Positions 1-58,612 of a DNA stretch of 58,612 nucleotides are shown here, piece by piece (positions within the stretch are counted from its first letter, which is position 1; each line of letters opens with the position of its first letter). Under the pieces are notes generated by a model. That model was given only the letters and a program-made list of their open reading frames with translations. It made no database searches and was not told the DNA's origin. Both the position numbers and the translations under genes were made by a program. The stretch is from Candidatus Woesearchaeota archaeon (GTDB lineage Archaea; Nanobdellota; Nanobdellia; Pacearchaeales; GW2011-AR1), in assembly GCA_964530945.1 (NCBI GenBank), contig CAZHCJ010000003.1:1-58612 (forward strand), given 5' to 3'.

Positions 1-518
1 TGAAAACCTTTGAAGTTTCTTGTTCTTCGCAAAGCTATGAATTACTTGAAGATATTCAGACTTTATTTTTAAGATTAGATACAATTTCGAGAATAAATGA
101 TTTTAATAGGAAAGATAAATGTATCAATCTTTCCATTTCTTCAAGCGAAAATATTGAAAAATTCAGAGAAATTAGATTCTTACAAGAAAGGAAAAATAGG
201 ATGCTTTTCTTGTTGAACAGAAAAGCGCATCACACCAAATCAGATGTTATTCCTTTATCAATAAAAAAGTTGAAAGAAGTTAGTGAAAATCATTCTAAAT
301 TATCCTGGCCTTACTTGGTTGGAAAGCAAAACATAGGCAGAGAGTATCTTCAAAAAATTGCAGTTCCAGGTTCTGAATATAATGATTTATCTCACAATGA
401 TATTTATTGGGATAGGGTTAGAAGTGTTAAAAAGATTAGTTCAAAAGAGATTGAAGTTTTTGATTTAAGCATTCTTAAACATGAGAAATTCATTTGTAGC
501 AACGTTTTTGTTCATAAC
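1..518 (+). other. Intein, C-terminal part: LAGLIDADG-type homing-endonuclease region plus splicing blocks F/G ending in HN
   Basis: In-frame translation gives ...YELLEDIQTLFLRLDTISRINDF...NLSISSSENIEKFREIRFLQERK (endonuclease-like). It then gives DIYWDRVRSVKKISSKEIEVFDLSILKHEKFICSNVFVHN followed by Thr +1, which resumes the conserved extein motif TRELNL. Confidence 0.75.
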
Positions 519-1172
519 ACGCGCGAGTTAAATCTACCGAGAGAAAACTGGTTGCCCAGTGTTGTTCGTGGAGCTACAGGGGTTGGAAATACTGGAGAGG
601 TTGACCTTTTTACGTTACTTAGAAGTTCTTTTAGACAAAATCCTGATTATGTTATAGTTGGGGAGGTTAGAGGTAAAGAAGCATATGTTTTGTTCCAAGG
701 GATGGCTTCTGGGCATTCTTCTATAAGCACCATGCACGCAGACTCTGTCGACACAGTGATTAAACGTTTAGAAACTCCTCCTATCGAACTTTCACCTACA
801 CTGATGAATGTGTTGGATTGTGTTTGCATTATGACTCACGCAATTGTCAAAAATCAAGAAACCCGTAAACTTAGAGAAATTGTCGAAATAGTGGACATCA
901 GCCCCGAAGGAATCGCAATAACAAATACGCCTTTTACTTGGAACCCTAACGAAGATAGATTTTATTTCAAAAGGCATAGTAAAATATTTGAAAAAATAGC
1001 TAAACGTTACGGTTTATCTTTAGATGAGATAAATCTTGAATTTCAAAGAAGAATACAACTGTTATACAATGTGTATGAAAACAAAATCTTTGATTTCGAA
1101 CAATTCCAAGAAGTCGTAAACCAATATTATAAGAACAAACAGGCGGTTCTTCAAAAATTTGGTATACAATGA
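1..1172 (+). CDS. FlaI/PilB/VirB11-family secretion ATPase (archaeal type IV pilus/archaellum type), 5'-truncated by the window edge and interrupted by an intein
   Basis: The frame of ORF 201..1172 stays open back to nt 3. After ...FVHN|T (nt 516-521) the sequence TRELNLPRENW...DYVIVGEVRGKEAYVLFQGMASGHSSISTMHA matches the conserved IEDTxEL, Walker B/Asp-box and His-box core of GspE/FlaI ATPases. Confidence 0.85.
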   Translation, partial: KTFEVSCSSQSYELLEDIQTLFLRLDTISRINDFNRKDKCINLSISSSENIEKFREIRFLQERKNRMLFLLNRKAHHTKSDVIPLSIKKLKEVSENHSKLSWPYLVGKQNIGREYLQKIAVPGSEYNDLSHNDIYWDRVRSVKKISSKEIEVFDLSILKHEKFICSNVFVHNTRELNLPRENWLPSVVRGATGVGNTGEVDLFTLLRSSFRQNPDYVIVGEVRGKEAYVLFQGMASGHSSISTMHADSVDTVIKRLETPPIELSPTLMNVLDCVCIMTHAIVKNQETRKLREIVEIVDISPEGIAITNTPFTWNPNEDRFYFKRHSKIFEKIAKRYGLSLDEINLEFQRRIQLLYNVYENKIFDFEQFQEVVNQYYKNKQAVLQKFGIQ

Positions 1173-1221
1173 ATCTATTCTCAAAACAAACTTTTAATAA
1201 ATACTGTCTCTTTGAAACGTC

Positions 1222-1404
1222 ATGAAAGACAATCCTGAAGATGTGTTTTTGAAAAGCTCGGCTCTTCATCAACTTGTTTTACATGTTGAAGAAAGTTTAG
1301 AGGAACTTAAAGAAGCTTATGAAAAAGATAACAAGGAAGAATTTGCTAAACTAAGAGCTACAATTGTAAAAACCCAAAAAGAAATAGATAAAATATTAAG
1401 TTAA
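1222..1404 (+). CDS. Hypothetical small helical protein
   Basis: 60-aa ORF with charged, coiled-coil-like composition. No recognisable motif. Confidence 0.35.
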   Translation: MKDNPEDVFLKSSALHQLVLHVEESLEELKEAYEKDNKEEFAKLRATIVKTQKEIDKILS

Positions 1405-1647
1405 TTACTTCTTAGTTTTTCCGGAAAGTTTTCCTATCCAAACTGTTGCTAATACTGCCGTTAATGTAACAAGTATTGCATACATCCAAGGTCCTCCTCC
1501 TGAGATTGAACACAATGCTCCAGCATTTTCAGAACCACAAGGACCTACAAAAAGTGCACGGATTGCATCGTTCCAAGCCAAAGCGGCAACAAGCCCAAAA
1601 GCAGCAGTCATTAACGTGGCAAGTTTTTCTACAACTTCTTTTTTCAT
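1405..1647 (-). CDS. Small membrane protein (two TM helices)
   Basis: ORF 1405..1674. The internal ATG at 1647 is preceded by GGAGG about 8 nt upstream. Hydrophobic segments AAFGLVAALAWNDAI and WMYAILVTLTAVLATVWI. Confidence 0.5.
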   Translation of the reverse strand: MKKEVVEKLATLMTAAFGLVAALAWNDAIRALFVGPCGSENAGALCSISGGGPWMYAILVTLTAVLATVWIGKLSGKTKK

Positions 1648-1694
1648 TTTCGCCTCCTTTAGTATAAAAGACATTATGAAATATATAAATCTGC

Positions 1695-1913
1695 TTATTC
1701 AATACTCCAAAACTTCCATTTGTGTGGAGAATCTGGGCCCCAAATCCTTAAATGCATGAAATCATTTAAATCGCTAATAAAATGACCAATCCCAAAAGAT
1801 AGCGCAAAAATACCTAGAGGGGTTTCGATATAAAACATTCCTCCCATAAATAATATCAGCCCGTAAATCCAATGATGGGGTGTGTTAAGATGTCCTCCCC
1901 ATTTATCACCCAA
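1695..1913 (-). CDS. Small membrane protein. The frame continues upstream through an in-frame TGA to an ATG at 1979
   Basis: 72-aa ORF starting at TTG. The same frame upstream reads MDASAIVIIGMF-TGA(1941..1943)-CFSGFAIGRLGDKW. Confidence 0.45.
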   Translation of the reverse strand: MGDKWGGHLNTPHHWIYGLILFMGGMFYIETPLGIFALSFGIGHFISDLNDFMHLRIWGPDSPHKWKFWSIE

Positions 1914-2062
1914 ACGTCCTATTGCAAAACCTGAGAAACATCAGAACATTCCAATAATAACAATCGCTGAAGCATCCATTCAATTTTAAAAAATCTTGAA
2001 TTTATAAATCTGTTTAGAGGTTTCAATAAATTAATAAATAATGTATCCTTGTCTTTAGAAGT

Positions 2063-3541
2063 ATGGATGAGAGATTTATAAGAGAGGTACAAGAAAATAC
2101 TCGGCGTCAAAAAGAGATTACCCAACAATTGAAGAAACTTTCTAATCAGTTTATGCGCTCAGGAAACAGGCGAGAAAGAGAAATGATTAGTTTGAGAATT
2201 CAAGAAATAAAAGAAGAGTTGAAAAGAATCAATGCCCGTAGTGCTGATTCTGCAAGAAAACTCTCAATTTACAAAAATCTTCCGACGCCAATGCCTGGCG
2301 GAAAATTCAAGAAACTCCCAAAAATAGAGGATAGTTTAGACCCTAATCAAAACCCAATGATTAAACATGCAAAAAAACAAGAAACCAATCCTGTCCAAAA
2401 TATCCCTCAAAATAAATCTGGTTCGAATATGTCAAGATATTTCCAAACGGATTCTTCGCATAAAAAAGAAAAAAGAAGAGATTACGAAGAAAAAGATGAA
2501 GACGATTTGTTAAAAAAGAAAAAGAAAGGGAAATTTGACCTTACCGATTTAGAAAAAGAAACTATTAGGAGAATGAAGAAACCCGAAAAAGATAAGAAAA
2601 AGAGCAAGAAAGAAAAAGGATTCCGTAAACCACACAAACATGTCCAGATAGCAAGCAAGATGTTTTATTCTTTTTCTCAAAAACTTATAAGAAAAAATAA
2701 ATTTAAGAAAATACGTCGCGAATTAGTTAGAAGCAATCTTGAATTTGTTCCTGCAAACTATATTTCATTCATGCTTTTCATCACATTTGTTTCTTTTATT
2801 GTGTCTTTGTTTATACTTGGATTTTTCTTGTTTTTCAGTCTTATAGCACTACCTCCATTTTTAATACATACCGAAACGCCTTTTTTTACAAGACTCTTAC
2901 AAACTTTTTGGATTCCGATTTTGCTTCCAATAGTGGCTTACTTTTTCATGTATTTTTATCCTTCAATGGAACGAGGGGTTTTAGAAGCTAAAATAGACCG
3001 TGAATTACCTTTTGCTACGATTCACATGTCTTCTATTTCAAGCTCTTTAGTTGAACCAAGTAAAATTTTTGAAATAATTGTTACAACAAAAGAATATCCC
3101 ACTATCTCCAAGGAGTTCACTAAATTATTGAATGAGATAAATATTTATGGGTATGATTTGGTTTCTGCTTTGAAAAATATTGCTTTCAATAGTCCTAGTA
3201 AAAAGCTTGCAGAATTGTTTAATGGATTGGCAACAACGATAACTTCTGGAGGAAACTTACCTGAGTTCTTTGAAAAGCGTTCTCAAACTCTTTTGCTTGA
3301 ACACAGATTGGAAAGGGAAAAACAATCTAAGGCCGCAGAGACGTTTATGGACATTTATATTAGCGTGGTTATTGCTGCACCTATGATTTTAATGTTGTTA
3401 TTGATTATGATGAGAGTTAGTGGGTTAGGCATCTCACTTAGCACAGGGATGATTACAATAGTAATGATTTCTGGAGTTACACTTCTTAATGTTGTGTTCT
3501 TAATCTTCTTACATTTGAAACAACCCGGAGGTGCAGGATGA
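2063..3541 (+). CDS. FlaJ/TadC-like pilus platform membrane protein (T2SS-F domain) with a long Lys-rich cytoplasmic N-terminus
   Basis: The C-terminal half contains a T2SSF-type segment (GYDLVSALKNIAF...LAELFNGLATTITSGGNLPEFFEKRSQ) flanked by TM helices. It follows the secretion ATPase. Confidence 0.8.
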   Translation: MDERFIREVQENTRRQKEITQQLKKLSNQFMRSGNRREREMISLRIQEIKEELKRINARSADSARKLSIYKNLPTPMPGGKFKKLPKIEDSLDPNQNPMIKHAKKQETNPVQNIPQNKSGSNMSRYFQTDSSHKKEKRRDYEEKDEDDLLKKKKKGKFDLTDLEKETIRRMKKPEKDKKKSKKEKGFRKPHKHVQIASKMFYSFSQKLIRKNKFKKIRRELVRSNLEFVPANYISFMLFITFVSFIVSLFILGFFLFFSLIALPPFLIHTETPFFTRLLQTFWIPILLPIVAYFFMYFYPSMERGVLEAKIDRELPFATIHMSSISSSLVEPSKIFEIIVTTKEYPTISKEFTKLLNEINIYGYDLVSALKNIAFNSPSKKLAELFNGLATTITSGGNLPEFFEKRSQTLLLEHRLEREKQSKAAETFMDIYISVVIAAPMILMLLLIMMRVSGLGISLSTGMITIVMISGVTLLNVVFLIFLHLKQPGGAG

Positions 3542-4401
3542 GAATGAAAAAATCAAATTGGATTGGAATAGGAATCGGGTTAGTAGTTATGGGACTCTCA
3601 TTTTTAATTTTAAACACTAGATTCTTTTTCTTTGTCTTGGGAATGGGTGTTTTAATCATTGTATCTCCTTTTGTTATTGCTTTAATACGTGAAAGCAGAG
3701 ATTCTAATGAAAAAGAACAAATGTTCTTAGAGTTTTCACGTAATCTTGTTGAAAGTGTTAAAGCAGGAACTCCCATAAGTAAAAGCATCATTAATGTTAA
3801 GGACAAACCGTATGGTGTTTTGAGTGAGAACATTAGGAAGCTCGCAAATCAAATTTCTTTAGGAATTCCTTTAAATCAAGCACTTAGAACATTTTCAAGA
3901 GACATGAAAAATAAAACTATTTCCAGGTCGTTAACTTTGATTGGGCAGGCAGAAAGAAGTGGAGGCGAGATTGGAGAAATATTGGAGAGTGTTACAGAAG
4001 CCGTTACCATGGCAGACAAATTAAAAAAAGAACGTAAAGCCGCAATATCTACATTAGTTGTCCAAGGATACATTATATTTTTTGTTTTCATTGTCATTGT
4101 TTTAGTCATGCAGTTTCAAATTCTTCCTATATTGTCAAACATCTCTCCTGGAGAAGATGGAGGCGCAAGCGCAAGCGCCGACCTTGGCTTGGGTTTCGTT
4201 GGAGGCGGAGGGGGCGAACCAATTAATAGTCAAGATATAGCAAATTCATTTTTGTATTTGTTGCTTGTCCAAGGATTCTTTTCCGGGCTTTCTATAGGTA
4301 AACTCGCAGAGGGTTCTGCTAAATCTGGAATTAAACATTCATTTGCTCTTATGCTCGTCGCATTTTTAATTTCTACTGGAGCAAATATACTTTTTGCATG
4401 A
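3538..4401 (+). CDS. Second FlaJ/TadB-like platform protein (T2SS-F domain)
   Basis: GTPISKSI...LANQISLGIPLNQALRTFS...LIGQAERSGGEIGEILESV is a T2SSF repeat. Multiple TM helices. 4-nt overlap with the upstream gene. Confidence 0.8.
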   Translation: MRMKKSNWIGIGIGLVVMGLSFLILNTRFFFFVLGMGVLIIVSPFVIALIRESRDSNEKEQMFLEFSRNLVESVKAGTPISKSIINVKDKPYGVLSENIRKLANQISLGIPLNQALRTFSRDMKNKTISRSLTLIGQAERSGGEIGEILESVTEAVTMADKLKKERKAAISTLVVQGYIIFFVFIVIVLVMQFQILPILSNISPGEDGGASASADLGLGFVGGGGGEPINSQDIANSFLYLLLVQGFFSGLSIGKLAEGSAKSGIKHSFALMLVAFLISTGANILFA

Positions 4402-5122
4402 AATGATGTCTAAAAAAGCTTCACATGTGGGTTTTGTATTGTCTTTTGTTCTTTTTATCACCTCGCTGATTTTCTTCTATACTTTAATTCAACCAAGTTT
4501 TCAAACAGAAACTGAAAAACAAAACACGCTTGATTACCTTCAAAATAAAGTTATTGAAAACGTTACGGTATTGCACAAAAGTGTAAGCGTCAATCCGGAT
4601 ATTTCAGGTATTTGTTTAGATTTTCAAGAGCTGAGAGATGTTGTGGAAATAAGTAAAAAAATAAAGATTGTTGATGATTCTGGAAATAAGTATGATGGTT
4701 ATGCTTCTTCAGATGGAGGTTTAGTTGTTGAAAGCGATTCGGGGAATATTGATTTTGTAAAAATAATTGAATCTTCTTCTTTTGATGGAATTGGCACGTT
4801 TAGTAGCCAGTGTAGTGCCACCTCTTTAAGCCAGAGCCAATATACAATTGGTCAGGTGAGGTCTGAAGAAAAGATATCTGTTTTTAAAATTCTTGAATTA
4901 ATCAACTTGCATAAAAATTCTTATTCTAGCCTTAAAGATTCTTGGAATGTCCCTGGAACGGTTGATTTTGAATTGATTTTTACTTATTCTAATTCAACCG
5001 AGATTTCTACTGGTAGCGCCCCAGAAGTCCAAATAAACATTTATTCTAATGAAGAATCTATACAATATATAAACGACAATGGTGTTGAAAAAGGAGGTAA
5101 ACTAAGAATTATTGTATGGTAA
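4394..5122 (+). CDS. Putative pilin-like secreted protein (class III signal peptide-like N-terminus)
   Basis: N-terminus MSKKA|SHVGFVLSFVLFITSLIFFY (basic residues, small residue, then a hydrophobic helix). Located directly after the platform genes. Confidence 0.45.
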   Translation: MHEMMSKKASHVGFVLSFVLFITSLIFFYTLIQPSFQTETEKQNTLDYLQNKVIENVTVLHKSVSVNPDISGICLDFQELRDVVEISKKIKIVDDSGNKYDGYASSDGGLVVESDSGNIDFVKIIESSSFDGIGTFSSQCSATSLSQSQYTIGQVRSEEKISVFKILELINLHKNSYSSLKDSWNVPGTVDFELIFTYSNSTEISTGSAPEVQINIYSNEESIQYINDNGVEKGGKLRIIVW

Positions 5123-5559
5123 ATAGAAGGGCTTGGATTAGGATTGTTGAAGCATCGATAGCAATACTTCTTCTTGCAGGAATTACATTGCTTATTCTTA
5201 ATCAATGGAATTTGCAAATAAAAGAGGATTCTGGTGAGGAAATTTATGGGATTCAAAAAGAAATCCTACATAGTATTCAAACAGATAATGATTTGAGAGA
5301 AGATGTTTTAAACACTCAAGAAAGTAACTTACCTATCTCATGGAACAACGTTCCGGACAGCATTAAAACAGAAATTCAAGAAAAATCTTCTTCTTTGAAT
5401 TGTCAAGCAAAAATTTGTGGCCTTACTGGGGAATGTGTTTTGCAAAATCCCGAGGAAAAAAATATTTATTCTGAATTTATTGTCCTTACTGTCACTACAT
5501 CTCAATCTGGAGATTACAGTCCGAGAAAATTAAAATTATTTTGTTGGGAAAATGAGTAA
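5116..5559 (+). CDS. Putative pilin-like protein
   Basis: N-terminus MVNRRA|WIRIVEASIAILLLAGITLLIL resembles a prepilin cleavage site plus hydrophobic helix. Overlaps its neighbours. Confidence 0.5.
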   Translation: MVNRRAWIRIVEASIAILLLAGITLLILNQWNLQIKEDSGEEIYGIQKEILHSIQTDNDLREDVLNTQESNLPISWNNVPDSIKTEIQEKSSSLNCQAKICGLTGECVLQNPEEKNIYSEFIVLTVTTSQSGDYSPRKLKLFCWENE

Positions 5560-5971
5560 GAAATATGAGTTTTTAGAGCACACTGCAGACATAAAATTTC
5601 GTGTTAGGGGTAAAACGCTTAATGAAGTATTTGAGAATTCTGTTTTGGCAGTTTCAGAATTTTTATCTCGTGATGAGAAGATTAAGGGAGTTAAAGAAAA
5701 ACGTTTTAAAGTTGAAGGGAACGATTTGGAAAGCCTCTACTATAATTTTTTAGATGAAATTGTTTTTTTGCTGGATGCGAAGGATTTTGTTGTTTCCCAT
5801 GCCAAAGTGAACGTTGATAAAAAAACGTTTAAAGCCGAGGGTAACTTCTTTGGGAATGATACGAAGCTTTATCCTGATTTGGACCATTTCAAGGCTGCAA
5901 CTTACGCAGAGATGTATATTAAGAAATTGAAAAACAACACATGGGAATCTCAAGCTGTGCTGGATGTTTAG
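5552..5971 (+). CDS. Archease (RtcB activator)
   Basis: N-terminal YEFLEHTADIKFRVRGKTLNEVFENS and C-terminal AATYAEM motifs typical of the archease family. 139 aa. Confidence 0.9.
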   Translation: MSKKYEFLEHTADIKFRVRGKTLNEVFENSVLAVSEFLSRDEKIKGVKEKRFKVEGNDLESLYYNFLDEIVFLLDAKDFVVSHAKVNVDKKTFKAEGNFFGNDTKLYPDLDHFKAATYAEMYIKKLKNNTWESQAVLDV

Positions 5972-6015
5972 ATTTTTAATTAACAGGGATCAAGGCTAAC
6001 AAAAGTTTTTTATAA
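5927..6015. repeat. 89-bp perfect direct repeat, copy 1 (last 45 nt of archease plus 44 nt downstream)
   Basis: Identical base for base to 6910..6998: ttgaaaaacaacacatgggaatctcaagctgtgctggatgtttag...caaaagttttttataa. Confidence 0.95.
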
Positions 6016-6017
6016 AT

Positions 6018-6061
6018 TTTTATTGCTTTATCTCTTGCATAGTTCAATCCCAAGGGTTTTA
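6018..6061. repeat. 44-bp exact copy of an internal segment of the GT2 gene
   Basis: ttttattgctttatctcttgcatagttcaatcccaagggtttta is identical to 8692..8735, which encodes ...KPLGLNYARDKAIK on the minus strand. Confidence 0.9.
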
Positions 6062-6081
6062 GATGTTTAGTGTAAGTTTTT

Positions 6082-6696
6082 TTAAGAAGGGCAAGGAGAC
6101 ACATTATCTATTTCATAAATATGATCAAAATTCTTATCTAGAGAATTATCTTCATTGGAAATTGTCTGCCTCATCCCGTTATTAAAAAATTCTCCGCTTT
6201 TAGGTTTTAAGAGAATAGAAAACATTTTTTCTTTTAATTTTTGGTGAATTAAAAAACCTGCTGGGACAATTTCTAAATTTCCCATTTCTATTTTATTCTT
6301 TGAAGCGTGAATACTCCCAAGAACTACAAATGTTCTTTTATCATCAACTAATTTCAAAATATTATTTGCAATCTCTCTTTCCATTTCTTCTTGATTTTTT
6401 ATTGAACTGGGGGCAATAAAAAACACCCTTATATTTTTGGGCATTTTTTTAATTAATTTTATGTACTCTTTGCTAATCAATCCACTTGTGCCAATTCTCC
6501 TAGAAAGTGGAAGGATTTTATCATGTTCTGAATGTTGAAATTCATCAGATATTTCTAAACCTAGATTAAAATCTTCCTTTTTTGCTAAATCGCCAAATAA
6601 ATTTAAAAGTAGTTTTGGGATTTCTTTTGTCCCATGGGTTTCTCCGAATAAAACTAATTTTTTATCCTTTATTTTTGATATTATTTCTTGGACCAT
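6082..6696 (-). CDS. Hypothetical protein, weakly ChaN/Tiki-like
   Basis: 204-aa ORF. N-terminal KKLVLFGETHGTKEIP resembles the (V/L)LLGExH start of the ChaN/erythromycin-esterase/Tiki superfamily. The family assignment is from memory and weak. Confidence 0.45.
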   Translation of the reverse strand: MVQEIISKIKDKKLVLFGETHGTKEIPKLLLNLFGDLAKKEDFNLGLEISDEFQHSEHDKILPLSRRIGTSGLISKEYIKLIKKMPKNIRVFFIAPSSIKNQEEMEREIANNILKLVDDKRTFVVLGSIHASKNKIEMGNLEIVPAGFLIHQKLKEKMFSILLKPKSGEFFNNGMRQTISNEDNSLDKNFDHIYEIDNVSPCPS

Positions 6697-6698
6697 TT

Positions 6699-6881
6699 TT
6701 ATTCTAGTAGATTGTCCGCTATTTCTTTGGTCAGGTCATGTCCTGATTGTTCCTGAAGCCATAGCCATTGGCCATTTGGGTTTAATTCTAAGAAGAAATA
6801 CTTACCTTTTTTTGAATGAATAAAATCAAATGCTCCAAAACATCTACCATATAATTTCATAAAATCCAATCTATTTAAATT
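6699..6881 (-). pseudogene. ATP-grasp enzyme, C-terminal fragment only
   Basis: Hand translation gives ...NLNRLDFMKLYGRCFGAFDFIHSKKGKYFFLELNPNGQWLWLQEQSGHDLTKEIADNLLE*. The FLE(L/V)NPxGQW block is the ATP-grasp C-terminal signature. The frame closes at a stop at 6882..6884, so the N-terminal ~250 aa are absent. Confidence 0.6.
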
Positions 6882-6909
6882 TTATTGTGTTATGGTTTAT
6901 TATCTATTT

Positions 6910-6998
6910 TTGAAAAACAACACATGGGAATCTCAAGCTGTGCTGGATGTTTAGATTTTTAATTAACAGGGATCAAGGCTAACAAAAGTTTTTTATAA
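6910..6998. repeat. 89-bp perfect direct repeat, copy 2
   Basis: Identical to 5927..6015. Flanking bases differ on both sides (5926 a vs 6909 t; 6016 a vs 6999 c). Confidence 0.95.
6991..6998 (+). promoter_or_regulatory. TATA-like box (TTTTATAA) 21 nt upstream of the 7019 ATG
   Basis: Lies at the 3' end of repeat copy 2. Spacing suggests a leaderless or short-leader transcript. Confidence 0.4.
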
Positions 6999-7018
6999 CA
7001 TTTATCTCTTCTAAACTC

Positions 7019-8047
7019 ATGCTTATTAAACCTAAGAAACTAAAAAAAGGAGACACTATAGCTGTGATTTCTCCCTCTTCTGGAATGGCTAATAGATATC
7101 CTCACAGAATAGATAGGGCAATAAACTTTTTTGAATCGGAAGGTTACAAAATAAAAGAATTTCCTACAACAAGAAAAAGTAATGGGTGGGAATCTGCTCC
7201 TGCAAAAGAAAGGGCGAAAGATATTATGAGTGCATTCCTTGATAAAGAAGTTTCTGCCATCATCGCTTCCATAGGTGGCACTGTTGCAACGCAAACCTTA
7301 AAATACTTGGATTTTGAAAAAATAAAAGAAAATCCTAAAATCTTTTGTGGCTACTCCGACAATTCTGTTTTACATTATGCATTTCACGCACAATCTAATT
7401 TAGTGACTTTTTATGGACCATGTATGATGACGCAGTTCGCAGAATACCCTCGTCCTTTGAAATATACATTAAAATATTTTAAAAAAGCTCTCACGACAGA
7501 AAAACTCATAGGAAGAATTTATCCTTCAGAAAATTGGACGGAAGAAATATTGGACTGGAGCAAAAAAATGGACTTAACAAGACCTAGAAAACTAAAAAAT
7601 AATGATGGGTTTGAATGGATTAGAAAAGGGGAGGCAAAAGGGAGACTTCTAGGGGGTTGTTTGACTTCAATAGTCCACCTTCCAGGAACAAAATACTGGC
7701 CCGACCACGAAGATAAAATACTGTTTTTAGAATTACCTGAGGGCGAAAAATTCGATAAAGGTGAACCTTTGCCATATGTCGACTGGTATTTGGAGCAATT
7801 AGAAATATTGGGGGTTTATAGAAAGATAAAGGGGCTTATTTTTGGCAGACCTTTTAGATATGACGATAAAGAAAATAAAATTCTTAAAGAAAAACTCTTA
7901 GAAAGAACAGAGGGATATGATTTCCCCATACTTTTTGGGGCAGACATTGGTCACACGGATCCTCAAATTACTCTTCCTTTAGGTGTTGAAGCCCGTATTA
8001 GCTCCGAGGAAAACTCTTTTGATATTCTGGAAGCAGGGGTTGTTTAA
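7019..8047 (+). CDS. S66-family serine peptidase (LD-carboxypeptidase LdcA / microcin C7 immunity MccF-like)
   Basis: LKKGDTIAVISPSSG start, nucleophile motif GYSDNSVLH and C-terminal ADIGHTDP, i.e. the Ser-His-Glu arrangement of peptidase S66. 342 aa. Confidence 0.85.
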   Translation: MLIKPKKLKKGDTIAVISPSSGMANRYPHRIDRAINFFESEGYKIKEFPTTRKSNGWESAPAKERAKDIMSAFLDKEVSAIIASIGGTVATQTLKYLDFEKIKENPKIFCGYSDNSVLHYAFHAQSNLVTFYGPCMMTQFAEYPRPLKYTLKYFKKALTTEKLIGRIYPSENWTEEILDWSKKMDLTRPRKLKNNDGFEWIRKGEAKGRLLGGCLTSIVHLPGTKYWPDHEDKILFLELPEGEKFDKGEPLPYVDWYLEQLEILGVYRKIKGLIFGRPFRYDDKENKILKEKLLERTEGYDFPILFGADIGHTDPQITLPLGVEARISSEENSFDILEAGVV

Positions 8048-8955
8048 TTTCTTATATGGGGAGAGATTATCTTTCCTTCCTCCAATTCTTTTAAATAATG
8101 TTTCTTTCCAGAGAAATATCCAAAAGTATAGGAGGTTAATTTTAATGTTTGATAATAATATTCAAGAAAATTTATCCTTCCAAATCTAAATGTAAAAAGA
8201 TTCTTCCAAAGAGACCAAGGGGAAAATTCTTTCCTAAAAAGATCTGGCCTCTTGTATTTAATGTGAAAAGAAGCCCTACCAAATTTATTGTATCTTTTCA
8301 TTTCTCCAAAAAAAGAGGGGTACTTGTGATACACAATAATTGAATCATCAAACAACACTTCTAGATTAAATTTTTTAAATTTATCCATCAACATAAGGCT
8401 TTCGGCTCCTGGAGCATAAAAATGATCCGTGTCATAACCTCCTATTTTAAAATACGCCTCTTTTTTTAGAATTAGATTTTTACCGTCTGCTTGTTTCTGT
8501 TGATAAAATCTTATCCTATCCCACTTACTCTCAGATAAAGAAAACCACCTCTCATCTGAGGGAACAAAATACGCTCCTTGAATCACATCGACCCCTTTAT
8601 TTTTAAGTATAGAAAAGAAAATCCTTTCAACATAATCTTTTTTAACCATAGTATCTGAATCTACTAAAATAATATATTCCTCTTTGGCAAATTTTATTGC
8701 TTTATCTCTTGCATAGTTCAATCCCAAGGGTTTTATTCTTAAATAGTGAAGATATTCAAGAGTTAGTTTTTTTATTAAATTGGATACCTCCTTGGTGGTA
8801 GAGTTATCTGCAACTATTAGCTCTACAGATAAGGAATAGTTGTGTTTCTTCTGGAAATTTTTTAAAGATTTGTCTATAGATTGTAAGGTTTTTTTTAATC
8901 CAAGGGGATTATTAAATGAAGGAACAATTATGCTCAGTCCCATCTCATCGGCCAT
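8044..8955 (-). CDS. Family 2 glycosyltransferase
   Basis: LSIIVPSFNNP start, ...ADNSTT... and the DxD motif in ILVDSDTMV. Confidence 0.85.
   Translation of the reverse strand: MADEMGLSIIVPSFNNPLGLKKTLQSIDKSLKNFQKKHNYSLSVELIVADNSTTKEVSNLIKKLTLEYLHYLRIKPLGLNYARDKAIKFAKEEYIILVDSDTMVKKDYVERIFFSILKNKGVDVIQGAYFVPSDERWFSLSESKWDRIRFYQQKQADGKNLILKKEAYFKIGGYDTDHFYAPGAESLMLMDKFKKFNLEVLFDDSIIVYHKYPSFFGEMKRYNKFGRASFHIKYKRPDLFRKEFSPWSLWKNLFTFRFGRINFLEYYYQTLKLTSYTFGYFSGKKHYLKELEEGKIISPHIRN
8692..8735. repeat. Source copy of the 44-bp segment, inside the GT2 CDS
   Basis: Exact match to 6018..6061. Confidence 0.9.
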
Positions 8956-9790
8956 TTTTTTCTATAGGTATTGAAGTATAAAGTTCTGAATCTTCCCAAA
9001 TTTTTCTTTTAGATAAAATTAAAATAGTGTATCCCATTCTAGAAAGATTTTCTCTAAATAAAAACATATATTCTTTGTAAATATGATGTAATTTCTTATA
9101 GGTCTCTTCATTTAAACTATTTAGGTGTTCTCTTTGGAGGATTTCTTCGCAAAACTCTTCAATTCTTTTGTCTCCAATATAATCAAATCTAAAATCTTTT
9201 GACCAATAAATGTCTAATTCAGAAGCTAAAAAGAAATCTATCCAGTTCGATTTATATAAAGGATCTATTTTTACCTTAATTGCGTCTGAAACATTTTGAA
9301 TCAAATCTTTAGAGGGTTTTTCCAAATAATACATGGGTATTGCCGCAATAAAACCATCTTTTTTACACACACGGAGACATTCTTTCAACGCTTTCCTTTT
9401 ATTTTTCATCAAAGAAAAAACATTGCCCACAATTACCAGGTCAAAAGTGCCTTCTTCAAAAGGTAGGTTATTCACATCTGCTTTGGAAAAATTGATGTTA
9501 ATATATCCTTCAAAATCTGCCCTCTTCTTGGCTTCTTTTAGACTCTCCTCATTTATGTCTACCGAATTTATATTGCATTTGACTAATCTACTAATTTCTA
9601 TCGGAGTAAATCCTGTGCTAGTTCCGACTTCCAATATCTTGCTATCCTTGGTTATCTTAATCCTATTCATAATCTCAAAAAGACTGTTCTTTCCTCCTGG
9701 GGGGCGATTTGTTTCTTTTACTAATCCGATTATTTGGTTGTAATCCATGCGCCCTATATCTTCTACAGATAAATCTTTTATATCTTTCAT
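8945..9790 (-). CDS. Class I SAM-dependent methyltransferase
   Basis: Motif I ILEVGTSTGF, post-I SVDINEE, FDLVIVGNVF. Confidence 0.85.
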   Translation of the reverse strand: MKDIKDLSVEDIGRMDYNQIIGLVKETNRPPGGKNSLFEIMNRIKITKDSKILEVGTSTGFTPIEISRLVKCNINSVDINEESLKEAKKRADFEGYININFSKADVNNLPFEEGTFDLVIVGNVFSLMKNKRKALKECLRVCKKDGFIAAIPMYYLEKPSKDLIQNVSDAIKVKIDPLYKSNWIDFFLASELDIYWSKDFRFDYIGDKRIEEFCEEILQREHLNSLNEETYKKLHHIYKEYMFLFRENLSRMGYTILILSKRKIWEDSELYTSIPIEKNGR

Positions 9791-9791
9791 T

Positions 9792-10976
9792 TTAATCTAA
9801 TATCTCTTCAAGAGTGGAATCTTTTTGAGTAGGAGATTTTCTCTCTTGGACCCTCAAACCTTCGGGAGTAACTAAGATTATTTTTGGAACTCCCAAAAAA
9901 CGAGATATTTTAATTTTACTATTGACTTTTGCGTTTGACCTATCATCTACCAAAACTTGCATTCCTTCTTCTTCCAATCCTCTCTCTAAATCTGCCAATC
10001 GGGCAAGAATATCTGGATCAGAATGATACTGAGGGATTAGATAAAAGTCAAAAGGAGAAATAGCTTCAGGCCAGACAATTCCTTCTTCGTCAAGGTTTGT
10101 GTCTACAATAGAGTAGATTAATCTTGACATCCCTATGCCATAAGTGGCCAAAAAAGGATAAATCTCTTCGTTTGAACTCCCTCTAAATTTTAAATTTAAT
10201 CCTCTACTAAATGAATCATCAAAAATTTTAAACATTGATACGCCTAACCCTTTTTGGATTTCTACATCTTCCCCACAAACGATGCATCCTTCTCTTTGCT
10301 CATCATATTCTGTGAAATGCCCACCCTCACATAAGAACATTTTGTGCTGTCCTCTTTCTGTCTCCAGAAGAAAATTGCCGTAATTTCCTCCTTCGGATTC
10401 CACATATTTTAAATCTAGATGTGTGCTTAAGCAGAGATCTTTCATTATTCTCTTGAAAGAATCTACTTTTTCTCTCGAATCCTCTTCTCCTGAGTGGAAG
10501 CTATATGCTTCAAAAACCTGAAACTCACTTGTGCTTATCAATCCTCCTGAAGGAGTATTGTGGGAGAAAACTTCTCCAAACTGGAATAATCCAAGAGGTA
10601 AATGTCTATTGAAAAGATTTCCGTGGACTAAATTAGTTATGGTCTCCTCATTTGTACGTGATAGAGAAAAATCTCCAAATTCAGGAGAAAGTCTAAAGAT
10701 GTTTGCTACGTAAGCATCCAACCTCCCCGTGTCTCTCAAGAGCCTTGTGGGTTGTATCTTAGGCAATAAAATTTCTTGGAATCCTTCCTTAAGTGCGGAA
10801 GACCTAATTATTTCTTGAAGAGAATTGAAAACCTTCATCCCCAAAGGAAGTAACGTGTAAAATCTCGCCCCTTCGTAATGGACTAAACCCGCCTTTTCCA
10901 TTAATTGAGATGTTTCAAACTTTGAAACATCATGATGTTCCATCAGGTGTGGAGCATATAATTCTTGGACATTCAT
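9792..10976 (-). CDS. Bacterial-type prolyl-tRNA-synthetase-like paralogue (class IIa core plus anticodon-binding-like domain, no INS domain, degenerate motif 2)
   Basis: Colinear with ProS by recall: YTLLPLGMKVFNSLQEII, LPKIQPTRLL, LSRTNEETITNL, SEFQVFEAYSFH, motif 3 TYGIGMSRLIYSIVD...GIVWPEAISPF. Start moved to the ATG at 10976, 1 nt after the upstream stop. Confidence 0.75.
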   Translation of the reverse strand: MNVQELYAPHLMEHHDVSKFETSQLMEKAGLVHYEGARFYTLLPLGMKVFNSLQEIIRSSALKEGFQEILLPKIQPTRLLRDTGRLDAYVANIFRLSPEFGDFSLSRTNEETITNLVHGNLFNRHLPLGLFQFGEVFSHNTPSGGLISTSEFQVFEAYSFHSGEEDSREKVDSFKRIMKDLCLSTHLDLKYVESEGGNYGNFLLETERGQHKMFLCEGGHFTEYDEQREGCIVCGEDVEIQKGLGVSMFKIFDDSFSRGLNLKFRGSSNEEIYPFLATYGIGMSRLIYSIVDTNLDEEGIVWPEAISPFDFYLIPQYHSDPDILARLADLERGLEEEGMQVLVDDRSNAKVNSKIKISRFLGVPKIILVTPEGLRVQERKSPTQKDSTLEEILD

Positions 10977-10977
10977 T

Positions 10978-12114
10978 TTAAGGAACCAATCCTCTGTCAG
11001 TCCTAGGGAAGTGGACCGCACTCCAAATAAAAGGCATTTCCAAGAGACCTTGTAAAAATCTCTCCCAACCTAGTCCAAAACCAGATGTTTTTTTATAATT
11101 TTTAAGCCTTCTTGTTTGCATATAGGGTTTGTAATCTTCCTTGGGCAAATTGAATATTCTTGCTTTTTTCTCTAACTCTTCTTTTGATTCTACCCTGGCC
11201 CCACTTCCAAGAATCTCTCTATAGCCTCCCCAAATTATGTCTGCATTATTTGCCACTTTTAATTTTTTATTTTTTGACTCAGAATGGTAGAAAGGGACTT
11301 CTAAAAGAGGGAACTCTCTTATCAAAACCATGCCTCCAAGAATTTCTGTAATTTTAATTTCCTCCCATTGTCCAAAATTTTTTAAACTGAACTCTTTGTA
11401 TTTTTCATCTTTTGTCTCTTCGTATAATAAATCTAATGCGTCTTTGAAGGTTATTTTTGGTATATCGAAAATATTCTCTGTGAATTCTTCCAATTCTTCA
11501 ATTTTTTTTGCTGACAAGAAATAGAGCATATCTTCTTTGTTTTTGTTAAGTAGATCAGAAATCATCTTCTTGATTAATCCAAGGGCTATCTTTTCATTTT
11601 CTTCCTGGTTTACCTTTCCTTCAAATTCCACATGGTGGAATTCTGAAAGATGAGTTGCATCTGTCCTTTCTTTTCTGAATGAGTTATAAATGGAATAAAC
11701 CCCTTCTACATTTTTTTGTGCTAATGCTAACTCTAAATAAATTTGTGAAGATTCTGAGAGAAAAATCCTCTGGGGCAGATCAAACCATTTCAAAGATATG
11801 GGATAAGTGTCTGTAGTATAATCTATTGCCTTTTTCCCATAAACTGCCCCTGGAGAAGAAATCATTCTTGTAGTCAAAGGCAGAGGGGTAAATAATGCAT
11901 TCATTTTATTGAAATAATCATTTACAGAAATATTTATCTGGTGATTTATCCTGGCTATGTGTGCCCACATATTAGAAGAATCAAATTCTTCAACACGTTC
12001 TTTAAATTCTCTCAAAGGAACACTCTCTAAATTAAGTTCCATTATTGGCTCAAAAACCTCATTCCCTTTATAAGAAATTTTTCCGTTCTTTAGTGCAGTA
12101 TAAGGTCCAAGCAT
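10978..12114 (-). CDS. Class IIb aaRS catalytic-core paralogue (AsnRS / archaeal asparagine-synthetase-A-like), lacking the OB anticodon-binding domain
   Basis: FLSESSQIYLELAL, motif 2 YNSFRKERTDATHLSEFHHVEFE, motif 3 GFGLGWERFLQGLL. Only about 50 aa precede the catalytic core. Confidence 0.75.
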   Translation of the reverse strand: MLGPYTALKNGKISYKGNEVFEPIMELNLESVPLREFKERVEEFDSSNMWAHIARINHQINISVNDYFNKMNALFTPLPLTTRMISSPGAVYGKKAIDYTTDTYPISLKWFDLPQRIFLSESSQIYLELALAQKNVEGVYSIYNSFRKERTDATHLSEFHHVEFEGKVNQEENEKIALGLIKKMISDLLNKNKEDMLYFLSAKKIEELEEFTENIFDIPKITFKDALDLLYEETKDEKYKEFSLKNFGQWEEIKITEILGGMVLIREFPLLEVPFYHSESKNKKLKVANNADIIWGGYREILGSGARVESKEELEKKARIFNLPKEDYKPYMQTRRLKNYKKTSGFGLGWERFLQGLLEMPFIWSAVHFPRTDRGLVP

Positions 12115-12271
12115 CCTAATAAAATCCCTCCCTGTGAGTTTTGGGGTAGATAAAAAAGAAAAGACATTTCTTCGTGCCCAATATCTTCTCGTTCATAAAA
12201 TTAGATATTTCTGATTATTTTTAAGTTTTATTATTCTATGGCTACATCTTTATATAAGAGGTAATTTCTAT

Positions 12272-12308
12272 AAAACTAACTCTCAAATCAAACAATAGAG
12301 TTAGTTTT
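12272..12308. promoter_or_regulatory. Perfect 12-bp inverted repeat (aaaactaactct N13 agagttagtttt) abutting the rtcB TATA box
   Basis: Arms at 12272..12283 and 12297..12308, in the divergent intergenic region between the aaRS-like operon and rtcB. Confidence 0.45.
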
Positions 12309-12315
12309 TTATAAT
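12308..12315 (+). promoter_or_regulatory. TATA-like box (TTTATAAT) 20 nt upstream of the rtcB ATG
   Basis: Same motif and spacing as other genes in this window. Confidence 0.45.
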
Positions 12316-12334
12316 GTAATTTATTCTCTAAAAC

Positions 12335-13750
12335 ATGGAGATTAAGAAAATTTCAGAGAATGTTTATGAAATTGCTAAAACTGGAAAGATGTTAGTGCCA
12401 GTTCGAATTTTCGCTTCGGAAAAAATCCTCGAGAAAATAAAGGAAGATAAAACGTTGCAGCAGGCTAAAAACATGGCAATGATAGAAGGTTCCGTTCAAC
12501 ATGTAGTGGTTCTCCCGGACGCCCACCAAGGTTATGGGGCGTGTATAGGAGGGGTTTCTGCCTTTGATACAGAAAAAGGAGTTATAAGCCCCGGTCAGGT
12601 AGGATATGATATTAATTGTTCCGTGAGGCTTTTGAAAACAAATCTGACCTTAGAAAATGTCAAAAGCAACGAAAAAGAAATATCTAATGAATTGTTCAAT
12701 GCTGTGCCCTCTGGCGTTGGGAAGGGAGGTTTGAAGAAACTTTCTGAAGAAGAGTTAGATGGGATATTAGAGGAAGGTGCCCAATGGTTAGTTAAAAATG
12801 GCTTTGGGAAAAAAGAGGATTATCTTTTCACAGAAAATCAAGGGAAATTAGAAGGGGCTAAAATAGAATATGTTTCCCCGCGTGCAAAAGCTCGTGGACG
12901 TAAACAGCTTGGAACTCTTGGGGCAGGAAATCATTTCTTGGAAATTCAGCAAGTGGAAAAAATATTTGATGAAAAAGCTGCAAAAGTTCTTGGTTTGAAG
13001 GAAGGAGATATTACAGTAATGATTCATTGCGGTTCTCGAGGTCTTGGACATCAGACAGCAACCGATTATATTAAAGAAATGGAAAGAAAATACGGCTGGA
13101 GTCATTTACCTGATAGACAATTAATTTGTGCTCCAATTAAAAGTGAATTGGGTCAAAAATACTTTGGTGCTATGGCGGCCGCTGCTAATTTTGGTTTTGC
13201 TAATAAGCAACTAATAACACATAAAATTAGAGAATTTTTAAAAAAAATTCTTCCCGATTTTGAAGCTAAAGTAGTGTATGACATTTGTCACAATATAGCC
13301 AAATTTGAAACACATAAAATTAATGGTGAAGAAAGAGAACTTTTAATAGTTCGAAAAGGCGCAACAAGAAGTTTTGGCCCTGGAAGAAAAGAGGTACCCA
13401 AGAAATATAGGGAGATAGGTCAGCCAATATTTATTCCTGGGAGTATGGGGACGGCATCTTATGTTTTGTTGGGCACTAAAAAGGCCGAAGAAGTTTCATT
13501 GGCTTCCACTGCTCATGGTGCAGGAAGACTTCTTTCAAGAAGTTATGCTAAGAAAAATCTTTCACTAGACAATGTAAAAAAAGATTTGGAAAAAAAAGGG
13601 ATTGCGATAAAGACCGATTCTGTGAAAGGAATCTTGGAAGAAGCACCTCAGGCATATAAGGACGTCGACGAAGTTGTTAAGGTCTCCCATGATGCAGGAA
13701 TAGGAAAAATGGTTGCTAAACTAAAACCATTAATTGTCATCAAAGGATAG
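12335..13750 (+). CDS. rtcB: RNA-splicing ligase RtcB
   Basis: PDAHQGYG, GYDINC, GAGNHF, HCGSRGLGHQ, AHGAGR motifs. 471 aa. No intein. Confidence 0.95.
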   Translation: MEIKKISENVYEIAKTGKMLVPVRIFASEKILEKIKEDKTLQQAKNMAMIEGSVQHVVVLPDAHQGYGACIGGVSAFDTEKGVISPGQVGYDINCSVRLLKTNLTLENVKSNEKEISNELFNAVPSGVGKGGLKKLSEEELDGILEEGAQWLVKNGFGKKEDYLFTENQGKLEGAKIEYVSPRAKARGRKQLGTLGAGNHFLEIQQVEKIFDEKAAKVLGLKEGDITVMIHCGSRGLGHQTATDYIKEMERKYGWSHLPDRQLICAPIKSELGQKYFGAMAAAANFGFANKQLITHKIREFLKKILPDFEAKVVYDICHNIAKFETHKINGEERELLIVRKGATRSFGPGRKEVPKKYREIGQPIFIPGSMGTASYVLLGTKKAEEVSLASTAHGAGRLLSRSYAKKNLSLDNVKKDLEKKGIAIKTDSVKGILEEAPQAYKDVDEVVKVSHDAGIGKMVAKLKPLIVIKG

Positions 13751-14847
13751 GTTTTTGTATCTTGAGCTTTTTTTTAAGTAACTCTTCTCTCAGAGTGTCA
13801 TAAATATGATTGAAGATCTCTCGATTACCTTCGCAAAATAGCGTCTTACCTTCAATGTGCCCATGAGTAATATATGAATCAAAAGCACACCCCGAATTGC
13901 AATATTCTTTTATGTTACATTCTTCCCTTTGGCAAATGCTTCTTCTACTATTTATTTTCCTTCTTAAAGCATGATTATTTATCTCTTCTACTGAATCTTC
14001 AAAGACATTTCCTAATCTAAATTCTCCTATTGCAATAAATCTTCCACAAGGATAAAAATCTCCTTGAGTAGACACTCCAATAAATCCCTCCTGACAGTGT
14101 CCTGAATAGTTACATCCTTTCATTCTCTCCGTGAAAAAGGCTTTCATAATTTCTCTAAAAGGAGATATTTTTGTTTTTGAAGAATCGTGATTATACCATT
14201 TATCAAACAAAAAATCATTGCTTTAGAATATTCCTCAGGAGTTATTGCCAAATGGCTATTTTCCAATGCCCTTCCAGTCTCTATAAGAGGATTTATCTTA
14301 AAGTTTATTTCTTCTTCGTGAAAAAAATCATAAATCTCCTCTAAATAAGAGATATTTGTTTTGTTTAGAACAAGAACCGCTCCTCCGCCTATGCCTCTTT
14401 CTTTTGCTAGCATAATTGCATCATAAATCCTATCAAAACTTCTCTTGCCACTTAAAAACTTCCTGGTTAAATCATTGTACTCTTTAGTTCCGTCTAAGCT
14501 AAAACTCACTCTAAAATCATTTTCTTTAAAAAATCTGCAAAAGATTCTCTGAATAAAATCCCATTTGTTTGAACACTGTTTCTTATCTTGAACTCTGAGA
14601 ATTCTTTCTAGAAATTAACAACCCCTCTATAAAAAGGGAGACCGGGTATAAGAGGTTCTCCCCCATGCCAAATAAAATGAGATTTTATTTCGCCATTATA
14701 TTCAACAACTCTTTCTATACCTTTTTTGGCAACATCAATTTCCATATTACTTTTGATGTGAAAACCCTCCATAGAACAATAAGAACAAGCAAGATTACAA
14801 CTATCACTTACCCTCATAATGGCAGTCAAACCTTGTTGATCAACCAT
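13740..14847 (-). pseudogene. Radical SAM / SPASM-domain maturase (AslB-like), disrupted
   Basis: Three ORF pieces are colinear with one enzyme: CNLACSYC cluster (14608..14847), SLDG...core (14144..14509) and a Cys-rich SPASM tail (13740..14210). There is an in-frame TAG at 14608..14610. Two frameshifts lie in homopolymer runs near 14520 and 14209..14214. Confidence 0.8.
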
Positions 14848-14871
14848 AAACCAGGAAGAGATTTTGTATTT

Positions 14872-15372
14872 TTAAGGATTGTTGTTTTTCAGGAACATCT
14901 TAACATATTCTATAAAACCTGATTTGGACTTGTACATACTCCCAAAATCTTCTCCTCTTTTTATGGGAACATAATTTCCATAATTATTAGTGACATTTAT
15001 TGAACCTTTTGTGGGATCAATAAGATATACTTTTTCTTTTATTTTGACTTTCACAAATATGTGTCCTTCAATTTTCTTAAAATCCGGCTTTTTTATCCAA
15101 TCTTTATCTAGAGTTTCTATATACTTCACAGGGATTTTTTTTGCCTTACAAAAAGCTATAAATAAATGAGCATAATCAGTACATCCTGTTAGAATCTTTT
15201 GATCAACCATTTTATCTGCTTCCCTTACCTTTTTTTCATAGACAGACTTCTTGCTAAGCTCATAATTTTCTTTTAAGTAAATTAATAGATTGATTATGAA
15301 CTCAATTCCTTCCCCTTTTATTTTATCCGCTTCTCTCTTTATCTTCTCAGTTACTTTTGTCTGAACGGTCAT
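14872..15372 (-). CDS. Transglutaminase-like cysteine protease superfamily protein
   Basis: Cys-His-Asp arrangement: TGCTDYAHLFIAFCKAKKIP ... EGHIFVKV ... YLIDPT. Confidence 0.65.
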   Translation of the reverse strand: MTVQTKVTEKIKREADKIKGEGIEFIINLLIYLKENYELSKKSVYEKKVREADKMVDQKILTGCTDYAHLFIAFCKAKKIPVKYIETLDKDWIKKPDFKKIEGHIFVKVKIKEKVYLIDPTKGSINVTNNYGNYVPIKRGEDFGSMYKSKSGFIEYVKMFLKNNNP

Positions 15373-15393
15373 ATATATTAAATATCAACCACA

Positions 15394-15401
15394 TTTATAT
15401 A
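15394..15401 (+). promoter_or_regulatory. TATA-like box (TTTATATA) about 22 nt upstream of the ATG at 15423
   Basis: Motif and spacing only. Confidence 0.35.
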
Positions 15402-15422
15402 TTTAATATGTCTTGAGTGTAT

Positions 15423-15617
15423 ATGAAAAGCCTAAAAGAACTTGTTAATCTAGAGGGCAGCGTAGAAAACCCCAAACTTAGGGAAGTTATGCGCGAGTCA
15501 AGAAAAGAATCTGGCCTAGAGATTAGTGAAGGAAGAATGAGTTATGACGATGGCCACCTTGATAACTACAGCGACCATGGCGATAGTTATGGGGACTCTT
15601 ACAACGACGGGTTTTAA
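15423..15617 (+). CDS. Small acidic protein with a repetitive Asp/Ser/Tyr/Gly C-terminus
   Basis: 64-aa ORF (ATG two codons inside the GTG-started track ORF). C-terminus DGHLDNYSDHGDSYGDSYNDGF. Confidence 0.4.
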   Translation: MKSLKELVNLEGSVENPKLREVMRESRKESGLEISEGRMSYDDGHLDNYSDHGDSYGDSYNDGF

Positions 15618-15714
15618 TTAACTTTGTCAAGTATAAGATAGCAAATTTCATGGATGGTTGAACCTTTCTATTTTTTTAGGTAAATTTATTAATCTTTCCC
15701 ATTTTTTTATCCAA

Positions 15715-16248
15715 ATGAAAATAACTTTTATTAGACATGCTGAAAAAGAAAGTGTAGGAGAAGATCCTGCACTCACTCGTAAAGGAATCAAGCAGGCTAA
15801 GCTCTTAGCCAAAAGATTGAAAAAAGAAAAATTTGATGAATTCTATTGTAGTGATTTAATTAGGGCCAAGCAAACTGCGCAAATTGTTTCTAAAAAAATT
15901 AAGATGGAACCCAAAATAGAGAAATCTCTTAATGAGTTTGAAATTAACACAGTTAAAAAAGACAAAAGAAGTTGGAGCGAAGAAGAGAAAAAACACTATA
16001 AGAATTTTATCTCTTTCTTAGATAGGTTGACTAAAAACCCTAATCGTAAAAAAAGAATTTTAATTATCGCGCATGGGCTTACTAATAGACTTATTGCCTC
16101 TCATTTCTTAGAAATATCTTCCCATAAAACTGTGAGATTTAGGACAAGAGAAACTGGAATCAATTCTATTTATTGGGTAGAGAAATTTAAGAATTGGAGA
16201 ATGAGGTGTTGGAATGATAACTCTCATATTCCTAAAAGATTGAGATAA
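15715..16248 (+). CDS. Histidine phosphatase (phosphoglycerate-mutase-like) family protein
   Basis: MKITFIRHAEKE (RHG-type motif) and a later IIAHGLTNR. Start moved to the ATG at 15715. Confidence 0.8.
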   Translation: MKITFIRHAEKESVGEDPALTRKGIKQAKLLAKRLKKEKFDEFYCSDLIRAKQTAQIVSKKIKMEPKIEKSLNEFEINTVKKDKRSWSEEEKKHYKNFISFLDRLTKNPNRKKRILIIAHGLTNRLIASHFLEISSHKTVRFRTRETGINSIYWVEKFKNWRMRCWNDNSHIPKRLR

Positions 16249-16370
16249 GGGTTGAGAAATATTTTTATAAGTTCTTTTATCCCTATTCTCAAGTAACAAC
16301 AAAATCAAAAGGTTTAAATAGTAAAATTCATATATCCTTTTACATTAAATACATTATATAAATAGGAAAA

Positions 16371-18059
16371 ATGTTTGACTCTTTTAACACATGGACTAAG
16401 AGAATTGCTTTAGCAGGTGCTTTGGCTTTGCCCTTTGCAAGCTGTGATAATCCTGTTGAACCTCCTGAGACTGCAGAAGTTTCTTTGGAAGTAAATCTAA
16501 TCGAAGACGTTGATATCGGTTGGAATGTAAGTTTTCAAAATGCTCCTAGCGCTAGATTGAGTGTCCAAAAAAATAGTACTTCTATGCCAGAGTGGGACAA
16601 AAACATTACTTCAACAAATTCAAGTGGGACATTTAATGATGCTGAAAAAGGAAATTACCTCTTGCAAGCATGCGCGACTGGAGAAGACAATCAAGAGATT
16701 TGTAAAATGCGTAGTGTGAATGTCCCAAATTATCTCCCGGAAGCTAATTTTAACGGATTGTCTACAGAGTTGAATGAAGGAAATACGCTTAATGTTAATC
16801 TAGAAGGAAGATTCACAGACAAAAATCCCGAAGATAATAATTCAATCGAAATTCTAAATGTAAGCCCCCTAGATGACAAAACAGAAGCCTCGCTTGACGG
16901 AAGTCTTTTGACGATTATTGGTCAAGGAACACATACCGGACAATACCGCGTTCAGATTCAATACGGAAGTGAATCTGGAGGGATAAACAGTTCTAACCTA
17001 ACAGGGAATATATTGGATTTGGTTAGAATCTCAGGACAACTCCAAGATAACATAACAGATACTGGAAGACAAGGAGAGATAAATATTTACAATGAGGAAA
17101 TATCTCAAAATGGATTCTTAGGAAGAATCCAGGCAGACAACGAAGGGAATTTTGATTTTAAAATAGAAGACCTAGATATAAAAAACAATAATTTGATTCT
17201 TGAAGCTATTGGAAACGGAGATAACTATTATACCCGAACGATTTCGCTTCCTGCACGAGACACCTCTGAATTGATAGTAAGAACACACGGGCTTTCGCGA
17301 GAATTGACAGATGCTGGCGTGAATAGGGAAGATTTTAGAACTTTTGCAGAAGAAATAAATCCCCGTTTTATTAAATGGAATTTAGAAAGACTTCTGCAAA
17401 AAGGGGGAGAGATACTTTATGAAAATCCTTTTGGAGGAGGGAATTTTACATCAGTTCAACAGGATTCCATTGAAAAGGAACTTAGAGAGAATTTGTCTTG
17501 TTACACAGGAAATTACCCAAATATTGGCGATATACCCATACAAAAAGATTCTCTTGGAATGCCTGACTCTCTAAAACATTATACCATCGGAACAAACATA
17601 GAAGGAAATCCTACTTTTGATTTTGAAGAAGACATGTTTTTTGTAACAAGGGATACTACAATAGATAAGACATACAATGCTTCTGCAACTACTTGGAGCA
17701 GACCTGATGGAACAATTCCAAATTTCTTAATAAGACTAAAGATAATTAGAGATGCCACTATTGCACACGAAGAAGGGCATGGATTTATTGCACCCAACAG
17801 AAGTCCTGAAATATTCAAATACCCATTGACTATATTAAAAAATCCTTCTACATACGGTGCCTCTGCATCTCCAGGCCCTGCAGATTGTGAGATGGGTTTT
17901 GTTCTTTACGATTCAACATATTCTCCGAGAGGAGGTGGATTATTCGAAAATCCTCATGACGAAGTCTTAGGCTTAGAATTTGGAAATTTCACTAGAACAG
18001 ATTCTCCCTTAACAGTGTACGCGGGAAATAATGTTTCTTCAACTGCTCCTTCTCAATAA
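16371..18059 (+). CDS. Secreted or lipid-anchored surface protein with a zinc-metalloprotease-like HExxH motif
   Basis: Signal/lipobox-like ALALPFASC. Beta-rich repeats. IAHEEGHGF motif near the C-terminus. Confidence 0.6.
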   Translation: MFDSFNTWTKRIALAGALALPFASCDNPVEPPETAEVSLEVNLIEDVDIGWNVSFQNAPSARLSVQKNSTSMPEWDKNITSTNSSGTFNDAEKGNYLLQACATGEDNQEICKMRSVNVPNYLPEANFNGLSTELNEGNTLNVNLEGRFTDKNPEDNNSIEILNVSPLDDKTEASLDGSLLTIIGQGTHTGQYRVQIQYGSESGGINSSNLTGNILDLVRISGQLQDNITDTGRQGEINIYNEEISQNGFLGRIQADNEGNFDFKIEDLDIKNNNLILEAIGNGDNYYTRTISLPARDTSELIVRTHGLSRELTDAGVNREDFRTFAEEINPRFIKWNLERLLQKGGEILYENPFGGGNFTSVQQDSIEKELRENLSCYTGNYPNIGDIPIQKDSLGMPDSLKHYTIGTNIEGNPTFDFEEDMFFVTRDTTIDKTYNASATTWSRPDGTIPNFLIRLKIIRDATIAHEEGHGFIAPNRSPEIFKYPLTILKNPSTYGASASPGPADCEMGFVLYDSTYSPRGGGLFENPHDEVLGLEFGNFTRTDSPLTVYAGNNVSSTAPSQ

Positions 18060-18094
18060 ACGCATTATAAATCTTATAGTGCACCCTCAAAAAG

Positions 18095-18102
18095 TTTATA
18101 AA
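18095..18102 (+). promoter_or_regulatory. TATA box (TTTATAAA) about 30 nt upstream of the 18132 ATG
   Basis: Motif and spacing. Confidence 0.45.
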
Positions 18103-18131
18103 ACACGTTTACATAATTTGTTTAAGAAAAA

Positions 18132-21100
18132 ATGGGTTTTGAAAAAAGAGGGTTGGCAAAAGCAACAACAATATTTGTTCTTGCCATAGTTTTCGCGTCC
18201 GTATTACTAGTAAGTTTAAATTTTGTTTCTCCTGCTCTTGACAGCTCTGATGAGGACGTTGCAGAATGTAATGACGGGATAGATAATGATAACAATGGGT
18301 GTTATGATTATCCTCTTGACCCTGGGTGTAGTAGTTCAAGTGATACTTCTGAATCTGGTGGCACATGTCCTGTATGTAGTAACGATGTCGACGATGATTC
18401 CGATGGATTAATAGATTATCCTAATGACCCTGGATGTAGTGGATGGAGCGATAATGATGAATACAATCCTCCTTGCGGAGATAATATATGTAATGGAGAT
18501 GAAACTTGTAACACCTGTCCTGGAGATTGTGGAAGCTGTGAAAGCCCTCCTGGTTGCGGAAATGGAATATTAGAAGAGAATATAGGTGAAGAATGTGATG
18601 AGGGGGATGAGAATGATGATGGAGGTAGTTGTACTCTTGATTGTAAATTAACATATTGCGGAGATGGAGTACTTCAAACCATAAATGGAGAAGGGATTCG
18701 TGAGCAGTGTGATGATGGGAATACTAATGATGGAGATGGTTGTGATTCTAATTGTCAGTTAGAAGATGCTGAAAGCAAACCAGAGTGTGCTGATGGAATA
18801 GATAACGATGGAGATGGGGATGTCGATCTAAATGACGGAGGGTGTAGTGGCTCCACCGATAACGATGAAACGAATTGTGGAGATGGGGAATGTGAAGGTG
18901 GAGAAAACACCAATTCGTGTCCAACAGATTGTGAAAATCCTGAAACAGAAAACAACCCTCCTCAATTATACCTCAATCTTGACACTAATCCTCCTATATA
19001 TGTAAATGAGGGAGATTATTATAGTGGTGATTTCAATGCTTATGACCCCGATGGAGATACTCTTAGTTATAGTTGGGTCAATAAACCTAGCTGGATAGGA
19101 TGGACAGACAAGAATAAAGGACAGTATGGTGGAACTGCCCCTAGCGTTACTCAAGATACGGAATATCTCGTAAAAGTAAAGGTTTCTGATGGCAATGGGG
19201 GAGAGGATACTGGCCAGTATGATTTAATAGTTGTGGACACAGATGTTCCTAATTCTCGCCCAAACATACAAGAGATAAATGACCACACAAGAGATGAAGG
19301 TAGTTATAGTTACAGTCTTGCAGTTACTGATAATGATGATGGGGACGTAGAAGGTATAACTCTCTCTTGGGATGATAATCCATATGGATTAAGCATCAAA
19401 GATGAAGGATATGATATTAATGACAATCTCCATTATTTTAAATTGGAAGGCACCATTAGCGTTAATTCGGATCAAACCAAATCTGTCCAAATTAGAGCTA
19501 GTGATGGGAAAGATATTGATACAGAAAAATTTGATTTAACTATTAGGAATGTAGACTCATGTACCCCTACAGAAAGCCCTGAAAGCAGTTGTTTTGATGG
19601 AACAGATAATGATTGTGATGAGGCGGCAGATTGTGCAGATAGTGATTGTCAAGGAGGTTCAGAAAATAATTGTGGAGATGGGAAAGATAATGATTGTGAT
19701 GGATTGATTGATGATGCAGACTCTGATTGTGATGAGGGGCTTTTCTGTGGAGATGGAGTTTGCAATAATGGTGAGACTTGTGACACTTGTTCTAAAGATT
19801 GCGGGACATGTGATCCACCAGAAACCGAGCTTTTCTGTGGAGATGGAGTTTGCAATAATGGTGAGACTTGTGACACTTGTTCTAAAGATTGCGGGACATG
19901 TGATCCACCAGAAACCGAGACTTGCCCAGACGGAGTTTGTTATAAAGAAAATCATGATACATGTTCCCAAGATTGTGTCTCAGGAACATATTGTGGAGAT
20001 GGAGAACGTCAAGCTGCGAATCATGGAGGAAATGATCAAGGTCAAAATGAGCAATGTGATGACGGTAATTGGGTTGATGGAGATGGATGTGACTCTTATT
20101 GTAAGGTAGAAGATTGCTACCGTTGTGGTGGGGATTCTAGCGACCCTGATTATTGTGTTTATGATGAGGCAAAATGTAGTGATGGAGGTGACGATTCTTC
20201 TCCTCAAATAACTTCTTCACTTGATACTTCAAATAATGAAAATTGGGCATATGAAAATTATTATTGGGAATATGATGTTCAGTCAACAGGGGGTGGAATA
20301 ACATACACGATGCAATCTGAATGGACCTGGATAAGCATAGATTCTGGCAGTGGTTTGATTTCAGGGACTGCTCCTGAGGTTAGTGGGCACAGTAACAAAG
20401 AGGTCATGGTTACCGCGACAAACTCGTTGGGAAGCGATACTCAAACTTTCAATTTAATTGTAAGAAATGAAGAACCGGAGGACAATGGGACGACTTCTTG
20501 TACTCCTAGTTCAACTCCTTTCATTAGCGACCCTGGAACGCATCGTGTTAACGAATTAGAATGGTATTATTATGATATAAGCCAAGACACCAGTGGAGGA
20601 TGTATTACTTATAGTCTAACCCAAATTCCTGATTGGAGTAGCAGAGGAGGAATAGACCCTACAATTGATTCAACCGATGGAGCAATTACTGGAAAAGCGA
20701 AAGAGGTTAGTGGGCATAGTAGTGATTACATAAACATTACCGCGACAAATGACTTAGGTTCTTATGAGAGGCAATACAGAATTGTTGTGAGAAATGTTGA
20801 AGAAGGTGAAACGAGCTATGCTTGTAGTGATGGAGAGGATAACGATGGAGATGGTTTAATTGACTATCCCAATGACCCTGGATGCACTAGTGAAACAGAT
20901 AATGACGAGTTTAATGTTGGAACGGAAGGAACTGCTTGCGATTTAACAGATGCATACTGGAGTCTTGATGGTAGCAGCGAATTGGTTGAAAATGACAACC
21001 CAGTCTTGAACCAACAAAATGTGTATCTTGTTGTTGAAGGCACCACAGAATGTAATGGAGAAAGTATTAACTTCGACATTTATGAGGATGACACTGTAGG

Positions 21101-21776
21101 AGATGATTATATCTCTAGTGTTGGTGGGACGTTTGAATCTGGAAGTTTGGCAGTAGTATGGCAAACACAGCATGTAGATGATTCTGGATACCCTGAATAT
21201 TACTTCAATGCAGAAGTCGTGGGAAGTGACCCATTGGAAGAAATCAATAGCCAAGACCAAGGAAGTGTTTTATTAGAAGTGGACGAGAGAACAATGAGCC
21301 AGTGGTGTGTTGACAATTCAATAAACATTTGCTCTGCATACTCTACAGAAGAACAATGTGAAAATGATGCCGAATGGTGTAATGTTGCAAGCAATTCAAA
21401 CAATATAGATTATGACCCTGATGCAGATGATTATGAGTGTGAATGGAGTTCTACTGAAAGCACTTGTGAATTCGTAAACATTTATGATGGAACAGGCACA
21501 GGAGGAGATGGCTCTGTTGGAAGATGTATATATCATTACGAAGATACGGGAGATACGTGTGACGATGACGGTTTCTTAGATGTTACATATACGACAACAT
21601 GGGAAAGTTCAGAAGGAGACCCACGTCCAAGTAGTTGCCCTGTGAGTGGGGGAGAATCTTACGAGTGTCCAGCACAAATACCCTTACCCTTCTTCAATAT
21701 GATTAATTTCATAATAGCAGGATTGCTTATAGCGTTGGTTTATTTAGGAAGAGATTTAATTGAGCACCGAAGATAA
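18132..21776 (+). CDS. Giant Cys/Asp-rich surface protein (1214 aa) with metal-binding-type C-x-DG-x-DND repeats, Myxococcus-type Cys-rich repeats, cadherin/He_PIG-like Ig domains and a C-terminal TM anchor
   Basis: N-terminal TM/signal. At least six CxDGxDNDxDGxxDxxDxxC units (e.g. CADGIDNDGDGDVDLNDGGC). CDDGNTNDGDGCDSNC repeats. DPDGDTLSYSW Ig-like modules. C-terminal FIIAGLLIALVYLG. Confidence 0.85.
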   Translation: MGFEKRGLAKATTIFVLAIVFASVLLVSLNFVSPALDSSDEDVAECNDGIDNDNNGCYDYPLDPGCSSSSDTSESGGTCPVCSNDVDDDSDGLIDYPNDPGCSGWSDNDEYNPPCGDNICNGDETCNTCPGDCGSCESPPGCGNGILEENIGEECDEGDENDDGGSCTLDCKLTYCGDGVLQTINGEGIREQCDDGNTNDGDGCDSNCQLEDAESKPECADGIDNDGDGDVDLNDGGCSGSTDNDETNCGDGECEGGENTNSCPTDCENPETENNPPQLYLNLDTNPPIYVNEGDYYSGDFNAYDPDGDTLSYSWVNKPSWIGWTDKNKGQYGGTAPSVTQDTEYLVKVKVSDGNGGEDTGQYDLIVVDTDVPNSRPNIQEINDHTRDEGSYSYSLAVTDNDDGDVEGITLSWDDNPYGLSIKDEGYDINDNLHYFKLEGTISVNSDQTKSVQIRASDGKDIDTEKFDLTIRNVDSCTPTESPESSCFDGTDNDCDEAADCADSDCQGGSENNCGDGKDNDCDGLIDDADSDCDEGLFCGDGVCNNGETCDTCSKDCGTCDPPETELFCGDGVCNNGETCDTCSKDCGTCDPPETETCPDGVCYKENHDTCSQDCVSGTYCGDGERQAANHGGNDQGQNEQCDDGNWVDGDGCDSYCKVEDCYRCGGDSSDPDYCVYDEAKCSDGGDDSSPQITSSLDTSNNENWAYENYYWEYDVQSTGGGITYTMQSEWTWISIDSGSGLISGTAPEVSGHSNKEVMVTATNSLGSDTQTFNLIVRNEEPEDNGTTSCTPSSTPFISDPGTHRVNELEWYYYDISQDTSGGCITYSLTQIPDWSSRGGIDPTIDSTDGAITGKAKEVSGHSSDYINITATNDLGSYERQYRIVVRNVEEGETSYACSDGEDNDGDGLIDYPNDPGCTSETDNDEFNVGTEGTACDLTDAYWSLDGSSELVENDNPVLNQQNVYLVVEGTTECNGESINFDIYEDDTVGDDYISSVGGTFESGSLAVVWQTQHVDDSGYPEYYFNAEVVGSDPLEEINSQDQGSVLLEVDERTMSQWCVDNSINICSAYSTEEQCENDAEWCNVASNSNNIDYDPDADDYECEWSSTESTCEFVNIYDGTGTGGDGSVGRCIYHYEDTGDTCDDDGFLDVTYTTTWESSEGDPRPSSCPVSGGESYECPAQIPLPFFNMINFIIAGLLIALVYLGRDLIEHRR
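19740..19919 (+). repeat. Perfect 2 x 90-bp in-frame tandem repeat inside the giant surface protein gene
   Basis: Units 19740..19829 and 19830..19919 are identical. Each encodes LFCGDGVCNNGETCDTCSKDCGTCDPPETE. Confidence 0.97.
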
Positions 21777-21791
21777 ATCCGGATAAACAAA

Positions 21792-21799
21792 TTTATAAA
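21792..21799 (+). promoter_or_regulatory. TATA box (TTTATAAA) about 36 nt upstream of the 21835 ATG
   Basis: Motif and spacing. Confidence 0.45.
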
Positions 21800-21834
21800 C
21801 TTATTTTTCTTTTAACATCTATTAGGTTTAAAAG

Positions 21835-24444
21835 ATGGTGGAAAAGAGATGCTTAGTTTTTGCGTTGTTATTAATTTTTAGCGTTAGCTTTGTTTTAGCA
21901 GGATTTGAGATAGATGAGCTAAATCCTTATAGTATAAAAGCGCTTTATGGGCAAAATACCAATATTGAAGGATGGGTAAAAATACAACTAAATGAAGAGC
22001 CTTCCGGATCTTTATTCAGTGATTCTTTTGACAATAATATCAGCCTTGAAAAAGTATTAGAAAGTAATTCTCAATATGAATACACTTGTTCAACCCCTGA
22101 ATGTTCAGATAAATATGTTTCAAGCAATGCTCAAAATACAAAAACATTTTCCCAAGAAGGAGATGTTTTTATAGGATTAAAATTAACCGGAGATGTTGAA
22201 GATGTAGATTCAGTAAGTTTTGATATTTCAAGCAATTCAGGAGCTTCTTGTGGAGATAGTCAATTAATAATAGATATTTTGGATGATGGAGCGATAGAGA
22301 TAATGAATAATCAATCTACTGGGAGTCTTTGCTTATCAACTAAAAATTATGGTTGTTTTAACACTGATTTGCCTAGTGAAGAATGGATTATAAATGATGA
22401 TAAAAATGCTTATTGTGAAAAGATTAATTTGAGCTCTGCCCCTAGTGTGAGTGCTGGGGCGTGGATTAAAAATCAATCAGGAGTTGGAAGTATTGGTGTG
22501 GAACTTTTCAATTCTGAATGGAGTTCAGAAGGATTCTGTAACCTTGCTACAAGCTCTAGTTCGGGAGAAGAAGTCTCTTGTAGCATAGATGCTTTTATTG
22601 AGCAGCCAGGAGAGTATTATGCATGTGTTTTTTCAGATTCATCAAATAACAGCTATAGGATTCAGGGATATAGTTCGGGTGATGACGAATACTGTGGATA
22701 TTATGGTGTTGAAAATCCTGTAAGTGCTAATTATAGAATATTTGTTGTGGAGGAAGAATTTGCACCATTCGGAAGTCAAACTATTAGTAACAATTTCGAA
22801 GGAAATGTCCTTTCTCAAATTGTGGAAGATTACATAAAAGAACGTTATGGTAGCGGCATGGAGTGTGGAACCGAAGGATGCATAGTTCCAATAAAAGCAA
22901 GCTCTTCAGTTTCTCAAAGCTTTTCATTCTCAAATCTTGATTTAACATACACTAGAAAAACCGGAAGTCCAATAGACAACAACTTTTGGGACATATCTAA
23001 AACATCGCCCGAAATAAGCTCTGTGTCTCAACGTCTTTACCTCGATTCATCAGGTTTTAAAGTGCCTAACGAGACGGGAGACTACGACTATTCTTTAAGT
23101 TTAAATGGAGAAGAAATCATCTCTAATGAAAACATAAGCATTAAAGATGCCCCCATAATTAATTCATTAACTCCTTTGATGACGGCGGCTCCTGTTCCTA
23201 CAACATTCAAAGTTGAGGCAAGTGAGGCTTCAGAAAATATAACTAGTTATGAATGGGATTTTGGAGACGATTCAAACAACATCATCACCGAAGAAAACAC
23301 TGTTAGTCATGTTTATTCTTCAGTAGGAAGCTACAACCTCACCTTGAAAGTCGAGGATTCTAGAGGCATCAGCTCATCCAAAACATTTTCAATAGATGTG
23401 GGCCTTCCAGACACATTCATAAACACCGAATTAAATAGATTAAATTTTACTATTGGTAAATTAGAAGAAGATATCTCTCAACTTACACCTTTCCAAAAAC
23501 AAGGAATTAAAACAATATTAGATTTGGATGGTGTAAAATCTCAAATTAATATTCTTCGAGAACAATATGAAAGTGTTGAAAACGATTCGGAATATATTGA
23601 GATTGCAAGTTCTCTTATTGAATTAGGGCTGCCCAATCAAATAATACAAACAAAATCATCAAGTGATTTCATCTTCTTTCCAAAAACAAGCAATGTTAAT
23701 TTGAATGCCATAGAAAGCGCTCACGGGAGTAGTGTTTCGGTCTCAAACGAAGAAGCGTATAGAGATGCAGTAGTTGCATGGCAACAGAACAATTTAATCA
23801 CGAGCATGGGTTTTACAGGGTTTTCGAGCGAGACTAATGGCGATGTGGAACATCTTGTAGACTTTTTTGAGATAGAAGTAAGTGAAAAAACAGCTGTAAG
23901 TTACCCTTATTATTTCATTATCCAAAATCTTGAAAATCTTCAACTGCAAGGAAGTTCAGGGGATGCTGGAAATTATAAATACCAAGATTTAAGAGAGAAT
24001 CAAAGAGTTTCGTTCTATACCACAGAAAACGTTGAATTCACCAATCTGCCCGCATTTATCTCTCCTTCGCTCTCAAGGCTAAATGTGAATGAAGATTTAA
24101 TTGGAGAACATGAAGAGCCTCAAACAACGCTTTGGACGGTTATTGCTTTAATTATTTTATTAATTGTTGCAGGATTTGCATACATCTTTATGAAAGAGTG
24201 GTACAAGCGCAAATACGAAGGCACTTTGTTCAAAGATAGAAATGATTTATACAATATGGTTAATTATGTAAATAATGCAAAAAAGAAAGGTTTGAACGAT
24301 ACAGAAATTCGTAAAAATCTTAAAAAAGCGGGTTGGAATAATGAACGTATAAGATACGTTATGAAAAAGTATGGAGGAAAGAACACTGGAATATTGGAAA
24401 TTCCTGTAGATAAATTAGTGGACAAATTTGGAAAGAAAAAATAA
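21835..24444 (+). CDS. Surface protein with a PKD domain, a C-terminal TM anchor and a Lys-rich cytoplasmic tail
   Basis: Signal peptide LLLIFSVSFVLAG. PKD signature YEWDFGDDS...VSHVYSSVGSYNLTLKVEDSRG. TM helix LWTVIALIILLIVAGFAYIF. Confidence 0.8.
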   Translation: MVEKRCLVFALLLIFSVSFVLAGFEIDELNPYSIKALYGQNTNIEGWVKIQLNEEPSGSLFSDSFDNNISLEKVLESNSQYEYTCSTPECSDKYVSSNAQNTKTFSQEGDVFIGLKLTGDVEDVDSVSFDISSNSGASCGDSQLIIDILDDGAIEIMNNQSTGSLCLSTKNYGCFNTDLPSEEWIINDDKNAYCEKINLSSAPSVSAGAWIKNQSGVGSIGVELFNSEWSSEGFCNLATSSSSGEEVSCSIDAFIEQPGEYYACVFSDSSNNSYRIQGYSSGDDEYCGYYGVENPVSANYRIFVVEEEFAPFGSQTISNNFEGNVLSQIVEDYIKERYGSGMECGTEGCIVPIKASSSVSQSFSFSNLDLTYTRKTGSPIDNNFWDISKTSPEISSVSQRLYLDSSGFKVPNETGDYDYSLSLNGEEIISNENISIKDAPIINSLTPLMTAAPVPTTFKVEASEASENITSYEWDFGDDSNNIITEENTVSHVYSSVGSYNLTLKVEDSRGISSSKTFSIDVGLPDTFINTELNRLNFTIGKLEEDISQLTPFQKQGIKTILDLDGVKSQINILREQYESVENDSEYIEIASSLIELGLPNQIIQTKSSSDFIFFPKTSNVNLNAIESAHGSSVSVSNEEAYRDAVVAWQQNNLITSMGFTGFSSETNGDVEHLVDFFEIEVSEKTAVSYPYYFIIQNLENLQLQGSSGDAGNYKYQDLRENQRVSFYTTENVEFTNLPAFISPSLSRLNVNEDLIGEHEEPQTTLWTVIALIILLIVAGFAYIFMKEWYKRKYEGTLFKDRNDLYNMVNYVNNAKKKGLNDTEIRKNLKKAGWNNERIRYVMKKYGGKNTGILEIPVDKLVDKFGKKK

Positions 24445-24503
24445 CTTTCAAGGTTGTTCAAAAGCACACAAAACTTTATTAAATATAATCTGTAAAATCT
24501 ATT

Positions 24504-25145
24504 ATGGCTAAAAGTTTTAGAGGATTTTTTAAAAGAATATTATCTAATATATTCGGGATTAAAGAAGATTTGAAATTAGGGTTTTACGGCCCTCCAAATG
24601 CGGGTAAAACTAGTTTAGCGAATAGGATTTGTAAGGATTTTACTGGGGAGGAAATAGGAAGCGTGAGCAAGGTCCCTCACGAAACTCGAAGTGTTCAGTT
24701 TAAAGAAAAAGTTCAAATAGAATACAAGGGCAAGACTATGACTTTCAAAATGGTTGATACTCCAGGAATCGCTACTAAAATAGATTATGAAGATTTCTTA
24801 AAATATAAAATAAAGAAAACGGATGCAAAATCTCGTGCCAAGGAGGCAACACAAGGAGTTATCGAAAGCATTAAATGGTTGGATGACATGGATGTTGTTG
24901 TTATAGTTTTAGATTCAACTAAAAACCCTTACAATCAAGTAAATATAACCATAATAGGAAACCTCGTGGCAAGAAAAATCCCGGTTTTGATTGTTGCAAA
25001 CAAAATCGATTTGAAAAAATCCGATGTGAAAAAAATAGAGTCTGCCTTCCCTGAATATGACGTCGTCGGACTTAGTGCTAAGAAAGGTAAAAATCTAGAG
25101 GAATTTTATGAATCCATATTTAAACTTGCAAAAAAAGCGCGCTAA
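24504..25145 (+). CDS. Small GTP-binding protein (Era/EngB-like TRAFAC GTPase)
   Basis: G1 GPPNAGKTS, G3 DTPG, G4 NKID, G5 SAK. Confidence 0.85.
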   Translation: MAKSFRGFFKRILSNIFGIKEDLKLGFYGPPNAGKTSLANRICKDFTGEEIGSVSKVPHETRSVQFKEKVQIEYKGKTMTFKMVDTPGIATKIDYEDFLKYKIKKTDAKSRAKEATQGVIESIKWLDDMDVVVIVLDSTKNPYNQVNITIIGNLVARKIPVLIVANKIDLKKSDVKKIESAFPEYDVVGLSAKKGKNLEEFYESIFKLAKKAR

Positions 25146-25207
25146 GATGAAAAAAGTAAAATTAAAAAGCATGTTTTACAATATATATAATAGAGAATAA
25201 TAGAAAT

Positions 25208-25663
25208 ATGGCTAAGAAAAAATCTAAAAAAAGAGGTAAAAGCGGTTCTAAAAAACGCAAGAAAAAAAGTTTGGGAAAGATAAAAGGTTTTTCTATCCAA
25301 TTTCTTCCGTATGCCGAAATACGAGACTTGAACAGTAATGAAAGGATTAAAAAAGTTCTCGATATTGTTTTAGGAAACAACATATTAATCCTTCAAGGTC
25401 GGCTGAAACCCGAAGAAGAGACTAGGCTTATAGGAGATACGATGGCAATGATTGGTCATGTTAAAGATTTCAAAGGTATTGAGCTTGCAGTCATCGAGAG
25501 TAACGGTAAAAAGGACACTAGTGTCGTCGAAAAGCTAAAAAGAAATATTGCAAACACACTCACAGGGGGAGATCTCGGTGCTGTGACAATTCTTGGACCG
25601 GCAACAGTTGTCAAAGAGATAAAGAAAAATCCTAAGAAAATTGAGTTGTTGTTGAATAAGTAG
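25208..25663 (+). CDS. Conserved archaeal protein that usually follows this GTPase (DUF2073-like, by recall)
   Basis: 151 aa with a Lys-rich N-terminus. Assignment rests on position after the GTPase. No motif verified. Confidence 0.45.
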   Translation: MAKKKSKKRGKSGSKKRKKKSLGKIKGFSIQFLPYAEIRDLNSNERIKKVLDIVLGNNILILQGRLKPEEETRLIGDTMAMIGHVKDFKGIELAVIESNGKKDTSVVEKLKRNIANTLTGGDLGAVTILGPATVVKEIKKNPKKIELLLNK

Positions 25664-25761
25664 ATTTTTCTAACTTTTTGATTGAAAAGAAAAATAGGAT
25701 TACTGCTGAATAGGTGATCAAATGTAACAATTCTTAAAAAGGTGTTTTTATTTACACCCTC

Positions 25762-26568
25762 ATGCCTGAAAACTTTGTTTGTGTGAGTGGTGTTTCTAAT
25801 TTAGAAGAACTTGAAAAAATAGGAACGATTTGTGCAAGAGAACATATCAATTTACCTGTTACAATAGGTTACCAGATTTCGAATAAAAGCATAAATCAAG
25901 GAACGCAAAATTCTCGCCAACCTTTATTTTCTAATCTTGGTAAATTGGTTTACGAAACCCGTCAAAGAGGGATTATTCCTTCAATACATTATTACACTAA
26001 AAATCCTGATACTGTTCTGGGTGATTTGGAAAAGATATCTGAAAGAATTCCTTTAGGGACATTATTGCAGTTTAACACGCTTCCTCTTGATGCAGATACA
26101 TTACAAAAATCAAAAGACATGGGATTTGAGATTATTTTCAAGGTTGCTGTTGCCAATAAGAAAAATCCTGAGGGAGGTTATGCTGTTTGGAAGGGTGAAG
26201 ATGTTATTGATGTTGATTCTGAAAATGTTTCCCCTTTAATAAATCAGATTTTAGAAAGAAAAGATGTTATAGATTACGCTATGTTTGATCCAAGCCATGG
26301 AACAAATCTTGAGTTGGATTTAAATGGAAATAGTTCTGCAATAATTTTCGGAAGAGCGATTGTTTCAAATCAGGAATTAAGTCATTTAGGATTGGTTTAT
26401 GCTGGAGGGATTAAACCAAACAACACAGAAAGAACATTAAAATCTTTGCAAGAATTTATTCCAAGAGAAAGAATAAGTATAGACATTGAAAGCGGTGTAA
26501 GAATAAATAATGAATTAGATATGGGTTTAGTAAGAGAATATTTAAGAGCAGTTCGTTACAATCTTTAA
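25762..26568 (+). CDS. TIM-barrel protein, phosphoribosylanthranilate-isomerase (TrpF)-like
   Basis: FDPSHGTN...and YAGGIKPNN...ISIDIESGVR resemble the TrpF C-terminal phosphate-binding strands. Weak. Confidence 0.4.
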   Translation: MPENFVCVSGVSNLEELEKIGTICAREHINLPVTIGYQISNKSINQGTQNSRQPLFSNLGKLVYETRQRGIIPSIHYYTKNPDTVLGDLEKISERIPLGTLLQFNTLPLDADTLQKSKDMGFEIIFKVAVANKKNPEGGYAVWKGEDVIDVDSENVSPLINQILERKDVIDYAMFDPSHGTNLELDLNGNSSAIIFGRAIVSNQELSHLGLVYAGGIKPNNTERTLKSLQEFIPRERISIDIESGVRINNELDMGLVREYLRAVRYNL

Positions 26569-26612
26569 CCGCTAAAGGCAAAATTTATAATCATTCTTTT
26601 TCTTAATATATT

Positions 26613-27023
26613 ATGCCTTACCAGTGTGTTAGATGTAGCAAAATTATCAAATCCGGAAGTAGAGAAATCATAGACGGATGTGAAAAGTGTAAGAGTCATT
26701 TTTTCTTCTACATTCGTGATGACCAGATTGAAGAAATGAAAAACAAGGTTGTTGAAATTCCTCAGGAAGAGAAAAAGAAAGTTGAGAGAGACATCAGAGA
26801 TATCGCGGGAATTAAAGACCCTGACAGCCCAGTAATTCTGGATATTGAATCTGTTCGTGTGACTGGAGAAGGAAAGTTCGAGCTTGACCTTGTAAAACTT
26901 TTCCAGAAAGACCAACCTCTGATTTACAAGCTTGAAGAAGGAAAATACATAATAGACCTTGCTTCAACAATGAATAAATCAGCAAAAGATATTAAAGAGA
27001 TTCAAGAAGTAGAGGAAAAATAA
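26613..27023 (+). CDS. Zn-ribbon protein (archaeal DUF2072-like)
   Basis: N-terminal CVRC...CEKC four-Cys ribbon followed by an acidic domain. Confidence 0.55.
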   Translation: MPYQCVRCSKIIKSGSREIIDGCEKCKSHFFFYIRDDQIEEMKNKVVEIPQEEKKKVERDIRDIAGIKDPDSPVILDIESVRVTGEGKFELDLVKLFQKDQPLIYKLEEGKYIIDLASTMNKSAKDIKEIQEVEEK

Positions 27024-27031
27024 TTCTTAAC

Positions 27032-28321
27032 ATGGCAAGCAAAAAGATGAAAAAGGTTTTAGATGAAGCTTCCGAGAGGGTCAAACCTACAAAAGAAGAA
27101 ATCTCTGAAATTCAAGAAAATTTAAAAGAAATAAGAAAGAAGATTCTCAAGAGTATCAAAAAGAAAAAAACAAATGTGGAGTTTTTTATAGGAGGGAGTT
27201 ATGCTAAAGGGACTTTGGTTAAAAAAGACAAATACGACATAGATATTTTTTTGAGATTTGATAAAAAATACTCTTCTGAGGATATCTCAAAACTGGCAGA
27301 AAAAATTTTAAGAGATGCAAATTTGCGTTTTGAAATAATTCATGGCTCGAGAGATTATTTTAGAATAAAGATACATGAAACGTTAAGTTTTGAAATTGTG
27401 CCTGTTGTTAAAATAGATATTTACGACGAGGCTGAAAACGTTACTGACCTCTCATATTCTCATGTAGAATATATAAATAAAAAGATTAAAAGAAAAAGGG
27501 TGAAAAATGACGTTAGGCTTGCCAAGGCATTTTGTTATGCGAATGATGTTTATGGGGCCGAAAGCTACATAAAAGGTTTCTCGGGTTATTCATTAGAATT
27601 GCTTGTTTACAACTTTCAAAGTTTTAGAATGTTTCTTAATGAAATGATTAAAGTTAAACCAAAGAAAAAAGAAGTTATTGATATAGAATATCACCACAAA
27701 GGGAGAAAAAATATCTTATTGGACCTCAAGGAAAGTAAACTTCAAAGCCCGGTGATACTTATAGACCCTACATTCAAATATAGGAATGTTTTGGCGGCTT
27801 TAAGCAATGAAACGTTTAGAAAATTTCAGATTGCGGCAAAACGCTTTTTAGAAAAACCCTCATTAAGCTTTTTTGAGAAAAAAGATTTTGATTATGATAC
27901 ATTTAGGAAAAACGCTAAAAAGAAAAAACACGAGTTCCAGATAATAAATATTGAAACAAATAAACAACCTGGAGATGTTGCTGGAAGCAAATTATTAAAA
28001 TTTTACAATCATCTCTCAAAAGAAATCTCTGAATATTTTGTTATTGAAGAAAGTGGATTTGACTACAACAAAAAACAAGCTGCAAAATGCTTCTTTTCTG
28101 TGAGAAAAGAAAGGCGCGTGCTCATAAAAGGTCCAAAACTCAATGACAAGAAAAATGTTAAACGCTTCCAGAAAAAACATAAGAACACTTACAAAAAAAG
28201 TGGTCGCTGGATGGCCAAAAAAATTTTGCCTAAATCCTTAAAAGATTTTGTGGAAAATTGGAAAAAGAAACACAAAGCCAGGATGAAAGAAATGTCAATT
28301 ACTGGTTTGAGTTTTGAATAA
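27032..28321 (+). CDS. cca: CCA-adding enzyme (archaeal class I tRNA nucleotidyltransferase)
   Basis: GGSYAKGTLVKKDKYDIDIFLRF (GS...DxD) nucleotidyltransferase motif. YSHVEYI, AKAFCYANDVYGAE. 429 aa. Confidence 0.85.
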   Translation: MASKKMKKVLDEASERVKPTKEEISEIQENLKEIRKKILKSIKKKKTNVEFFIGGSYAKGTLVKKDKYDIDIFLRFDKKYSSEDISKLAEKILRDANLRFEIIHGSRDYFRIKIHETLSFEIVPVVKIDIYDEAENVTDLSYSHVEYINKKIKRKRVKNDVRLAKAFCYANDVYGAESYIKGFSGYSLELLVYNFQSFRMFLNEMIKVKPKKKEVIDIEYHHKGRKNILLDLKESKLQSPVILIDPTFKYRNVLAALSNETFRKFQIAAKRFLEKPSLSFFEKKDFDYDTFRKNAKKKKHEFQIINIETNKQPGDVAGSKLLKFYNHLSKEISEYFVIEESGFDYNKKQAAKCFFSVRKERRVLIKGPKLNDKKNVKRFQKKHKNTYKKSGRWMAKKILPKSLKDFVENWKKKHKARMKEMSITGLSFE

Positions 28322-28414
28322 CATTATTTTACATAAAACAAAAAATAGAAAGATTTAAATAGATAAAGTTACTTTGTTACTTAGTGGAAAACTAAAACAA
28401 TAGCAAAAAGGAAA

Positions 28415-28666
28415 ATGACGCATAAAACAATAAAAATAAGTGAAGAAAATTACATAAGGCTTTTGGAGATAGCTTCTGATTTGCAAAAGCGTAAAAAAGC
28501 CAAGGTTTCTTTTGACGAAGCTCTTAGCAATATGGAATCTAAAAAACAAAAGAATAAAGATATAATGAAACTTGCGGGAGCTTGGGAAGATATGAATGAT
28601 GAAGAAGCAAAGTCACTTATTAAAGCAATATATGATGAAAGAAAAATTGTGTCTAGAAGATTATAA
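28415..28666 (+). CDS. Putative VapB-type antitoxin
   Basis: 83-aa ORF whose stop overlaps the start of the PIN gene. Confidence 0.55.
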   Translation: MTHKTIKISEENYIRLLEIASDLQKRKKAKVSFDEALSNMESKKQKNKDIMKLAGAWEDMNDEEAKSLIKAIYDERKIVSRRL

Positions 28667-29043
28667 TGGTATGTTTGGATACTGATGTGATAATAAATTT
28701 TTTGAGAAAAGATAAAGAAACGATTTCTTTATTGAAGGAAATTAAAGAAACAGACAAACTGGCCACAACTACGATTAACTCTTTTGAATTGTGGAAAGGA
28801 TTTTACAAAACCGGCAGGGACAAAAAAACAATAATAAATTTGTTAGATTCTATTTCTTTGTTAAAATTAGACGATAAATCAAGTCAAAAGTCTGCTGAAA
28901 TTTTTGAGGATTTAAACTCCAAAGGAAAAATGGTTGATGTATTAGATGTCATGATAGCATCAATTGCAATAACAAATAATGAACCTTTATTGACTTTTAA
29001 CAAAAAACACTTTGAAAGAATTGAGGGTTTGCAGTTAGTTTGA
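28666..29043 (+). CDS. vapC: PIN-domain toxin VapC
   Basis: MVCLDTDVIINFL (first acidic residue), ...ELW..., DVMIASIAI, 125 aa. Typical VapC layout. Confidence 0.85.
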   Translation: MVCLDTDVIINFLRKDKETISLLKEIKETDKLATTTINSFELWKGFYKTGRDKKTIINLLDSISLLKLDDKSSQKSAEIFEDLNSKGKMVDVLDVMIASIAITNNEPLLTFNKKHFERIEGLQLV

Positions 29044-29104
29044 GTGTTGAGCGGATTAAAAATTTAAAACCTTTTTTTAATCATTGTAGTGGTTTAATTA
29101 CTGT

Positions 29105-29563
29105 TTAGAAAATGCCCTGGCCCTCTCCTGATCCTTCATCTTTTAATTTTTTACCTATAATTCTTCCTGCGGGTTCATATTCCTTTTTAATTATATTTGT
29201 TGTAGCACGTCCATCGAACCAATTCCATGTTTTTATTTTTTCTTCAGTCAACAATCCTTCTTGATTGTAAAAACCCATCCTTGCCTCCATGGGATAATAT
29301 CCTACGTGAGGGATATTCCACCCATGGGAAACATCCTGGGTCCTCATCCGTTTAGAATTTTCCCTAAATCTAACATATTCTCCTGAAGGAAGTCTTCTTA
29401 GGTGGTCTATTTCAATGGGGCCTTTTGAAGAATACATAAAAGGTAAGGGTTCTCCAGCTTCTTTAAATTCTGCACCCTCCATTTCTTCTCTAGTAAGTTT
29501 TCTTCCTAGATTAACCTTAATTTTATCCATAACTCTTTCAGATAAATCGTTTACGGATCCCAT
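29105..29563 (-). CDS. Hypothetical protein
   Basis: ORF with the ATG at 29563, 1 nt after the TrmB stop (operonic). No motif recognised. Confidence 0.5.
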   Translation of the reverse strand: MGSVNDLSERVMDKIKVNLGRKLTREEMEGAEFKEAGEPLPFMYSSKGPIEIDHLRRLPSGEYVRFRENSKRMRTQDVSHGWNIPHVGYYPMEARMGFYNQEGLLTEEKIKTWNWFDGRATTNIIKKEYEPAGRIIGKKLKDEGSGEGQGIF

Positions 29564-29564
29564 C

Positions 29565-30365
29565 TTACCTCTTACCTCTCTGTGCGCTGACTGCTTTGTC
29601 GAAAAGCTCTCCAAATGATTCTGCAAAGAAATCAGAATTTATCCATATTGCCATATCCTCGCTTGAACTCTTTTCTCCAGACTTGGTCAGATATAAAAGA
29701 ATTTCTTTTCTGTCTATTATAAAGAACTTTGCCTCGATATCTATTTGAAGTATTTTTGTTTCAATTGCCTTTGAAGCTTTATTTATCAGTTCCTTGTTCC
29801 CTGAAAGAGCAATCTTAATTTTTATATCTTCTTTCTTAAGAATATCTATTGTGTTTTTGAATAATTTTAGTTTTGAAACAAAATCATCTGCATTTGTGCA
29901 AATAATAACTTCCTTTTTTGCCTCTTGAATTATTTCTTTAAGATAATTAGAAATATTTAAGCGTCCTTTTATTGCCGCAGAAACATCCTCGCGTTTAACT
30001 GGATTTATTCCTTCTTCGTAAAGCTTCAAAAGTTTCCCGAACTCTTCTGTTTCCTTAACTTTTCCAAGACTTTTTATCCTTTCTTGGGCATCACGCCTAA
30101 AATTATTTTTGAGCTTTTCAATAACCATTTGTGGTTTAACACCAATATACTTTACTGGCTTGCCAAGTTTAACGATTGCAAACCCTTTCTTTTCCAAGGA
30201 TTCCAAAACATCGTATGTCCTACTTCTTGGCACATTAGATATTTGTGCAATTTGTCCAGCCGAAGCCACACCTTTCCCAAGCAAAGCTAACCAAACCTTT
30301 GTTTCATACAAATTAAGGTCGAAATAATCCTTAATTTTGCTCAACATATCTTGTTTTACTATCAT
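29565..30365 (-). CDS. TrmB-family transcriptional regulator
   Basis: N-terminal wHTH LNLYETKVWLALLGKGVASAGQIAQISNVPRSRTYDVLESLEKKGF plus a TrmB C-terminal domain. Confidence 0.85.
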   Translation of the reverse strand: MIVKQDMLSKIKDYFDLNLYETKVWLALLGKGVASAGQIAQISNVPRSRTYDVLESLEKKGFAIVKLGKPVKYIGVKPQMVIEKLKNNFRRDAQERIKSLGKVKETEEFGKLLKLYEEGINPVKREDVSAAIKGRLNISNYLKEIIQEAKKEVIICTNADDFVSKLKLFKNTIDILKKEDIKIKIALSGNKELINKASKAIETKILQIDIEAKFFIIDRKEILLYLTKSGEKSSSEDMAIWINSDFFAESFGELFDKAVSAQRGKR

Positions 30366-30366
30366 T

Positions 30367-30768
30367 TTAATGGTTTCCTTGATTTTCCATATTTAATTCA
30401 CTTTCCAAACCAGAATCGTTATTTATCTCATCTCGTGTGCATAAACCTTTTATTGCTCCTGCAAAATACATCAATGGAGATAAACCTGCTTCAATTCCCA
30501 TTACACCCGAAAAACCAATTTGGTCAATTAAAGTGTCGGCAGATTCATATTTTTCTTTAGTTCTTCCAATTGCGTTTCTAACTAAATTTTTTCCTTCTGT
30601 ATGTGCCCTATATAAAAGAGGATAATTTCCTTTAAGTTTGGTTTCTGTTGCCCATTTGTCCATATCCCAAGCTTCTTTAAATCCGTATTCTCGTGCGTTG
30701 CTAAAGAAAGTTGAGACTTTGTAATCATGTGCATTTCTCTCGTGCTCAGACATATTATTTGTTATCAT
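30367..30768 (-). CDS. Hypothetical protein
   Basis: 133-aa ORF, first gene of the three-gene minus-strand operon with TrmB. Confidence 0.5.
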   Translation of the reverse strand: MITNNMSEHERNAHDYKVSTFFSNAREYGFKEAWDMDKWATETKLKGNYPLLYRAHTEGKNLVRNAIGRTKEKYESADTLIDQIGFSGVMGIEAGLSPLMYFAGAIKGLCTRDEINNDSGLESELNMENQGNH

Positions 30769-30872
30769 TGTATAGAAGTATAAAATAGGCTTTATAAACT
30801 TTTCTATATGTTGTATTTTGAAAGTAACAACATAATCAAAAGATTTTTAAATTAGGTTTTTGTTCGTGTTTT

Positions 30873-31187
30873 ATGAGAAATGTTATTGGACCTGAAGGAA
30901 GAAAAGACAGATTTTCAAAATACGAAGGAAAATGGATAGCTATTTATCAAAGAGGAATGCAGGCCTCTTTTAGAGGATATTGCAAAGAAGTTGATGAAGG
31001 ATATGCATTATTGAATCCTCATGAAGGGAATGGTTTGGATTCTGAAGGAAATCTCGTGCATATTTTAGTTAATGAAGATTCTGATGTTCTTTTAAGTGAT
31101 AGTACAATAGAAGTGACTACAAGAGAAGTTATCCAGGCCATGTGTGATAGGACAAATAAAAAAAATGATAAAAAAACAGAAGAATAG
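30873..31187 (+). CDS. Hypothetical protein
   Basis: 104-aa ORF. No secure motif. Confidence 0.4.
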   Translation: MRNVIGPEGRKDRFSKYEGKWIAIYQRGMQASFRGYCKEVDEGYALLNPHEGNGLDSEGNLVHILVNEDSDVLLSDSTIEVTTREVIQAMCDRTNKKNDKKTEE

Positions 31188-31188
31188 G

Positions 31189-31614
31189 ATGGAAAAGCAA
31201 ACACACCCTTTAAAACAAGAAATAAATATTAATTTGTTAGATTCTATAATGAGTAAGAGGATGGCCACACGTCTACTGAGAAGCTTTTATGGAAGATATT
31301 GGAATAGGGAAGAAGAAATGCCCAGTAATGGCGAACTCTTGCATTTTTATGATAATTGGATGGAAATAACCCTTTACCCTGAACCAGTTAGTGAAAGCGG
31401 ATGGATAGACCCTCAAGATGATTCCACTTATACCGTAAGAGAAACAAGAGGGATTGGATTTGATGGATTAGGTAAAAAGACCATTAAAAACATGGAGGAT
31501 TATTTTTCTCAAATAGGATTAGGAAAACATGCAGAAAGAGTTGCTGATGCAAACCGGCCAAGGCCTTATTGGAGACATTATAATAACTCTTTCAAACACA
31601 GATACGATAGATAG
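31189..31614 (+). CDS. Hypothetical protein
   Basis: The ATG at 31189 lies 1 nt after the upstream TAG. No motif recognised. Confidence 0.45.
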   Translation: MEKQTHPLKQEININLLDSIMSKRMATRLLRSFYGRYWNREEEMPSNGELLHFYDNWMEITLYPEPVSESGWIDPQDDSTYTVRETRGIGFDGLGKKTIKNMEDYFSQIGLGKHAERVADANRPRPYWRHYNNSFKHRYDR

Positions 31615-31616
31615 AA

Positions 31617-32516
31617 CTACAAAACCAAATAACTAACTAATATTCCTAATAAGATTCCAGCTGTTATGAAAGGCATTGCAGGATAAAACTTCTTTTTTTC
31701 TGATATGAAGAATAAGTATGATAAACCAAGAGTTGCGCCCAACGCAACAAAGATTGCAGACCAAATACCTTTATTTGCAAGCATCACTCCTGCAGTAATT
31801 ATTGGGAAAACTATGTCTCCTCCTCCAAGAACAGCAACATTAACTTTAATTTCTTTTTTCTTAAGCTGTTTTTTACTCAACTTTTTCTTCCAGGTTTTTA
31901 TTTTTATTCGGGTTTTCCTGTCCATGTAGGGAACAAAGAATCCTGAAAATATCTTTAGTTTGTCCATTTGGAACTTTGCCATCTTTTGCATTATTCCTGA
32001 ATGCCAAACCGCCCACATATCATAAATTGAAATAAGGACAAGTAAGGCAATAACCGTCCAAACGCTTAACAAAGGTGTGAAAACTGCCGCAATTCCGGGA
32101 TAAATTGCCAACTCTGTGATATTATGAACCCAAAGATTTCGCTTGAAAACTTTGAAAAAGGCAAGTATTGTTGCGGCTCCTAGTATGATATAATTTTTAT
32201 ATTCAAACACGGGTAAAAAAGCATCCAAGGCTATTCCTAAAGCGAGAATTATCACTCCGAAAAACCAGAGCTTTAGAACTATCTCGACTTTAAATTTTGA
32301 CAATAAGAAGAGTATCGCCACTGCAATCACGAAAGCAATAATTATTTGTGAAAAGAAAATATTGTACTCTCCTGTTGTTTCTGGAGTAGGAGTATCTAAT
32401 CCAAAAGGAAGCATAGTATCAGGTTGTAGATAATGCCCTGCAACATATATTCCTAATGCCTGGGTAATAAGAAACATTGCCAAAATAATTAAAGTTATCT
32501 TTTTGTTATGTTTCAT
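31617..32516 (-). CDS. Presenilin / signal-peptide-peptidase family intramembrane aspartyl protease (A22)
   Basis: Polytopic membrane protein with the YD motif (SIYDMWAVW), the GxGD motif (LGGGDIVFP) and a PAL-like YPAMPF. Confidence 0.85.
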   Translation of the reverse strand: MKHNKKITLIILAMFLITQALGIYVAGHYLQPDTMLPFGLDTPTPETTGEYNIFFSQIIIAFVIAVAILFLLSKFKVEIVLKLWFFGVIILALGIALDAFLPVFEYKNYIILGAATILAFFKVFKRNLWVHNITELAIYPGIAAVFTPLLSVWTVIALLVLISIYDMWAVWHSGIMQKMAKFQMDKLKIFSGFFVPYMDRKTRIKIKTWKKKLSKKQLKKKEIKVNVAVLGGGDIVFPIITAGVMLANKGIWSAIFVALGATLGLSYLFFISEKKKFYPAMPFITAGILLGILVSYLVL

Positions 32517-32570
32517 TTTTCTCTGGAAAAGTGGAGCTCAAAAATTTGTTTAATTTTGTTATGTTTCATT

Positions 32571-32768
32571 CTATTTTATCTTTAGTCGAGGTTTAATTAT
32601 GTAGAGGATTATTATTCCCGTTGCTAAAGAAATCAAAGAGCTTACGAGATAATTATCCTGAAAGAGATATATGTCCATAATCCCCCAAGCGCCTCGCCAA
32701 AAAGCTACTGCAGCCAAAGCAAGCATAAGCGTTAAGAATAAGTTTTTGTGAATCTCTTTTTTATCCAT
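32571..32768 (-). CDS. Small two-TM membrane protein
   Basis: 65-aa ORF with hydrophobic segments. Confidence 0.4.
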   Translation of the reverse strand: MDKKEIHKNLFLTLMLALAAVAFWRGAWGIMDIYLFQDNYLVSSLISLATGIIILYIIKPRLKIK

Positions 32769-32846
32769 TACACATATTAGAAAAATTAGTTTTTAATATT
32801 AACCTTTATCAACAAAATTTAAATCTGATGAAATATTAAATAGCTT

Positions 32847-33056
32847 ATGGGGAAGGGTTTGGAAGAGCTTTCTGAGCAGGACATAGAAGATTTTAGAAGA
32901 GAATTTAAAAGAAACATTAAGATAACTACTGAGAAAATAGATAAAATTAATGATAAATTCGGAGAAATCAATAAAGATTTAAGAATCGTTGACAAACTAA
33001 TCAAATATAAGATATTATCTGGGTTTAAAGATTATGTTAGAAGATATTTTCATTGA
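32847..33056 (+). CDS. Hypothetical small helical protein
   Basis: 69-aa charged helical ORF. Coding status uncertain. Confidence 0.3.
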   Translation: MGKGLEELSEQDIEDFRREFKRNIKITTEKIDKINDKFGEINKDLRIVDKLIKYKILSGFKDYVRRYFH

Positions 33057-33116
33057 ACAAAACTTATTTATTTCAGAATTTAAAAACAGAATTTTAATAA
33101 ACCTAGCCAGCTGAGT

Positions 33117-33197
33117 CATTCGACCATTGCCATTAGAATTCTCAAGCCGGCCAATGCCCGAATTCCAATTCGGGCTGTTGAGATAAGCCTGAGACAG
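33117..33197 (-). repeat. DGR-like template repeat (TR), non-coding
   Basis: 81 nt, 70/81 identical to 33438..33518. Adenine-rich with six AAY triplets. Lies 181 nt downstream of the target gene stop. Confidence 0.8.
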
Positions 33198-33377
33198 CAA
33201 CTTTATAGCCAATTTACCAATTACCACCATAACTTCAATTTTCACAAATAATAGATATAAACGCTACTAATTGTCGCTATTGAATTTTACTAAATAAACT
33301 AGCGTGTGACCCAGCTCTTCACTTATTCAATCATAAGTGTTGGCTAGGAATATTGGAAAGAAAAAAGAATTTAAAAA

Positions 33378-35096
33378 TTATTCTTTGTCAGAAAAGGAAA
33401 AATTCTCGCGAACCTGCGAAGCAGGTTCCACAACAACCACCCGACCATAGCCACTAGAATACTCAAGCCGGCCAATGCCGGAAAACCAATTCGGGCAGCT
33501 GAGATAAGCCCGAGACAGCCCTTCATCTCTTGCAAAATCCCATCTAAAATGATTTATATCAATAATATCCTTTTGTGTCGCCTTACCGGGATTTAACCTT
33601 AATACAAGTCCACCATAGTTTAAACTATGTTTTTCTAAAGAAAGCGCATTAAAACTAATTAATTTTCCTCCATTGGATTCAACATCAAAACCATAATGTG
33701 TCATATCATCATATAAAATTTCTGTAATCAATTTATTTTCTTCTCTTGAATCTTGACGTGTTCTTAAAGCAACCCCCACATCTACATAATTTAAAAGAAA
33801 TCTTAATCTTTTTAAGGATATTTCTTCTAAATCTTGACGTGTTGCAGACCTATAACCCATTTCTTTTAGAACTTTACTTGCGAGAGTTCCTGAAAAAGTA
33901 TTTCCTCCCTGAATAACTCCTCTAAAAGGATTTAATGAAACTCTACTAAAATTTAAAACATCTAAAACTTTAGGGTTTCCAAGCTTACTTGATTCTTCCT
34001 TATATCTTTCTAAAAATTCTTCTCCAAATTCTCCTTTAAGCCTTCTTTTAGATATGGCTTGAGTGTTTGGCTTTAAAATAAGTGGTCCTGCTCTTTCAAG
34101 TTTGGAAACAGGGTAATCTGTTTCTCCACTAATTTCATCTGTAGGAGTCAACGCGGTTTCTTTTGTTTCTGCAGTAGTCAAATAACCTGCTTCCCTTGCT
34201 TGAGAAATCACAGCATCACCCTCGCGGGCTTCTAATCCCATTCCAAGATGCCTATCTAAAGCTTCGAGTGCTTCTTGCGCTGTTTGGTATCTGTTGTCTG
34301 GATCTGATGTCAAAGTATGTAAATAATCTCTCAATTCTTTTGAATAATGAAGTTTACTGGTATCTACTTGTTCCAATCCTCCTTTTCCTTGTTCATATCT
34401 AATGGCCCCAATTTTCTTGGCTAGTGCGCCAGAAACAACCACATTACCTAATGCAACTAAATCTTGGCTAGGATTTTGGTCTACCCCGGAAAATATATCC
34501 ATAGGATAGTAAAAAGCTCTTAATTCAGTATGGGAGGTTCCTTTATTCATATTAACCACATCAAAATCTGAGAGATAGGCGTTTTCTCCGTTAACAAAAA
34601 TATTTCCTGGTTTTATATCTCTGTGAGCCTGAACTATATTGTGTAAATGACTTAAGGCAGAAATATCATCTCTAAGAATCATCTTTGCTTCATCTTCAGA
34701 AAGCGTTCTTCCACGCTTCATCAGCTGTTCTACTGTTTCAGCATCAAGGTATTGCATTGCAGTAAAATACGCAGCCCAGTCTTCTTCTGTTGTTATATCA
34801 AAACCTTCTATGTAAGAAGGAATATTCGGATGATTTCCTGCTTGCTCAAGAACATTCCTCTCTCTTTGGACAAAGTTGAGAATTTTATCAGCATTTGCCC
34901 CATCAAATCTGTCAAGTAAACCATAAGAAGCTATTTTCAATGCAACGGGATTGTCTTCTCTATAGGCAAGCCAAACAGTAGAACCCGAAGGGCCGTGAGA
35001 TCCAGATTCAGACAATTGTCTGTCTAGAGTATAACCTCTTTCAGACAAAGGTTCTCTCATTCTTTCCAATACAGGAGGAAGTTTTGTTTCAGCCAT
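33378..35096 (-). CDS. Ser/Thr protein kinase fused to a C-terminal ~250-aa ligand-binding-type domain that carries the VR (putative DGR variable protein)
   Basis: Kinase motifs VALKIA (Lys), HRDIKPGNIF (catalytic loop), LSDFD (DFG-like). Start set at the ATG at 35096, 1 nt after the RHH gene stop. The C-terminal ...RAYLSCPNWFSGIGRL... resembles the ending of FGE/C-type-lectin-fold DGR targets (recall). Confidence 0.85.
   Translation of the reverse strand: MAETKLPPVLERMREPLSERGYTLDRQLSESGSHGPSGSTVWLAYREDNPVALKIASYGLLDRFDGANADKILNFVQRERNVLEQAGNHPNIPSYIEGFDITTEEDWAAYFTAMQYLDAETVEQLMKRGRTLSEDEAKMILRDDISALSHLHNIVQAHRDIKPGNIFVNGENAYLSDFDVVNMNKGTSHTELRAFYYPMDIFSGVDQNPSQDLVALGNVVVSGALAKKIGAIRYEQGKGGLEQVDTSKLHYSKELRDYLHTLTSDPDNRYQTAQEALEALDRHLGMGLEAREGDAVISQAREAGYLTTAETKETALTPTDEISGETDYPVSKLERAGPLILKPNTQAISKRRLKGEFGEEFLERYKEESSKLGNPKVLDVLNFSRVSLNPFRGVIQGGNTFSGTLASKVLKEMGYRSATRQDLEEISLKRLRFLLNYVDVGVALRTRQDSREENKLITEILYDDMTHYGFDVESNGGKLISFNALSLEKHSLNYGGLVLRLNPGKATQKDIIDINHFRWDFARDEGLSRAYLSCPNWFSGIGRLEYSSGYGRVVVVEPASQVRENFSFSDKE
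33410..33428 (-). other. GC-rich hairpin (8-bp stem GAACCTGC/GCAGGTTC, 3-nt loop) 9 nt 3' of the variable repeat
   Basis: Perfect palindrome read directly from the sequence. Absent at the equivalent position next to the TR. Confidence 0.7.
33438..33518 (-). repeat. DGR-like variable repeat (VR), inside the 3' end of the kinase fusion gene
   Basis: Encodes LSRAYLSCPNWFSGIGRLEYSSGYGRV. Differs from the TR at 11 positions, 10 of them TR adenines. Confidence 0.8.
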
Positions 35097-35097
35097 T

Positions 35098-35244
35098 TTA
35101 CTCGCCCCCTCCATCATTATTTAACGCTTCATTTAGTATAAACTCAATAGCGTGAGACCTGTTTCTGTATTTTTTACTTTTCAGAGCTTCCTCTACAAGT
35201 TCAAGGGTTTCTTTTTCAAGAGTTAAACTTACTCTTTGTTTCAT
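35098..35244 (-). CDS. Ribbon-helix-helix (CopG/Arc-like) DNA-binding protein, 48 aa
   Basis: Hand translation MKQRVSLTLEKETLELVEEALKSKKYRNRSHAIEFILNEALNNDGGGE gives a beta strand plus two helices. Not in the ORF track (shorter than 60 aa). Confidence 0.6.
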   Translation of the reverse strand: MKQRVSLTLEKETLELVEEALKSKKYRNRSHAIEFILNEALNNDGGGE

Positions 35245-35288
35245 ATTACTTCATGTTATTTTACAATACAAACAAAAAATATTTAGGG

Positions 35289-35296
35289 TTTATAAA
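35289..35296 (-). promoter_or_regulatory. Palindromic TTTATAAA box about 45 nt upstream of the RHH ATG
   Basis: Motif only. It lies in the 105-nt gap after the aCPSF1 3' end. Confidence 0.3.
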
Positions 35297-35349
35297 GGTT
35301 TTTATAATGTGGTAACTTTAAAGAAGTAACATTAATTGTGGCTCCGCAT

Positions 35350-37251
35350 TTATCTCAATCTTACGGTTTCCAAGGGGCGTGGGACACTTGTTTCTACACG
35401 ATTCATTTTATATAAGGAGGAGGCTAAATCTAAAGACTTTGAGACTTCTCCATGATTTACCATTATACGCTTTGGTTTAGGTTTCATGTTGTTGAAAAAA
35501 CTCATGATTTCATTGCGTCCTGCATGAGCACTCAGCCCGTTTAGGGTTTCTATACGCATTTTAACCTGAACTTTCCTAGAGCCGTCTTCATCCTCAACCA
35601 AAACTTCTTTTGCTCCTTCTTGAACTTTACGTCCAAGACTACCAACACCTTGATAACAACTCAAAACCATCAAATTATTTGGATTGTCTGCAAAATTCTT
35701 GAAGTATTCTACACTAGCCCCTCCCATAAGCATCCCGGATGTGGCTATAATTAAACACGGTCCGCCTTCAATTACTTTTTTACGCTCGTGATGACTTCCT
35801 ACGCGTGAAAAGGCTTCTGAAACAAAAGGATTTTTGTCTTGGAAGATTAAGTTTCTAACTTTTCCTGAAAGAAAATCTGGGTAAGCGGTGTGAATAGCAT
35901 TCATATCCCAAATCATTCCATCTATATATACAGGTATTTTGGGTAATTCGCCGCTACGTATTGCTTCTTCAATCCTCAACACTGTTTCTTGTGCGTGCCC
36001 TAAACCCAATTCAGGAACGAGTATTTTCCCACCTTTCTCTATAGTTTCACGGGCCATCTTCAAAAACTCGTCTTCTGTTTCTTTCCTTGGGGGCAGAGTG
36101 TCGCTTTTAGAACCATAAGTCGATTCGGTTAAAACAGATTCCACACGAGGAAATGAAGAAACAGCGGGGTCTAGTAAACGCGTTCTTGAATATTTATAAT
36201 CTGCAGTATAAAGAAAATTGTGCAATCCGTTTCCTATATTAAAATGAACCATTGCGCTTCCAAGAACATGTCCAGAATTGTAAAAAGTTATCCTGACATC
36301 CGGAGCAATATCTGTGACCTCATTAAAATCCAAACAAATGGAATGCTTAACCATCTCTTTTATTTCTTTTGAGCTGAACAAGGGCTTTGCTGCTTGTTTG
36401 TATGCAACCCCTATGAAATCTAGCGCAAGCAAAGCAGAAAGGTCGCGAGTAGGAGCAGTCATATAGATTGGACCTTTGTACCCCATTTTGTATAAATAAG
36501 GCAACAATCCAGAATGGTCTAAGTGTGCGTGGCTTAAAACAATTGCATCAATGTTTTGAATGTCAAACTCAGGAACATCAAAATAAGGATATTTGTCTTT
36601 TCCCGAACTTGCAACATCTACCCCACAATCAATAAGTACTTTGGAATTTGGTGTCTGTAAAAGCAAACAGCTACGGCCTACTTGTCTAGCGCCTCCAAGG
36701 TAAGTCAAACGGACCCATTCTTCAACTTTATTTGGGTCCCATCCTTTGTAAATCTTTTCTCCAATATCATTAAGAAAACGTCTTCTGTAATTGTTATTTG
36801 CGTAAAGAACCTCTCTGATATTTTCAGTTATCTTGCTTTTAATCGCTGGAGAACGTTGAACTTGAGGAGTCCAAAGTGTTTCTCTTTTAATTTCTTCAAG
36901 AATGCTCCCACTTTTTCCTATAACCAATCCTGGTTTTTTTGCTTCAATTACAACTATGCTACGCTGCATATCAAAAATAACCTGTGTAATTTCGGCATCT
37001 TTGGGCACAATTTGTTTTATTTTTTGTTCTGTTTCTTCTTTGTCTGGCAAGGATTTGGTGTCCATACGCAATTCAATACGTTTTTTTAATTCATTAACTA
37101 TTTCCTTAATTCTAGATTCTCCTTCTTTAAAGAAACGTTCATTATCTGTGTAAAGAACTATGTTTGCACCTTCAAAGTTAGCTTCGGTAATGTTACTTCT
37201 TAACTTGTCTTTTATGTGTTTTAGAATATCCATTTTAATCTTTTTTATCAA
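35350..37251 (-). CDS. aCPSF1: KH-domain beta-CASP metallo-beta-lactamase ribonuclease
   Basis: N-terminal KH region (VIGKSGSILEEIK), LSHAHLDHSGLLP, beta-CASP and a C-terminal His motif. 633 aa. Confidence 0.9.
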   Translation of the reverse strand: MIKKIKMDILKHIKDKLRSNITEANFEGANIVLYTDNERFFKEGESRIKEIVNELKKRIELRMDTKSLPDKEETEQKIKQIVPKDAEITQVIFDMQRSIVVIEAKKPGLVIGKSGSILEEIKRETLWTPQVQRSPAIKSKITENIREVLYANNNYRRRFLNDIGEKIYKGWDPNKVEEWVRLTYLGGARQVGRSCLLLQTPNSKVLIDCGVDVASSGKDKYPYFDVPEFDIQNIDAIVLSHAHLDHSGLLPYLYKMGYKGPIYMTAPTRDLSALLALDFIGVAYKQAAKPLFSSKEIKEMVKHSICLDFNEVTDIAPDVRITFYNSGHVLGSAMVHFNIGNGLHNFLYTADYKYSRTRLLDPAVSSFPRVESVLTESTYGSKSDTLPPRKETEDEFLKMARETIEKGGKILVPELGLGHAQETVLRIEEAIRSGELPKIPVYIDGMIWDMNAIHTAYPDFLSGKVRNLIFQDKNPFVSEAFSRVGSHHERKKVIEGGPCLIIATSGMLMGGASVEYFKNFADNPNNLMVLSCYQGVGSLGRKVQEGAKEVLVEDEDGSRKVQVKMRIETLNGLSAHAGRNEIMSFFNNMKPKPKRIMVNHGEVSKSLDLASSLYKMNRVETSVPRPLETVRLR

Positions 37252-37302
37252 CTATATTTTTATTTTAAGTCCCACCTTAAAATTATATGAGAGTGTGAGG
37301 GT

Positions 37303-37971
37303 TTATTTTGAATTTTCGTCTTTGTAGTCCGATACTATTTCTTGCTCAACCTCTTTTTTTATCCCGTCTTTTGTTATTGTGAAAACATCTATTCCATAAC
37401 CAGAGTAAATATCTCTTTGAGTAGATGCCTTAAGTGATTCCACTGCTAATTTAATTCCTTCTTTCACAGTAATGTTTTTGTTCCAATTTCTTTCCAAATA
37501 TCCTAAAGAGTAGGTTACTCCGCTACCCATATTTGCATCATAATCTTCAACCTTGTTTATGCTTCCTGCAGGATCGATAGTGTAAAGCTCCACACTTCCA
37601 TCTTCATTATGGCCTCCTATTAGTGCTCCTATCTGATCAGGAATCATCGAAGGCTGTCTTATATTGTGATAAATTATGCTCGATAAAAGATTTGCTGCTT
37701 GTCTCACAGTTGGGCGAGATTTTGAACGCAATTCTTTTAGTTTCAACTCTGCGGGCAATATTTTCTTTATTCTGTCCGAAGCAGCAGCCAAACCTGCAGC
37801 AGAGACAATAATATAATCATTCAACGGCGTCACCTTTAATTTGTTCTTATTAGATACAAATGAACCCATAGTGGATTGCCTATCTGCAGCCATCACAATT
37901 CCATCTTTGCAAACAATTCCTAGAATTGTGGTTCCTGTTTTCAGTATAGATTTTTTTAAATCTTCGTCCAT
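37303..37971 (-). CDS. psmB: Proteasome subunit beta
   Basis: Propeptide followed by GTTILGIVCKDGIVMAADRQ. 222 aa. Confidence 0.9.
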   Translation of the reverse strand: MDEDLKKSILKTGTTILGIVCKDGIVMAADRQSTMGSFVSNKNKLKVTPLNDYIIVSAAGLAAASDRIKKILPAELKLKELRSKSRPTVRQAANLLSSIIYHNIRQPSMIPDQIGALIGGHNEDGSVELYTIDPAGSINKVEDYDANMGSGVTYSLGYLERNWNKNITVKEGIKLAVESLKASTQRDIYSGYGIDVFTITKDGIKKEVEQEIVSDYKDENSK

Positions 37972-38078
37972 TTTATTTTTTTAAGTATGTCTCTTATCTC
38001 CGTTTTAATCAACCCAGAATAAACTTTATGGAAAATAAAGATAAAAGTATTTTATAAAGTTTTTGGTATTTGGTTGGC

Positions 38079-40145
38079 TCACATAAATTCTTCTTTAGTC
38101 TTTTGAGAAACTCCGTGCTCTTTCTTAAATCTAATAACATTTTCAACGAAACTTTCTATTTTTTGTTCGTGGCTCACTATTAACAATTGTGCAACATCTA
38201 ATTGGCGGAGAACATCTCGCATTTTGTCTAACTGTTGTTCTGAAAAGCCGTCTGTTGGTTCATCAAGAATGACTAAATCACGGGTTTTTATTTTGCTCAA
38301 TAAAGAATTGACTACTTGGTTTAGAGATAAACGATATGCTAAAGCTATAGCTGTGCGCTCTCCTCCAGATAAGTATTCATAATCAAGTTCATAATCATAA
38401 TGCATTATCAAGGGTGTAAAGTTCTCATCAAGACTGACATCAAAAGTGTCGGAGACGAGCATACCAAACCAACGTGAGAACAACTCTGAGAATTCAGATT
38501 TAAGCTTAATCATTACATTTTTTTCGATGGTTGAAATCAACGGCGAAAAGACATTGCTTATCCACGTTTCTAGCTTAATAATATAATTTAACTTTTCTTT
38601 TATTCTTTTAGATTTCTCTAAACGTTCTTTCAATTCAAGAATTTGTCTCTCAAAAACCTCTATTTCTTTTTTCAATTCTGCAACTTTTATTTCTGCCATT
38701 TTTTCCTCTTTTCTTGCATCTTCTAGAAGTTTTTCTTTTTCTTTAAAGATATTCTCAAATTTATTTAATTCAAAAGCAGATTCTCGCAAAGAATTTTCTT
38801 GATTTTCTAGAAGCTTTATATCTTCAAGCATTTTTACATTGTTTTTCTCCAGTTCAGAGATACGTTCTTTTTTTTCGTCCAGGTCTTTAATTTTTATTTT
38901 TTGGATTTTCAATTCTTGTAAGTTTTTTTGTTTTTCTACAATCTCTAATTCTAATTTGCTTCTTTTATTCTTTATTTCTTCCATCTCTAAACTTAAATCT
39001 TTGATTTTGTTAACATTTTCAGATATCTGTTTCTCAAGCTTATTTGAAACATTGCTCTTATGCACAGAATCAACATCTTGCAAACAAACAGGGCAGTGGT
39101 CTATTTTAGGAATACTCTCTTTCAAGTCCTGATTTTCCTGGTTGCTTAAATTGAGGGAACTAATTTTTCCAGAGAGGTTTACGACTTCCTCTTGCAAATC
39201 CTTTTCTTTAACCTTTAGTAACCTTATCTCCTCTTCAATCCTTGCTTCTTGAGATTCGTCGACCTTCAAATCTTTCAATTCTTCAATCTGTTCTTTTATT
39301 TTAAAAATCATTTTTTGATTTTCTTTTAAATTTTCTTTCTTATTTGAAACCATAATTTTTGCCTTTTCTGCTTCTTGCTTTAACTTGTTTCGTTGTTCTA
39401 TTTTATCAGAGATTTCTTCTTTTTCCTCTTCGACTTTTTTACGCGTTTCTTTTTTCAAGAAAAGTTCTTTTTCGACAGATTTTAAGTTGTTTTGTTTAGC
39501 TTCAAGTTCATCTTCTTTGCTTGCAAGGAGTTCGTGGTCATCTTCAAATCCTTCAATAAGTCCCTGGTTAAGACGTTTTTCTTCTCTTAATTTTGAAGCC
39601 AAAACGCTCGAATTTTCAAGGATTTTTTTATATTTGTCTATCCCAAAAACGTGCCTTAAGGTATTAACACGTGTTTTTGGGTCTGGGGTAATAATCTCTT
39701 TCATTTCTTCTTGTGGCGTGTACACTGTGAATCTATAGAGAAGGTTTTGTTTTCTTGAAAATTCTTTAGGGTATCTCAATAATTGTAAAACGCGGTCTTT
39801 GAGTTCCGTTACAGACATTTCTTCCTTGATGTTCTCACCAATTTGTATTGCGCAATAATCTTGGCTTACGGAACGTTTACTTCGTTTTAGAGTTCTTTCA
39901 ACTCTTATTTTTTGATTATCTATTTCAAACTCCAACTCAACGCCCCCAGCATCTTTTCCATTCCTTAAAATTGAGTTTCCTCTTTGCCCTGGCTGAAGTC
40001 CAAAAAGTGCAAACTCTATGCCTAACAACACAGAGGTTTTTCCAGAGCCAATATCTCCTGACAAAAGTATTGAACCTTCTGGAAAAATTATCTCTTGTTC
40101 AAGATAGCTTCTTATATTTTCAAGTTTTATTTTCTTAAGTTTCAT
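38079..40145 (-). CDS. rad50: DNA double-strand-break repair ATPase Rad50 (short coiled coil)
   Basis: Walker A GDIGSGKTS, zinc hook HCPVCLQ, signature LSGGERTAIALAYRL, Walker B LVILDEPT. 688 aa. Confidence 0.9.
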   Translation of the reverse strand: MKLKKIKLENIRSYLEQEIIFPEGSILLSGDIGSGKTSVLLGIEFALFGLQPGQRGNSILRNGKDAGGVELEFEIDNQKIRVERTLKRSKRSVSQDYCAIQIGENIKEEMSVTELKDRVLQLLRYPKEFSRKQNLLYRFTVYTPQEEMKEIITPDPKTRVNTLRHVFGIDKYKKILENSSVLASKLREEKRLNQGLIEGFEDDHELLASKEDELEAKQNNLKSVEKELFLKKETRKKVEEEKEEISDKIEQRNKLKQEAEKAKIMVSNKKENLKENQKMIFKIKEQIEELKDLKVDESQEARIEEEIRLLKVKEKDLQEEVVNLSGKISSLNLSNQENQDLKESIPKIDHCPVCLQDVDSVHKSNVSNKLEKQISENVNKIKDLSLEMEEIKNKRSKLELEIVEKQKNLQELKIQKIKIKDLDEKKERISELEKNNVKMLEDIKLLENQENSLRESAFELNKFENIFKEKEKLLEDARKEEKMAEIKVAELKKEIEVFERQILELKERLEKSKRIKEKLNYIIKLETWISNVFSPLISTIEKNVMIKLKSEFSELFSRWFGMLVSDTFDVSLDENFTPLIMHYDYELDYEYLSGGERTAIALAYRLSLNQVVNSLLSKIKTRDLVILDEPTDGFSEQQLDKMRDVLRQLDVAQLLIVSHEQKIESFVENVIRFKKEHGVSQKTKEEFM

Positions 40146-40261
40146 TTTAAAAATTTGAATAATTTATTCTTCAATATCATCAATCTTAGAGAATGTATCT
40201 CTAAACATCGTTCATATCCGGCAGAGATTTTTCTTGAAATCAATTTATGCTGTAAACCTCC

Positions 40262-41431
40262 TTAAAATTCCAATATTTTTTGGCTTTCTTCGTAAATGCG
40301 ATTCTTAAAAATGTCATTAGTCTCTCCTTCTTGCTTTTCAGTTAATAAAGCGTTCATTATTGAAGAAATATGTGTATTGAAGTTTGAAGGATTTCTTTCT
40401 TTAAAATTTTCAATAGTTTCTTTCTCAATATTCTCTGTTTCCATCACTTCTACCTCAATTTCTGTATCTTTTGTCTTCAAATTATGTGTATTCCTTAAAA
40501 CAAAATATGCTCCTTTTTTTTCAGCGAATTCTTCTATTTTGGAAAACTTTATATCAGAATGTTTTCCACTTTCTAAAACGCCGCGAATGCGTAACAAGAC
40601 TATCTTTCCTTCCAAATCATTTTGTTCTAGCTTTGAGATAATTTCATCTGTTGCTCTTGAAGCATTTTTAACTTGAATTTCTAAAGAAACAACATCTTTA
40701 ATTTTTAAGTCAATTCTCTTTAAAGTTTTGTCGCTTTGTCCGGGCTCCGTATCAACAATGTAAAACCCACCATGCTGTAGGTCTTCAAGTTCTTGGAAAT
40801 TATTTGGGTAAATTGGGCCCGGATAAACGAAATTTTCGTATTGGAAATCGATATGGAGATGTCCCATTGCGTAATAATCTGCTTCCGGAGCTTTGTCTGT
40901 TTCTAAGGCATCTACTGGAATACTTCCTCGAGCTTTGTCTATTGTGGTGTGAAGCATGAAAATTTTAAACATTCCTGGAGCGGTGTTAAGCCTCACACGA
41001 CGCAGGTCCTCTACTTCTAATCCAGAAGTCTTCCCTGGATATCCATAAATTGCTACACCTTTGTGTATTGTGGGATTTAGCACAATTTTATTTTCACGTT
41101 CTTCGAACTCTGCGACATTTTTACAAAAGCCTGCTTTTTCTAAAACATCAAGAAATGTTTTCCCTGAGACACTATAATCGTGACTTCCTGCGATTATGAA
41201 ACACGGAATTCCTGAATCTTTCAATTTTTTAAATTCCGCAAACGTCTCTTTAAGAATATCTATTGGAGGAAACGCGCTATCAAATAAATCTCCAGCAATT
41301 AAAACAAATTCTACTTTTTCGCGAATGCATACCTCCATTGCCATGCGAAAGCTTTCAAGATTCAAATCTTGCAATGGTTTTTGTTTCCACCCTCCTAAAT
41401 GAACATCTGCTATGTGTGCAAAACGTACCAT
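40262..41431 (-). CDS. mre11: Mre11 nuclease
   Basis: Phosphoesterase motifs HIADVHLG, AGDLFD, AGSHD, GHLH. Confidence 0.9.
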   Translation of the reverse strand: MVRFAHIADVHLGGWKQKPLQDLNLESFRMAMEVCIREKVEFVLIAGDLFDSAFPPIDILKETFAEFKKLKDSGIPCFIIAGSHDYSVSGKTFLDVLEKAGFCKNVAEFEERENKIVLNPTIHKGVAIYGYPGKTSGLEVEDLRRVRLNTAPGMFKIFMLHTTIDKARGSIPVDALETDKAPEADYYAMGHLHIDFQYENFVYPGPIYPNNFQELEDLQHGGFYIVDTEPGQSDKTLKRIDLKIKDVVSLEIQVKNASRATDEIISKLEQNDLEGKIVLLRIRGVLESGKHSDIKFSKIEEFAEKKGAYFVLRNTHNLKTKDTEIEVEVMETENIEKETIENFKERNPSNFNTHISSIMNALLTEKQEGETNDIFKNRIYEESQKILEF

Positions 41432-41571
41432 AATTAAAAATATCTCAAGGAATATATAAACTTGATTGTGGTTTAGAGTATATTAAATAAGAAGAATATT
41501 TACTGGGAAAATTATACTGCTTTTGGCAATTGTATGCAAAATAACACAAGATAATGCATAAATTTTTATTT

Positions 41572-42132
41572 TTACAAAAATCCAAACAGCGTTCTCGTTA
41601 AAAGTCCGCCGAGAAAATCAGAAACAACATCTTTGAAAAGGAATAATGAAACAAGAACCGCAATTAAGAGTATAAGAATTATAATTAATACGACTGTAAT
41701 CATTGAACTGTGTTTATTTTTGGCATATTTTGAAACTCTTTGTTTTGGCTTGCCTGCTCTTCCAGGTGTTGCTTGCATCTGCGCAGGGTTTTGAATTTGT
41801 GGAGTGAGTTTTTTTGGCTGTGATTTATCTTCTTGTTGAGGGGATTGTCCGTAAGAAGAAACTCTTTGCTTTTCTTCCCCTTGAAATTGCCCCTTTGATT
41901 GAGGTTGTAATGCAGAAGGTTGTTTTTGGACATTTTGATTGACATTTGTAGGAGATTGTCTCTGCTGTGTCTGAGCTTGAGAAAAACCTGGTTGTTGGCT
42001 CAACATTCTTGCTGCAGCTTCAACATCTTGTTTGCTATAACCTGCGTTATAAAAGGACATCATTGCCTGCATAAGACTTTCACCTTTTGCCATAGCCATC
42101 CTTAATCCATCTATAATTTCTTCGCTTGGCAT
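41572..42132 (-). CDS. Gln/Pro-rich protein with a C-terminal TM anchor
   Basis: 186-aa ORF with a low-complexity Q-rich centre and the TM helix ITVVLIIILILLIAVLVSLFLF. Confidence 0.5.
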   Translation of the reverse strand: MPSEEIIDGLRMAMAKGESLMQAMMSFYNAGYSKQDVEAAARMLSQQPGFSQAQTQQRQSPTNVNQNVQKQPSALQPQSKGQFQGEEKQRVSSYGQSPQQEDKSQPKKLTPQIQNPAQMQATPGRAGKPKQRVSKYAKNKHSSMITVVLIIILILLIAVLVSLFLFKDVVSDFLGGLLTRTLFGFL

Positions 42133-42167
42133 ATAAGAATGAAGAAGAAATAGTTTAAAAATTTACT

Positions 42168-43604
42168 TTATTTATTTTTAGGGTTTGATTTCTTTTTGTT
42201 TTCTCCATTAAGGTCTAAAACTTTTCCATTGGAAGACAAATGCGAAGTTTCGTGGAACCTATATCCGAGATTCTCTGCAAGCTCTATTAAAGGAGTTTCT
42301 TGTTGAAGCGTTCCGTGTGCTGGAATAACATGTTTGGGATTTAACATGCGTATAAGTTCACGCATATCGTCTCTGCTTCCATGCCCGTGAACATGAACAT
42401 TAACCTGCAATCTTACTCCCATGCGTCTTAACTTGCTATCTAACTTGCTTCTTGCAGAAATATTTACCGGGGTGGGGATAACACTTGAAGAAAAAATTAC
42501 GTGGTCGCCTTCTCTAAATTTGAAAGGTAGGGAGCCACGAACTATCCTATCCATTACAGAATTTTCTTCTGCCTGGTGGCCCGTACATACGATGAAGTAT
42601 TTTCCACGATTTTTTTCTAGCTTCTTCATGAATATCTCACGTTGGCTTCCGTACTTAACTAATTGAACATCTTTTTTATAGGGCCATGCCCCCACACGTG
42701 TCGCAGCCTCTATGTATTTGCAAAGACTTCTACCCACAAAAACTATCTTTCTATTTTTCTTTTTTGCATGCTTTACTATGTTTCGCAAACGTTCTATATG
42801 GCTAGAAAAGGTTGAAACAAAAAATGCGGAATTTTTTCCTTTGAGTTTTGAGAAAGCATCTTCCAACATGTGTTCTGCTATACGCTCTCCTCCTGGTTTT
42901 TCTTCAGTCCCTGAATATAATGCATCCATAACTAAGGTATGAACACCTTCTTTTCCTAACTCTTTAAGTCGTTTGTAATTGGGAGGATTTCCCCATGTGG
43001 GATAGTTATCAAATTTTAAATCCAAACCATAAAAGAAAGCTCCTTCGTCAGTGTGCAAAACAGGAAAGACACATTGCAAGGTGGAATGCGTTGTGTGAAT
43101 AAACTCCACTTTGTACTGTTTATCTTTCCCAGAAATCATGTGTATGGAATTTGGCTTTACAATTTTCAAAGGATTATTGAATTTTACTCTATCGTCTCTA
43201 AGCATTATTTCTAAAACCTTGCTGGTAAAGTCTGTTGCATAAACCGGAACCTTTGGATAACGATTCATAAGATAAGGCAATCCTCCGAGATGGTCTAGGT
43301 GTGCGTGGCTTATGAAAATAGCCCTAACCTTTTTCCTCCATCCTAACTTGTCTAAAACCCTGTCGTCAGGAATAGCCCCATACTCTCTAAGCTCTTCTTC
43401 AGTCGGTTGACGGTATCCTCCGCCTTTGCGCGTTTTCCCTCCTTTCTTCAACCTCTCGGTATATTCCATTAAATGGTCTTCTTGTAACTCAACAATTCCG
43501 GGGATGTGCAGACCTACATCAAAGATAAAAACATCGTCATTGGTTTTGACGGCCGTCATGTTCTTTCCGACTTCTTCATATCCTCCTATAGTACAAATTT
43601 CCAT
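42168..43604 (-). CDS. rnj: Archaeal RNase J-type beta-CASP ribonuclease
   Basis: IGGYEEVGKNMT start, SHAHLDHLGGLP, beta-CASP region, C-terminal HVHGHGS. Confidence 0.8.
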   Translation of the reverse strand: MEICTIGGYEEVGKNMTAVKTNDDVFIFDVGLHIPGIVELQEDHLMEYTERLKKGGKTRKGGGYRQPTEEELREYGAIPDDRVLDKLGWRKKVRAIFISHAHLDHLGGLPYLMNRYPKVPVYATDFTSKVLEIMLRDDRVKFNNPLKIVKPNSIHMISGKDKQYKVEFIHTTHSTLQCVFPVLHTDEGAFFYGLDLKFDNYPTWGNPPNYKRLKELGKEGVHTLVMDALYSGTEEKPGGERIAEHMLEDAFSKLKGKNSAFFVSTFSSHIERLRNIVKHAKKKNRKIVFVGRSLCKYIEAATRVGAWPYKKDVQLVKYGSQREIFMKKLEKNRGKYFIVCTGHQAEENSVMDRIVRGSLPFKFREGDHVIFSSSVIPTPVNISARSKLDSKLRRMGVRLQVNVHVHGHGSRDDMRELIRMLNPKHVIPAHGTLQQETPLIELAENLGYRFHETSHLSSNGKVLDLNGENKKKSNPKNK

Positions 43605-43684
43605 TCTAATATTAAAAATACTTTAAGAGTTTAAAAAATGTTTTGTCTGGAAAATTATTTAAGCCTAATTAACTTATTTTAGAC

Positions 43685-43960
43685 ATGAAGCCCTTAAAAC
43701 CAAGTATGCGGGAGAAGAAACGTTATTTGAAAGTTTCTGGTAGTATTAAAGACGTAGAAGAGGCGATTCTAGATTTTTCAGGAACTCTTGGTTTAGCCCG
43801 TGTGAGTTTACGTTTTATAGAAAAAAACATCATTTCCATAAACAGAGAATCGTTAAACACTGTTAGAGCAAGCATTGCCGTTTGGCCTAAGGTAATCAAA
43901 ATTGAGAAGGTTTCTGGTAGTTTAAAGGGGCTAAGAAAGAAAAAGTCCAAAAGAAAATAG
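43685..43960 (+). CDS. RNase P protein component Pop5/Rpp14-like
   Basis: N-terminal LKPSMREKKRYLKV resembles Pop5. It occupies the usual position ahead of psmA in the archaeal exosome superoperon. Confidence 0.6.
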   Translation: MKPLKPSMREKKRYLKVSGSIKDVEEAILDFSGTLGLARVSLRFIEKNIISINRESLNTVRASIAVWPKVIKIEKVSGSLKGLRKKKSKRK

Positions 43961-44132
43961 CGAAAACCTTTTAAAGCTTCAAGTTATTTATTTTTCGTAA
44001 GAGAAAGGAAATGGAGGATTAATATTAAAATTTCTCTCTAATAAAATTTAAATAAGTAAAGAAAAATGAACACGATGAAAGTAGAATTTTTAAGAATCTC
44101 ATTTTACAAGAAATTCGGAGGAAGAGCGTAAA

Positions 44133-44858
44133 ATGGATATGCCTATGAATATGCAGCACCAGGCAATGGGTTACGACCGAACGGCGACAATGTTCTCTCC
44201 TGAAGGTCATTTGTTGCAAGTAGAGTATGCAGAGAAAACTGTTAGACTTGGGAGTTCAAGTATTGGGATGGTTTGTAGCGACGGGGTTTTACTTTTAGCG
44301 GACAAACGCCTAAAAGATACGTTGGTTTTAGAAGATTCTGCAAATAAAATTTATGAAATTGACAGCCACATAATTTCAAGTGTTGCAGGAATTGTTTCTG
44401 ATGCTCGTGTTTTGATAGAACGCGCCCAGGTAATTTCGCAACAGCATAGAGTTACATACGATTCTCCAATAGAGCCTGAATTAATAATAAAAGAAATCTC
44501 AAATACTAAACAACAGTTCACGCAATACGGAGGAGCTAGACCTTTTGGTGTTTCGTTAATGATTGCTGGCGTGAATGAAGGCACCCCGGAATTATACACT
44601 AGCGACATTACTGGAAATTATTTCTCTTATTATGCAAATGCCATAGGAGAAAATGATGAGAAAATCAAAGAAAAACTCAGAGAGAAATACAAAAAAGAAT
44701 TAAATATTAAGAAAGGAGCAAAACTTGCTTTAGACATCTTTAAAGAAATACAAGAAAAAGCTTTTGATTTAGAACGCTTTGAATTAGTTTATATTGAAAG
44801 CAAAAAACCTAAGTTGAAAAGGTTGGTTAAAGAGGATTTGAAGAGTTTTGTTAAATAA
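44133..44858 (+). CDS. psmA: Proteasome subunit alpha
   Basis: YDRTATMFSPEGHLLQVEYAEK signature. Confidence 0.92.
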   Translation: MDMPMNMQHQAMGYDRTATMFSPEGHLLQVEYAEKTVRLGSSSIGMVCSDGVLLLADKRLKDTLVLEDSANKIYEIDSHIISSVAGIVSDARVLIERAQVISQQHRVTYDSPIEPELIIKEISNTKQQFTQYGGARPFGVSLMIAGVNEGTPELYTSDITGNYFSYYANAIGENDEKIKEKLREKYKKELNIKKGAKLALDIFKEIQEKAFDLERFELVYIESKKPKLKRLVKEDLKSFVK

Positions 44859-44860
44859 AT

Positions 44861-45553
44861 ATGACTCAGACAACAGCACGTATAAAGAAGACAGGAAAAC
44901 ATTTTGAAATTATTGTGGATTTAGATAAAGCATTAGATTTTAAGAAAACATCTCAAGGAAATCCAAGAGAATTTTTGGAAATCGATAATATTTACACAGA
45001 TTCTGCAAAAGGCCATAAGGCATCTGATGATGATTTAAAAGAAGCTTTTGGAACTACAAACATTGAAGAAATCTCTGAAAAAATTGTGAAAGAAGGTGAA
45101 ATCCTTTTAACTCAAGAACACAGAGATGAAGAACAAGAAAAACGTGTTAAGCAAATTGTTGAATTTCTAAAAATTAATGCCCTAGACCCTAAAACAGGTA
45201 GACCTCACACTGCAGAAAGAATAAGGAATGCCTTGAACGAAGCAGGGATTAATGTGAAAAATACAAGCGTTGAGAGCCAAATTCCTGAAATTACGGAAAG
45301 TTTAAGAAGGGTGATTCCAATTAAAATATCAACAAAGAAAGTAAAAATCAAGATACCCGCTGTTCACACAGGTAAAGTTTACGGGTTGGTTAACCAGTAT
45401 AAGGAAAAAGAAAAATGGTTAGATTCCGGGGACCTAGAAATTGTTGTGAGCATTCCTGCAGGTATGATTATGGATTTTTATGACAAATTAAACTCTGTAA
45501 CGCACGGAAGTGCAACAACAGAAGAAATTAAAGAAAATACTGAAAATGAGTAA
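44861..45553 (+). CDS. SBDS/Sdo1 family ribosome maturation protein
   Basis: ARIKKTGKHFEIIVDLDKAL start and a three-domain length (230 aa). Conserved superoperon position. Confidence 0.85.
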   Translation: MTQTTARIKKTGKHFEIIVDLDKALDFKKTSQGNPREFLEIDNIYTDSAKGHKASDDDLKEAFGTTNIEEISEKIVKEGEILLTQEHRDEEQEKRVKQIVEFLKINALDPKTGRPHTAERIRNALNEAGINVKNTSVESQIPEITESLRRVIPIKISTKKVKIKIPAVHTGKVYGLVNQYKEKEKWLDSGDLEIVVSIPAGMIMDFYDKLNSVTHGSATTEEIKENTENE

Positions 45554-46250
45554 AGATAACAAAAGAACTCCTGTAATACCAGGAGAAGTAATTGCTAAAG
45601 GGAGCGAATATTTGCCTGGAGAAGGAACCGAAAAACGCGGAGAAGAGATAGTTGCAAATCGTTATGGTTTGGCAGAAGAAAATAATAGATTAGTAAAGGT
45701 TATTGCTATATCTGGTATTTATGAGCCTAGAAAAGGGAATATAGTAATAGGAAAAGTAGAAAATATCACATTTAATGGATGGGTAATAGATATTGGAATA
45801 GCAGATAATGCGTTTTTATCCCTCTCTGAAGTGCCAAGATACGTCGCTAAAGGAAACCTCTCAGAGGTTTTGGATATTGGAGACATGGTTGTTGCTAAAA
45901 TCTCAAGCATATCTGGCAGAGGCGTTGATGTTACATTAAAATCTCGCGGTTTAGGTAAAATTGAAGGTGGAATGATTGCTAAACTAAATTCAAATAAAGT
46001 TCCAAGGGTGATTGGAAAAGAAGGGAGCATGATAAAGCTCATAAAAGAAGAAACCGGGTGCAATATAACTGTTGGTCAAAACGGATTGGTTTGGATTAAA
46101 GGAGACAAAATTGAAGATGAACTTTTCGTTAGAAAAGCAATAAATTTCATTTCAGACAATTCATATCTTGAAGGTTTGACCGAAGAAGTTAAAAAATGGT
46201 TTGAGCAAGAAAAAGGTAATAAAGAGAACAAAAAGGAGAATAAAAAATAA
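45546..46250 (+). CDS. rrp4: Exosome complex RNA-binding protein Rrp4 (S1 + KH)
   Basis: S1 segment GNIVIGKVENITFNGWVIDIG and KH segment VPRVIGKEGSMIKLIKEETGCNITVGQNG. Start moved to the ATG at 45546. Confidence 0.85.
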   Translation: MSKDNKRTPVIPGEVIAKGSEYLPGEGTEKRGEEIVANRYGLAEENNRLVKVIAISGIYEPRKGNIVIGKVENITFNGWVIDIGIADNAFLSLSEVPRYVAKGNLSEVLDIGDMVVAKISSISGRGVDVTLKSRGLGKIEGGMIAKLNSNKVPRVIGKEGSMIKLIKEETGCNITVGQNGLVWIKGDKIEDELFVRKAINFISDNSYLEGLTEEVKKWFEQEKGNKENKKENKK

Positions 46251-46969
46251 TGGCAAAAGAATTCAAACGAGATAGCGGCCGTAAAGTTGATGAAACTAGG
46301 GAAATGAAAGCAAAAGTCGGAATTATCCCTAATGCAGATGGAAGTGCGATGTTTCAATTTGGAGATACGATTGCGATAGCTGCTGTTTACGGACCAAGAC
46401 AGATGCATCCTCAACACAAACAAGATCCTGAAAAAGGAACACTTCGTTGCAATTATAATATGATTAGTTTTTCTGTAGATGATAGGATTAGACCGGGTCC
46501 TAGTCGTCGTAGTACTGAAATAAGTAAAATTACTGAATGGGCACTAGAACCTGTTTTACTTATTGACAAATTCCAAAAGATGGTTGTTGATGTCCATATA
46601 AATATTGTTCAAGCGGATGCTTCAACACGTTGCGCAGGAATAAACGCTGCCGCAATGGCATTAGCACATGCAGGGATTCCAATGAAAGGATTGGTTTCTA
46701 GTGTTGCTATTGGAAAACTTGATAAAACTCTTGTTGTTGATGTAGACAAAAATGAAGAAGATTGGGAAGAAGGGGAAGGGGCCACAGACATCCCATTTAC
46801 AATAACTCAAAGCGGGGAGATTACACATTTACAACTTGATGGAAAAATCTCTAAGGAAGAATTAAAACAAGCTATTGAGATGGCTAAAAAAGCTGCAAAG
46901 GATGTTTATGAAGTCCAAAAAAAAGCTTTAAAAGATTCTCTAGACACTCGAAAGGAGGGTAAAGGTTAA
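46250..46969 (+). CDS. rrp41: Exosome complex exonuclease Rrp41 (RNase PH)
   Basis: GRKVDETREMKAKVGIIPNADGSAMFQFGDT...AAVYGPR. Confidence 0.9.
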   Translation: MAKEFKRDSGRKVDETREMKAKVGIIPNADGSAMFQFGDTIAIAAVYGPRQMHPQHKQDPEKGTLRCNYNMISFSVDDRIRPGPSRRSTEISKITEWALEPVLLIDKFQKMVVDVHINIVQADASTRCAGINAAAMALAHAGIPMKGLVSSVAIGKLDKTLVVDVDKNEEDWEEGEGATDIPFTITQSGEITHLQLDGKISKEELKQAIEMAKKAAKDVYEVQKKALKDSLDTRKEGKG

Positions 46970-47766
46970 TGGAAACAAGTGATGTGACTGGAAAAAGAAT
47001 AAAAGAATATTTGCAACACGGAAAACGCTTTGATGGAAGGAACTTGGATGATTTTAGAGAGATAACTATTGAAAAGAACGTTTCTAAGAAAGCTGAAGGC
47101 TCGGTGAGAGTGAAGCTTGGAAAAACCGAGGTGATAGTAGGAATCAAAATGGATGTGGGCACACCTTACCCTGACAGCCCAGATAAAGGAAACCTAATGG
47201 TTACTGCAGAACTTTTACCGCTTAGCTCTGAAAGATTTGAATACGGACCCCCTAGATTCCCTGCAATAGAATTGGGAAGACTTACAGATAGGGCGATACG
47301 TGAAAGCGGACTCATAGATTTTGAAAAACTTTGTATTGAACCTGGAGAAAAGGTTTGGACTGTTTTTGTTGATGTTTATTCAATAAACGATGACGGTAAT
47401 TTGTTAGATGCTGCAGGTATTGGAGCTGTTGCTGCTTTATTGGATGCAAAAATTCCAAAATACGATAAAGAGAAAGAGCAAGTTCTTTATGGAGAATATG
47501 GAAATGATAAAATACCTCTGAAAAAAGATTTAATTGTTCCTGCTACGGTACATAAAATAGGGAAAAACATTCTTGTTGACCCAACACTTGAAGAAGAAGA
47601 CGTTTCAGAAACACGTTTGACAATTGGAGCGGACGAAGCAGGAAAGATTTACTCAATGCAAAAAGGTAATTCAAAAGAGTTAAGTCAAGAAGAGGTGGAA
47701 AAAATGATTGATGTCGCCGAAAAGGTTAGGAAAAAGATATTTAAAGCTTTGAAAAACATTAATTGA
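46969..47766 (+). CDS. rrp42: Exosome complex component Rrp42
   Basis: GKRFDGRNLDDFREITIEKNV...AEGSVRVKLGKTEV. RNase PH-like. Confidence 0.9.
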   Translation: METSDVTGKRIKEYLQHGKRFDGRNLDDFREITIEKNVSKKAEGSVRVKLGKTEVIVGIKMDVGTPYPDSPDKGNLMVTAELLPLSSERFEYGPPRFPAIELGRLTDRAIRESGLIDFEKLCIEPGEKVWTVFVDVYSINDDGNLLDAAGIGAVAALLDAKIPKYDKEKEQVLYGEYGNDKIPLKKDLIVPATVHKIGKNILVDPTLEEEDVSETRLTIGADEAGKIYSMQKGNSKELSQEEVEKMIDVAEKVRKKIFKALKNIN

Positions 47767-47772
47767 TAAAAC

Positions 47773-48165
47773 ATGGCTGCACAAAAACAATTCAATCCAA
47801 AAGATTTTAGCAAATATGAAACAGCTAGAATTCTCGGAGCTCGAGCGCTTCAAATTGCGATGAACGCTCCTTTGCTTATCAAAATGAGTAAAGAAGATAT
47901 GGAAAAGATAAAGTTTGATGCTCTAAAAATTGCGGAAATAGAATTTGAATCTGGAGTTCTACCAATTTCTGTAAGAAAGCCATTCCCTCAAAAGAAAGAA
48001 GGTCGTCTGAAACGTGCAAGAGAGAAGAAAATGAGTGATAAAAAGATGGAAGAGAAAGAAAAAGAAGTTGAGAAAGAAATTGCGAAAGAAGGAGAAATCA
48101 TGAAGCTCGTTAATCCCGAGGAAGAAGAGGAAAGCACACCCGGCACAAATCCTCAGGGACAATAA
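47773..48165 (+). CDS. rpoK: DNA-directed RNA polymerase subunit K/Rpo6 with a Lys/Glu-rich C-terminal extension
   Basis: KYETARILGARALQIAMNAP core. About 55 extra charged residues follow. Confidence 0.8.
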   Translation: MAAQKQFNPKDFSKYETARILGARALQIAMNAPLLIKMSKEDMEKIKFDALKIAEIEFESGVLPISVRKPFPQKKEGRLKRAREKKMSDKKMEEKEKEVEKEIAKEGEIMKLVNPEEEEESTPGTNPQGQ

Positions 48166-48395
48166 TTTTAACCTAAATTAGTTATCTCTTGGAAGGTTTA
48201 CGAGGACAGATTATTAACTAATTCTTTATGGGAAGATTTTACGAACTCTTTAACTATTCATTAGGATACTTTGCCAGACATAAACAAAGAGATTTCTGAA
48301 AATTCTAAAAACAATATCCTTGTAAATCCTAAACAGGATAAATGTTAAAAGATTTAGAATAAATAATTTTATTCTACCAATCGATTAAAGAAAAA

Positions 48396-48403
48396 GTTAT
48401 AAA
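48396..48403 (+). promoter_or_regulatory. TATA-like box (GTTATAAA) about 22 nt upstream of the enolase ATG
   Basis: Motif and spacing. Suggests a leaderless mRNA. Confidence 0.4.
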
Positions 48404-48424
48404 CTAACAACTTTTAGTTTTTAT

Positions 48425-49615
48425 ATGGTTGTAGTAAAAGAGGTTTCTGCAAGTTCAACAAAAGACTCTCGAAGTGAAGAGACAATTCTTGTTAAAATAA
48501 AAACAGATTTTGGAAGTTTTTCTGCGAGTTCTCCAAATGGAAAAAGTCGTGGTAAATCGGAAGCAAAACCCTACAAAAAATCTTTGAAAAAAGATATTGA
48601 AACTCTAAAAAAATTTAAGAATTATTTTTCTGATGATGTCATCGAGGATTTTTCTGATTTGAGGAGGATAGAAGACATTGTTGAAGGGCATATTGGAGCC
48701 AACAGCCTTTTTGCTTTGGAATCTTGCGTTCTTAAAGCGTTGGCAAAAGAACAAAAAAAGCAAGCTTGGGAAATAATCAATCCGAAAAAGATTTCTAAAA
48801 AGAATAAAAAGAAAATTAAGTTTCCTCGTTTGCTAGGTAATGTCATCGAAGGGGGAATGCATTCCGAGGGAGAAGAAGGTAAAAAACCTGAATTCCAAGA
48901 GTTCTTACTAATTCCAAAGACTGACAATGTTGAAAAGGCGCTTAATAAAAATAAAGAAATTCGTGAAAAAGTTAAAGAACTCTTAAAGAAGAAGGATGAG
49001 TATTTCAAGGGCAACACCACTGATGAAAACGCGTGGCAAACTAGTTTAAACGACAGACAGATTTTAGATATTTTGAAAAATTTTAATATAGATATAGGGG
49101 TAGATGTTGCCGCTTCAAGTTTCCACAAACGTAAAAAGTATCATTATCAAAATCCTATATTGAAGAGGACAAAAGAAGAACACTTTAATTATGTATCAAA
49201 TTTGATTAAAAACTTTAATGTTTTTTATGTTGAGGACCCCTTAGAAGAGAATGACTTCTCTGGGTTTAGTAAACTGCACAAGCGTTTTTCAAACTCTCTC
49301 ATAGTTGGAGACGATTTAACAACGACAAATCCCAAGAGACTTGAAAAATCTATAAAAAAGAACTCTATCAATGGGATAATAGTTAAACCCAATCAAATAG
49401 GCTCACTCCTTCAGGTTAAAAAGGTTTGTGAATTGGCTAAAAAACATAAAATTAAAATTATTTTCTCTCATCGCTCAGGAGAAACTAGCGAGAATATCCT
49501 TGCAGATTTAGCAATAGGTTTTCAGGCAGACTTTTTCAAATGCGGAATTACTGGCAAAGGCAGAGAGGAAAAATTCAAACGTCTAATTAAAATTCAGAAG
49601 AGTTTGAAGAGATGA
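48425..49615 (+). CDS. eno: Enolase (short, divergent)
   Basis: KDSRSEETILVKI...SPNGKSRGKSEA, FYVEDPL, VGDDLTTTN, KPNQIGSL, SHRSGETSE. Confidence 0.8.
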   Translation: MVVVKEVSASSTKDSRSEETILVKIKTDFGSFSASSPNGKSRGKSEAKPYKKSLKKDIETLKKFKNYFSDDVIEDFSDLRRIEDIVEGHIGANSLFALESCVLKALAKEQKKQAWEIINPKKISKKNKKKIKFPRLLGNVIEGGMHSEGEEGKKPEFQEFLLIPKTDNVEKALNKNKEIREKVKELLKKKDEYFKGNTTDENAWQTSLNDRQILDILKNFNIDIGVDVAASSFHKRKKYHYQNPILKRTKEEHFNYVSNLIKNFNVFYVEDPLEENDFSGFSKLHKRFSNSLIVGDDLTTTNPKRLEKSIKKNSINGIIVKPNQIGSLLQVKKVCELAKKHKIKIIFSHRSGETSENILADLAIGFQADFFKCGITGKGREEKFKRLIKIQKSLKR

Positions 49616-49836
49616 ATAAGAAACGTAAATATGTTAGAAAAGGAAGAAAAATAGATATTATTTTAATGATTCTGCTTGTGCTCATCGGACTAATTTTTGT
49701 GGATATTATTGACATCAACCAAGGTAAAAACTTTCCGATTAATATTATTGATGAACCTTTAATGATTCTTTTTGGTTTTATTCTTGGATATCTTTTTGCT
49801 AAATTTAGGTTTATGAAAATAATAAAAGAGTCTTAA
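49612..49836 (+). CDS. Small membrane protein
   Basis: 74-aa ORF with two hydrophobic helices. 4-nt overlap with eno. Confidence 0.4.
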   Translation: MNKKRKYVRKGRKIDIILMILLVLIGLIFVDIIDINQGKNFPINIIDEPLMILFGFILGYLFAKFRFMKIIKES

Positions 49837-49873
49837 GCAAAACCTTTAAAACTCTCTGCTAATATGCTTCTTT

Positions 49874-50422
49874 ATGAAACTTTTAATAATAAGTGGTAGC
49901 CCAAGAAAAAATTCTCATTCTCGTGCTTTGGCAAACATTGCTTTAGAATATGCTAAAGAAAAGTTCAAAGACAAAAATGCCGAAATTGAATTTCTTGATT
50001 TGTATGAAAATCCGATGCAAAGCTTCAAAGGCTTTGGTGAAGAGTATGATAAGAAAACACAAAAAGCCATTCAAGCTTTGAAAAGTTGTGACTCTTGTAT
50101 TATTTCAACTCCTGTTTACAATGCTTCTTACAGCGGTGCGGTGAAGAATCTTTTTGAACACTCTAATTACAAGGCATTGAGAGGAATGATTGCAAGTTTT
50201 ATTCTGAATGCGGGAGGAAAAATAAGTTTTGAAAACGTGCACACCCAATTGAATAGTTTAATGAACTACTTCTCTGTTTTCTCAAACCCTAAGGCTGTTT
50301 ATGTTTCTCCTGAAAATTTCAAAGAAGGGCGTGTGGAACTTAAAGATGACACGATTAAAGATAGGATTGAAGAACTTATTGAATCTACAATAGATATATC
50401 AAAAAAGTTAAATAAGAGATAG
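49874..50422 (+). CDS. NADPH-dependent FMN reductase family protein
   Basis: MKLLIISGSPRKNSHSRALA flavodoxin-like start, STPVYNASYSG. Confidence 0.8.
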   Translation: MKLLIISGSPRKNSHSRALANIALEYAKEKFKDKNAEIEFLDLYENPMQSFKGFGEEYDKKTQKAIQALKSCDSCIISTPVYNASYSGAVKNLFEHSNYKALRGMIASFILNAGGKISFENVHTQLNSLMNYFSVFSNPKAVYVSPENFKEGRVELKDDTIKDRIEELIESTIDISKKLNKR

Positions 50423-50457
50423 AAACGCTTAAAAACATACATCTCTCTGATTTTAAT

Positions 50458-51399
50458 ATGACGGACGTAATAAAAGAAATTGAAAAAAATGTTGAAAAAG
50501 GCGAAGAAGCCATAGAAAAAGCTGTGGAGAAAATTGAAAAAAAAGTGAAAGAGGAAGTTGACAAACTTGAAGACAAAAAATCTGGCAGAAAATTAGAAGA
50601 AGATGCCGAAGAAGAATCTACTAAAGAAGATATTTCTAAGAAAAAAGAAGCGCTTATGGCAAAAGCTGCTGCTTTAAAAAAGAAGGTTGAAAAAGCGGAA
50701 ACTGAAGAACTTAAATCTCAAGTTAAAGCTAAGAAAAAAACAGATATGCTTGTTCCTTTGGAAGAATATGTCAAAGCAGGAATATATCTTGGAACACGTG
50801 TCGTGACCCCTGATATGAGGCAATACATTTATCGTCGCAGGGCAGACGGTTTGGCAATATTTAACACAGACATAATTGATGAAAAGATTAAAGAAGGAAT
50901 TGAATACTTGAAACAATTTGAACCTGAAGATACAATTTTAGTTTGTAAGCGTCAAGCGGGTTGGAGAGCCGCTGAGAAATTCTCGGAGCTTACGGGCATT
51001 AGAGTCTTCACAAAAAAATATCCTGCAGGAATTTTAACTAATAAGGCTTTGCCTGATTTCTTTGAGAATGAATTGACAATAATTACTGACCAATGGGTTG
51101 ACAAGAATGCCCTCAATGATACTTTAAGAGTTAATAAAAATGTTCTAATGATTTGTGATACAAATAATTTTTCTAAAGGTGCAGATAAAGTAATTATCGG
51201 AAACAATAAGAGCGCTAAGAGCATTGGACTCATATTCTATTTAATGGCTCGCGAGTATTGCAAGGCTAAGAAATTAGATGGTTTAAAAGACATTCCTGAA
51301 TTGGAGTGGTGGACAGGGGAAAAAGAAGAAAAGATAAAGAAAGAGAAAGCAATAAAAGCCGAGCCTGGGAAAGCTGAAGAAGGCAAGGAAAAGGAGTAG
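50458..51399 (+). CDS. rps2: Ribosomal protein uS2 with Lys/Glu-rich N- and C-terminal extensions
   Basis: Core LVPLEEYVKAGIYLGTRVVTPDMRQYIYRRRADGLAIFN...VCKRQAG...ITDQWVD. The conserved core begins near residue 97. An internal Met just before it is an alternative start. Confidence 0.8.
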   Translation: MTDVIKEIEKNVEKGEEAIEKAVEKIEKKVKEEVDKLEDKKSGRKLEEDAEEESTKEDISKKKEALMAKAAALKKKVEKAETEELKSQVKAKKKTDMLVPLEEYVKAGIYLGTRVVTPDMRQYIYRRRADGLAIFNTDIIDEKIKEGIEYLKQFEPEDTILVCKRQAGWRAAEKFSELTGIRVFTKKYPAGILTNKALPDFFENELTIITDQWVDKNALNDTLRVNKNVLMICDTNNFSKGADKVIIGNNKSAKSIGLIFYLMAREYCKAKKLDGLKDIPELEWWTGEKEEKIKKEKAIKAEPGKAEEGKEKE

Positions 51400-51402
51400 T
51401 TG

Positions 51403-51594
51403 ATGGATCCTATAGAATTAATCTCTTGGGGAGATGCAGGACGTTATGTATTGACCTTTGCTTCTGCAATCGGAATTGCCGGAACTCTTACAGGCACCAA
51501 TTACTATTTTTTAACAAAATATGCTAAAATGAAAGATAATTCAGAGAAAAGAGAAAAAGAATCAGGATTATCTAAAACACTGAAAGAAAAATGA
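51403..51594 (+). CDS. Small membrane protein
   Basis: ORF with its ATG at 51403, 3 nt after the rps2 stop. One TM helix. Confidence 0.35.
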   Translation: MDPIELISWGDAGRYVLTFASAIGIAGTLTGTNYYFLTKYAKMKDNSEKREKESGLSKTLKEK

Positions 51595-51708
51595 CGAATC
51601 CTAAACTTTATAAATAAAAATTTCTATATTTAAGTAGGAAGAAGTTAGGATATTTTCCTTAATTTTTAAACCTTTGAACTCAAAACAAAAAAGAGGTTTT
51701 TATGAAAA

Positions 51709-51996
51709 ATGGCAAAAAATTTAGACACAAACACGCAAAATGGAAGAAAATGGCATCGAGTTTCTCTAGATAGTGATTTGATAGCTGAAAGAATAACGAG
51801 CACAGATACAGGACCAAAAGTTTTAGGAATTCGCCCCTTAAGAAAACCGACGCCTGAAGAAGTGAGAGCTTCTTTCATGGAAAAAGGATGCTATGATGTG
51901 ATATTAACTCCTGGAGACGGAAATAAAATAAACGTAAGATTTAGATATCATCCAAGAGGGAATGGAATAAATTCTCCCAATTATTCTATCCATTAA
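51709..51996 (+). CDS. Hypothetical protein
   Basis: 95-aa ORF. No motif. Confidence 0.4.
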   Translation: MAKNLDTNTQNGRKWHRVSLDSDLIAERITSTDTGPKVLGIRPLRKPTPEEVRASFMEKGCYDVILTPGDGNKINVRFRYHPRGNGINSPNYSIH

Positions 51997-52014
51997 TCAA
52001 GCTTAAAGAAAAGG

Positions 52015-52389
52015 CTACTTCACAAATTCTACATTTGCCATGTCTTTAAATTCTTTATCTCCCGTAAGGAATTTCACTCCATTTTTCTTTGCCAATATAT
52101 ATCCTATGCAATCTACATGAGATACCTTTCTTTTTTTGTGCAATAGTTTGAATTTATTGGCTTCTTTTATGACTTCGTCACTTATTTTTATACAAAAAGG
52201 TTTGAATCTTTCGTATGCCTTTTCTGCAATTTTTCCTCCATAAACCCTAAGCAAGTTATAATGTAACTCTATTAAATTAAGATTAGTGGTAATTATCCCT
52301 GACTTTAAATAATTCTTATAATTTTTATTCTTATGAATTATTTCGAAAAACGCATATGTATCAAAAAAATATTCTTTTACTTCTCCCAT
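52015..52389 (-). CDS. vapC: PIN-domain toxin VapC
   Basis: YFFDTYAFFEI start, later ...HVDCIGYILAKK... and FLTGDKEF. 124 aa. Confidence 0.8.
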   Translation of the reverse strand: MGEVKEYFFDTYAFFEIIHKNKNYKNYLKSGIITTNLNLIELHYNLLRVYGGKIAEKAYERFKPFCIKISDEVIKEANKFKLLHKKRKVSHVDCIGYILAKKNGVKFLTGDKEFKDMANVEFVK

Positions 52390-52592
52390 TCTTCTCTAGA
52401 TAAATTTTTCATTTTTTGACCTGAGAGTTTCCTGTTTTTGACTAATCCAAAAATATCTGATAAATCTGCCTTTTTTATTACGCGAATTAAAATCTCTTTA
52501 TTTTCTTCTATATTCTCTTTTTCAACAAATTCTTTAGGCAAAACAATTCCTATAGAATTTCCCCATTTTTTTGGCTTTACTGAAGTTATCAT
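52377..52592 (-). CDS. AbrB/MazE (SpoVT)-type antitoxin
   Basis: KKWGNSIGIVLPKEFVE swapped-hairpin motif. Overlaps the PIN gene start. Confidence 0.75.
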   Translation of the reverse strand: MITSVKPKKWGNSIGIVLPKEFVEKENIEENKEILIRVIKKADLSDIFGLVKNRKLSGQKMKNLSREEWEK

Positions 52593-52701
52593 TTTAGTTA
52601 TATTTCTATTATACTCAAATATAATTAATTTATAAGCTTTTCTAATTGATTTCTCAAATCTTAAAAAACAAAGAAAATTAAAATTTTCTAGCCTTCCAAA
52701 A

Positions 52702-53148
52702 TTAGTTAATTTTGAAAAACAACCAACTCTTTTCTGGTTTATTTCCGTAACTGGTTTTTATCAAGACATACTTCCCTTGGAGTTTTTTTCCTTTTAGATT
52801 AAATTCAATTTTCTTTCCAAGTAAATCTTTGTTATTTTTTGATTTACTGGCACCAAAAATCTTTGATTTTTTAGTGTTACTTTTTTCTAACAATTCATAT
52901 GTTCCTTTGTCCCAAATTTCAACCTTTCCGGCTCCGTAACTCCCTTCGGGAATTGTTCCTTCAAACGTTGCGTAACCTAAGTCGTGGTCTTGTACTTGAA
53001 TGGCTAAACGCTTCGTCCCTTTCTTTTTTGGAGGTTGCTTTGGAATGGCCCAACTTTTCAAAACTCCGTCCATTTCCAAACGAAAATCATAGTGGAGATT
53101 TGTTGCGTCGTGTTTTTGTATTACGAAAATTGGCTCTTTGTTTGTCAT
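52702..53148 (-). CDS. Stand-alone LigD-type 3'-phosphoesterase (PE) domain protein
   Basis: FVIQKHDATNLHYDFRLEMDGVLKSWAIPKQPP is the LigD N-terminal PE-domain signature. 148 aa. Confidence 0.85.
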   Translation of the reverse strand: MTNKEPIFVIQKHDATNLHYDFRLEMDGVLKSWAIPKQPPKKKGTKRLAIQVQDHDLGYATFEGTIPEGSYGAGKVEIWDKGTYELLEKSNTKKSKIFGASKSKNNKDLLGKKIEFNLKGKKLQGKYVLIKTSYGNKPEKSWLFFKIN

Positions 53149-53149
53149 T

Positions 53150-53566
53150 TTAATTATTTTTTAAAAATCCTTTAACACTTTTTATAAAACTTTTCACATC
53201 GAGAATTATCTCGTCTTTAATTGAATCAAAAACAAATTCGTCATTTACTTTCCCGTATTCATGTGCAATTATATTTCTCATACCCTTTGCCTCTTGAAGT
53301 TTCTCTTTCAAATTTTCAGATATGATTTTTTCATCAAATAATATGTCAAAAGCTTGTTTTTCTTCTTCAGGTGTTTTAAGCCTAAATCTTTTAATTAAAA
53401 TAAATGCTAAATCTATGACTGCAGTAATTATTCTTTCAAAATATCTTTCACACGCAGCTTTAAGTTTAAAGTCATGCTTGTATTCCTCAAAATCTGAAGG
53501 AATTATTTCGGAAAGCTCCTGCAAATAATCTTCTAATTCTTCAATTTTGTCTTTTATTCTATTCAT
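53150..53566 (-). CDS. hepT: HEPN-domain toxin HepT (DUF86)
   Basis: Rx4HxY motif in GMRNIIAHEYGKV. 138 aa. Confidence 0.85.
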   Translation of the reverse strand: MNRIKDKIEELEDYLQELSEIIPSDFEEYKHDFKLKAACERYFERIITAVIDLAFILIKRFRLKTPEEEKQAFDILFDEKIISENLKEKLQEAKGMRNIIAHEYGKVNDEFVFDSIKDEIILDVKSFIKSVKGFLKNN

Positions 53567-54074
53567 TTTTCCATATAACCTTTCCTTTGTTTTTAACTTC
53601 TCTTTTTACCTTTTTAGGAAGAACATTGAAAACTTTCACATCTACACTATCCGGAAGTTTTCCCAATACATTTTTCCTGAAGCTGAAAGCTTTTTTCTCA
53701 CTTATTTTTGAAAATTCCACTGCTATGTCTATGTCTGATTTTAAAGTAGGCTTCTTTTCAACAACTGAACCAAATAAGATTATTCTTTCCATCTTATTCT
53801 CCAAAGGATGTTCTAAAATAATTTCTTTTATTTCCTGAATCAAAGAATTTACTGAACTTGCTTTTTTTAAATCGAACATATCTGAAAATTTTGATGCTTC
53901 TTCAATAAATTGAAACTTCTTTCTTATATCTCTTGAAAGCCTATTTTTTTCAGACTGAGTTAAAGGAATTCCTCTAAGCTGTTTTTCTATTATTTTTAGC
54001 TCACGTTTTCCAAATATTTTTCTCGCTTTTTCATTATTTTTAAGAAACTTAATAAATTTCATTATAACCTCCAT
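53559..54074 (-). CDS. mntA: MNT-type nucleotidyltransferase antitoxin with an N-terminal extension
   Basis: LFGSVVEKKPTLKSDIDIAV (GSx10SDxD). 8-nt overlap with hepT. Confidence 0.8.
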   Translation of the reverse strand: MEVIMKFIKFLKNNEKARKIFGKRELKIIEKQLRGIPLTQSEKNRLSRDIRKKFQFIEEASKFSDMFDLKKASSVNSLIQEIKEIILEHPLENKMERIILFGSVVEKKPTLKSDIDIAVEFSKISEKKAFSFRKNVLGKLPDSVDVKVFNVLPKKVKREVKNKGKVIWKNE

Positions 54075-54121
54075 TATGGTTATAATAACCTAAATAATGG
54101 TTATTTATATATCTTTCTAAA

Positions 54122-54307
54122 TTATTCTTTTTCTTTAACCAATTCTCTCAAATCTGCTCTTTTCAAAACTCTGTGAAATTCTTCCACATTTTCCACAGGC
54201 ATGAACATCTCACCATTAAGATAGGTATATAATTTATTTGGATCAAAAGGAGTTTCTTCTCCTTTCCTTAATTCATACTTGTCTCCATTGAGATAATGTT
54301 CTTCCAT
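54122..54307 (-). CDS. Hypothetical small protein
   Basis: 61-aa ORF only. Confidence 0.3.
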   Translation of the reverse strand: MEEHYLNGDKYELRKGEETPFDPNKLYTYLNGEMFMPVENVEEFHRVLKRADLRELVKEKE

Positions 54308-54342
54308 TAAAATTTATAAACATTCAAACATATTTAATATTA

Positions 54343-55017
54343 ATGGATTTGAAAAACAAAAAAGTCTTGATTACTGGCGCGAGCAAAGGTATTGGTCAGG
54401 CGACAGCAGTAGAATTTGCCAAGCACAATGTTGAACTTATTTTAACCTATAGGGGTGATAAAAAAGGCGCGCAGAAAACTGTAGAAGCATGCAAAAAGTT
54501 GGATAAAGAAATTAGTATTAAAACATTTAAGCTTGATGTTTCTAAAGAAAGTTTGAGAAAAAGTTTGAGAAAAAAAGTGAAGAATATTAATGTGCTTGTT
54601 AACAACGCAGGCGTTATTGCTTGGAAAGAATTTGATAAACACAAAAAATCTGAAATCGACAGCCAGATAGATGTCAATTTAAAAGGGTTGATTAAAATGA
54701 CTCATGAATTCCAAGACGACATTGAAAAAAACAAAGGTATGATTATCAATGTTTCAAGCGGAGCAGGGAAAAATGCTTATCGTGAGTTGAGTGTTTATTG
54801 TGCAACAAAGTACGGCGTTCGTGGTTTTACACAAGCTTTGGATAAAGAGCTTTCTCGTGGCCAAGCAGTTAGTGTGAATCCTGCAACAACAAAAACTCAA
54901 ATGACCAACTTCAAAGGAATGCCGCCGGAAAGAGTTGCTGAAGTGATTGTTAAAACTGCACTGGGAAAAATCAAACCCGATTCAAAAAGAGATGTGGATG
55001 TTTGGAAATTTGTTTGA
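54343..55017 (+). CDS. Short-chain dehydrogenase/reductase (SDR)
   Basis: TGASKGIGQA cofactor motif, NNAG, catalytic YCATKYG. Confidence 0.85.
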   Translation: MDLKNKKVLITGASKGIGQATAVEFAKHNVELILTYRGDKKGAQKTVEACKKLDKEISIKTFKLDVSKESLRKSLRKKVKNINVLVNNAGVIAWKEFDKHKKSEIDSQIDVNLKGLIKMTHEFQDDIEKNKGMIINVSSGAGKNAYRELSVYCATKYGVRGFTQALDKELSRGQAVSVNPATTKTQMTNFKGMPPERVAEVIVKTALGKIKPDSKRDVDVWKFV

Positions 55018-55089
55018 ATTTTAATTTTAAAATAGTAACAATTAGTGAGCTGTAAAGTAAGCGTCACCTAAAAAGGTTAAAAAAATAAA

Positions 55090-55278
55090 TTATCTTCTTG
55101 CTTTCCAATATTTTCCTTTTTTAGATAACCAACCCCTATTATACATTCTAACAAGATAATTATAAGCAGTATTCCAACTCATTTTTCCTCTTGTTGCTAT
55201 TTGAGTTGTATTAAGCCAACCCCTATTTCTTAATAATATACTTAAAATTGTTCTTTCGTATGAAGAAATATTAACCAT
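55090..55278 (-). CDS. Small winged-helix DNA-binding protein
   Basis: ERTILSILLRNRGWLNTTQIA...YNYLVRMYNRGWL looks like a wHTH. 62 aa. Confidence 0.5.
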   Translation of the reverse strand: MVNISSYERTILSILLRNRGWLNTTQIATRGKMSWNTAYNYLVRMYNRGWLSKKGKYWKARR

Positions 55279-55279
55279 T

Positions 55280-55501
55280 CTAAATTTTATATTTTAACTC
55301 CTTTTTTTTACTATCATAATTTAATTTTAATTTCTGCCCTTTCTTAAATTCTAAATCATTAACATTCATTAATTTTTTAGGAATTGGTAATTTTACTTGA
55401 TGACTTTCAACAATTGCTGTAACTTCAAATTCCTCTTTATTATTTTTATCGTCGTTAATATCTAATTCTTTTATTACTTCTTTGGGGATTTTAGATTCCA
55501 T
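55280..55501 (-). CDS. Hypothetical small protein (first gene of a two-gene cassette with the wHTH protein)
   Basis: 73-aa ORF. Its stop lies 1 nt before the wHTH ATG. Confidence 0.45.
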   Translation of the reverse strand: MESKIPKEVIKELDINDDKNNKEEFEVTAIVESHQVKLPIPKKLMNVNDLEFKKGQKLKLNYDSKKKELKYKI

Positions 55502-55505
55502 ATTA

Positions 55506-55605
55506 TTAGACTATTTATTAACTATATAAATCTTTCTTAGTCTATATATTTTAGACTAAAAACCATAAAGTTTATAAAGGTTAAATAACTATGAATATTA
55601 GACTA
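55506..55605. promoter_or_regulatory. Four copies of TTAG(A/T)CTA in a divergent promoter region, two forming an inverted repeat around a TATATAT core
   Basis: Copies at 55506..55513, 55537..55544 (TTAGTCTA), 55551..55558 and 55598..55605. TAGTCTA-N7-TAGACTA is palindromic. Confidence 0.5.
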
Positions 55606-55671
55606 AATAACATAGTCAAGAATTAAAGCTCACGGCAGGAGAGCCGTCTTCAAACAATCTCTCCCACCAAA

Positions 55672-56598
55672 ATGAAAAATAGAAACAAAAATAAAAACCT
55701 ATCGGAATGGACAGATAAAGATAAACACCTTAAATATAAATGTGTATTTTGTAAATCCACAAACTTCGTTAAAAAAGGATTTAGAAAAACAGAAAACAGA
55801 GGGAAAATTCAAAAGTATTTTTGTAAAGATTGTCAAAGGTTTTTCACGAACGACGAGGGTTTTTATAGAATGCGTTATTCTGATACTACAATTACCCTTT
55901 CAATAGATATGTATTTATCTAATCTTTCTTCAAGAAAAATGAGAAATCAATTAAAGAGGCACTTTAATACAAAAGTTTCTCATATAACTATTTTAGACTG
56001 GGTTAGAAAATATTCTCTTAAAGTTCATAACTTTGTAGAAAAGTTAGGTTATAATTTAGGAAAGTCTTTTTATGCAGATGAAACTATGATTAATAGAGAA
56101 GGACATAAAGATAGGTTTTGGGCTTGTGTAGATTATGAAACGAGATTTATTACAGGGGTTCATTATTCAATAGAGGGAAATATAGAAGAAGCAAAACAAT
56201 TTATTTCTAAATCTGTAAAGAAAGGAAAACCTAAATTTATACAGACAGATTCAGCACAATTCTACCCAAAGGCATTTAAGAAATTATTTTATACAAATAA
56301 GATTTATCGTGGTGGTTTAGTTGTAGAACATAAAGTTCAGAATGTTAGAAGAACACATATCCATAACTACAAGATAGAAACAGTATTTATGAAGATTAAA
56401 GATAGAGTAGATGATTTTAGGGGGCTTAAAGCGTTGTGGTCTGCTCCAATTATTATGGTTGGTTTAACTATCCAACATAATTTTATAGAAGAACATACAA
56501 CACTAAAAAACTCCCCTTGCTGTCTTGCAGGACAAGATTTAGATTTAGGAGATAATCGTTGGTTAGGATTAATTAAATTAGCAAGTCAAACTTTATAA
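55672..56598 (+). CDS. IS6-family-like DDE transposase with an N-terminal zinc ribbon
   Basis: CVFC...CKDC ribbon and an HTH-like region. DDE candidates in FYADETM, FIQTDSA and NYKIETVFMKIKDR, colinear with IS26-type Tnp by recall. Confidence 0.75.
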   Translation: MKNRNKNKNLSEWTDKDKHLKYKCVFCKSTNFVKKGFRKTENRGKIQKYFCKDCQRFFTNDEGFYRMRYSDTTITLSIDMYLSNLSSRKMRNQLKRHFNTKVSHITILDWVRKYSLKVHNFVEKLGYNLGKSFYADETMINREGHKDRFWACVDYETRFITGVHYSIEGNIEEAKQFISKSVKKGKPKFIQTDSAQFYPKAFKKLFYTNKIYRGGLVVEHKVQNVRRTHIHNYKIETVFMKIKDRVDDFRGLKALWSAPIIMVGLTIQHNFIEEHTTLKNSPCCLAGQDLDLGDNRWLGLIKLASQTL

Positions 56599-56599
56599 G

Positions 56600-58498
56600 A
56601 TGGTTAAACATATTAAAATTAGGAGAAAAAAGAGAATGAAAGCTAAACAAATATTTTCTTTATTAGAAAAATATGATATTGATACTTTAGAAAATTCAAT
56701 CATTTATTTATTTATAGAGAAAATAAGAAAGAATGGAATAAAAAATAGAAAGATTAAAGAAAGATTAAAGAGCATTAACCCGAAAACAACCGAATTTATC
56801 TCAAACTTTTTATTAAATAATAATATAGAATTAACTCTAAAGAACATAGAGAAAATATTTGAATTATTAATAAATTCTGAAGATAGAAAATTAAATGGGG
56901 CATTTTATACTCCTGATTTTATAGTGGGATATATCAATAATCAAGTTATTAAAAAAAATCCTGAATTTAAGGTATGTGATTGCTCTTGCGGTAGTGGTGC
57001 TTTTTTGTTAAAGGCAACAGAAAAAATATCAAAAGAGAACAATAAAAGCATAATTGATACTATTGAAAATAATATTTATGGAGTAGATATTATGAAAAGA
57101 AGTATAGAAAGAACAAAACTTCTTTTATCATTATTAGCTTTTCAAAATGGAGAAGATAAAGAAGAAATAAAATTTAATATAAAACAAGGAGATAGTTTAA
57201 ACAATTTAAATTTTAATTGGAAAAAAGAATTTCCAGAAGTTTTTGAAAAAGGAGGGTTTAATGGGGTTATAGGGAACCCCCCCTATGTAAGAATACAAGA
57301 CTTTAATGATAATATTAAAAAGTTTTTAATGAAGCAATATAAAACAACAGGCAAGGGAAATTTTAATCTTTATTTTGCTTTTTTTGAAATAGGGCTACAT
57401 ATCTTAAATAAAAACGGAATTCTTGGATATATCACTCCCAATAATTATTTTACTTCTTTAGCAGGAAAAGATTTAAGACAATTTCTTCAAGAAAAAAAAT
57501 GGATAAAGAGAATCATTGATTTTAATCATTTAAGGGTTTTTGAAGATGCAACTACTTACACTTGCATAACTTTTTTAGATAAAATTGAAAAAGAAAATTT
57601 TGAATTTTCAAGAGTTGAAGATATTAATTTATTCTCAAAGTTAGATAATTTAAGCTATTCAAAGATAAATTTTTCTGAATTAAACTCTAAAAAATGGAGA
57701 TTAATGAATGAAACTGATTTTTATAATATAAAACAAATAGAAAAAATTGGAACACCTCTTGGAAAATTTGCAGACATAAAAGTAGGAATTGCTACATTAA
57801 AAGATAATTTATATTTTATTGATGGAAATAAAGAAAGAGGAAATTATTATATTAAAGAATATGAAGGAGAAGAATATCTTATTGAAAAAGAATTAACCAG
57901 AAAGGTAATTAAGATAGCTTCTGTTAATTCGGATGGAGAAGTGAATAAAGATAAGAGAAGGATAATTTTTCCGTATTATAAAGAAGGCGAAGAACATCAT
58001 ATTATTAAAGAAGATAACTTAAAAAAAGATTACCCAAAAGCGTATTCTTATTTCTTAAAAATTAAAGAAGAATTATCTAAACGAGATAAAGGAAAAACAA
58101 AAATATCTATATGGTATGCTTATGGGAGAGGTCAAGGATTAAATCTCTATGGGAAAAAGTTATTAACAAAAACTTTCAGCAATAAACCCAATTTTATGAT
58201 AGACGAAGACGAATATTCTTTATTTTGTAATGGTTATGCAGTATTCCCAGATAATGAAGAAGATTTAATTATTCTAAAGAAAATACTCAATTCTGATTTA
58301 ATGAATTATTATGCTCGTAAAACAAGTGTAGGGATAGAAGGAGATTATCAATGTTATCAAAAAAACTTTATTGAAAGTTTTTCAATACCAAAATTTACAA
58401 AAGAGGAAAAAGAATTTTTAATTAAAGAAGAAAATAAGGATAAAATAAAAGAGTTTCTAATAAATATATACAAGTTAAAATCAACTAAAGGATTATGA
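56600..58498 (+). CDS. N6-adenine DNA methyltransferase (TaqI/Eco57I-like gamma class) with a C-terminal target-recognition domain
   Basis: GAFYTPDFIV, motif I DCSCGSGAFLL, motif IV GNPPYV, TRD-like KVGIATLKDNLYF. The ATG lies 1 nt after the transposase stop. Confidence 0.85.
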   Translation: MVKHIKIRRKKRMKAKQIFSLLEKYDIDTLENSIIYLFIEKIRKNGIKNRKIKERLKSINPKTTEFISNFLLNNNIELTLKNIEKIFELLINSEDRKLNGAFYTPDFIVGYINNQVIKKNPEFKVCDCSCGSGAFLLKATEKISKENNKSIIDTIENNIYGVDIMKRSIERTKLLLSLLAFQNGEDKEEIKFNIKQGDSLNNLNFNWKKEFPEVFEKGGFNGVIGNPPYVRIQDFNDNIKKFLMKQYKTTGKGNFNLYFAFFEIGLHILNKNGILGYITPNNYFTSLAGKDLRQFLQEKKWIKRIIDFNHLRVFEDATTYTCITFLDKIEKENFEFSRVEDINLFSKLDNLSYSKINFSELNSKKWRLMNETDFYNIKQIEKIGTPLGKFADIKVGIATLKDNLYFIDGNKERGNYYIKEYEGEEYLIEKELTRKVIKIASVNSDGEVNKDKRRIIFPYYKEGEEHHIIKEDNLKKDYPKAYSYFLKIKEELSKRDKGKTKISIWYAYGRGQGLNLYGKKLLTKTFSNKPNFMIDEDEYSLFCNGYAVFPDNEEDLIILKKILNSDLMNYYARKTSVGIEGDYQCYQKNFIESFSIPKFTKEEKEFLIKEENKDKIKEFLINIYKLKSTKGL

Positions 58499-58612
58499 AT
58501 TTAAGGGTTTTATGCTCCCGTGTCTTTCTTCATAACTATTTAGCAAATCCTTAACAAAATCTTTAATACCTAATCCCTTTAATGAAAATTTATCAATATC
58601 TTCTTTTTTTAT
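58493..58612 (-). CDS. 3' end of an unidentified convergent gene (partial, runs off the window)
   Basis: Open minus-strand frame from the window edge: IKKEDIDKFSLKGLGIKDFVKDLLNSYEERHGSIKPLNS*. Overlaps the methyltransferase stop by 6 nt. Confidence 0.4.
   Translation of the reverse strand: MKKEDIDKFSLKGLGIKDFVKDLLNSYEERHGSIKPLNS

Follow-up and report, generated by a model that had tools for sequence, protein, structure and literature searches.

What is made, or neutralized, by an archaeal operon that joins two aminoacyl-tRNA synthetase-like paralogues to a SAM-dependent enzyme and a glycosyltransferase, and that converges with a gene for an S66 hydrolase? The question was raised by a contig of Candidatus Woesearchaeota archaeon (CAZHCJ010000003.1), of which the whole stretch analyzed, 58,612 nucleotides, is here called the window. 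The features of the locus are the following.

7019..8047, plus strand: S66, MccF/AgnC5-type serine hydrolase; ORF call, 342 aa, convergent with the operon.
8044..8955, minus strand: GT2, family 2 glycosyltransferase; ORF call, 303 aa; Pfam Glycos_transf_2, 1.4e-16.
8945..9790, minus strand: MT, AgnB1-family SAM-dependent transferase related to MccD; ORF call, 281 aa.
9792..10976, minus strand: ProL, divergent bacterial-type ProRS-like protein; 394 aa, with the ATG at 10976 set by the alignment of homologues.
10978..12114, minus strand: AsnL, truncated class IIb AsnRS-type synthetase paralogue; ORF call, 378 aa.
12115..12334, no strand: divergent intergenic region AsnL/RtcB, 220 bp; presumed operon promoter, from gene layout only.

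The open reading frame of ProL extends to a GTG at 11021 (9792-11021), and aligned homologues favour the start at 10976. With this start, gaps of 1 nt separate AsnL from ProL and ProL from MT, MT and GT2 overlap by 11 nt, and the convergent stop codons of GT2 and S66 overlap by 4 nt, confirming the tight packing of four minus-strand genes and the 4-nt 3' overlap described in the first-pass annotation. Its five family calls were likewise verified by Pfam and NCBIfam profile searches, and the many strong homologues of each protein mark all five as genuine genes, as opposed to chance ORFs. AsnL, MT and S66 are chromosomal and show no anomaly of composition. Neither a tRNA gene nor a canonical synthetase was found in the checked parts of the window.

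The S66 protein, which carries Peptidase_S66 and S66C domains (Pfam), had been left as either a murein LdcA-type or an MccF-type enzyme. Its PDB matches rank MccF and relatives (6e-65 to 1e-46) ahead of LdcA (1e-25 to 1e-12), and it shares 31% identity with E. coli MccF (E 4e-52) and 35.5% with AgnC5. The catalytic Ser-His-Glu triad is present on alignment with MccF (Ser113, His312 and Glu238, equivalent to Ser118, His311 and Glu243), and the adenine-stacking Trp186 of MccF has its equivalent in Trp180, which 42 of 47 sequences keep. Both the ranking of matches and these residues support assignment to the MccF type rather than the LdcA type. We propose that S66 may serve as a self-protection enzyme cutting the acyl-N bond of a nucleotide conjugate.

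AsnL consists of a tRNA-synt_2 domain without the OB anticodon domain (Pfam), preceded by a conserved, family-specific N-terminal region of about 100 aa. Its NCBIfam scores lie below the cut-offs of both the AsnRS (141 bits against 414) and the AsnA (112 against 389) models, and far below that of AspRS. The closest solved structures are AsnRS (family profile 2e-29, matching from about residue 107), and AgnA-type proteins give AsnL higher scores (102-113 bits; 29% identity and E 3e-31 with AgnA) than canonical DPANN AsnRS does (75-79 bits). Its homologues are of fixed length and fall into over 120 clusters at 62-74% identity. As the first-pass annotation had noted, motifs 2 and 3 are intact: the motif-2 Arg R147 (FRKE) and the motif-3 Arg R352 (GFGLGWER) are invariant across the family, as are E149, H155, D292 and R307, and E300 is nearly so. 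The predicted structure of AsnL was of too low quality for reading the pocket. The formation of an aspartyl- or asparaginyl-adenylate, which had been thought probable, is not supported; the type of partner synthetase varies among loci, which suggests that the acyl group may differ from Asp or Asn.

One or two extra tRNA-synthetase genes are linked to AsnL; in archaeal loci these partners are ProRS-like, LeuRS-like (lacking the editing domain), class II LysRS-like or canonical AsnRS, and bacterial clusters have MetRS. ProL is the version of this variable module found in the window. It resembles bacterial-type ProRS, including an HGTP_anticodon domain, and reaches 193 bits against an NCBIfam cut-off of 558. 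In motif 2 both arginines have been substituted ('FRDE..RPRFGLMRGREF' becomes 'FSHN.TPSGGLISTSEF'), a loss common to its sub-clade in the alignment, while 24 ProLs keep the motif-3 Arg R285 and, in the TxE amino-acid loop, T108 and E110. The family is fast-evolving, just five relatives sharing more than 50% identity with ProL, and no similarity to AgnC1 was detectable. Because the motif-2 arginines are absent, ProL is unlikely to act as an ordinary adenylating ProRS, nor can it be a straightforward resistant ProRS.

MT, a class I SAM methyltransferase by profile search, is most clearly related to AgnB1 (44% identity over 267 aa, E 4e-79) and also to MccD (30% over 189 aa, E 2e-24), AgnB1 and MccD being themselves related (E 1.5e-28); its match to AgnC3 reaches only 25 bits. 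It adjoins AsnL in most loci, and the two occur as single-gene fusions (P0243, P0328).

The gene neighbourhoods of about 80 AsnL-related loci were surveyed, and AsnL was found to stay linked to MT, S66 and one or more extra synthetase genes. In 40 non-redundant loci the downstream flank measured 4.5 kb or more; among them, S66 was linked in 33, MT in 32 and a second synthetase gene in 32, and 35 had at least one microcin-C-type immunity enzyme. The neighbours of AsnL relatives, or their fusion partners, repeatedly include all four types of microcin C immunity enzyme known (S66, S51, GNAT and HIT) as well as an MccE1-like decarboxylase; the PLP decarboxylase seen in three loci resembles MccE-NTD (1e-12), the GNAT resembles MccE-CTD, and the neighbouring S51 and HIT genes are of the MccG and MccH types of microcin C immunity, respectively (PMC9239234, PMC8323819). 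Fusion proteins were of the AsnL+MT, MT+AsnL-like, GNAT+AsnL-like and HIT+AsnL-like kinds. Gene order is shuffled between lineages and is identical to that of the window in the nearest relative (L100/L101), whose cluster lies in a different genomic context, so the conserved order on which the first reading depended does exist. Not all five genes belong to the core: AsnL, the second synthetase, MT and S66 travel together, whereas GT2, found at its window position in the nearest relative too, is missing from the other 39 non-redundant AsnL loci with sufficient flank. GT2 is thus an accessory gene restricted to the window sub-lineage, outside the core of the cassette.

The conserved linkage, the gene fusions and the homology to agn and mcc genes favour, with moderate confidence, one of the readings offered earlier, a biosynthesis-plus-immunity cassette, here for an N-acyl-phosphoramidate mimic of an aminoacyl-adenylate. 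From the observed homology, linkage, fusions and intact catalytic residues we infer the chemical steps, product and target. AsnL, having lost its tRNA-binding domain and kept ATP/adenylate chemistry, would take the place of AgnA in the nucleotide-joining or P-N bond-forming step, in which AMP and an acyl-amide or amino-acid moiety would become linked by a stable N-acyl phosphoramidate bond. MT would alkylate the phosphoramidate phosphate (with a methyl group, or 3-amino-3-carboxypropyl as in MccD) or prepare a precursor, and S66 would cut the acyl-N bond of toxic product accumulating inside the producer. The second synthetase would be a swappable module matching the target synthetase, as is AgnB2, a resistant LeuRS, in agrocin 84. 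Since it is ProRS-like here, the product is probably of prolyl type, a phosmidosine-like mimic of prolyl-AMP. With its motif-2 arginines lost and its amino-acid-binding loop and motif-3 Arg kept, ProL is less likely to charge tRNA than to bind the toxin or the prolyl moiety. GT2 might add a sugar in the window sub-lineage, possibly as an uptake or masking group.

Some observations point the other way. The conservation of AsnL, MT and S66 is unusually high (60-74% identity) and, with their chromosomal location and unremarkable composition, is more typical of core than of secondary metabolism. No exporter gene lies within or adjoining the window operon, and no genes for amide-precursor synthesis are evident at the locus. 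ProL lacks the motif-2 arginines and any detectable similarity to AgnC1, and AsnL is just 28-29% identical to AgnA-type enzymes, forming its own deep branch.

AsnL and AgnA both match archaeal 'asparagine synthetase A' models in the profile search, which would fit amide-forming amino-acid tailoring. AsnL would then turn a carboxylate into an amide by way of an adenylate, MT would methylate the amide, and S66 would recycle the product, a modified amino acid or small peptide (metabolite or compatible solute) instead of a nucleotide toxin. Archaeal asparagine synthetase A (AS-AR, Pyrococcus abyssi 3P8T), SlgZ and AsnL are alike AspRS/AsnRS-derived cores without the tRNA-binding domain, associated with small-molecule chemistry (PMC9437257 for the AS-A enzymes). 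In streptolydigin biosynthesis the AsnRS-like SlgZ is paired with the methyltransferase SlgM (PMC5357945), and fusions of Asparaginase_2 to AsnL-like cores suggest Asn/isoAsp chemistry. On the other hand, AsnL fails the AsnA cut-off, matches the solved archaeal AsnA weakly and partially (3e-10), has its unique N-terminal region and is embedded with aminoacyl-nucleotide hydrolases. Amide tailoring is unlikely, leaving unexplained the recurrent HIT, GNAT, S51 and S66 partners, whose substrates in mcc are all aminoacyl-nucleotides (PMC9239234), the adenine-stacking Trp, the extra synthetase genes and the relation of MT to MccD, a phosphate alkylator.

The second reading offered earlier, in which a cell-surface molecule is aminoacylated independently of tRNA, methylated and glycosylated, draws on GT2 in the window and its nearest relative, on GT4 genes in two other AsnL loci, and on PoxA and the amino acid:carrier-protein ligases, which aminoacylate non-tRNA acceptors (PMC9437257). 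It is weakened by GT2 not being part of the core and appears improbable: glycosyltransferases occur in only about 3 of the 40 loci, against near-universal S66, MT and second synthetase, there are no linked membrane, lipid-carrier or flippase genes, and the antibiotics made by the homologous agn and mcc systems are soluble nucleotides.

A low probability is also given to an island serving resistance only, in which neighbours' aminoacyl-adenylate mimics would be hydrolysed by S66, modified by MT and countered by a spare or decoy synthetase, with no such compound being produced. Stand-alone homologues of MccF, MccE2, MccH and MccG do protect outside producer clusters (PMC9239234, PMC8323819), and the lack of an exporter in the window would fit. 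Against this, AsnL and MT are homologous to agn genes assigned to synthesis, AsnL-MT fusions exist, and AsnL, with a full adenylation site, is the most conserved, anchoring gene.

Class II synthetases can also make Ap4A-type nucleotides, and HIT enzymes degrade these and aminoacyl-adenylates. If AsnL made an alarmone-like signal inside the cell, an aminoacyl-nucleotide or dinucleotide turned over by S66 or HIT hydrolases, this would suit the high conservation and chromosomal location. Such a role is very improbable, however: there are no sensor or effector genes, and it accounts neither for the variety of extra synthetases nor for the homology to two antibiotic systems. That AsnL and ProL are the housekeeping AsnRS (or AspRS) and ProRS, as automatic annotations of relatives ('asparagine--tRNA ligase') would have it, can be dismissed, in keeping with the earlier view of them as non-housekeeping paralogues: AsnL lacks the anticodon-binding domain, ProL the motif-2 arginines, both score far below their cut-offs, and canonical enzymes coexist with them in related loci, AsnRS at 463-471 bits (cut-off 414) and ProRS at 473-502 bits (cut-off 306.7).

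The preferred biosynthesis-plus-immunity cassette has close parallels among known systems. Like E. coli mcc, the window has an MccF-type S66 gene convergent with the operon, its triad and adenine-stacking Trp kept, and an MccD-related SAM enzyme, and related archaeal loci add the MccE1-, MccE2-, MccH- and MccG-like genes. Unlike mcc, it has no MccB (ThiF-type) nucleotidyltransferase, no MccC exporter and no MccA precursor peptide, no MccA-like short ORF with a terminal Asn having been found in 12115..12334. The adenylating enzyme would instead be a class II synthetase paralogue, making the pathway ribosome-independent.

Although the first-pass annotation knew of no described system with this gene set, one exists on plasmid pAgK84 of Rhizobium rhizogenes K84 (Kim et al. 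2006, reviewed in PMC8323819). Its agrocin 84 cluster has agnA (truncated AsnRS homologue), agnB1 (SAM enzyme) and agnB2 (extra synthetase) in that order, plus the MccF-like agnC5, and many archaeal loci share the order AsnL-MT-synthetase. The agrocin pathway is called unknown in PMC8323819; the reaction of AgnA was never demonstrated, and the functional analogy of AsnL to it rests on proposal. Sixteen agn proteins were tested against the window cluster, which has homologues of AgnA, AgnB1 and AgnC5 only; it lacks AgnC1-C4, C6, C7, D, E, F and the AgnG exporter, and its product therefore cannot be agrocin 84 itself. The extra synthetase also differs, a catalytically suspect ProRS-like protein against a working resistant LeuRS, as does the setting, an archaeal chromosome against a plasmid. 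The GC-rich bacterial contig L068 bridges the two, combining an AsnL-type gene (59% identical to window AsnL) with a clear AgnB1 homologue as MT, a LeuRS 52% identical to AgnB2, an AgnC1 homologue and an ABC transporter. In the agn-like clusters from Ensifer sp. ENS09 and Actinobacteria (Travin et al. 2021, PMC8323819) the extra synthetase is a MetRS, and there too the enzyme encoded in the cluster points to the target; the variable archaeal partner parallels this MetRS as well as the AgnB2 of agrocin 84. Such bacterial clusters, including L096-L098, combine an AgnA-like core, where the archaeal locus has AsnL, with S66, MetRS and an AgnB1-like MT 48-49% identical to that of the window; their YcaO, LuxC/LuxE, ThiS/ThiF, ABC exporters and tiny ORFs are missing from the archaeal locus.

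Phosmidosine, from Streptomyces durhamensis, is an N-prolyl, O-methyl phosphoramidate of 8-oxoadenosine. It is named as a compound in PMC6429109, and no genes for its biosynthesis were found in the literature searched. By chemical analogy only, it would offer a natural-product precedent for a mimic of prolyl-AMP whose phosphoramidate is methylated, and the combination of a ProRS-like protein, an MccD/AgnB1-like enzyme and AsnL suggests a product of this class. The locus is thus probably an archaeal version of the 'Trojan-horse' tRNA-synthetase-inhibitor cassettes of agrocin 84 (TM84) and processed microcin C, a type not described before in archaea and carried here by a small-genome DPANN archaeon.

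The cassette comprises five ORFs, which the ORF listing placed at the coordinates given in the first-pass annotation:

7019-8047, plus strand: S66 peptidase (S66)
8044-8955, minus strand: family 2 glycosyltransferase (GT2)
8945-9790, minus strand: SAM-dependent methyltransferase (MT)
9792-11021, minus strand: ProRS-like ORF (ProL), its start reset to the ATG at 10976 by homologue alignment
10978-12114, minus strand: class IIb synthetase core (AsnL)

With ProL starting at the ATG the 1-nt spacings described earlier were also obtained, the stop codons of GT2 and S66 are convergent with an overlap of 4 nt, and the family assignments of all five proteins were upheld by Pfam and NCBIfam. No compositional break was found at the cluster, whose flanks are ordinary archaeal chromosome; the window also encodes archease, RtcB, CCA-adding enzyme, FttA, Rad50/Mre11, RNase J and type IV pilus genes. 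No tRNA gene was found in the window and no canonical synthetase among the window ORFs scanned. The tRNA-splicing ligase RtcB (12335-13750, plus strand) and its cofactor archease (5552-5971, plus strand) bracket the cassette. RtcB also adjoins AsnL in the related loci L003 (6081-7256), L004 and L023 and lies nearby in L038, but this proximity may reflect lineage synteny rather than function, since the locus of the nearest relative (L100) has no RtcB. Just past RtcB, two overlapping minus-strand ORFs (13740-14509) encode the C-terminal part of a radical SAM domain (14144-14509) and a SPASM domain (13740-14210), and resemble a radical SAM/SPASM gene that has been frameshifted or cut short; intact genes of this kind belong to the cassette in L008, L017, L039 and L041. 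Elsewhere in the window, an Rfam RT-16 RNA match (33200-33348, minus strand; 80 bits, gathering score 50) lies directly downstream of a 579-aa ORF (33378-35117, minus strand) whose sole Pfam match is a protein kinase domain, an unexpected context for an RNA described as reverse-transcriptase-associated. A PilB/T2SSE-type ATPase ORF (201-1172, plus strand) gave a borderline intein-splicing-domain match (34.9 bits, cut-off 35.8), and an Eco57I/MmeI-like type IIG restriction-modification methylase is encoded at 56600-58498 (plus strand).

AsnL has no OB (tRNA_anti-codon) domain in Pfam, and its scores with the NCBIfam AsnRS models were 141 bits against a cut-off of 414 and 130 against 343. These results, together with the presence of a canonical AsnRS beside AsnL in L086, L092 and L011, led us to reject a housekeeping AsnRS. 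An archaeal asparagine synthetase A is not supported either: the best NCBIfam model gave 112 bits (cut-off 389), and the match to the solved archaeal enzyme (PDB 3P8T) was partial (3e-10). The motif-2 and motif-3 arginines of class II enzymes are retained, in agreement with the first reading of motifs 2 and 3 as intact; R147, E149, H155, D292, R307 and R352 are invariant, and E300 is nearly so. The family is compact, with a fixed length of 378 aa and more than 120 clusters at 62-74% identity, named by their sources as Woesearchaeota, Pacearchaeota and Nanoarchaeota. It is conserved from end to end, including a family-specific N-terminal stretch of about 100 residues with no solved counterpart. 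AsnL is 29% identical over 312 aa (E 3e-31) to AgnA of the agrocin 84 cluster (agn) of plasmid pAgK84, and its scores with AgnA-type proteins (102-113 bits) exceed those with canonical DPANN AsnRS (75-79 bits); it is a deep branch apart from the AgnA type. The AlphaFold2 model of AsnL, built on a 22-sequence alignment, had a mean pLDDT of 57.7, too poor for inspection of the pocket. The scan of viral contigs revealed no relatives of AsnL and hence no sign of viral carriage.

The neighbourhood of AsnL was compared among loci obtained by exact-protein look-ups, a single-protein contig scan of GTDB (10 loci) and an alignment-based metagenome scan (80 further loci), all mapped with our own ORF caller and phmmer. 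Linkage was counted where the sequence continued for 4.5 kb or more downstream of AsnL, which gave 40 non-redundant loci. An S66 gene was present in 33 of these and the same MT in 32; at least one further synthetase-like gene also occurred in 32, and at least one enzyme of the microcin C immunity types in 35. Gene order varies by lineage (AsnL-MT-Pro-S66, AsnL-Pro-MT-S66, AsnL-S66-Pro-Pro-MT and others), indicating functional linkage rather than inherited synteny. At about 66% identity, the nearest relative shares the exact order of the window, including GT2 and the convergent S66, in another genomic context, so that the gene order is conserved in at least one relative, a point on which the first-pass annotation had made its proposal depend. 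GT2 was absent outside the window and this relative and is therefore an accessory gene confined to their sub-lineage. The strong conservation of AsnL while its partners change fits a generic bond-forming role, but also a core metabolic one.

Several further genes were observed next to AsnL. A Pfam-orphan family of about 327 aa lies directly downstream of it in 11 loci, often with a HIT gene and without S66, and another of about 334-340 aa occupies this place in 3 loci, two of them with GT4 (loci with these families: L046, 1931-2914, with L058, L072, L074, L075, L078, L080 and L082; and L028, 6243-7247, with L061 and L038). The two families may define alternative versions of the cassette. In 11 loci an AsnC/Lrp-type protein of about 314 aa with two HTH motifs is encoded divergently upstream of AsnL (for example L032, 5980-6924, minus strand); it is absent from the window and is a candidate for an amino-acid-responsive regulator of the cassette.

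The scores of ProL with the NCBIfam ProRS models were 193 bits against a cut-off of 558 and 180 against 307, and both motif-2 arginines are gone (FRDE changed to FSHN and RGREF to STSEF); a housekeeping ProRS was rejected on these grounds. The TxE amino-acid-binding loop, the motif-3 Arg and the anticodon-binding domain are retained. ProL diverges much faster than AsnL, with just five relatives above 50% identity. Equivalence to AgnC1, described in the literature as remotely ProRS-like, was not supported, as BLASTP gave nothing and hhalign a probability of 2.3%. Divergent ProRS-like genes are the commonest second synthetase (25 of the 40 loci). In some loci ProL is accompanied by a bona fide bacterial-type ProRS (473-502 bits with TIGR00409, cut-off 306.7), and in some by an archaeal LeuRS-like protein that has no editing domain and keeps HIGH and KMSKS. 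Other loci carry a class II LysRS-like protein, once beside a canonical class I LysRS, or a canonical AsnRS immediately upstream of AsnL (463-471 bits, cut-off 414). In related loci AsnL and ProL thus occur alongside canonical enzymes that share their specificity, which answers the question, raised in the first-pass annotation, of whether the two paralogues are simply the housekeeping synthetases.

The agn cassette includes AgnB2, an agrocin-resistant LeuRS whose sensitivity to TM84 is lower by about 1000-fold (PMC8323819). The window has an extra synthetase-like gene in ProL, but here both motif-2 arginines are missing. The sub-clade of ProL proteins that have lost these arginines cannot simply provide a spare resistant ProRS; ProL may bind a prolyl moiety or the toxin, in a biosynthetic or decoy role, or may be decaying. 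Conservation of the TxE loop and of the motif-3 Arg argues against decay.

Among solved structures, S66 matched MccF and MccF-like proteins at 6e-65 to 1e-46 and murein LD-carboxypeptidases at 1e-25 to 1e-12. The murein enzyme LdcA, one of the two functions first considered for this protein, was rejected because the LdcA structures matched far more weakly than MccF and the cut-off of NCBIfam PRK11253 (muramoyltetrapeptide carboxypeptidase) was missed (101 bits against 378). The alignment of S66 comprised E. coli MccF, encoded on an mcc plasmid, AgnC5 of the agn cluster and 47 S66 proteins of related loci. The Ser-His-Glu triad is present, Ser113, His312 and Glu238 corresponding to Ser118, His311 and Glu243 of MccF; Ser and His are conserved in 47/47 proteins and Glu in 43/47. 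Trp180 corresponds to MccF Trp186, a Trp is found here in 42/47, and AgnC5 also has the triad and the Trp. The structure matches, the triad and the Trp together identify S66 as MccF-type rather than LdcA-type. Since MccF Trp186 stacks on the adenine of microcin C (PMC8323819), the conservation of this residue along with the triad argues for a nucleotide-bearing substrate. S66 is 35.5% identical to AgnC5 (E 1e-56, tblastn against plasmids), which is annotated in pAgK84 as 'MccF-like protein'. In L100 (Ga0366834_1000912, 10933-11936) S66 is split into two ORFs, for the N-terminal (11403-11936) and the C-terminal (10933-11412) domain, which points to a frameshift or else to a hydrolase in the first stages of decay.

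Processed microcin C is detoxified by four types of enzyme, MccF (S66), MccE2 (GNAT), MccH (HIT) and MccG (S51) (PMC9239234, PMC8323819). Besides S66, the neighbours of AsnL across the loci include an S51 peptidase, a HIT hydrolase (11 loci) and a RimL-type GNAT. ATP-grasp and radical SAM/SPASM proteins, APH-type kinases, further methyltransferases, an Fmt-like formyltransferase and ABC transporters were also found, as was, in 3 loci, a PLP-dependent decarboxylase of the Orn/DAP/Arg type, which matched the N-terminal domain of MccE at 1e-12. The aminopropyl group of microcin C is installed by MccD, a class I SAM enzyme, together with the decarboxylase MccE1. An all-against-library search revealed fusions of AsnL with MT (P0243), and of AsnL-like domains with MT (P0328), GNAT (P0284), HIT (P0356) and an Asparaginase_2 domain of the isoaspartyl peptidase type, with or without HIT. 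Both the neighbouring genes and the fusions speak for a chemistry of aminoacyl-nucleotides. The set of AsnL-like fusions also includes P0302, P0306, P0348 and P0372, and one fusion of 1569 aa additionally has a carnitine acyltransferase domain.

Genes of this kind were also found in bacteria. L068 (Ga0209515_10004432, 1-8986) and L067 (OBEQ011573597.1) are GC-rich (67-68%) bacterial contigs that bridge the archaeal and agn gene sets. The first encodes an AsnL-type protein that shares 59% identity with AsnL of the window, together with homologues of AgnB1 (the MT, 47%), AgnB2 (a LeuRS, 52%) and AgnC1 (36%) and an ABC transporter. In L068 an AsnL-type enzyme replaces AgnA within an unmistakably agn-like cluster, and the two contigs look like an undescribed agrocin-84-like cluster. 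The presence of an AsnL-type gene on such contigs implies its transfer between bacteria and DPANN archaea. The MT family reaches Firmicutes, Microcystis and a very common gut-metagenome lineage at 46-52% identity, and the bacterial members accompany AgnA-like cores, MetRS-like genes, S66, YcaO, LuxC/E, ThiS/F and ABC genes. A gut-metagenome contig (L096), Microcystis aeruginosa GCA_000312265.1 (L097) and a Firmicutes-like contig (L098) carry clusters with an AgnA-like truncated core, a YcaO with a large partner, an ORF of 36-52 aa, an AgnB1-like MT, LuxC/LuxE, ThiS/ThiF, an ABC transporter, a MetRS-like gene and S66. In the collection, 706 blocks list the MT of L096, and a relaxase adjoins this cluster. 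Previously, agn-like clusters were reported only from one Ensifer strain and 19 actinobacterial genomes, the cluster-borne MetRS being presumed to confer immunity (PMC8323819). Our literature searches found no archaeal or DPANN cluster of an AsnRS paralogue with MccF, no phosmidosine biosynthesis genes and no relevant newer biochemistry of AgnA or AgnB1.

Taken together, we consider it rather probable that the cassette serves to synthesise a mimic of an aminoacyl-adenylate and to shield the producer from it. In this respect the first interpretation in the first-pass annotation, biosynthesis plus immunity, was essentially right, although the system is not without precedent. The data themselves show homology, linkage, fusions and residue conservation, whereas the chemistry of each step, the nature of the product and its target are inferences. 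The agrocin pathway is stated to be unknown, and AgnA was proposed to join the pentanamide precursor to the nucleotide through a phosphoramide bond (PMC8323819); TM84 itself is an N-acyl phosphoramidate that mimics Leu-AMP (PMC5059758). By analogy, AsnL, with an ATP/adenylate site and no tRNA-binding domain, would take the step of AgnA and join an acyl-amide or amino acid to AMP through a stable N-P link. This central analogy rests on a proposal, since the activity of AgnA was never demonstrated. MT would use SAM to alkylate the phosphate as MccD does, or would prepare the precursor, and where the decarboxylase is also present the phosphate would be aminopropylated. S66 would cut the acyl-N bond of product accumulating in the cell, and GT2 may add a sugar. 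The cluster-borne synthetase would mirror the target, which in the window would be ProRS; as this synthetase is ProRS-like, the product is probably a prolyl-AMP mimic. Compounds of this sort do occur in nature, as is shown by phosmidosine, an N-prolyl, O-methyl phosphoramidate of 8-oxoadenosine. It fits the proposal less well that neither an exporter nor obvious precursor genes were found in the window and that AsnL forms a deep branch of its own.

Amide-forming tailoring in the style of AsnA or SlgZ/SlgM would explain part of these results, as would the decoration of a surface molecule, which the first-pass annotation had offered as its second interpretation, a resistance-only island or the synthesis of an intracellular signal. 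None of the four covers the extra synthetases, the four classes of aminoacyl-nucleotide hydrolase or acetylase and the agn and mcc homology together. Starting from a cassette that makes and disarms a mimic, we advance tentatively, as possible rather than probable, a wider reading in which DPANN archaea and some CPR bacteria widely carry modular, ribosome-independent nucleotide toxins that target synthetases. AsnL would forge the N-acyl phosphoramidate bond, the AgnB1/MccD-type enzyme would decorate the phosphate, and a swappable synthetase (Pro, Leu, Lys, Asn, Met) would set or reveal the target; ultra-small episymbionts would use the toxins against hosts or competitors, and the ProL without motif-2 arginines could be a catalytically dead, toxin-sequestering decoy, a new immunity mechanism.

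If the proposed function is correct, no antibiotic system of the aminoacyl-adenylate-mimic ('Trojan-horse') type would have been seen in Archaea before, and synthetase-targeting nucleotide antibiotics would extend to this domain and to ultra-small symbionts. Its carriers are tiny-genome organisms attached to other cells, which makes the cassette a candidate tool in interactions with hosts or competitors. The varying cluster-borne synthetase suggests a family of inhibitors with differing, predictable targets, which is of use in the discovery of natural products and in finding synthetase variants that are resistant or bind ligands. A minimal conserved core of AgnA/AsnL, the AgnB1-type SAM enzyme and the MccF-type hydrolase is common to the agrocin 84 cluster, the unnamed bacterial clusters and the archaeal loci, and offers a direct handle on the still unsolved formation of the P-N bond of agrocin 84.

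The microcin C operon provides a partial match. MT is 30% identical to MccD over 189 aa (E 2e-24), and AgnB1 27% over 259 aa, nearly full length (E 1.5e-28), so that the class I SAM transferase MccD has a counterpart at the level of homology, leaving aside acp versus methyl transfer; MccF is matched by S66 in fold, triad and adenine-stacking Trp. On the other hand, the ThiF-type nucleotidyltransferase MccB has no counterpart, none of the five cluster genes being ThiF-like in Pfam, and no MccA-like short ORF ending in Asn was found upstream of AsnL, with just two trivial ORFs of 5-8 aa near S66. With regard to agrocin 84, phmmer searches with 16 agn proteins against the window ORFs gave cluster homologues for AgnA, AgnB1 and AgnC5 alone; AgnC1-C4, C6, C7, D, E, F and G (pentanamide, 3'-deoxyarabinose, glucofuranosyl-phosphate, exporter) have no counterparts in the cluster. 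Over its full length (267 aa, E 4e-79) MT shares 44% identity with AgnB1, compared with just 25 bits for AgnC3, the second methyltransferase of the agn set. The pAgK84 annotation gives the order agnA ('Agrocin84-synthetase', a truncated AsnRS homologue), SAM methyltransferase agnB1 and agnB2, which is the AsnL-MT-synthetase order of many archaeal loci. The earlier statement that no described system has this gene set was therefore mistaken, the agrocin 84 cluster being a described relative. The cassette is a newly recognised, archaeal and modular version of the agrocin 84 and microcin C type of system.

What the first reader, a model, noticed from the sequence alone, without database searches (positions are those of the whole stretch)
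33117..33518. DGR-type template/variable repeat pair: 10 of 11 mismatches fall on template adenines
There are two 81-nt direct repeats on the minus strand, 321 nt apart. The copy at 33438..33518 sits inside the kinase-fusion gene, 19 codons before its stop, and encodes LSRAYLSCPNWFSGIGRLEYSSGYGRV. The copy at 33117..33197 lies 181 nt past the stop in otherwise non-coding DNA and would read LSQAYLNSPNWNSGIGRLENSNGNGRM. Coding-strand alignment follows. Downstream copy: CTG TCT CAG GCT TAT CTC AAC AGC CCG AAT TGG AAT TCG GGC ATT GGC CGG CTT GAG AAT TCT AAT GGC AAT GGT CGA ATG. Genic copy: CTG TCT CGG GCT TAT CTC AGC TGC CCG AAT TGG TTT TCC GGC ATT GGC CGG CTT GAG TAT TCT AGT GGC TAT GGT CGG GTG. 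Identity is 70/81. Ten of the 11 differences are at A in the downstream copy (10 of its 19 adenines become G or T). One difference is G to C. Five of six AAY (Asn) triplets are altered. Adenine-specific divergence between an invariant A-rich template and a C-terminal coding repeat is the hallmark of mutagenic retrohoming by diversity-generating retroelements. DGRs have been reported in DPANN archaea, but this one targets a kinase fusion protein.
Basis: partly seen in the sequence, partly recalled or inferred. Interest (0 to 1): 0.93.

Follow-up and report, generated by a model that had tools for sequence, protein, structure and literature searches.

The report
DGR template cassette lacking its reverse transcriptase
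The repeat pair is a real template/variable pair of a diversity-generating retroelement family from tiny DPANN archaea; it rewrites the tip of a protein kinase, but this copy has no reverse transcriptase on its contig and must borrow one or be a recent fossil.

Summary
TR 33117-33198(-) and VR 33438-33519(-) are 82 nt long, and 10 of 11 mismatches fall on TR adenines (p=5e-7).

It is not a one-off. The DNA between VR and TR is the Rfam RT-16 RNA (80 bits). Probing public data with its 5' block gave about 65 DPANN loci. Their 45 unique TR/VR pairs have 57% of TR adenines mismatched, against about 1% of other bases. Most loci carry a DGR-type RT (GNLTSQ/YVDD) directly after the TR.

The window has the other family parts: the VR at the gene's 3' end, the fixed IMH/IMH* mark, a GC-rich hairpin, a TATA-like box, RT-16, the TR and a conserved 3' block. 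It has no RT or RT remnant anywhere in the 58.6 kb.

The target is a Ser/Thr kinase fused to the family's variable domain. All five such fusions found form one clade, and none has an adjacent RT. In the four that keep a TR, each VR follows its own diverged TR. That argues for continued homing with an RT supplied in trans.

Kinase targets are already known in bacteria, and DGRs are known in DPANN. The verdict is a genuine DGR cassette and a modestly new variant. Current activity is untested.

The parts
33378..35117 (-). Target gene, 579 aa: an N-terminal Hanks-type Ser/Thr kinase fused to the C-terminal DGR variable domain. No predicted membrane segment.
   Evidence: ORF. Pfam Pkinase E=4e-15. 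Catalytic motifs VALK58, HRDIKPGN165 and DFD184 are present and are invariant among homologs. Maximum 19-residue hydropathy is 1.44, so no TM segment.
34428..34889 (-). Protein kinase domain (about aa 77-230, best Pfam stretch)
33396..34046 (-). Variable-protein domain (about aa 358-574). It is shared with ~260-aa standalone DGR target proteins of DPANN archaea and may be C-type-lectin-like.
   Evidence: Profile search: 368 representative clusters, window protein matched at residues 357-573, E=3.7e-32. AF2 model pTM 0.80. Foldseek against PDB gives nothing significant, but the weak top hits are nearly all C-type lectin domains.
33438..33519 (-). Variable repeat (VR), encoding LSRAYLSCPNWFSGIGRLEYSSGYGRV
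33438..33446 (-). IMH-like 3' end of the VR (GGTCGGGTG). The GGG here replaces the GAA of the TR.
   Evidence: The AA>GG difference is fixed across ~45 family pairs. An analogous IMH/IMH* pair was described for Nanoarchaeota DGRs (PMC4372165).
33410..33428 (-). Target-site hairpin, 9 nt 3' of the VR: GAACCTGC-TTC-GCAGGTTC (8-bp GC-rich stem, 3-nt loop)
   Evidence: DNA fold. A hairpin at the same place occurs across the family, with at least 18 different stems and a constant GAA (rarely GTA) loop. The window is the only one with TTC.
33369..33377 (-). TATA-like box (TTTTTAAAT) directly after the stop codon, about 20-30 nt upstream of RT-16. Putative promoter of the RT-16/TR RNA.
   Evidence: A conserved TAA-TTTAAAAA box lies at a fixed distance from TTCCTAGCC in ~55 loci. 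Promoter function is inferred.
33200..33348 (-). RT-16 RNA (Rfam RF03019), a structured non-coding RNA that ends immediately before the TR
   Evidence: cmscan 80.3 bits (gathering 50), E=7e-13, full model 1-158
33117..33198 (-). Template repeat (TR), non-coding, 19-20 adenines, six AAY triplets. It ends in the IMH*-like GGTCGAATG (33117-33125).
33102..33116 (-). Conserved 3' element after the TR (ACTCAGCTGGCTAGG). In complete elements the RT start codon follows ~15-25 nt later. GGCTAGG is complementary to the RT-16 5' end CCTAGCC.
   Evidence: Family alignment consensus GGCTCAG..GGCTAGG. Its function is unknown.

Best explanation
The pair is the template and variable repeat of a DGR belonging to the nanoarchaeal/DPANN DGR family whose template is preceded by the RT-16 RNA. 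This copy is an RT-less satellite cassette.

On the minus strand the order is: kinase/variable-domain gene carrying the VR, the IMH and a GC-rich hairpin; stop codon; TATA-like box; RT-16 RNA; TR ending in IMH*; a short conserved 3' element. Unrelated genes follow.

Proposed mechanism. (1) The RT-16/TR RNA is transcribed from its own promoter (inferred). (2) A family reverse transcriptase encoded elsewhere in the genome binds this RNA through RT-16 and/or the 3' element (inferred). (3) It copies the TR into cDNA and misincorporates opposite adenines. The sequence footprint shows this here and in 45 related pairs. (4) The cDNA replaces the VR, guided by the IMH and the hairpin (by analogy with BPP-1). 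The TR is protected by its IMH* variant.

The result is hypervariation of up to about 9 codons in the C-terminal, probably lectin-like, ligand-binding domain of a cytoplasmic Ser/Thr kinase. That would retune what the kinase senses or binds.
For: Shown:
- A-specific TR/VR divergence.
- Full-length RT-16 RNA between VR and TR.
- The RT-16 5' block retrieves ~65 DPANN loci. Their 45 unique TR/VR pairs have 673/1184 TR adenines mismatched, against 4/820 C, 8/953 G and 11/900 T.
- Most of these loci have a ~340-aa RVT_1 protein with the DGR motifs GMPLGNLTSQ and YVDD directly 3' of the TR.
- The family is active: L009 and L057 differ at 13 VR sites, all opposite TR adenines, and at 1 site elsewhere in 915 nt.
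- The fixed IMH/IMH* mark and the covarying hairpin are present in the window.

For the trans-RT part:
- No RT or remnant in 58.6 kb by motif scan, tblastn with 12 family RTs, or profile HMM (best E=0.09).
- All five kinase-fused members form one clade and none has an adjacent RT.
- L001, L002 and L076 share the synteny target, RT-16/TR, SMC.
- Among the four RT-less kinase loci the TRs differ at 7-18 non-A sites plus indels, and both VRs follow their own TR at 65 of 71 such sites. TR-to-VR transfer therefore continued after these lineages split.
- RT-16 scores in RT-less loci (70-106 bits) lie within the range of RT-bearing loci (50-113).
- The TATA-like box and the target ORF are intact.
- In BPP-1, Avd, TR and RT work from a plasmid in trans (cited in PMC5758913).
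Against: - No RT from the same genome could be identified. The window is the whole contig and its source is not on record.
- The window's target hairpin has a TTC loop where 42 of 43 family VRs have GAA or GTA. In BPP-1, replacing the GAAA loop with CTTT reduced homing to near background (PMC3240598).
- The window's TR has fewer adenines (19-20) than most of the family (21-31), and there is one non-A mismatch.
- Clearly decayed relatives exist: L002 with indels and a broken target gene; L015, L023, L052 and L069 with RT remnants. RT loss followed by decay does therefore happen in this family.
- TR/VR co-evolution could also result from several independent, recent RT losses.
- No read-level data were available to test whether the VR is heterogeneous today.
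Confidence: 0.6

Rival explanations
1. Recent fossil. The locus was once a complete DGR (or was served by one), the RT has been lost from the genome, and the TR, RT-16 and VR are now frozen and beginning to decay. The A-specific differences record past activity only.
For: - No RT on the contig.
- Atypical TTC hairpin loop, combined with the BPP-1 loop requirement (PMC3240598).
- Fewer TR adenines than in relatives and one non-A mismatch.
- Decayed family members exist (L002, L015, L052, L069).
- Paul et al. 2015 considered 'fossils' for partial nanoarchaeal DGRs (PMC4372165).
Against: - RT-16 matches the full Rfam model with a normal score.
- The promoter-like box, the TR reading register (six AAY triplets) and the target ORF are intact.
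- The whole kinase clade is RT-less, yet each VR tracks its own diverged TR, indels included. That is hard to reconcile with an old loss of all RT activity.
Confidence: 0.33
2. Not a retroelement product: an ordinary duplication or gene-conversion tract whose bias towards A sites arose by chance or by selection on the protein.
For: Only that no RT lies nearby.
Against: - p=5e-7 for the window alone and 4e-8 for the orthologous L001 pair.
- The same pattern appears in 45 pairs.
- An RT-associated structured RNA lies between the copies.
- A DGR-type RT follows the TR in most relatives.
- The IMH/IMH* mark is fixed.
Confidence: 0.01
3. The RT-16/TR RNA is copied by a polymerase other than a DGR-family RT (a different RT class or a host enzyme), so the cassette is autonomous with respect to DGR RTs.
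For: None directly. It remains possible only because no partner RT was identified, and because Avd-independent variants are already inferred for CPR/DPANN DGRs (PMC5758913).
Against: RT-16, the TR terminus and the 3' element are the same as in loci where a DGR-type RT is encoded immediately downstream. No other RT-like gene exists on the contig.
Confidence: 0.03

Closest known systems
Nanoarchaeota (DUSEL4) DGRs, Paul et al. 2015, Nat Commun (PMC4372165)
   Same: - DPANN hosts, often with several DGRs per genome.
- Orphan ~260-aa target proteins.
- The hairpin lies inside the target gene and has a constrained GRA tri-loop.
- IMH (..GGG..) versus IMH* (..GAA..) at the repeat ends.
- Partial loci without an RT were noted and interpreted as fossils or remotely diversified sites.
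   Different: - Their partial DGRs consisted only of target, VR and cis elements. Here the RT-less locus keeps its own TR plus the RT-16 RNA and a promoter-like box.
- Here the target is fused to a kinase.
- The window's hairpin loop is TTC, not GRA.
- The exact IMH words differ (CGGGTG/CGAATG against TGGGGT/TGGAAT).
- I did not compare sequences with the DUSEL4 elements directly.
Bordetella phage BPP-1 DGR (prototype)
   Same: - TR-to-VR transfer with adenine mutagenesis.
- VR at the 3' end of the target gene.
- IMH/IMH*.
- GC-rich 8-bp hairpin a few nt after the VR (PMC3240598).
- Components can act in trans (PMC5758913).
   Different: - BPP-1 has avd and a ~140-nt structured spacer (Rfam RT-10, PMC5737381) between TR and RT. 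In this family the structured RNA (RT-16) lies 5' of the TR, the TR-to-RT spacer is only ~35-45 nt, and no avd is evident.
- The loop has 3 nt, not 4.
- The window has no RT.
[quoted passage not shown] 2020, PMC7517822); Pkinase-CLec targets in Thiohalocapsa PB-PSB1 (Dore et al. 2024, PMC10907252)
   Same: - N-terminal Hanks-type Ser/Thr kinase fused to a C-terminal DGR-diversified binding domain.
- Many copies lie away from the RT locus.
- Incomplete loci are proposed to be diversified in trans.
   Different: - Those are bacterial, with recognisable FGE-sulfatase/CLec domains.
- Remote copies use the TR at the RT locus rather than a TR of their own.
[quoted passage not shown] Here a DPANN DGR cassette serves a kinase fusion.
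RT-16 RNA motif (Rfam RF03019; RT-1 to RT-19 motifs of Weinberg et al. 2017, PMC5737381)
   Same: The window's 33200-33348 matches the complete model above the gathering score.
   Different: The paper's main text describes the RT motifs only as lying near RT genes and assigns only RT-10 to a DGR. Here RT-16 is placed precisely: between target stop codon and TR in a DPANN DGR family. It also persists at loci with no RT.
Remote DGR targets of Treponema, Legionella and Lineage 4 DGRs (Wu et al. 2018, PMC5758913)
   Same: One RT serves VRs far from its own locus (more than 100 kb away).
   Different: Remote targets there share the single TR next to the RT. Here the remote locus carries a private TR, so one RT would have to use several different template RNAs.

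Membership tests
Diversity-generating retroelement (DGR) | Two near-identical repeats whose differences fall almost only on adenines of one copy (the TR) | tested here: met
   10 of 11 mismatches at TR adenines, p=4.8e-7. Family-wide, 57% of A are mismatched against ~1% of C, G and T.
Diversity-generating retroelement (DGR) | VR at the 3' end of a protein-coding target gene; TR outside coding sequence | tested here: met
   The VR ends 19 codons before the stop of the 579-aa ORF. The TR lies in a gene-free gap, and its overlapping 76-aa ORF has no Pfam hit.
Diversity-generating retroelement (DGR) | A DGR-clade reverse transcriptase encoded in the element | tested here: not met
   No RT in 58,612 bp: YxDD scan, tblastn with 12 family RTs, profile HMM on all six frames with best E=0.09. 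The feature is met in most relatives. The window therefore holds a DGR cassette (TR, VR and RNA), not a complete DGR.
Diversity-generating retroelement (DGR) | IMH at the VR 3' end versus IMH* at the TR 3' end | tested here: met
   VR GGTCGGGTG against TR GGTCGAATG. The same AA/GG distinction is fixed across the family.
Diversity-generating retroelement (DGR) | GC-rich hairpin/cruciform just downstream of the VR with a conserved loop | tested here: inconclusive
   An 8-bp GC-rich stem sits 9 nt after the VR, and the stem covaries across the family. The window's loop is TTC instead of the family's GAA/GTA, and loop sequence matters in BPP-1 (PMC3240598).
Diversity-generating retroelement (DGR) | Accessory protein (Avd or equivalent) | not tested
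   Small ORFs around the TR have no Pfam hit. No ORF lies between TR and RT in relatives. No dedicated Avd profile search was run. 26% of DGRs lack avd (PMC5758913).
Diversity-generating retroelement (DGR) | Ongoing diversification: VR heterogeneous and TR invariant within populations | not testable with these tools
   No reads and no second copy of this contig. Shown for relatives L009/L057: 13 VR differences, all opposite TR adenines, and 1 in the TR.
RT-16 RNA (Rfam RF03019) | Covariance-model score at or above the curated gathering threshold over the full model | tested here: met
   80.3 bits against 50, model positions 1-158 of 158, E=7e-13
Hanks-type (eukaryotic-like) Ser/Thr protein kinase | Pkinase domain with the catalytic Lys, HRDxKxxN loop and DFG-type Mg site | tested here: met
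   Pfam PF00069 at 56 bits (cut-off 31.7). VALK58, HRDIKPGN165 and DFD184 are present. K60, D166, N171 and D183 are invariant in 19 homologs. Activity was not assayed.
C-type lectin-fold DGR variable protein | CLec fold with the VR forming the ligand-binding face | tested here: inconclusive
   AF2 pTM 0.80. The best Foldseek PDB hit has E=0.42 and TM 0.27/0.45. Most of the top 50 are C-type lectin domains, but none is significant. No Pfam FGE-sulfatase hit.

The most novel reading that the evidence does not exclude
A clade of DPANN archaea maintains RT-less satellite DGR cassettes. Each has its own promoter, RT-16 RNA and private template repeat, and each hypermutates the sensor domain of a cytoplasmic Ser/Thr kinase using a reverse transcriptase supplied in trans from another DGR locus. 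That would be a modular system with one RT and many templates, in which RT-16 is the portable handle that recruits the enzyme. It would extend DGR action in DPANN from orphan proteins to intracellular signalling.
Probability: 0.45. Interest if true: 0.7.

Novelty: new variant of a known kind. Interest (0 to 1): 0.55.

Why it matters
DGRs are the only known natural machines for targeted protein hypermutation in prokaryotes, and they are being developed as in vivo diversification tools.

If the RT-less cassettes are served in trans, three things follow. The RNA alone (RT-16 plus the TR and a ~15-nt 3' block) is sufficient to recruit a DGR RT. One RT can work with several unrelated templates. And a compact, portable template module exists that could be exploited experimentally.

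Biologically it would show that ultra-small DPANN archaea diversify an intracellular signalling kinase as well as orphan ~260-aa proteins. That parallels the kinase-lectin sensors of multicellular bacteria.

If the locus is instead a fossil, the family still gives a graded series from complete to decayed elements, useful for studying how DGRs die.

Tried and rejected
- A TR-derived degenerate pattern found nothing in genome contigs. The conserved RT-16 5' block worked instead.
- The window's target protein is not on record in the contig index, so the source sample, the bin and any partner RT could not be traced.
- Four bacterial hits of the shortened pattern (L050, L054, L059, L060) show no TR/VR pair and were treated as chance matches.
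- I first read the 5' CCTAGCC and the post-TR GGCTAGG as a terminal helix enclosing the whole RNA. Rfam's curated model pairs CCUAGCC locally with GGCUGGG. Both blocks are almost invariant, so covariation cannot decide. It is kept only as a possible alternative pairing.
- Fold search gave no significant match, so the C-type lectin assignment remains a suggestion.
- L003 (standalone homolog P0123) shows no RT-16 or TR in the 260 nt available.
- The small ORFs next to the TR are not recognisable accessory genes.
- Paul et al. 2017 (PMC5436926), the main CPR/DPANN DGR survey, is not held. A full-text search for 'RT-16' found nothing. Prior description of RT-less TR cassettes there therefore cannot be excluded.
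- One Rfam batch exceeded the size limit and was repeated in smaller form.
- My TR/VR scan scored A-mismatches leniently (-0.3 against -3). This favours A-biased pairs when defining pair boundaries. It cannot create a 57% versus ~1% contrast, and the exact-seed repeat finder recovered the window and L001 pairs independently.
Full report
**1. The observation**

On the minus strand, 33117-33197 and 33438-33518 are direct repeats 321 nt apart. I recomputed 70/81 identity. Ten of the 11 mismatches fall on adenines of the downstream copy, which has 19 A in 81 nt (hypergeometric p=4.8e-7). A search with N at every TR adenine finds only these two sites in the window, against zero expected. The homology is 82 nt long: TR 33117-33198, VR 33438-33519.

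**2. Local anatomy**

The VR lies 19 codons before the stop of a 579-aa ORF (33378-35117, minus strand).
- The N-terminal half is a Pkinase domain (E=4e-15). VALK, HRDIKPGN and DFD motifs are present and invariant among 19 homologs.
- There is no hydrophobic segment, so the protein is probably cytoplasmic. This is an inference.
- The C-terminal ~220 aa match no Pfam family.
- Nine nt after the VR lies an 8-bp GC-rich hairpin, GAACCTGC-TTC-GCAGGTTC.
- The neighbouring genes are ordinary archaeal housekeeping genes: FttA/aCPSF1 upstream and a presenilin-like signal-peptide peptidase downstream.
- The window is the entire contig.
- It contains no reverse transcriptase by three tests: a YxDD scan of long frames, tblastn with 12 family RTs at E<=10 (the only notable hits fall on the TR itself), and a profile HMM against all six frames (best E=0.09).

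**3. A second, independent locus**

The closest full-length homolog is P0004 (38% identity, 578 aa, from a Woesearchaeota MAG). It has its own VR and its own TR in the gap after the gene, with 12 of 13 mismatches at TR adenines (p=4e-8). It also has no RT nearby: the next gene is SMC. The non-coding DNA flanking the two TRs shares conserved blocks.

**4. The RNA and the family**

The region between the stop codon and the TR (33200-33348, minus strand) is a full-length match to Rfam RF03019, the RT-16 RNA (80.3 bits, gathering score 50). The literature describes the RT-1 to RT-19 motifs only as lying near RT genes (PMC5737381).

Using the RT-16 5' block as an exact probe gave 45 metagenome loci and 25 genome loci. 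Almost all are from Woesearchaeota, Pacearchaeota or Nanoarchaeota. Four bacterial hits are chance matches.

In about 45 of these loci a TR lies 130-250 nt after the block and a VR lies upstream in the preceding gene. Over 45 unique pairs, 673 of 1184 TR adenines are mismatched, against 4/820 C, 8/953 G and 11/900 T. The spectrum is A>G 459, A>T 178, A>C 36.

Most loci encode a ~340-aa protein directly after the TR. It matches RVT_1 (E=2.6e-19) and carries the DGR hallmarks GMPLGNLTSQ and YVDD.

The family is active. L009 and L057 come from different samples and differ at 13 VR positions, all opposite TR adenines, and at only one other position in 915 nt.

**5. Cis elements shared by the window**

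- The TR ends in CGAATGG and the VR in CGGGTGG in essentially every pair. This is the IMH*/IMH distinction described for Nanoarchaeota DGRs (PMC4372165). Two of the window's ten A-site changes are this fixed mark.
- A hairpin follows nearly every VR at the same distance. There are at least 18 different stem sequences and a constant GAA (rarely GTA) loop. This matches the 'GRA tri-loop' of Paul et al. 2015 and the structure-dependent, sequence-independent stem of BPP-1 (PMC3240598). The window has the stem, but its loop is TTC, the complement of GAA. In BPP-1 the analogous change abolished homing.
- The target's stop codon is followed at a fixed distance by a TATA-like box, about 25-30 nt before RT-16. 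This suggests that RT-16/TR is its own transcription unit. The window has the box.
- After the TR comes a conserved GGCTCAG..GGCTAGG block. In complete elements the RT start codon follows it. The window keeps the block.

**6. What is unusual here**

The variable domain belongs to a family of 368 representative clusters. Nearly all are standalone ~260-aa proteins without annotation. Only five of the best 150 are long proteins. All five are Pkinase fusions: the window's protein, P0004/L001, P0253/L013, P0275/L076 and P0246/L075. Their variable domains form one clade in a neighbour-joining tree.

None of the five has an adjacent RT. Four have RT-16 plus a TR. L075 has toxin-antitoxin genes directly after the stop. 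L001, L076 and the decayed L002 share the synteny target, RT-16/TR, SMC.

Among the four RT-less kinase loci the TRs have diverged at 7-18 positions where neither base is A, and by indels. At 65 of 71 such positions both VRs carry their own TR's base. TR-to-VR information flow therefore continued after these lineages separated. Since the whole clade lacks a cis RT, the parsimonious reading is that an RT encoded elsewhere does the work.

In agreement, RT-16 in the RT-less loci scores 70-106 bits, inside the 50-113 range of RT-bearing loci.

**7. What argues the other way**

- I could not find the partner RT, because the source of the window is not on record and the collection scans were exhausted.
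- The window's hairpin loop is atypical.
- Its TR has somewhat fewer adenines than its relatives.
- The family includes clear wrecks: L002 with indels between TR and VR and a broken target gene, and L015, L023, L052 and L069 with RT fragments.

A recent fossil is therefore a serious rival.

**8. The variable domain**

An AlphaFold2 model built on 37 sequences has pTM 0.80. Foldseek against the PDB finds nothing significant (best E=0.42). The weak hits are nearly all C-type lectin domains, the fold used by most DGR variable proteins. This is suggestive only.

**9. Comparison with what is known**

Already published:
- DGRs in DPANN and Nanoarchaeota, their GRA-loop hairpins and IMH variants, and partial loci (PMC4372165).
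- Remote targets and trans action (PMC5758913, PMC10907252).
- Kinase-lectin targets in cyanobacteria and Thiohalocapsa (PMC7517822, PMC10907252).

Not found in the papers I could read:
- The placement of RT-16 as the RNA between the target gene and the TR of this family.
- RT-less loci that keep a private TR, RT-16 and a promoter-like box, conserved across a clade.
- A kinase-fused target in DPANN. [quoted passage not shown]

The main CPR/DPANN survey (Paul et al. 2017) could not be read, so priority cannot be excluded.

**10. Verdict**

This is a genuine DGR template/variable pair (confidence about 0.97). It is a member of a known DPANN DGR family, present here as an RT-less cassette acting on a kinase fusion. 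I put dependence on a trans-encoded RT, now or until recently, at about 0.6, and a frozen fossil at about 0.33. Interest is moderate. The more interesting points are the RT-less template module and the repeat tract noticed in passing in the family's RT genes.

Noticed in passing
Related loci L006, L010, L012, L027, L028, L030, L034, L040, L043, L047, L056, L057/L009, L061, L074 (RT genes): In about half of the RT-bearing loci the RT reading frame shifts at a simple-sequence tract, (GA)5-10 or G8-11. The tract always sits ~10-25 codons before the catalytic GMPLGNLTSQ motif. It is in frame in some RTs (L026 (GA)4, L041 (GA)5, L053 G10) and absent from others. The demonstrably active L009/L057 element has the out-of-frame form. 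This looks like a phase-variable or slippage-controlled switch on the mutator RT rather than decay. Assembly error at homopolymers is not excluded.
   Followed up: partly
L009 vs L057: Two near-identical DGR loci from different samples differ at 13 VR positions, all opposite TR adenines, plus a single T/C difference in the TR, over 915 nt. This is direct evidence of ongoing diversification in this family.
   Followed up: yes
L002 2200-4900; L015, L023, L052, L069; L005/L071, L062: The family shows a graded series of decay. L002 is syntenic with L001 and L076 but has a truncated target gene and indels between TR and VR. Other loci keep only RT fragments, or only the RT-16 5' block without a match at Rfam's gathering score.
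   Followed up: partly
window 33102-33110 and 33342-33348 (minus strand); family alignment: The conserved post-TR block GGCTAGG is a perfect complement of the RT-16 5' end CCTAGCC, which Rfam pairs locally with GGCUGGG. A 5'-3' helix enclosing RT-16 plus the TR, as an alternative to stem P1, is possible. It cannot be tested by covariation because both blocks are almost invariant.
   Followed up: partly
L041, L045, L061, L070: In these loci one TR matches two VRs in two different target genes (in L041 the second VR is 4.7 kb away). L045 also carries a second, divergent RT (YMDD, 36% identical to the family RT).
   Followed up: no
P0005-P0019 (homologs of the window's kinase): A set of ~520-600-aa DPANN-type kinases shares the window's N-terminal kinase and linker but carries an unrelated C-terminal domain in place of the DGR variable domain. 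The sensor end of this kinase family therefore appears to be modular.
   Followed up: no
L001 12129-12342: Two 93-nt direct repeats (94% identical, 121 nt apart) lie between the TR and the SMC gene. Nature unknown.
   Followed up: no
window 3-1169 (+): The contig starts inside a type II/IV secretion-type ATPase (T2SSE) that is interrupted by an intein with a LAGLIDADG homing-endonuclease domain.
   Followed up: no
window 13743-14614 (-): A radical SAM/SPASM enzyme is split into two overlapping reading frames (Radical_SAM in 14147-14614, SPASM in 13743-14222). Probably a frameshift or a pseudogene.
   Followed up: no
window 18126-24441 (+): Two very large Cys/Asp-rich proteins (stop-to-stop frames of 1216 and 870 aa) with He_PIG/Ig and PKD domains lie in the only stretch of raised G+C (0.39-0.41, against 0.34 overall). 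They are likely surface proteins.
   Followed up: no
window 52000-58612: A low-G+C end of the contig (0.24-0.29) carries a stand-alone LigD 3'-phosphoesterase domain, an IS240-type DDE transposase and an Eco57I-type restriction-modification methylase. By eye on the translations, not scanned, it also holds PIN/AbrB-like and HepT/MNT-like toxin-antitoxin pairs. It looks like an acquired island.
   Followed up: no
window 32574-32768 (-): A 65-aa ORF between the TR and the presenilin-like peptidase gene hits Pfam 'Fuseless', an animal membrane-protein family, at E=7e-10. This is probably a compositional match to a hydrophobic peptide. Unexplained.
   Followed up: no
window 1-58612: ARAGORN finds no tRNA gene in the whole 58.6 kb.
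   Followed up: no
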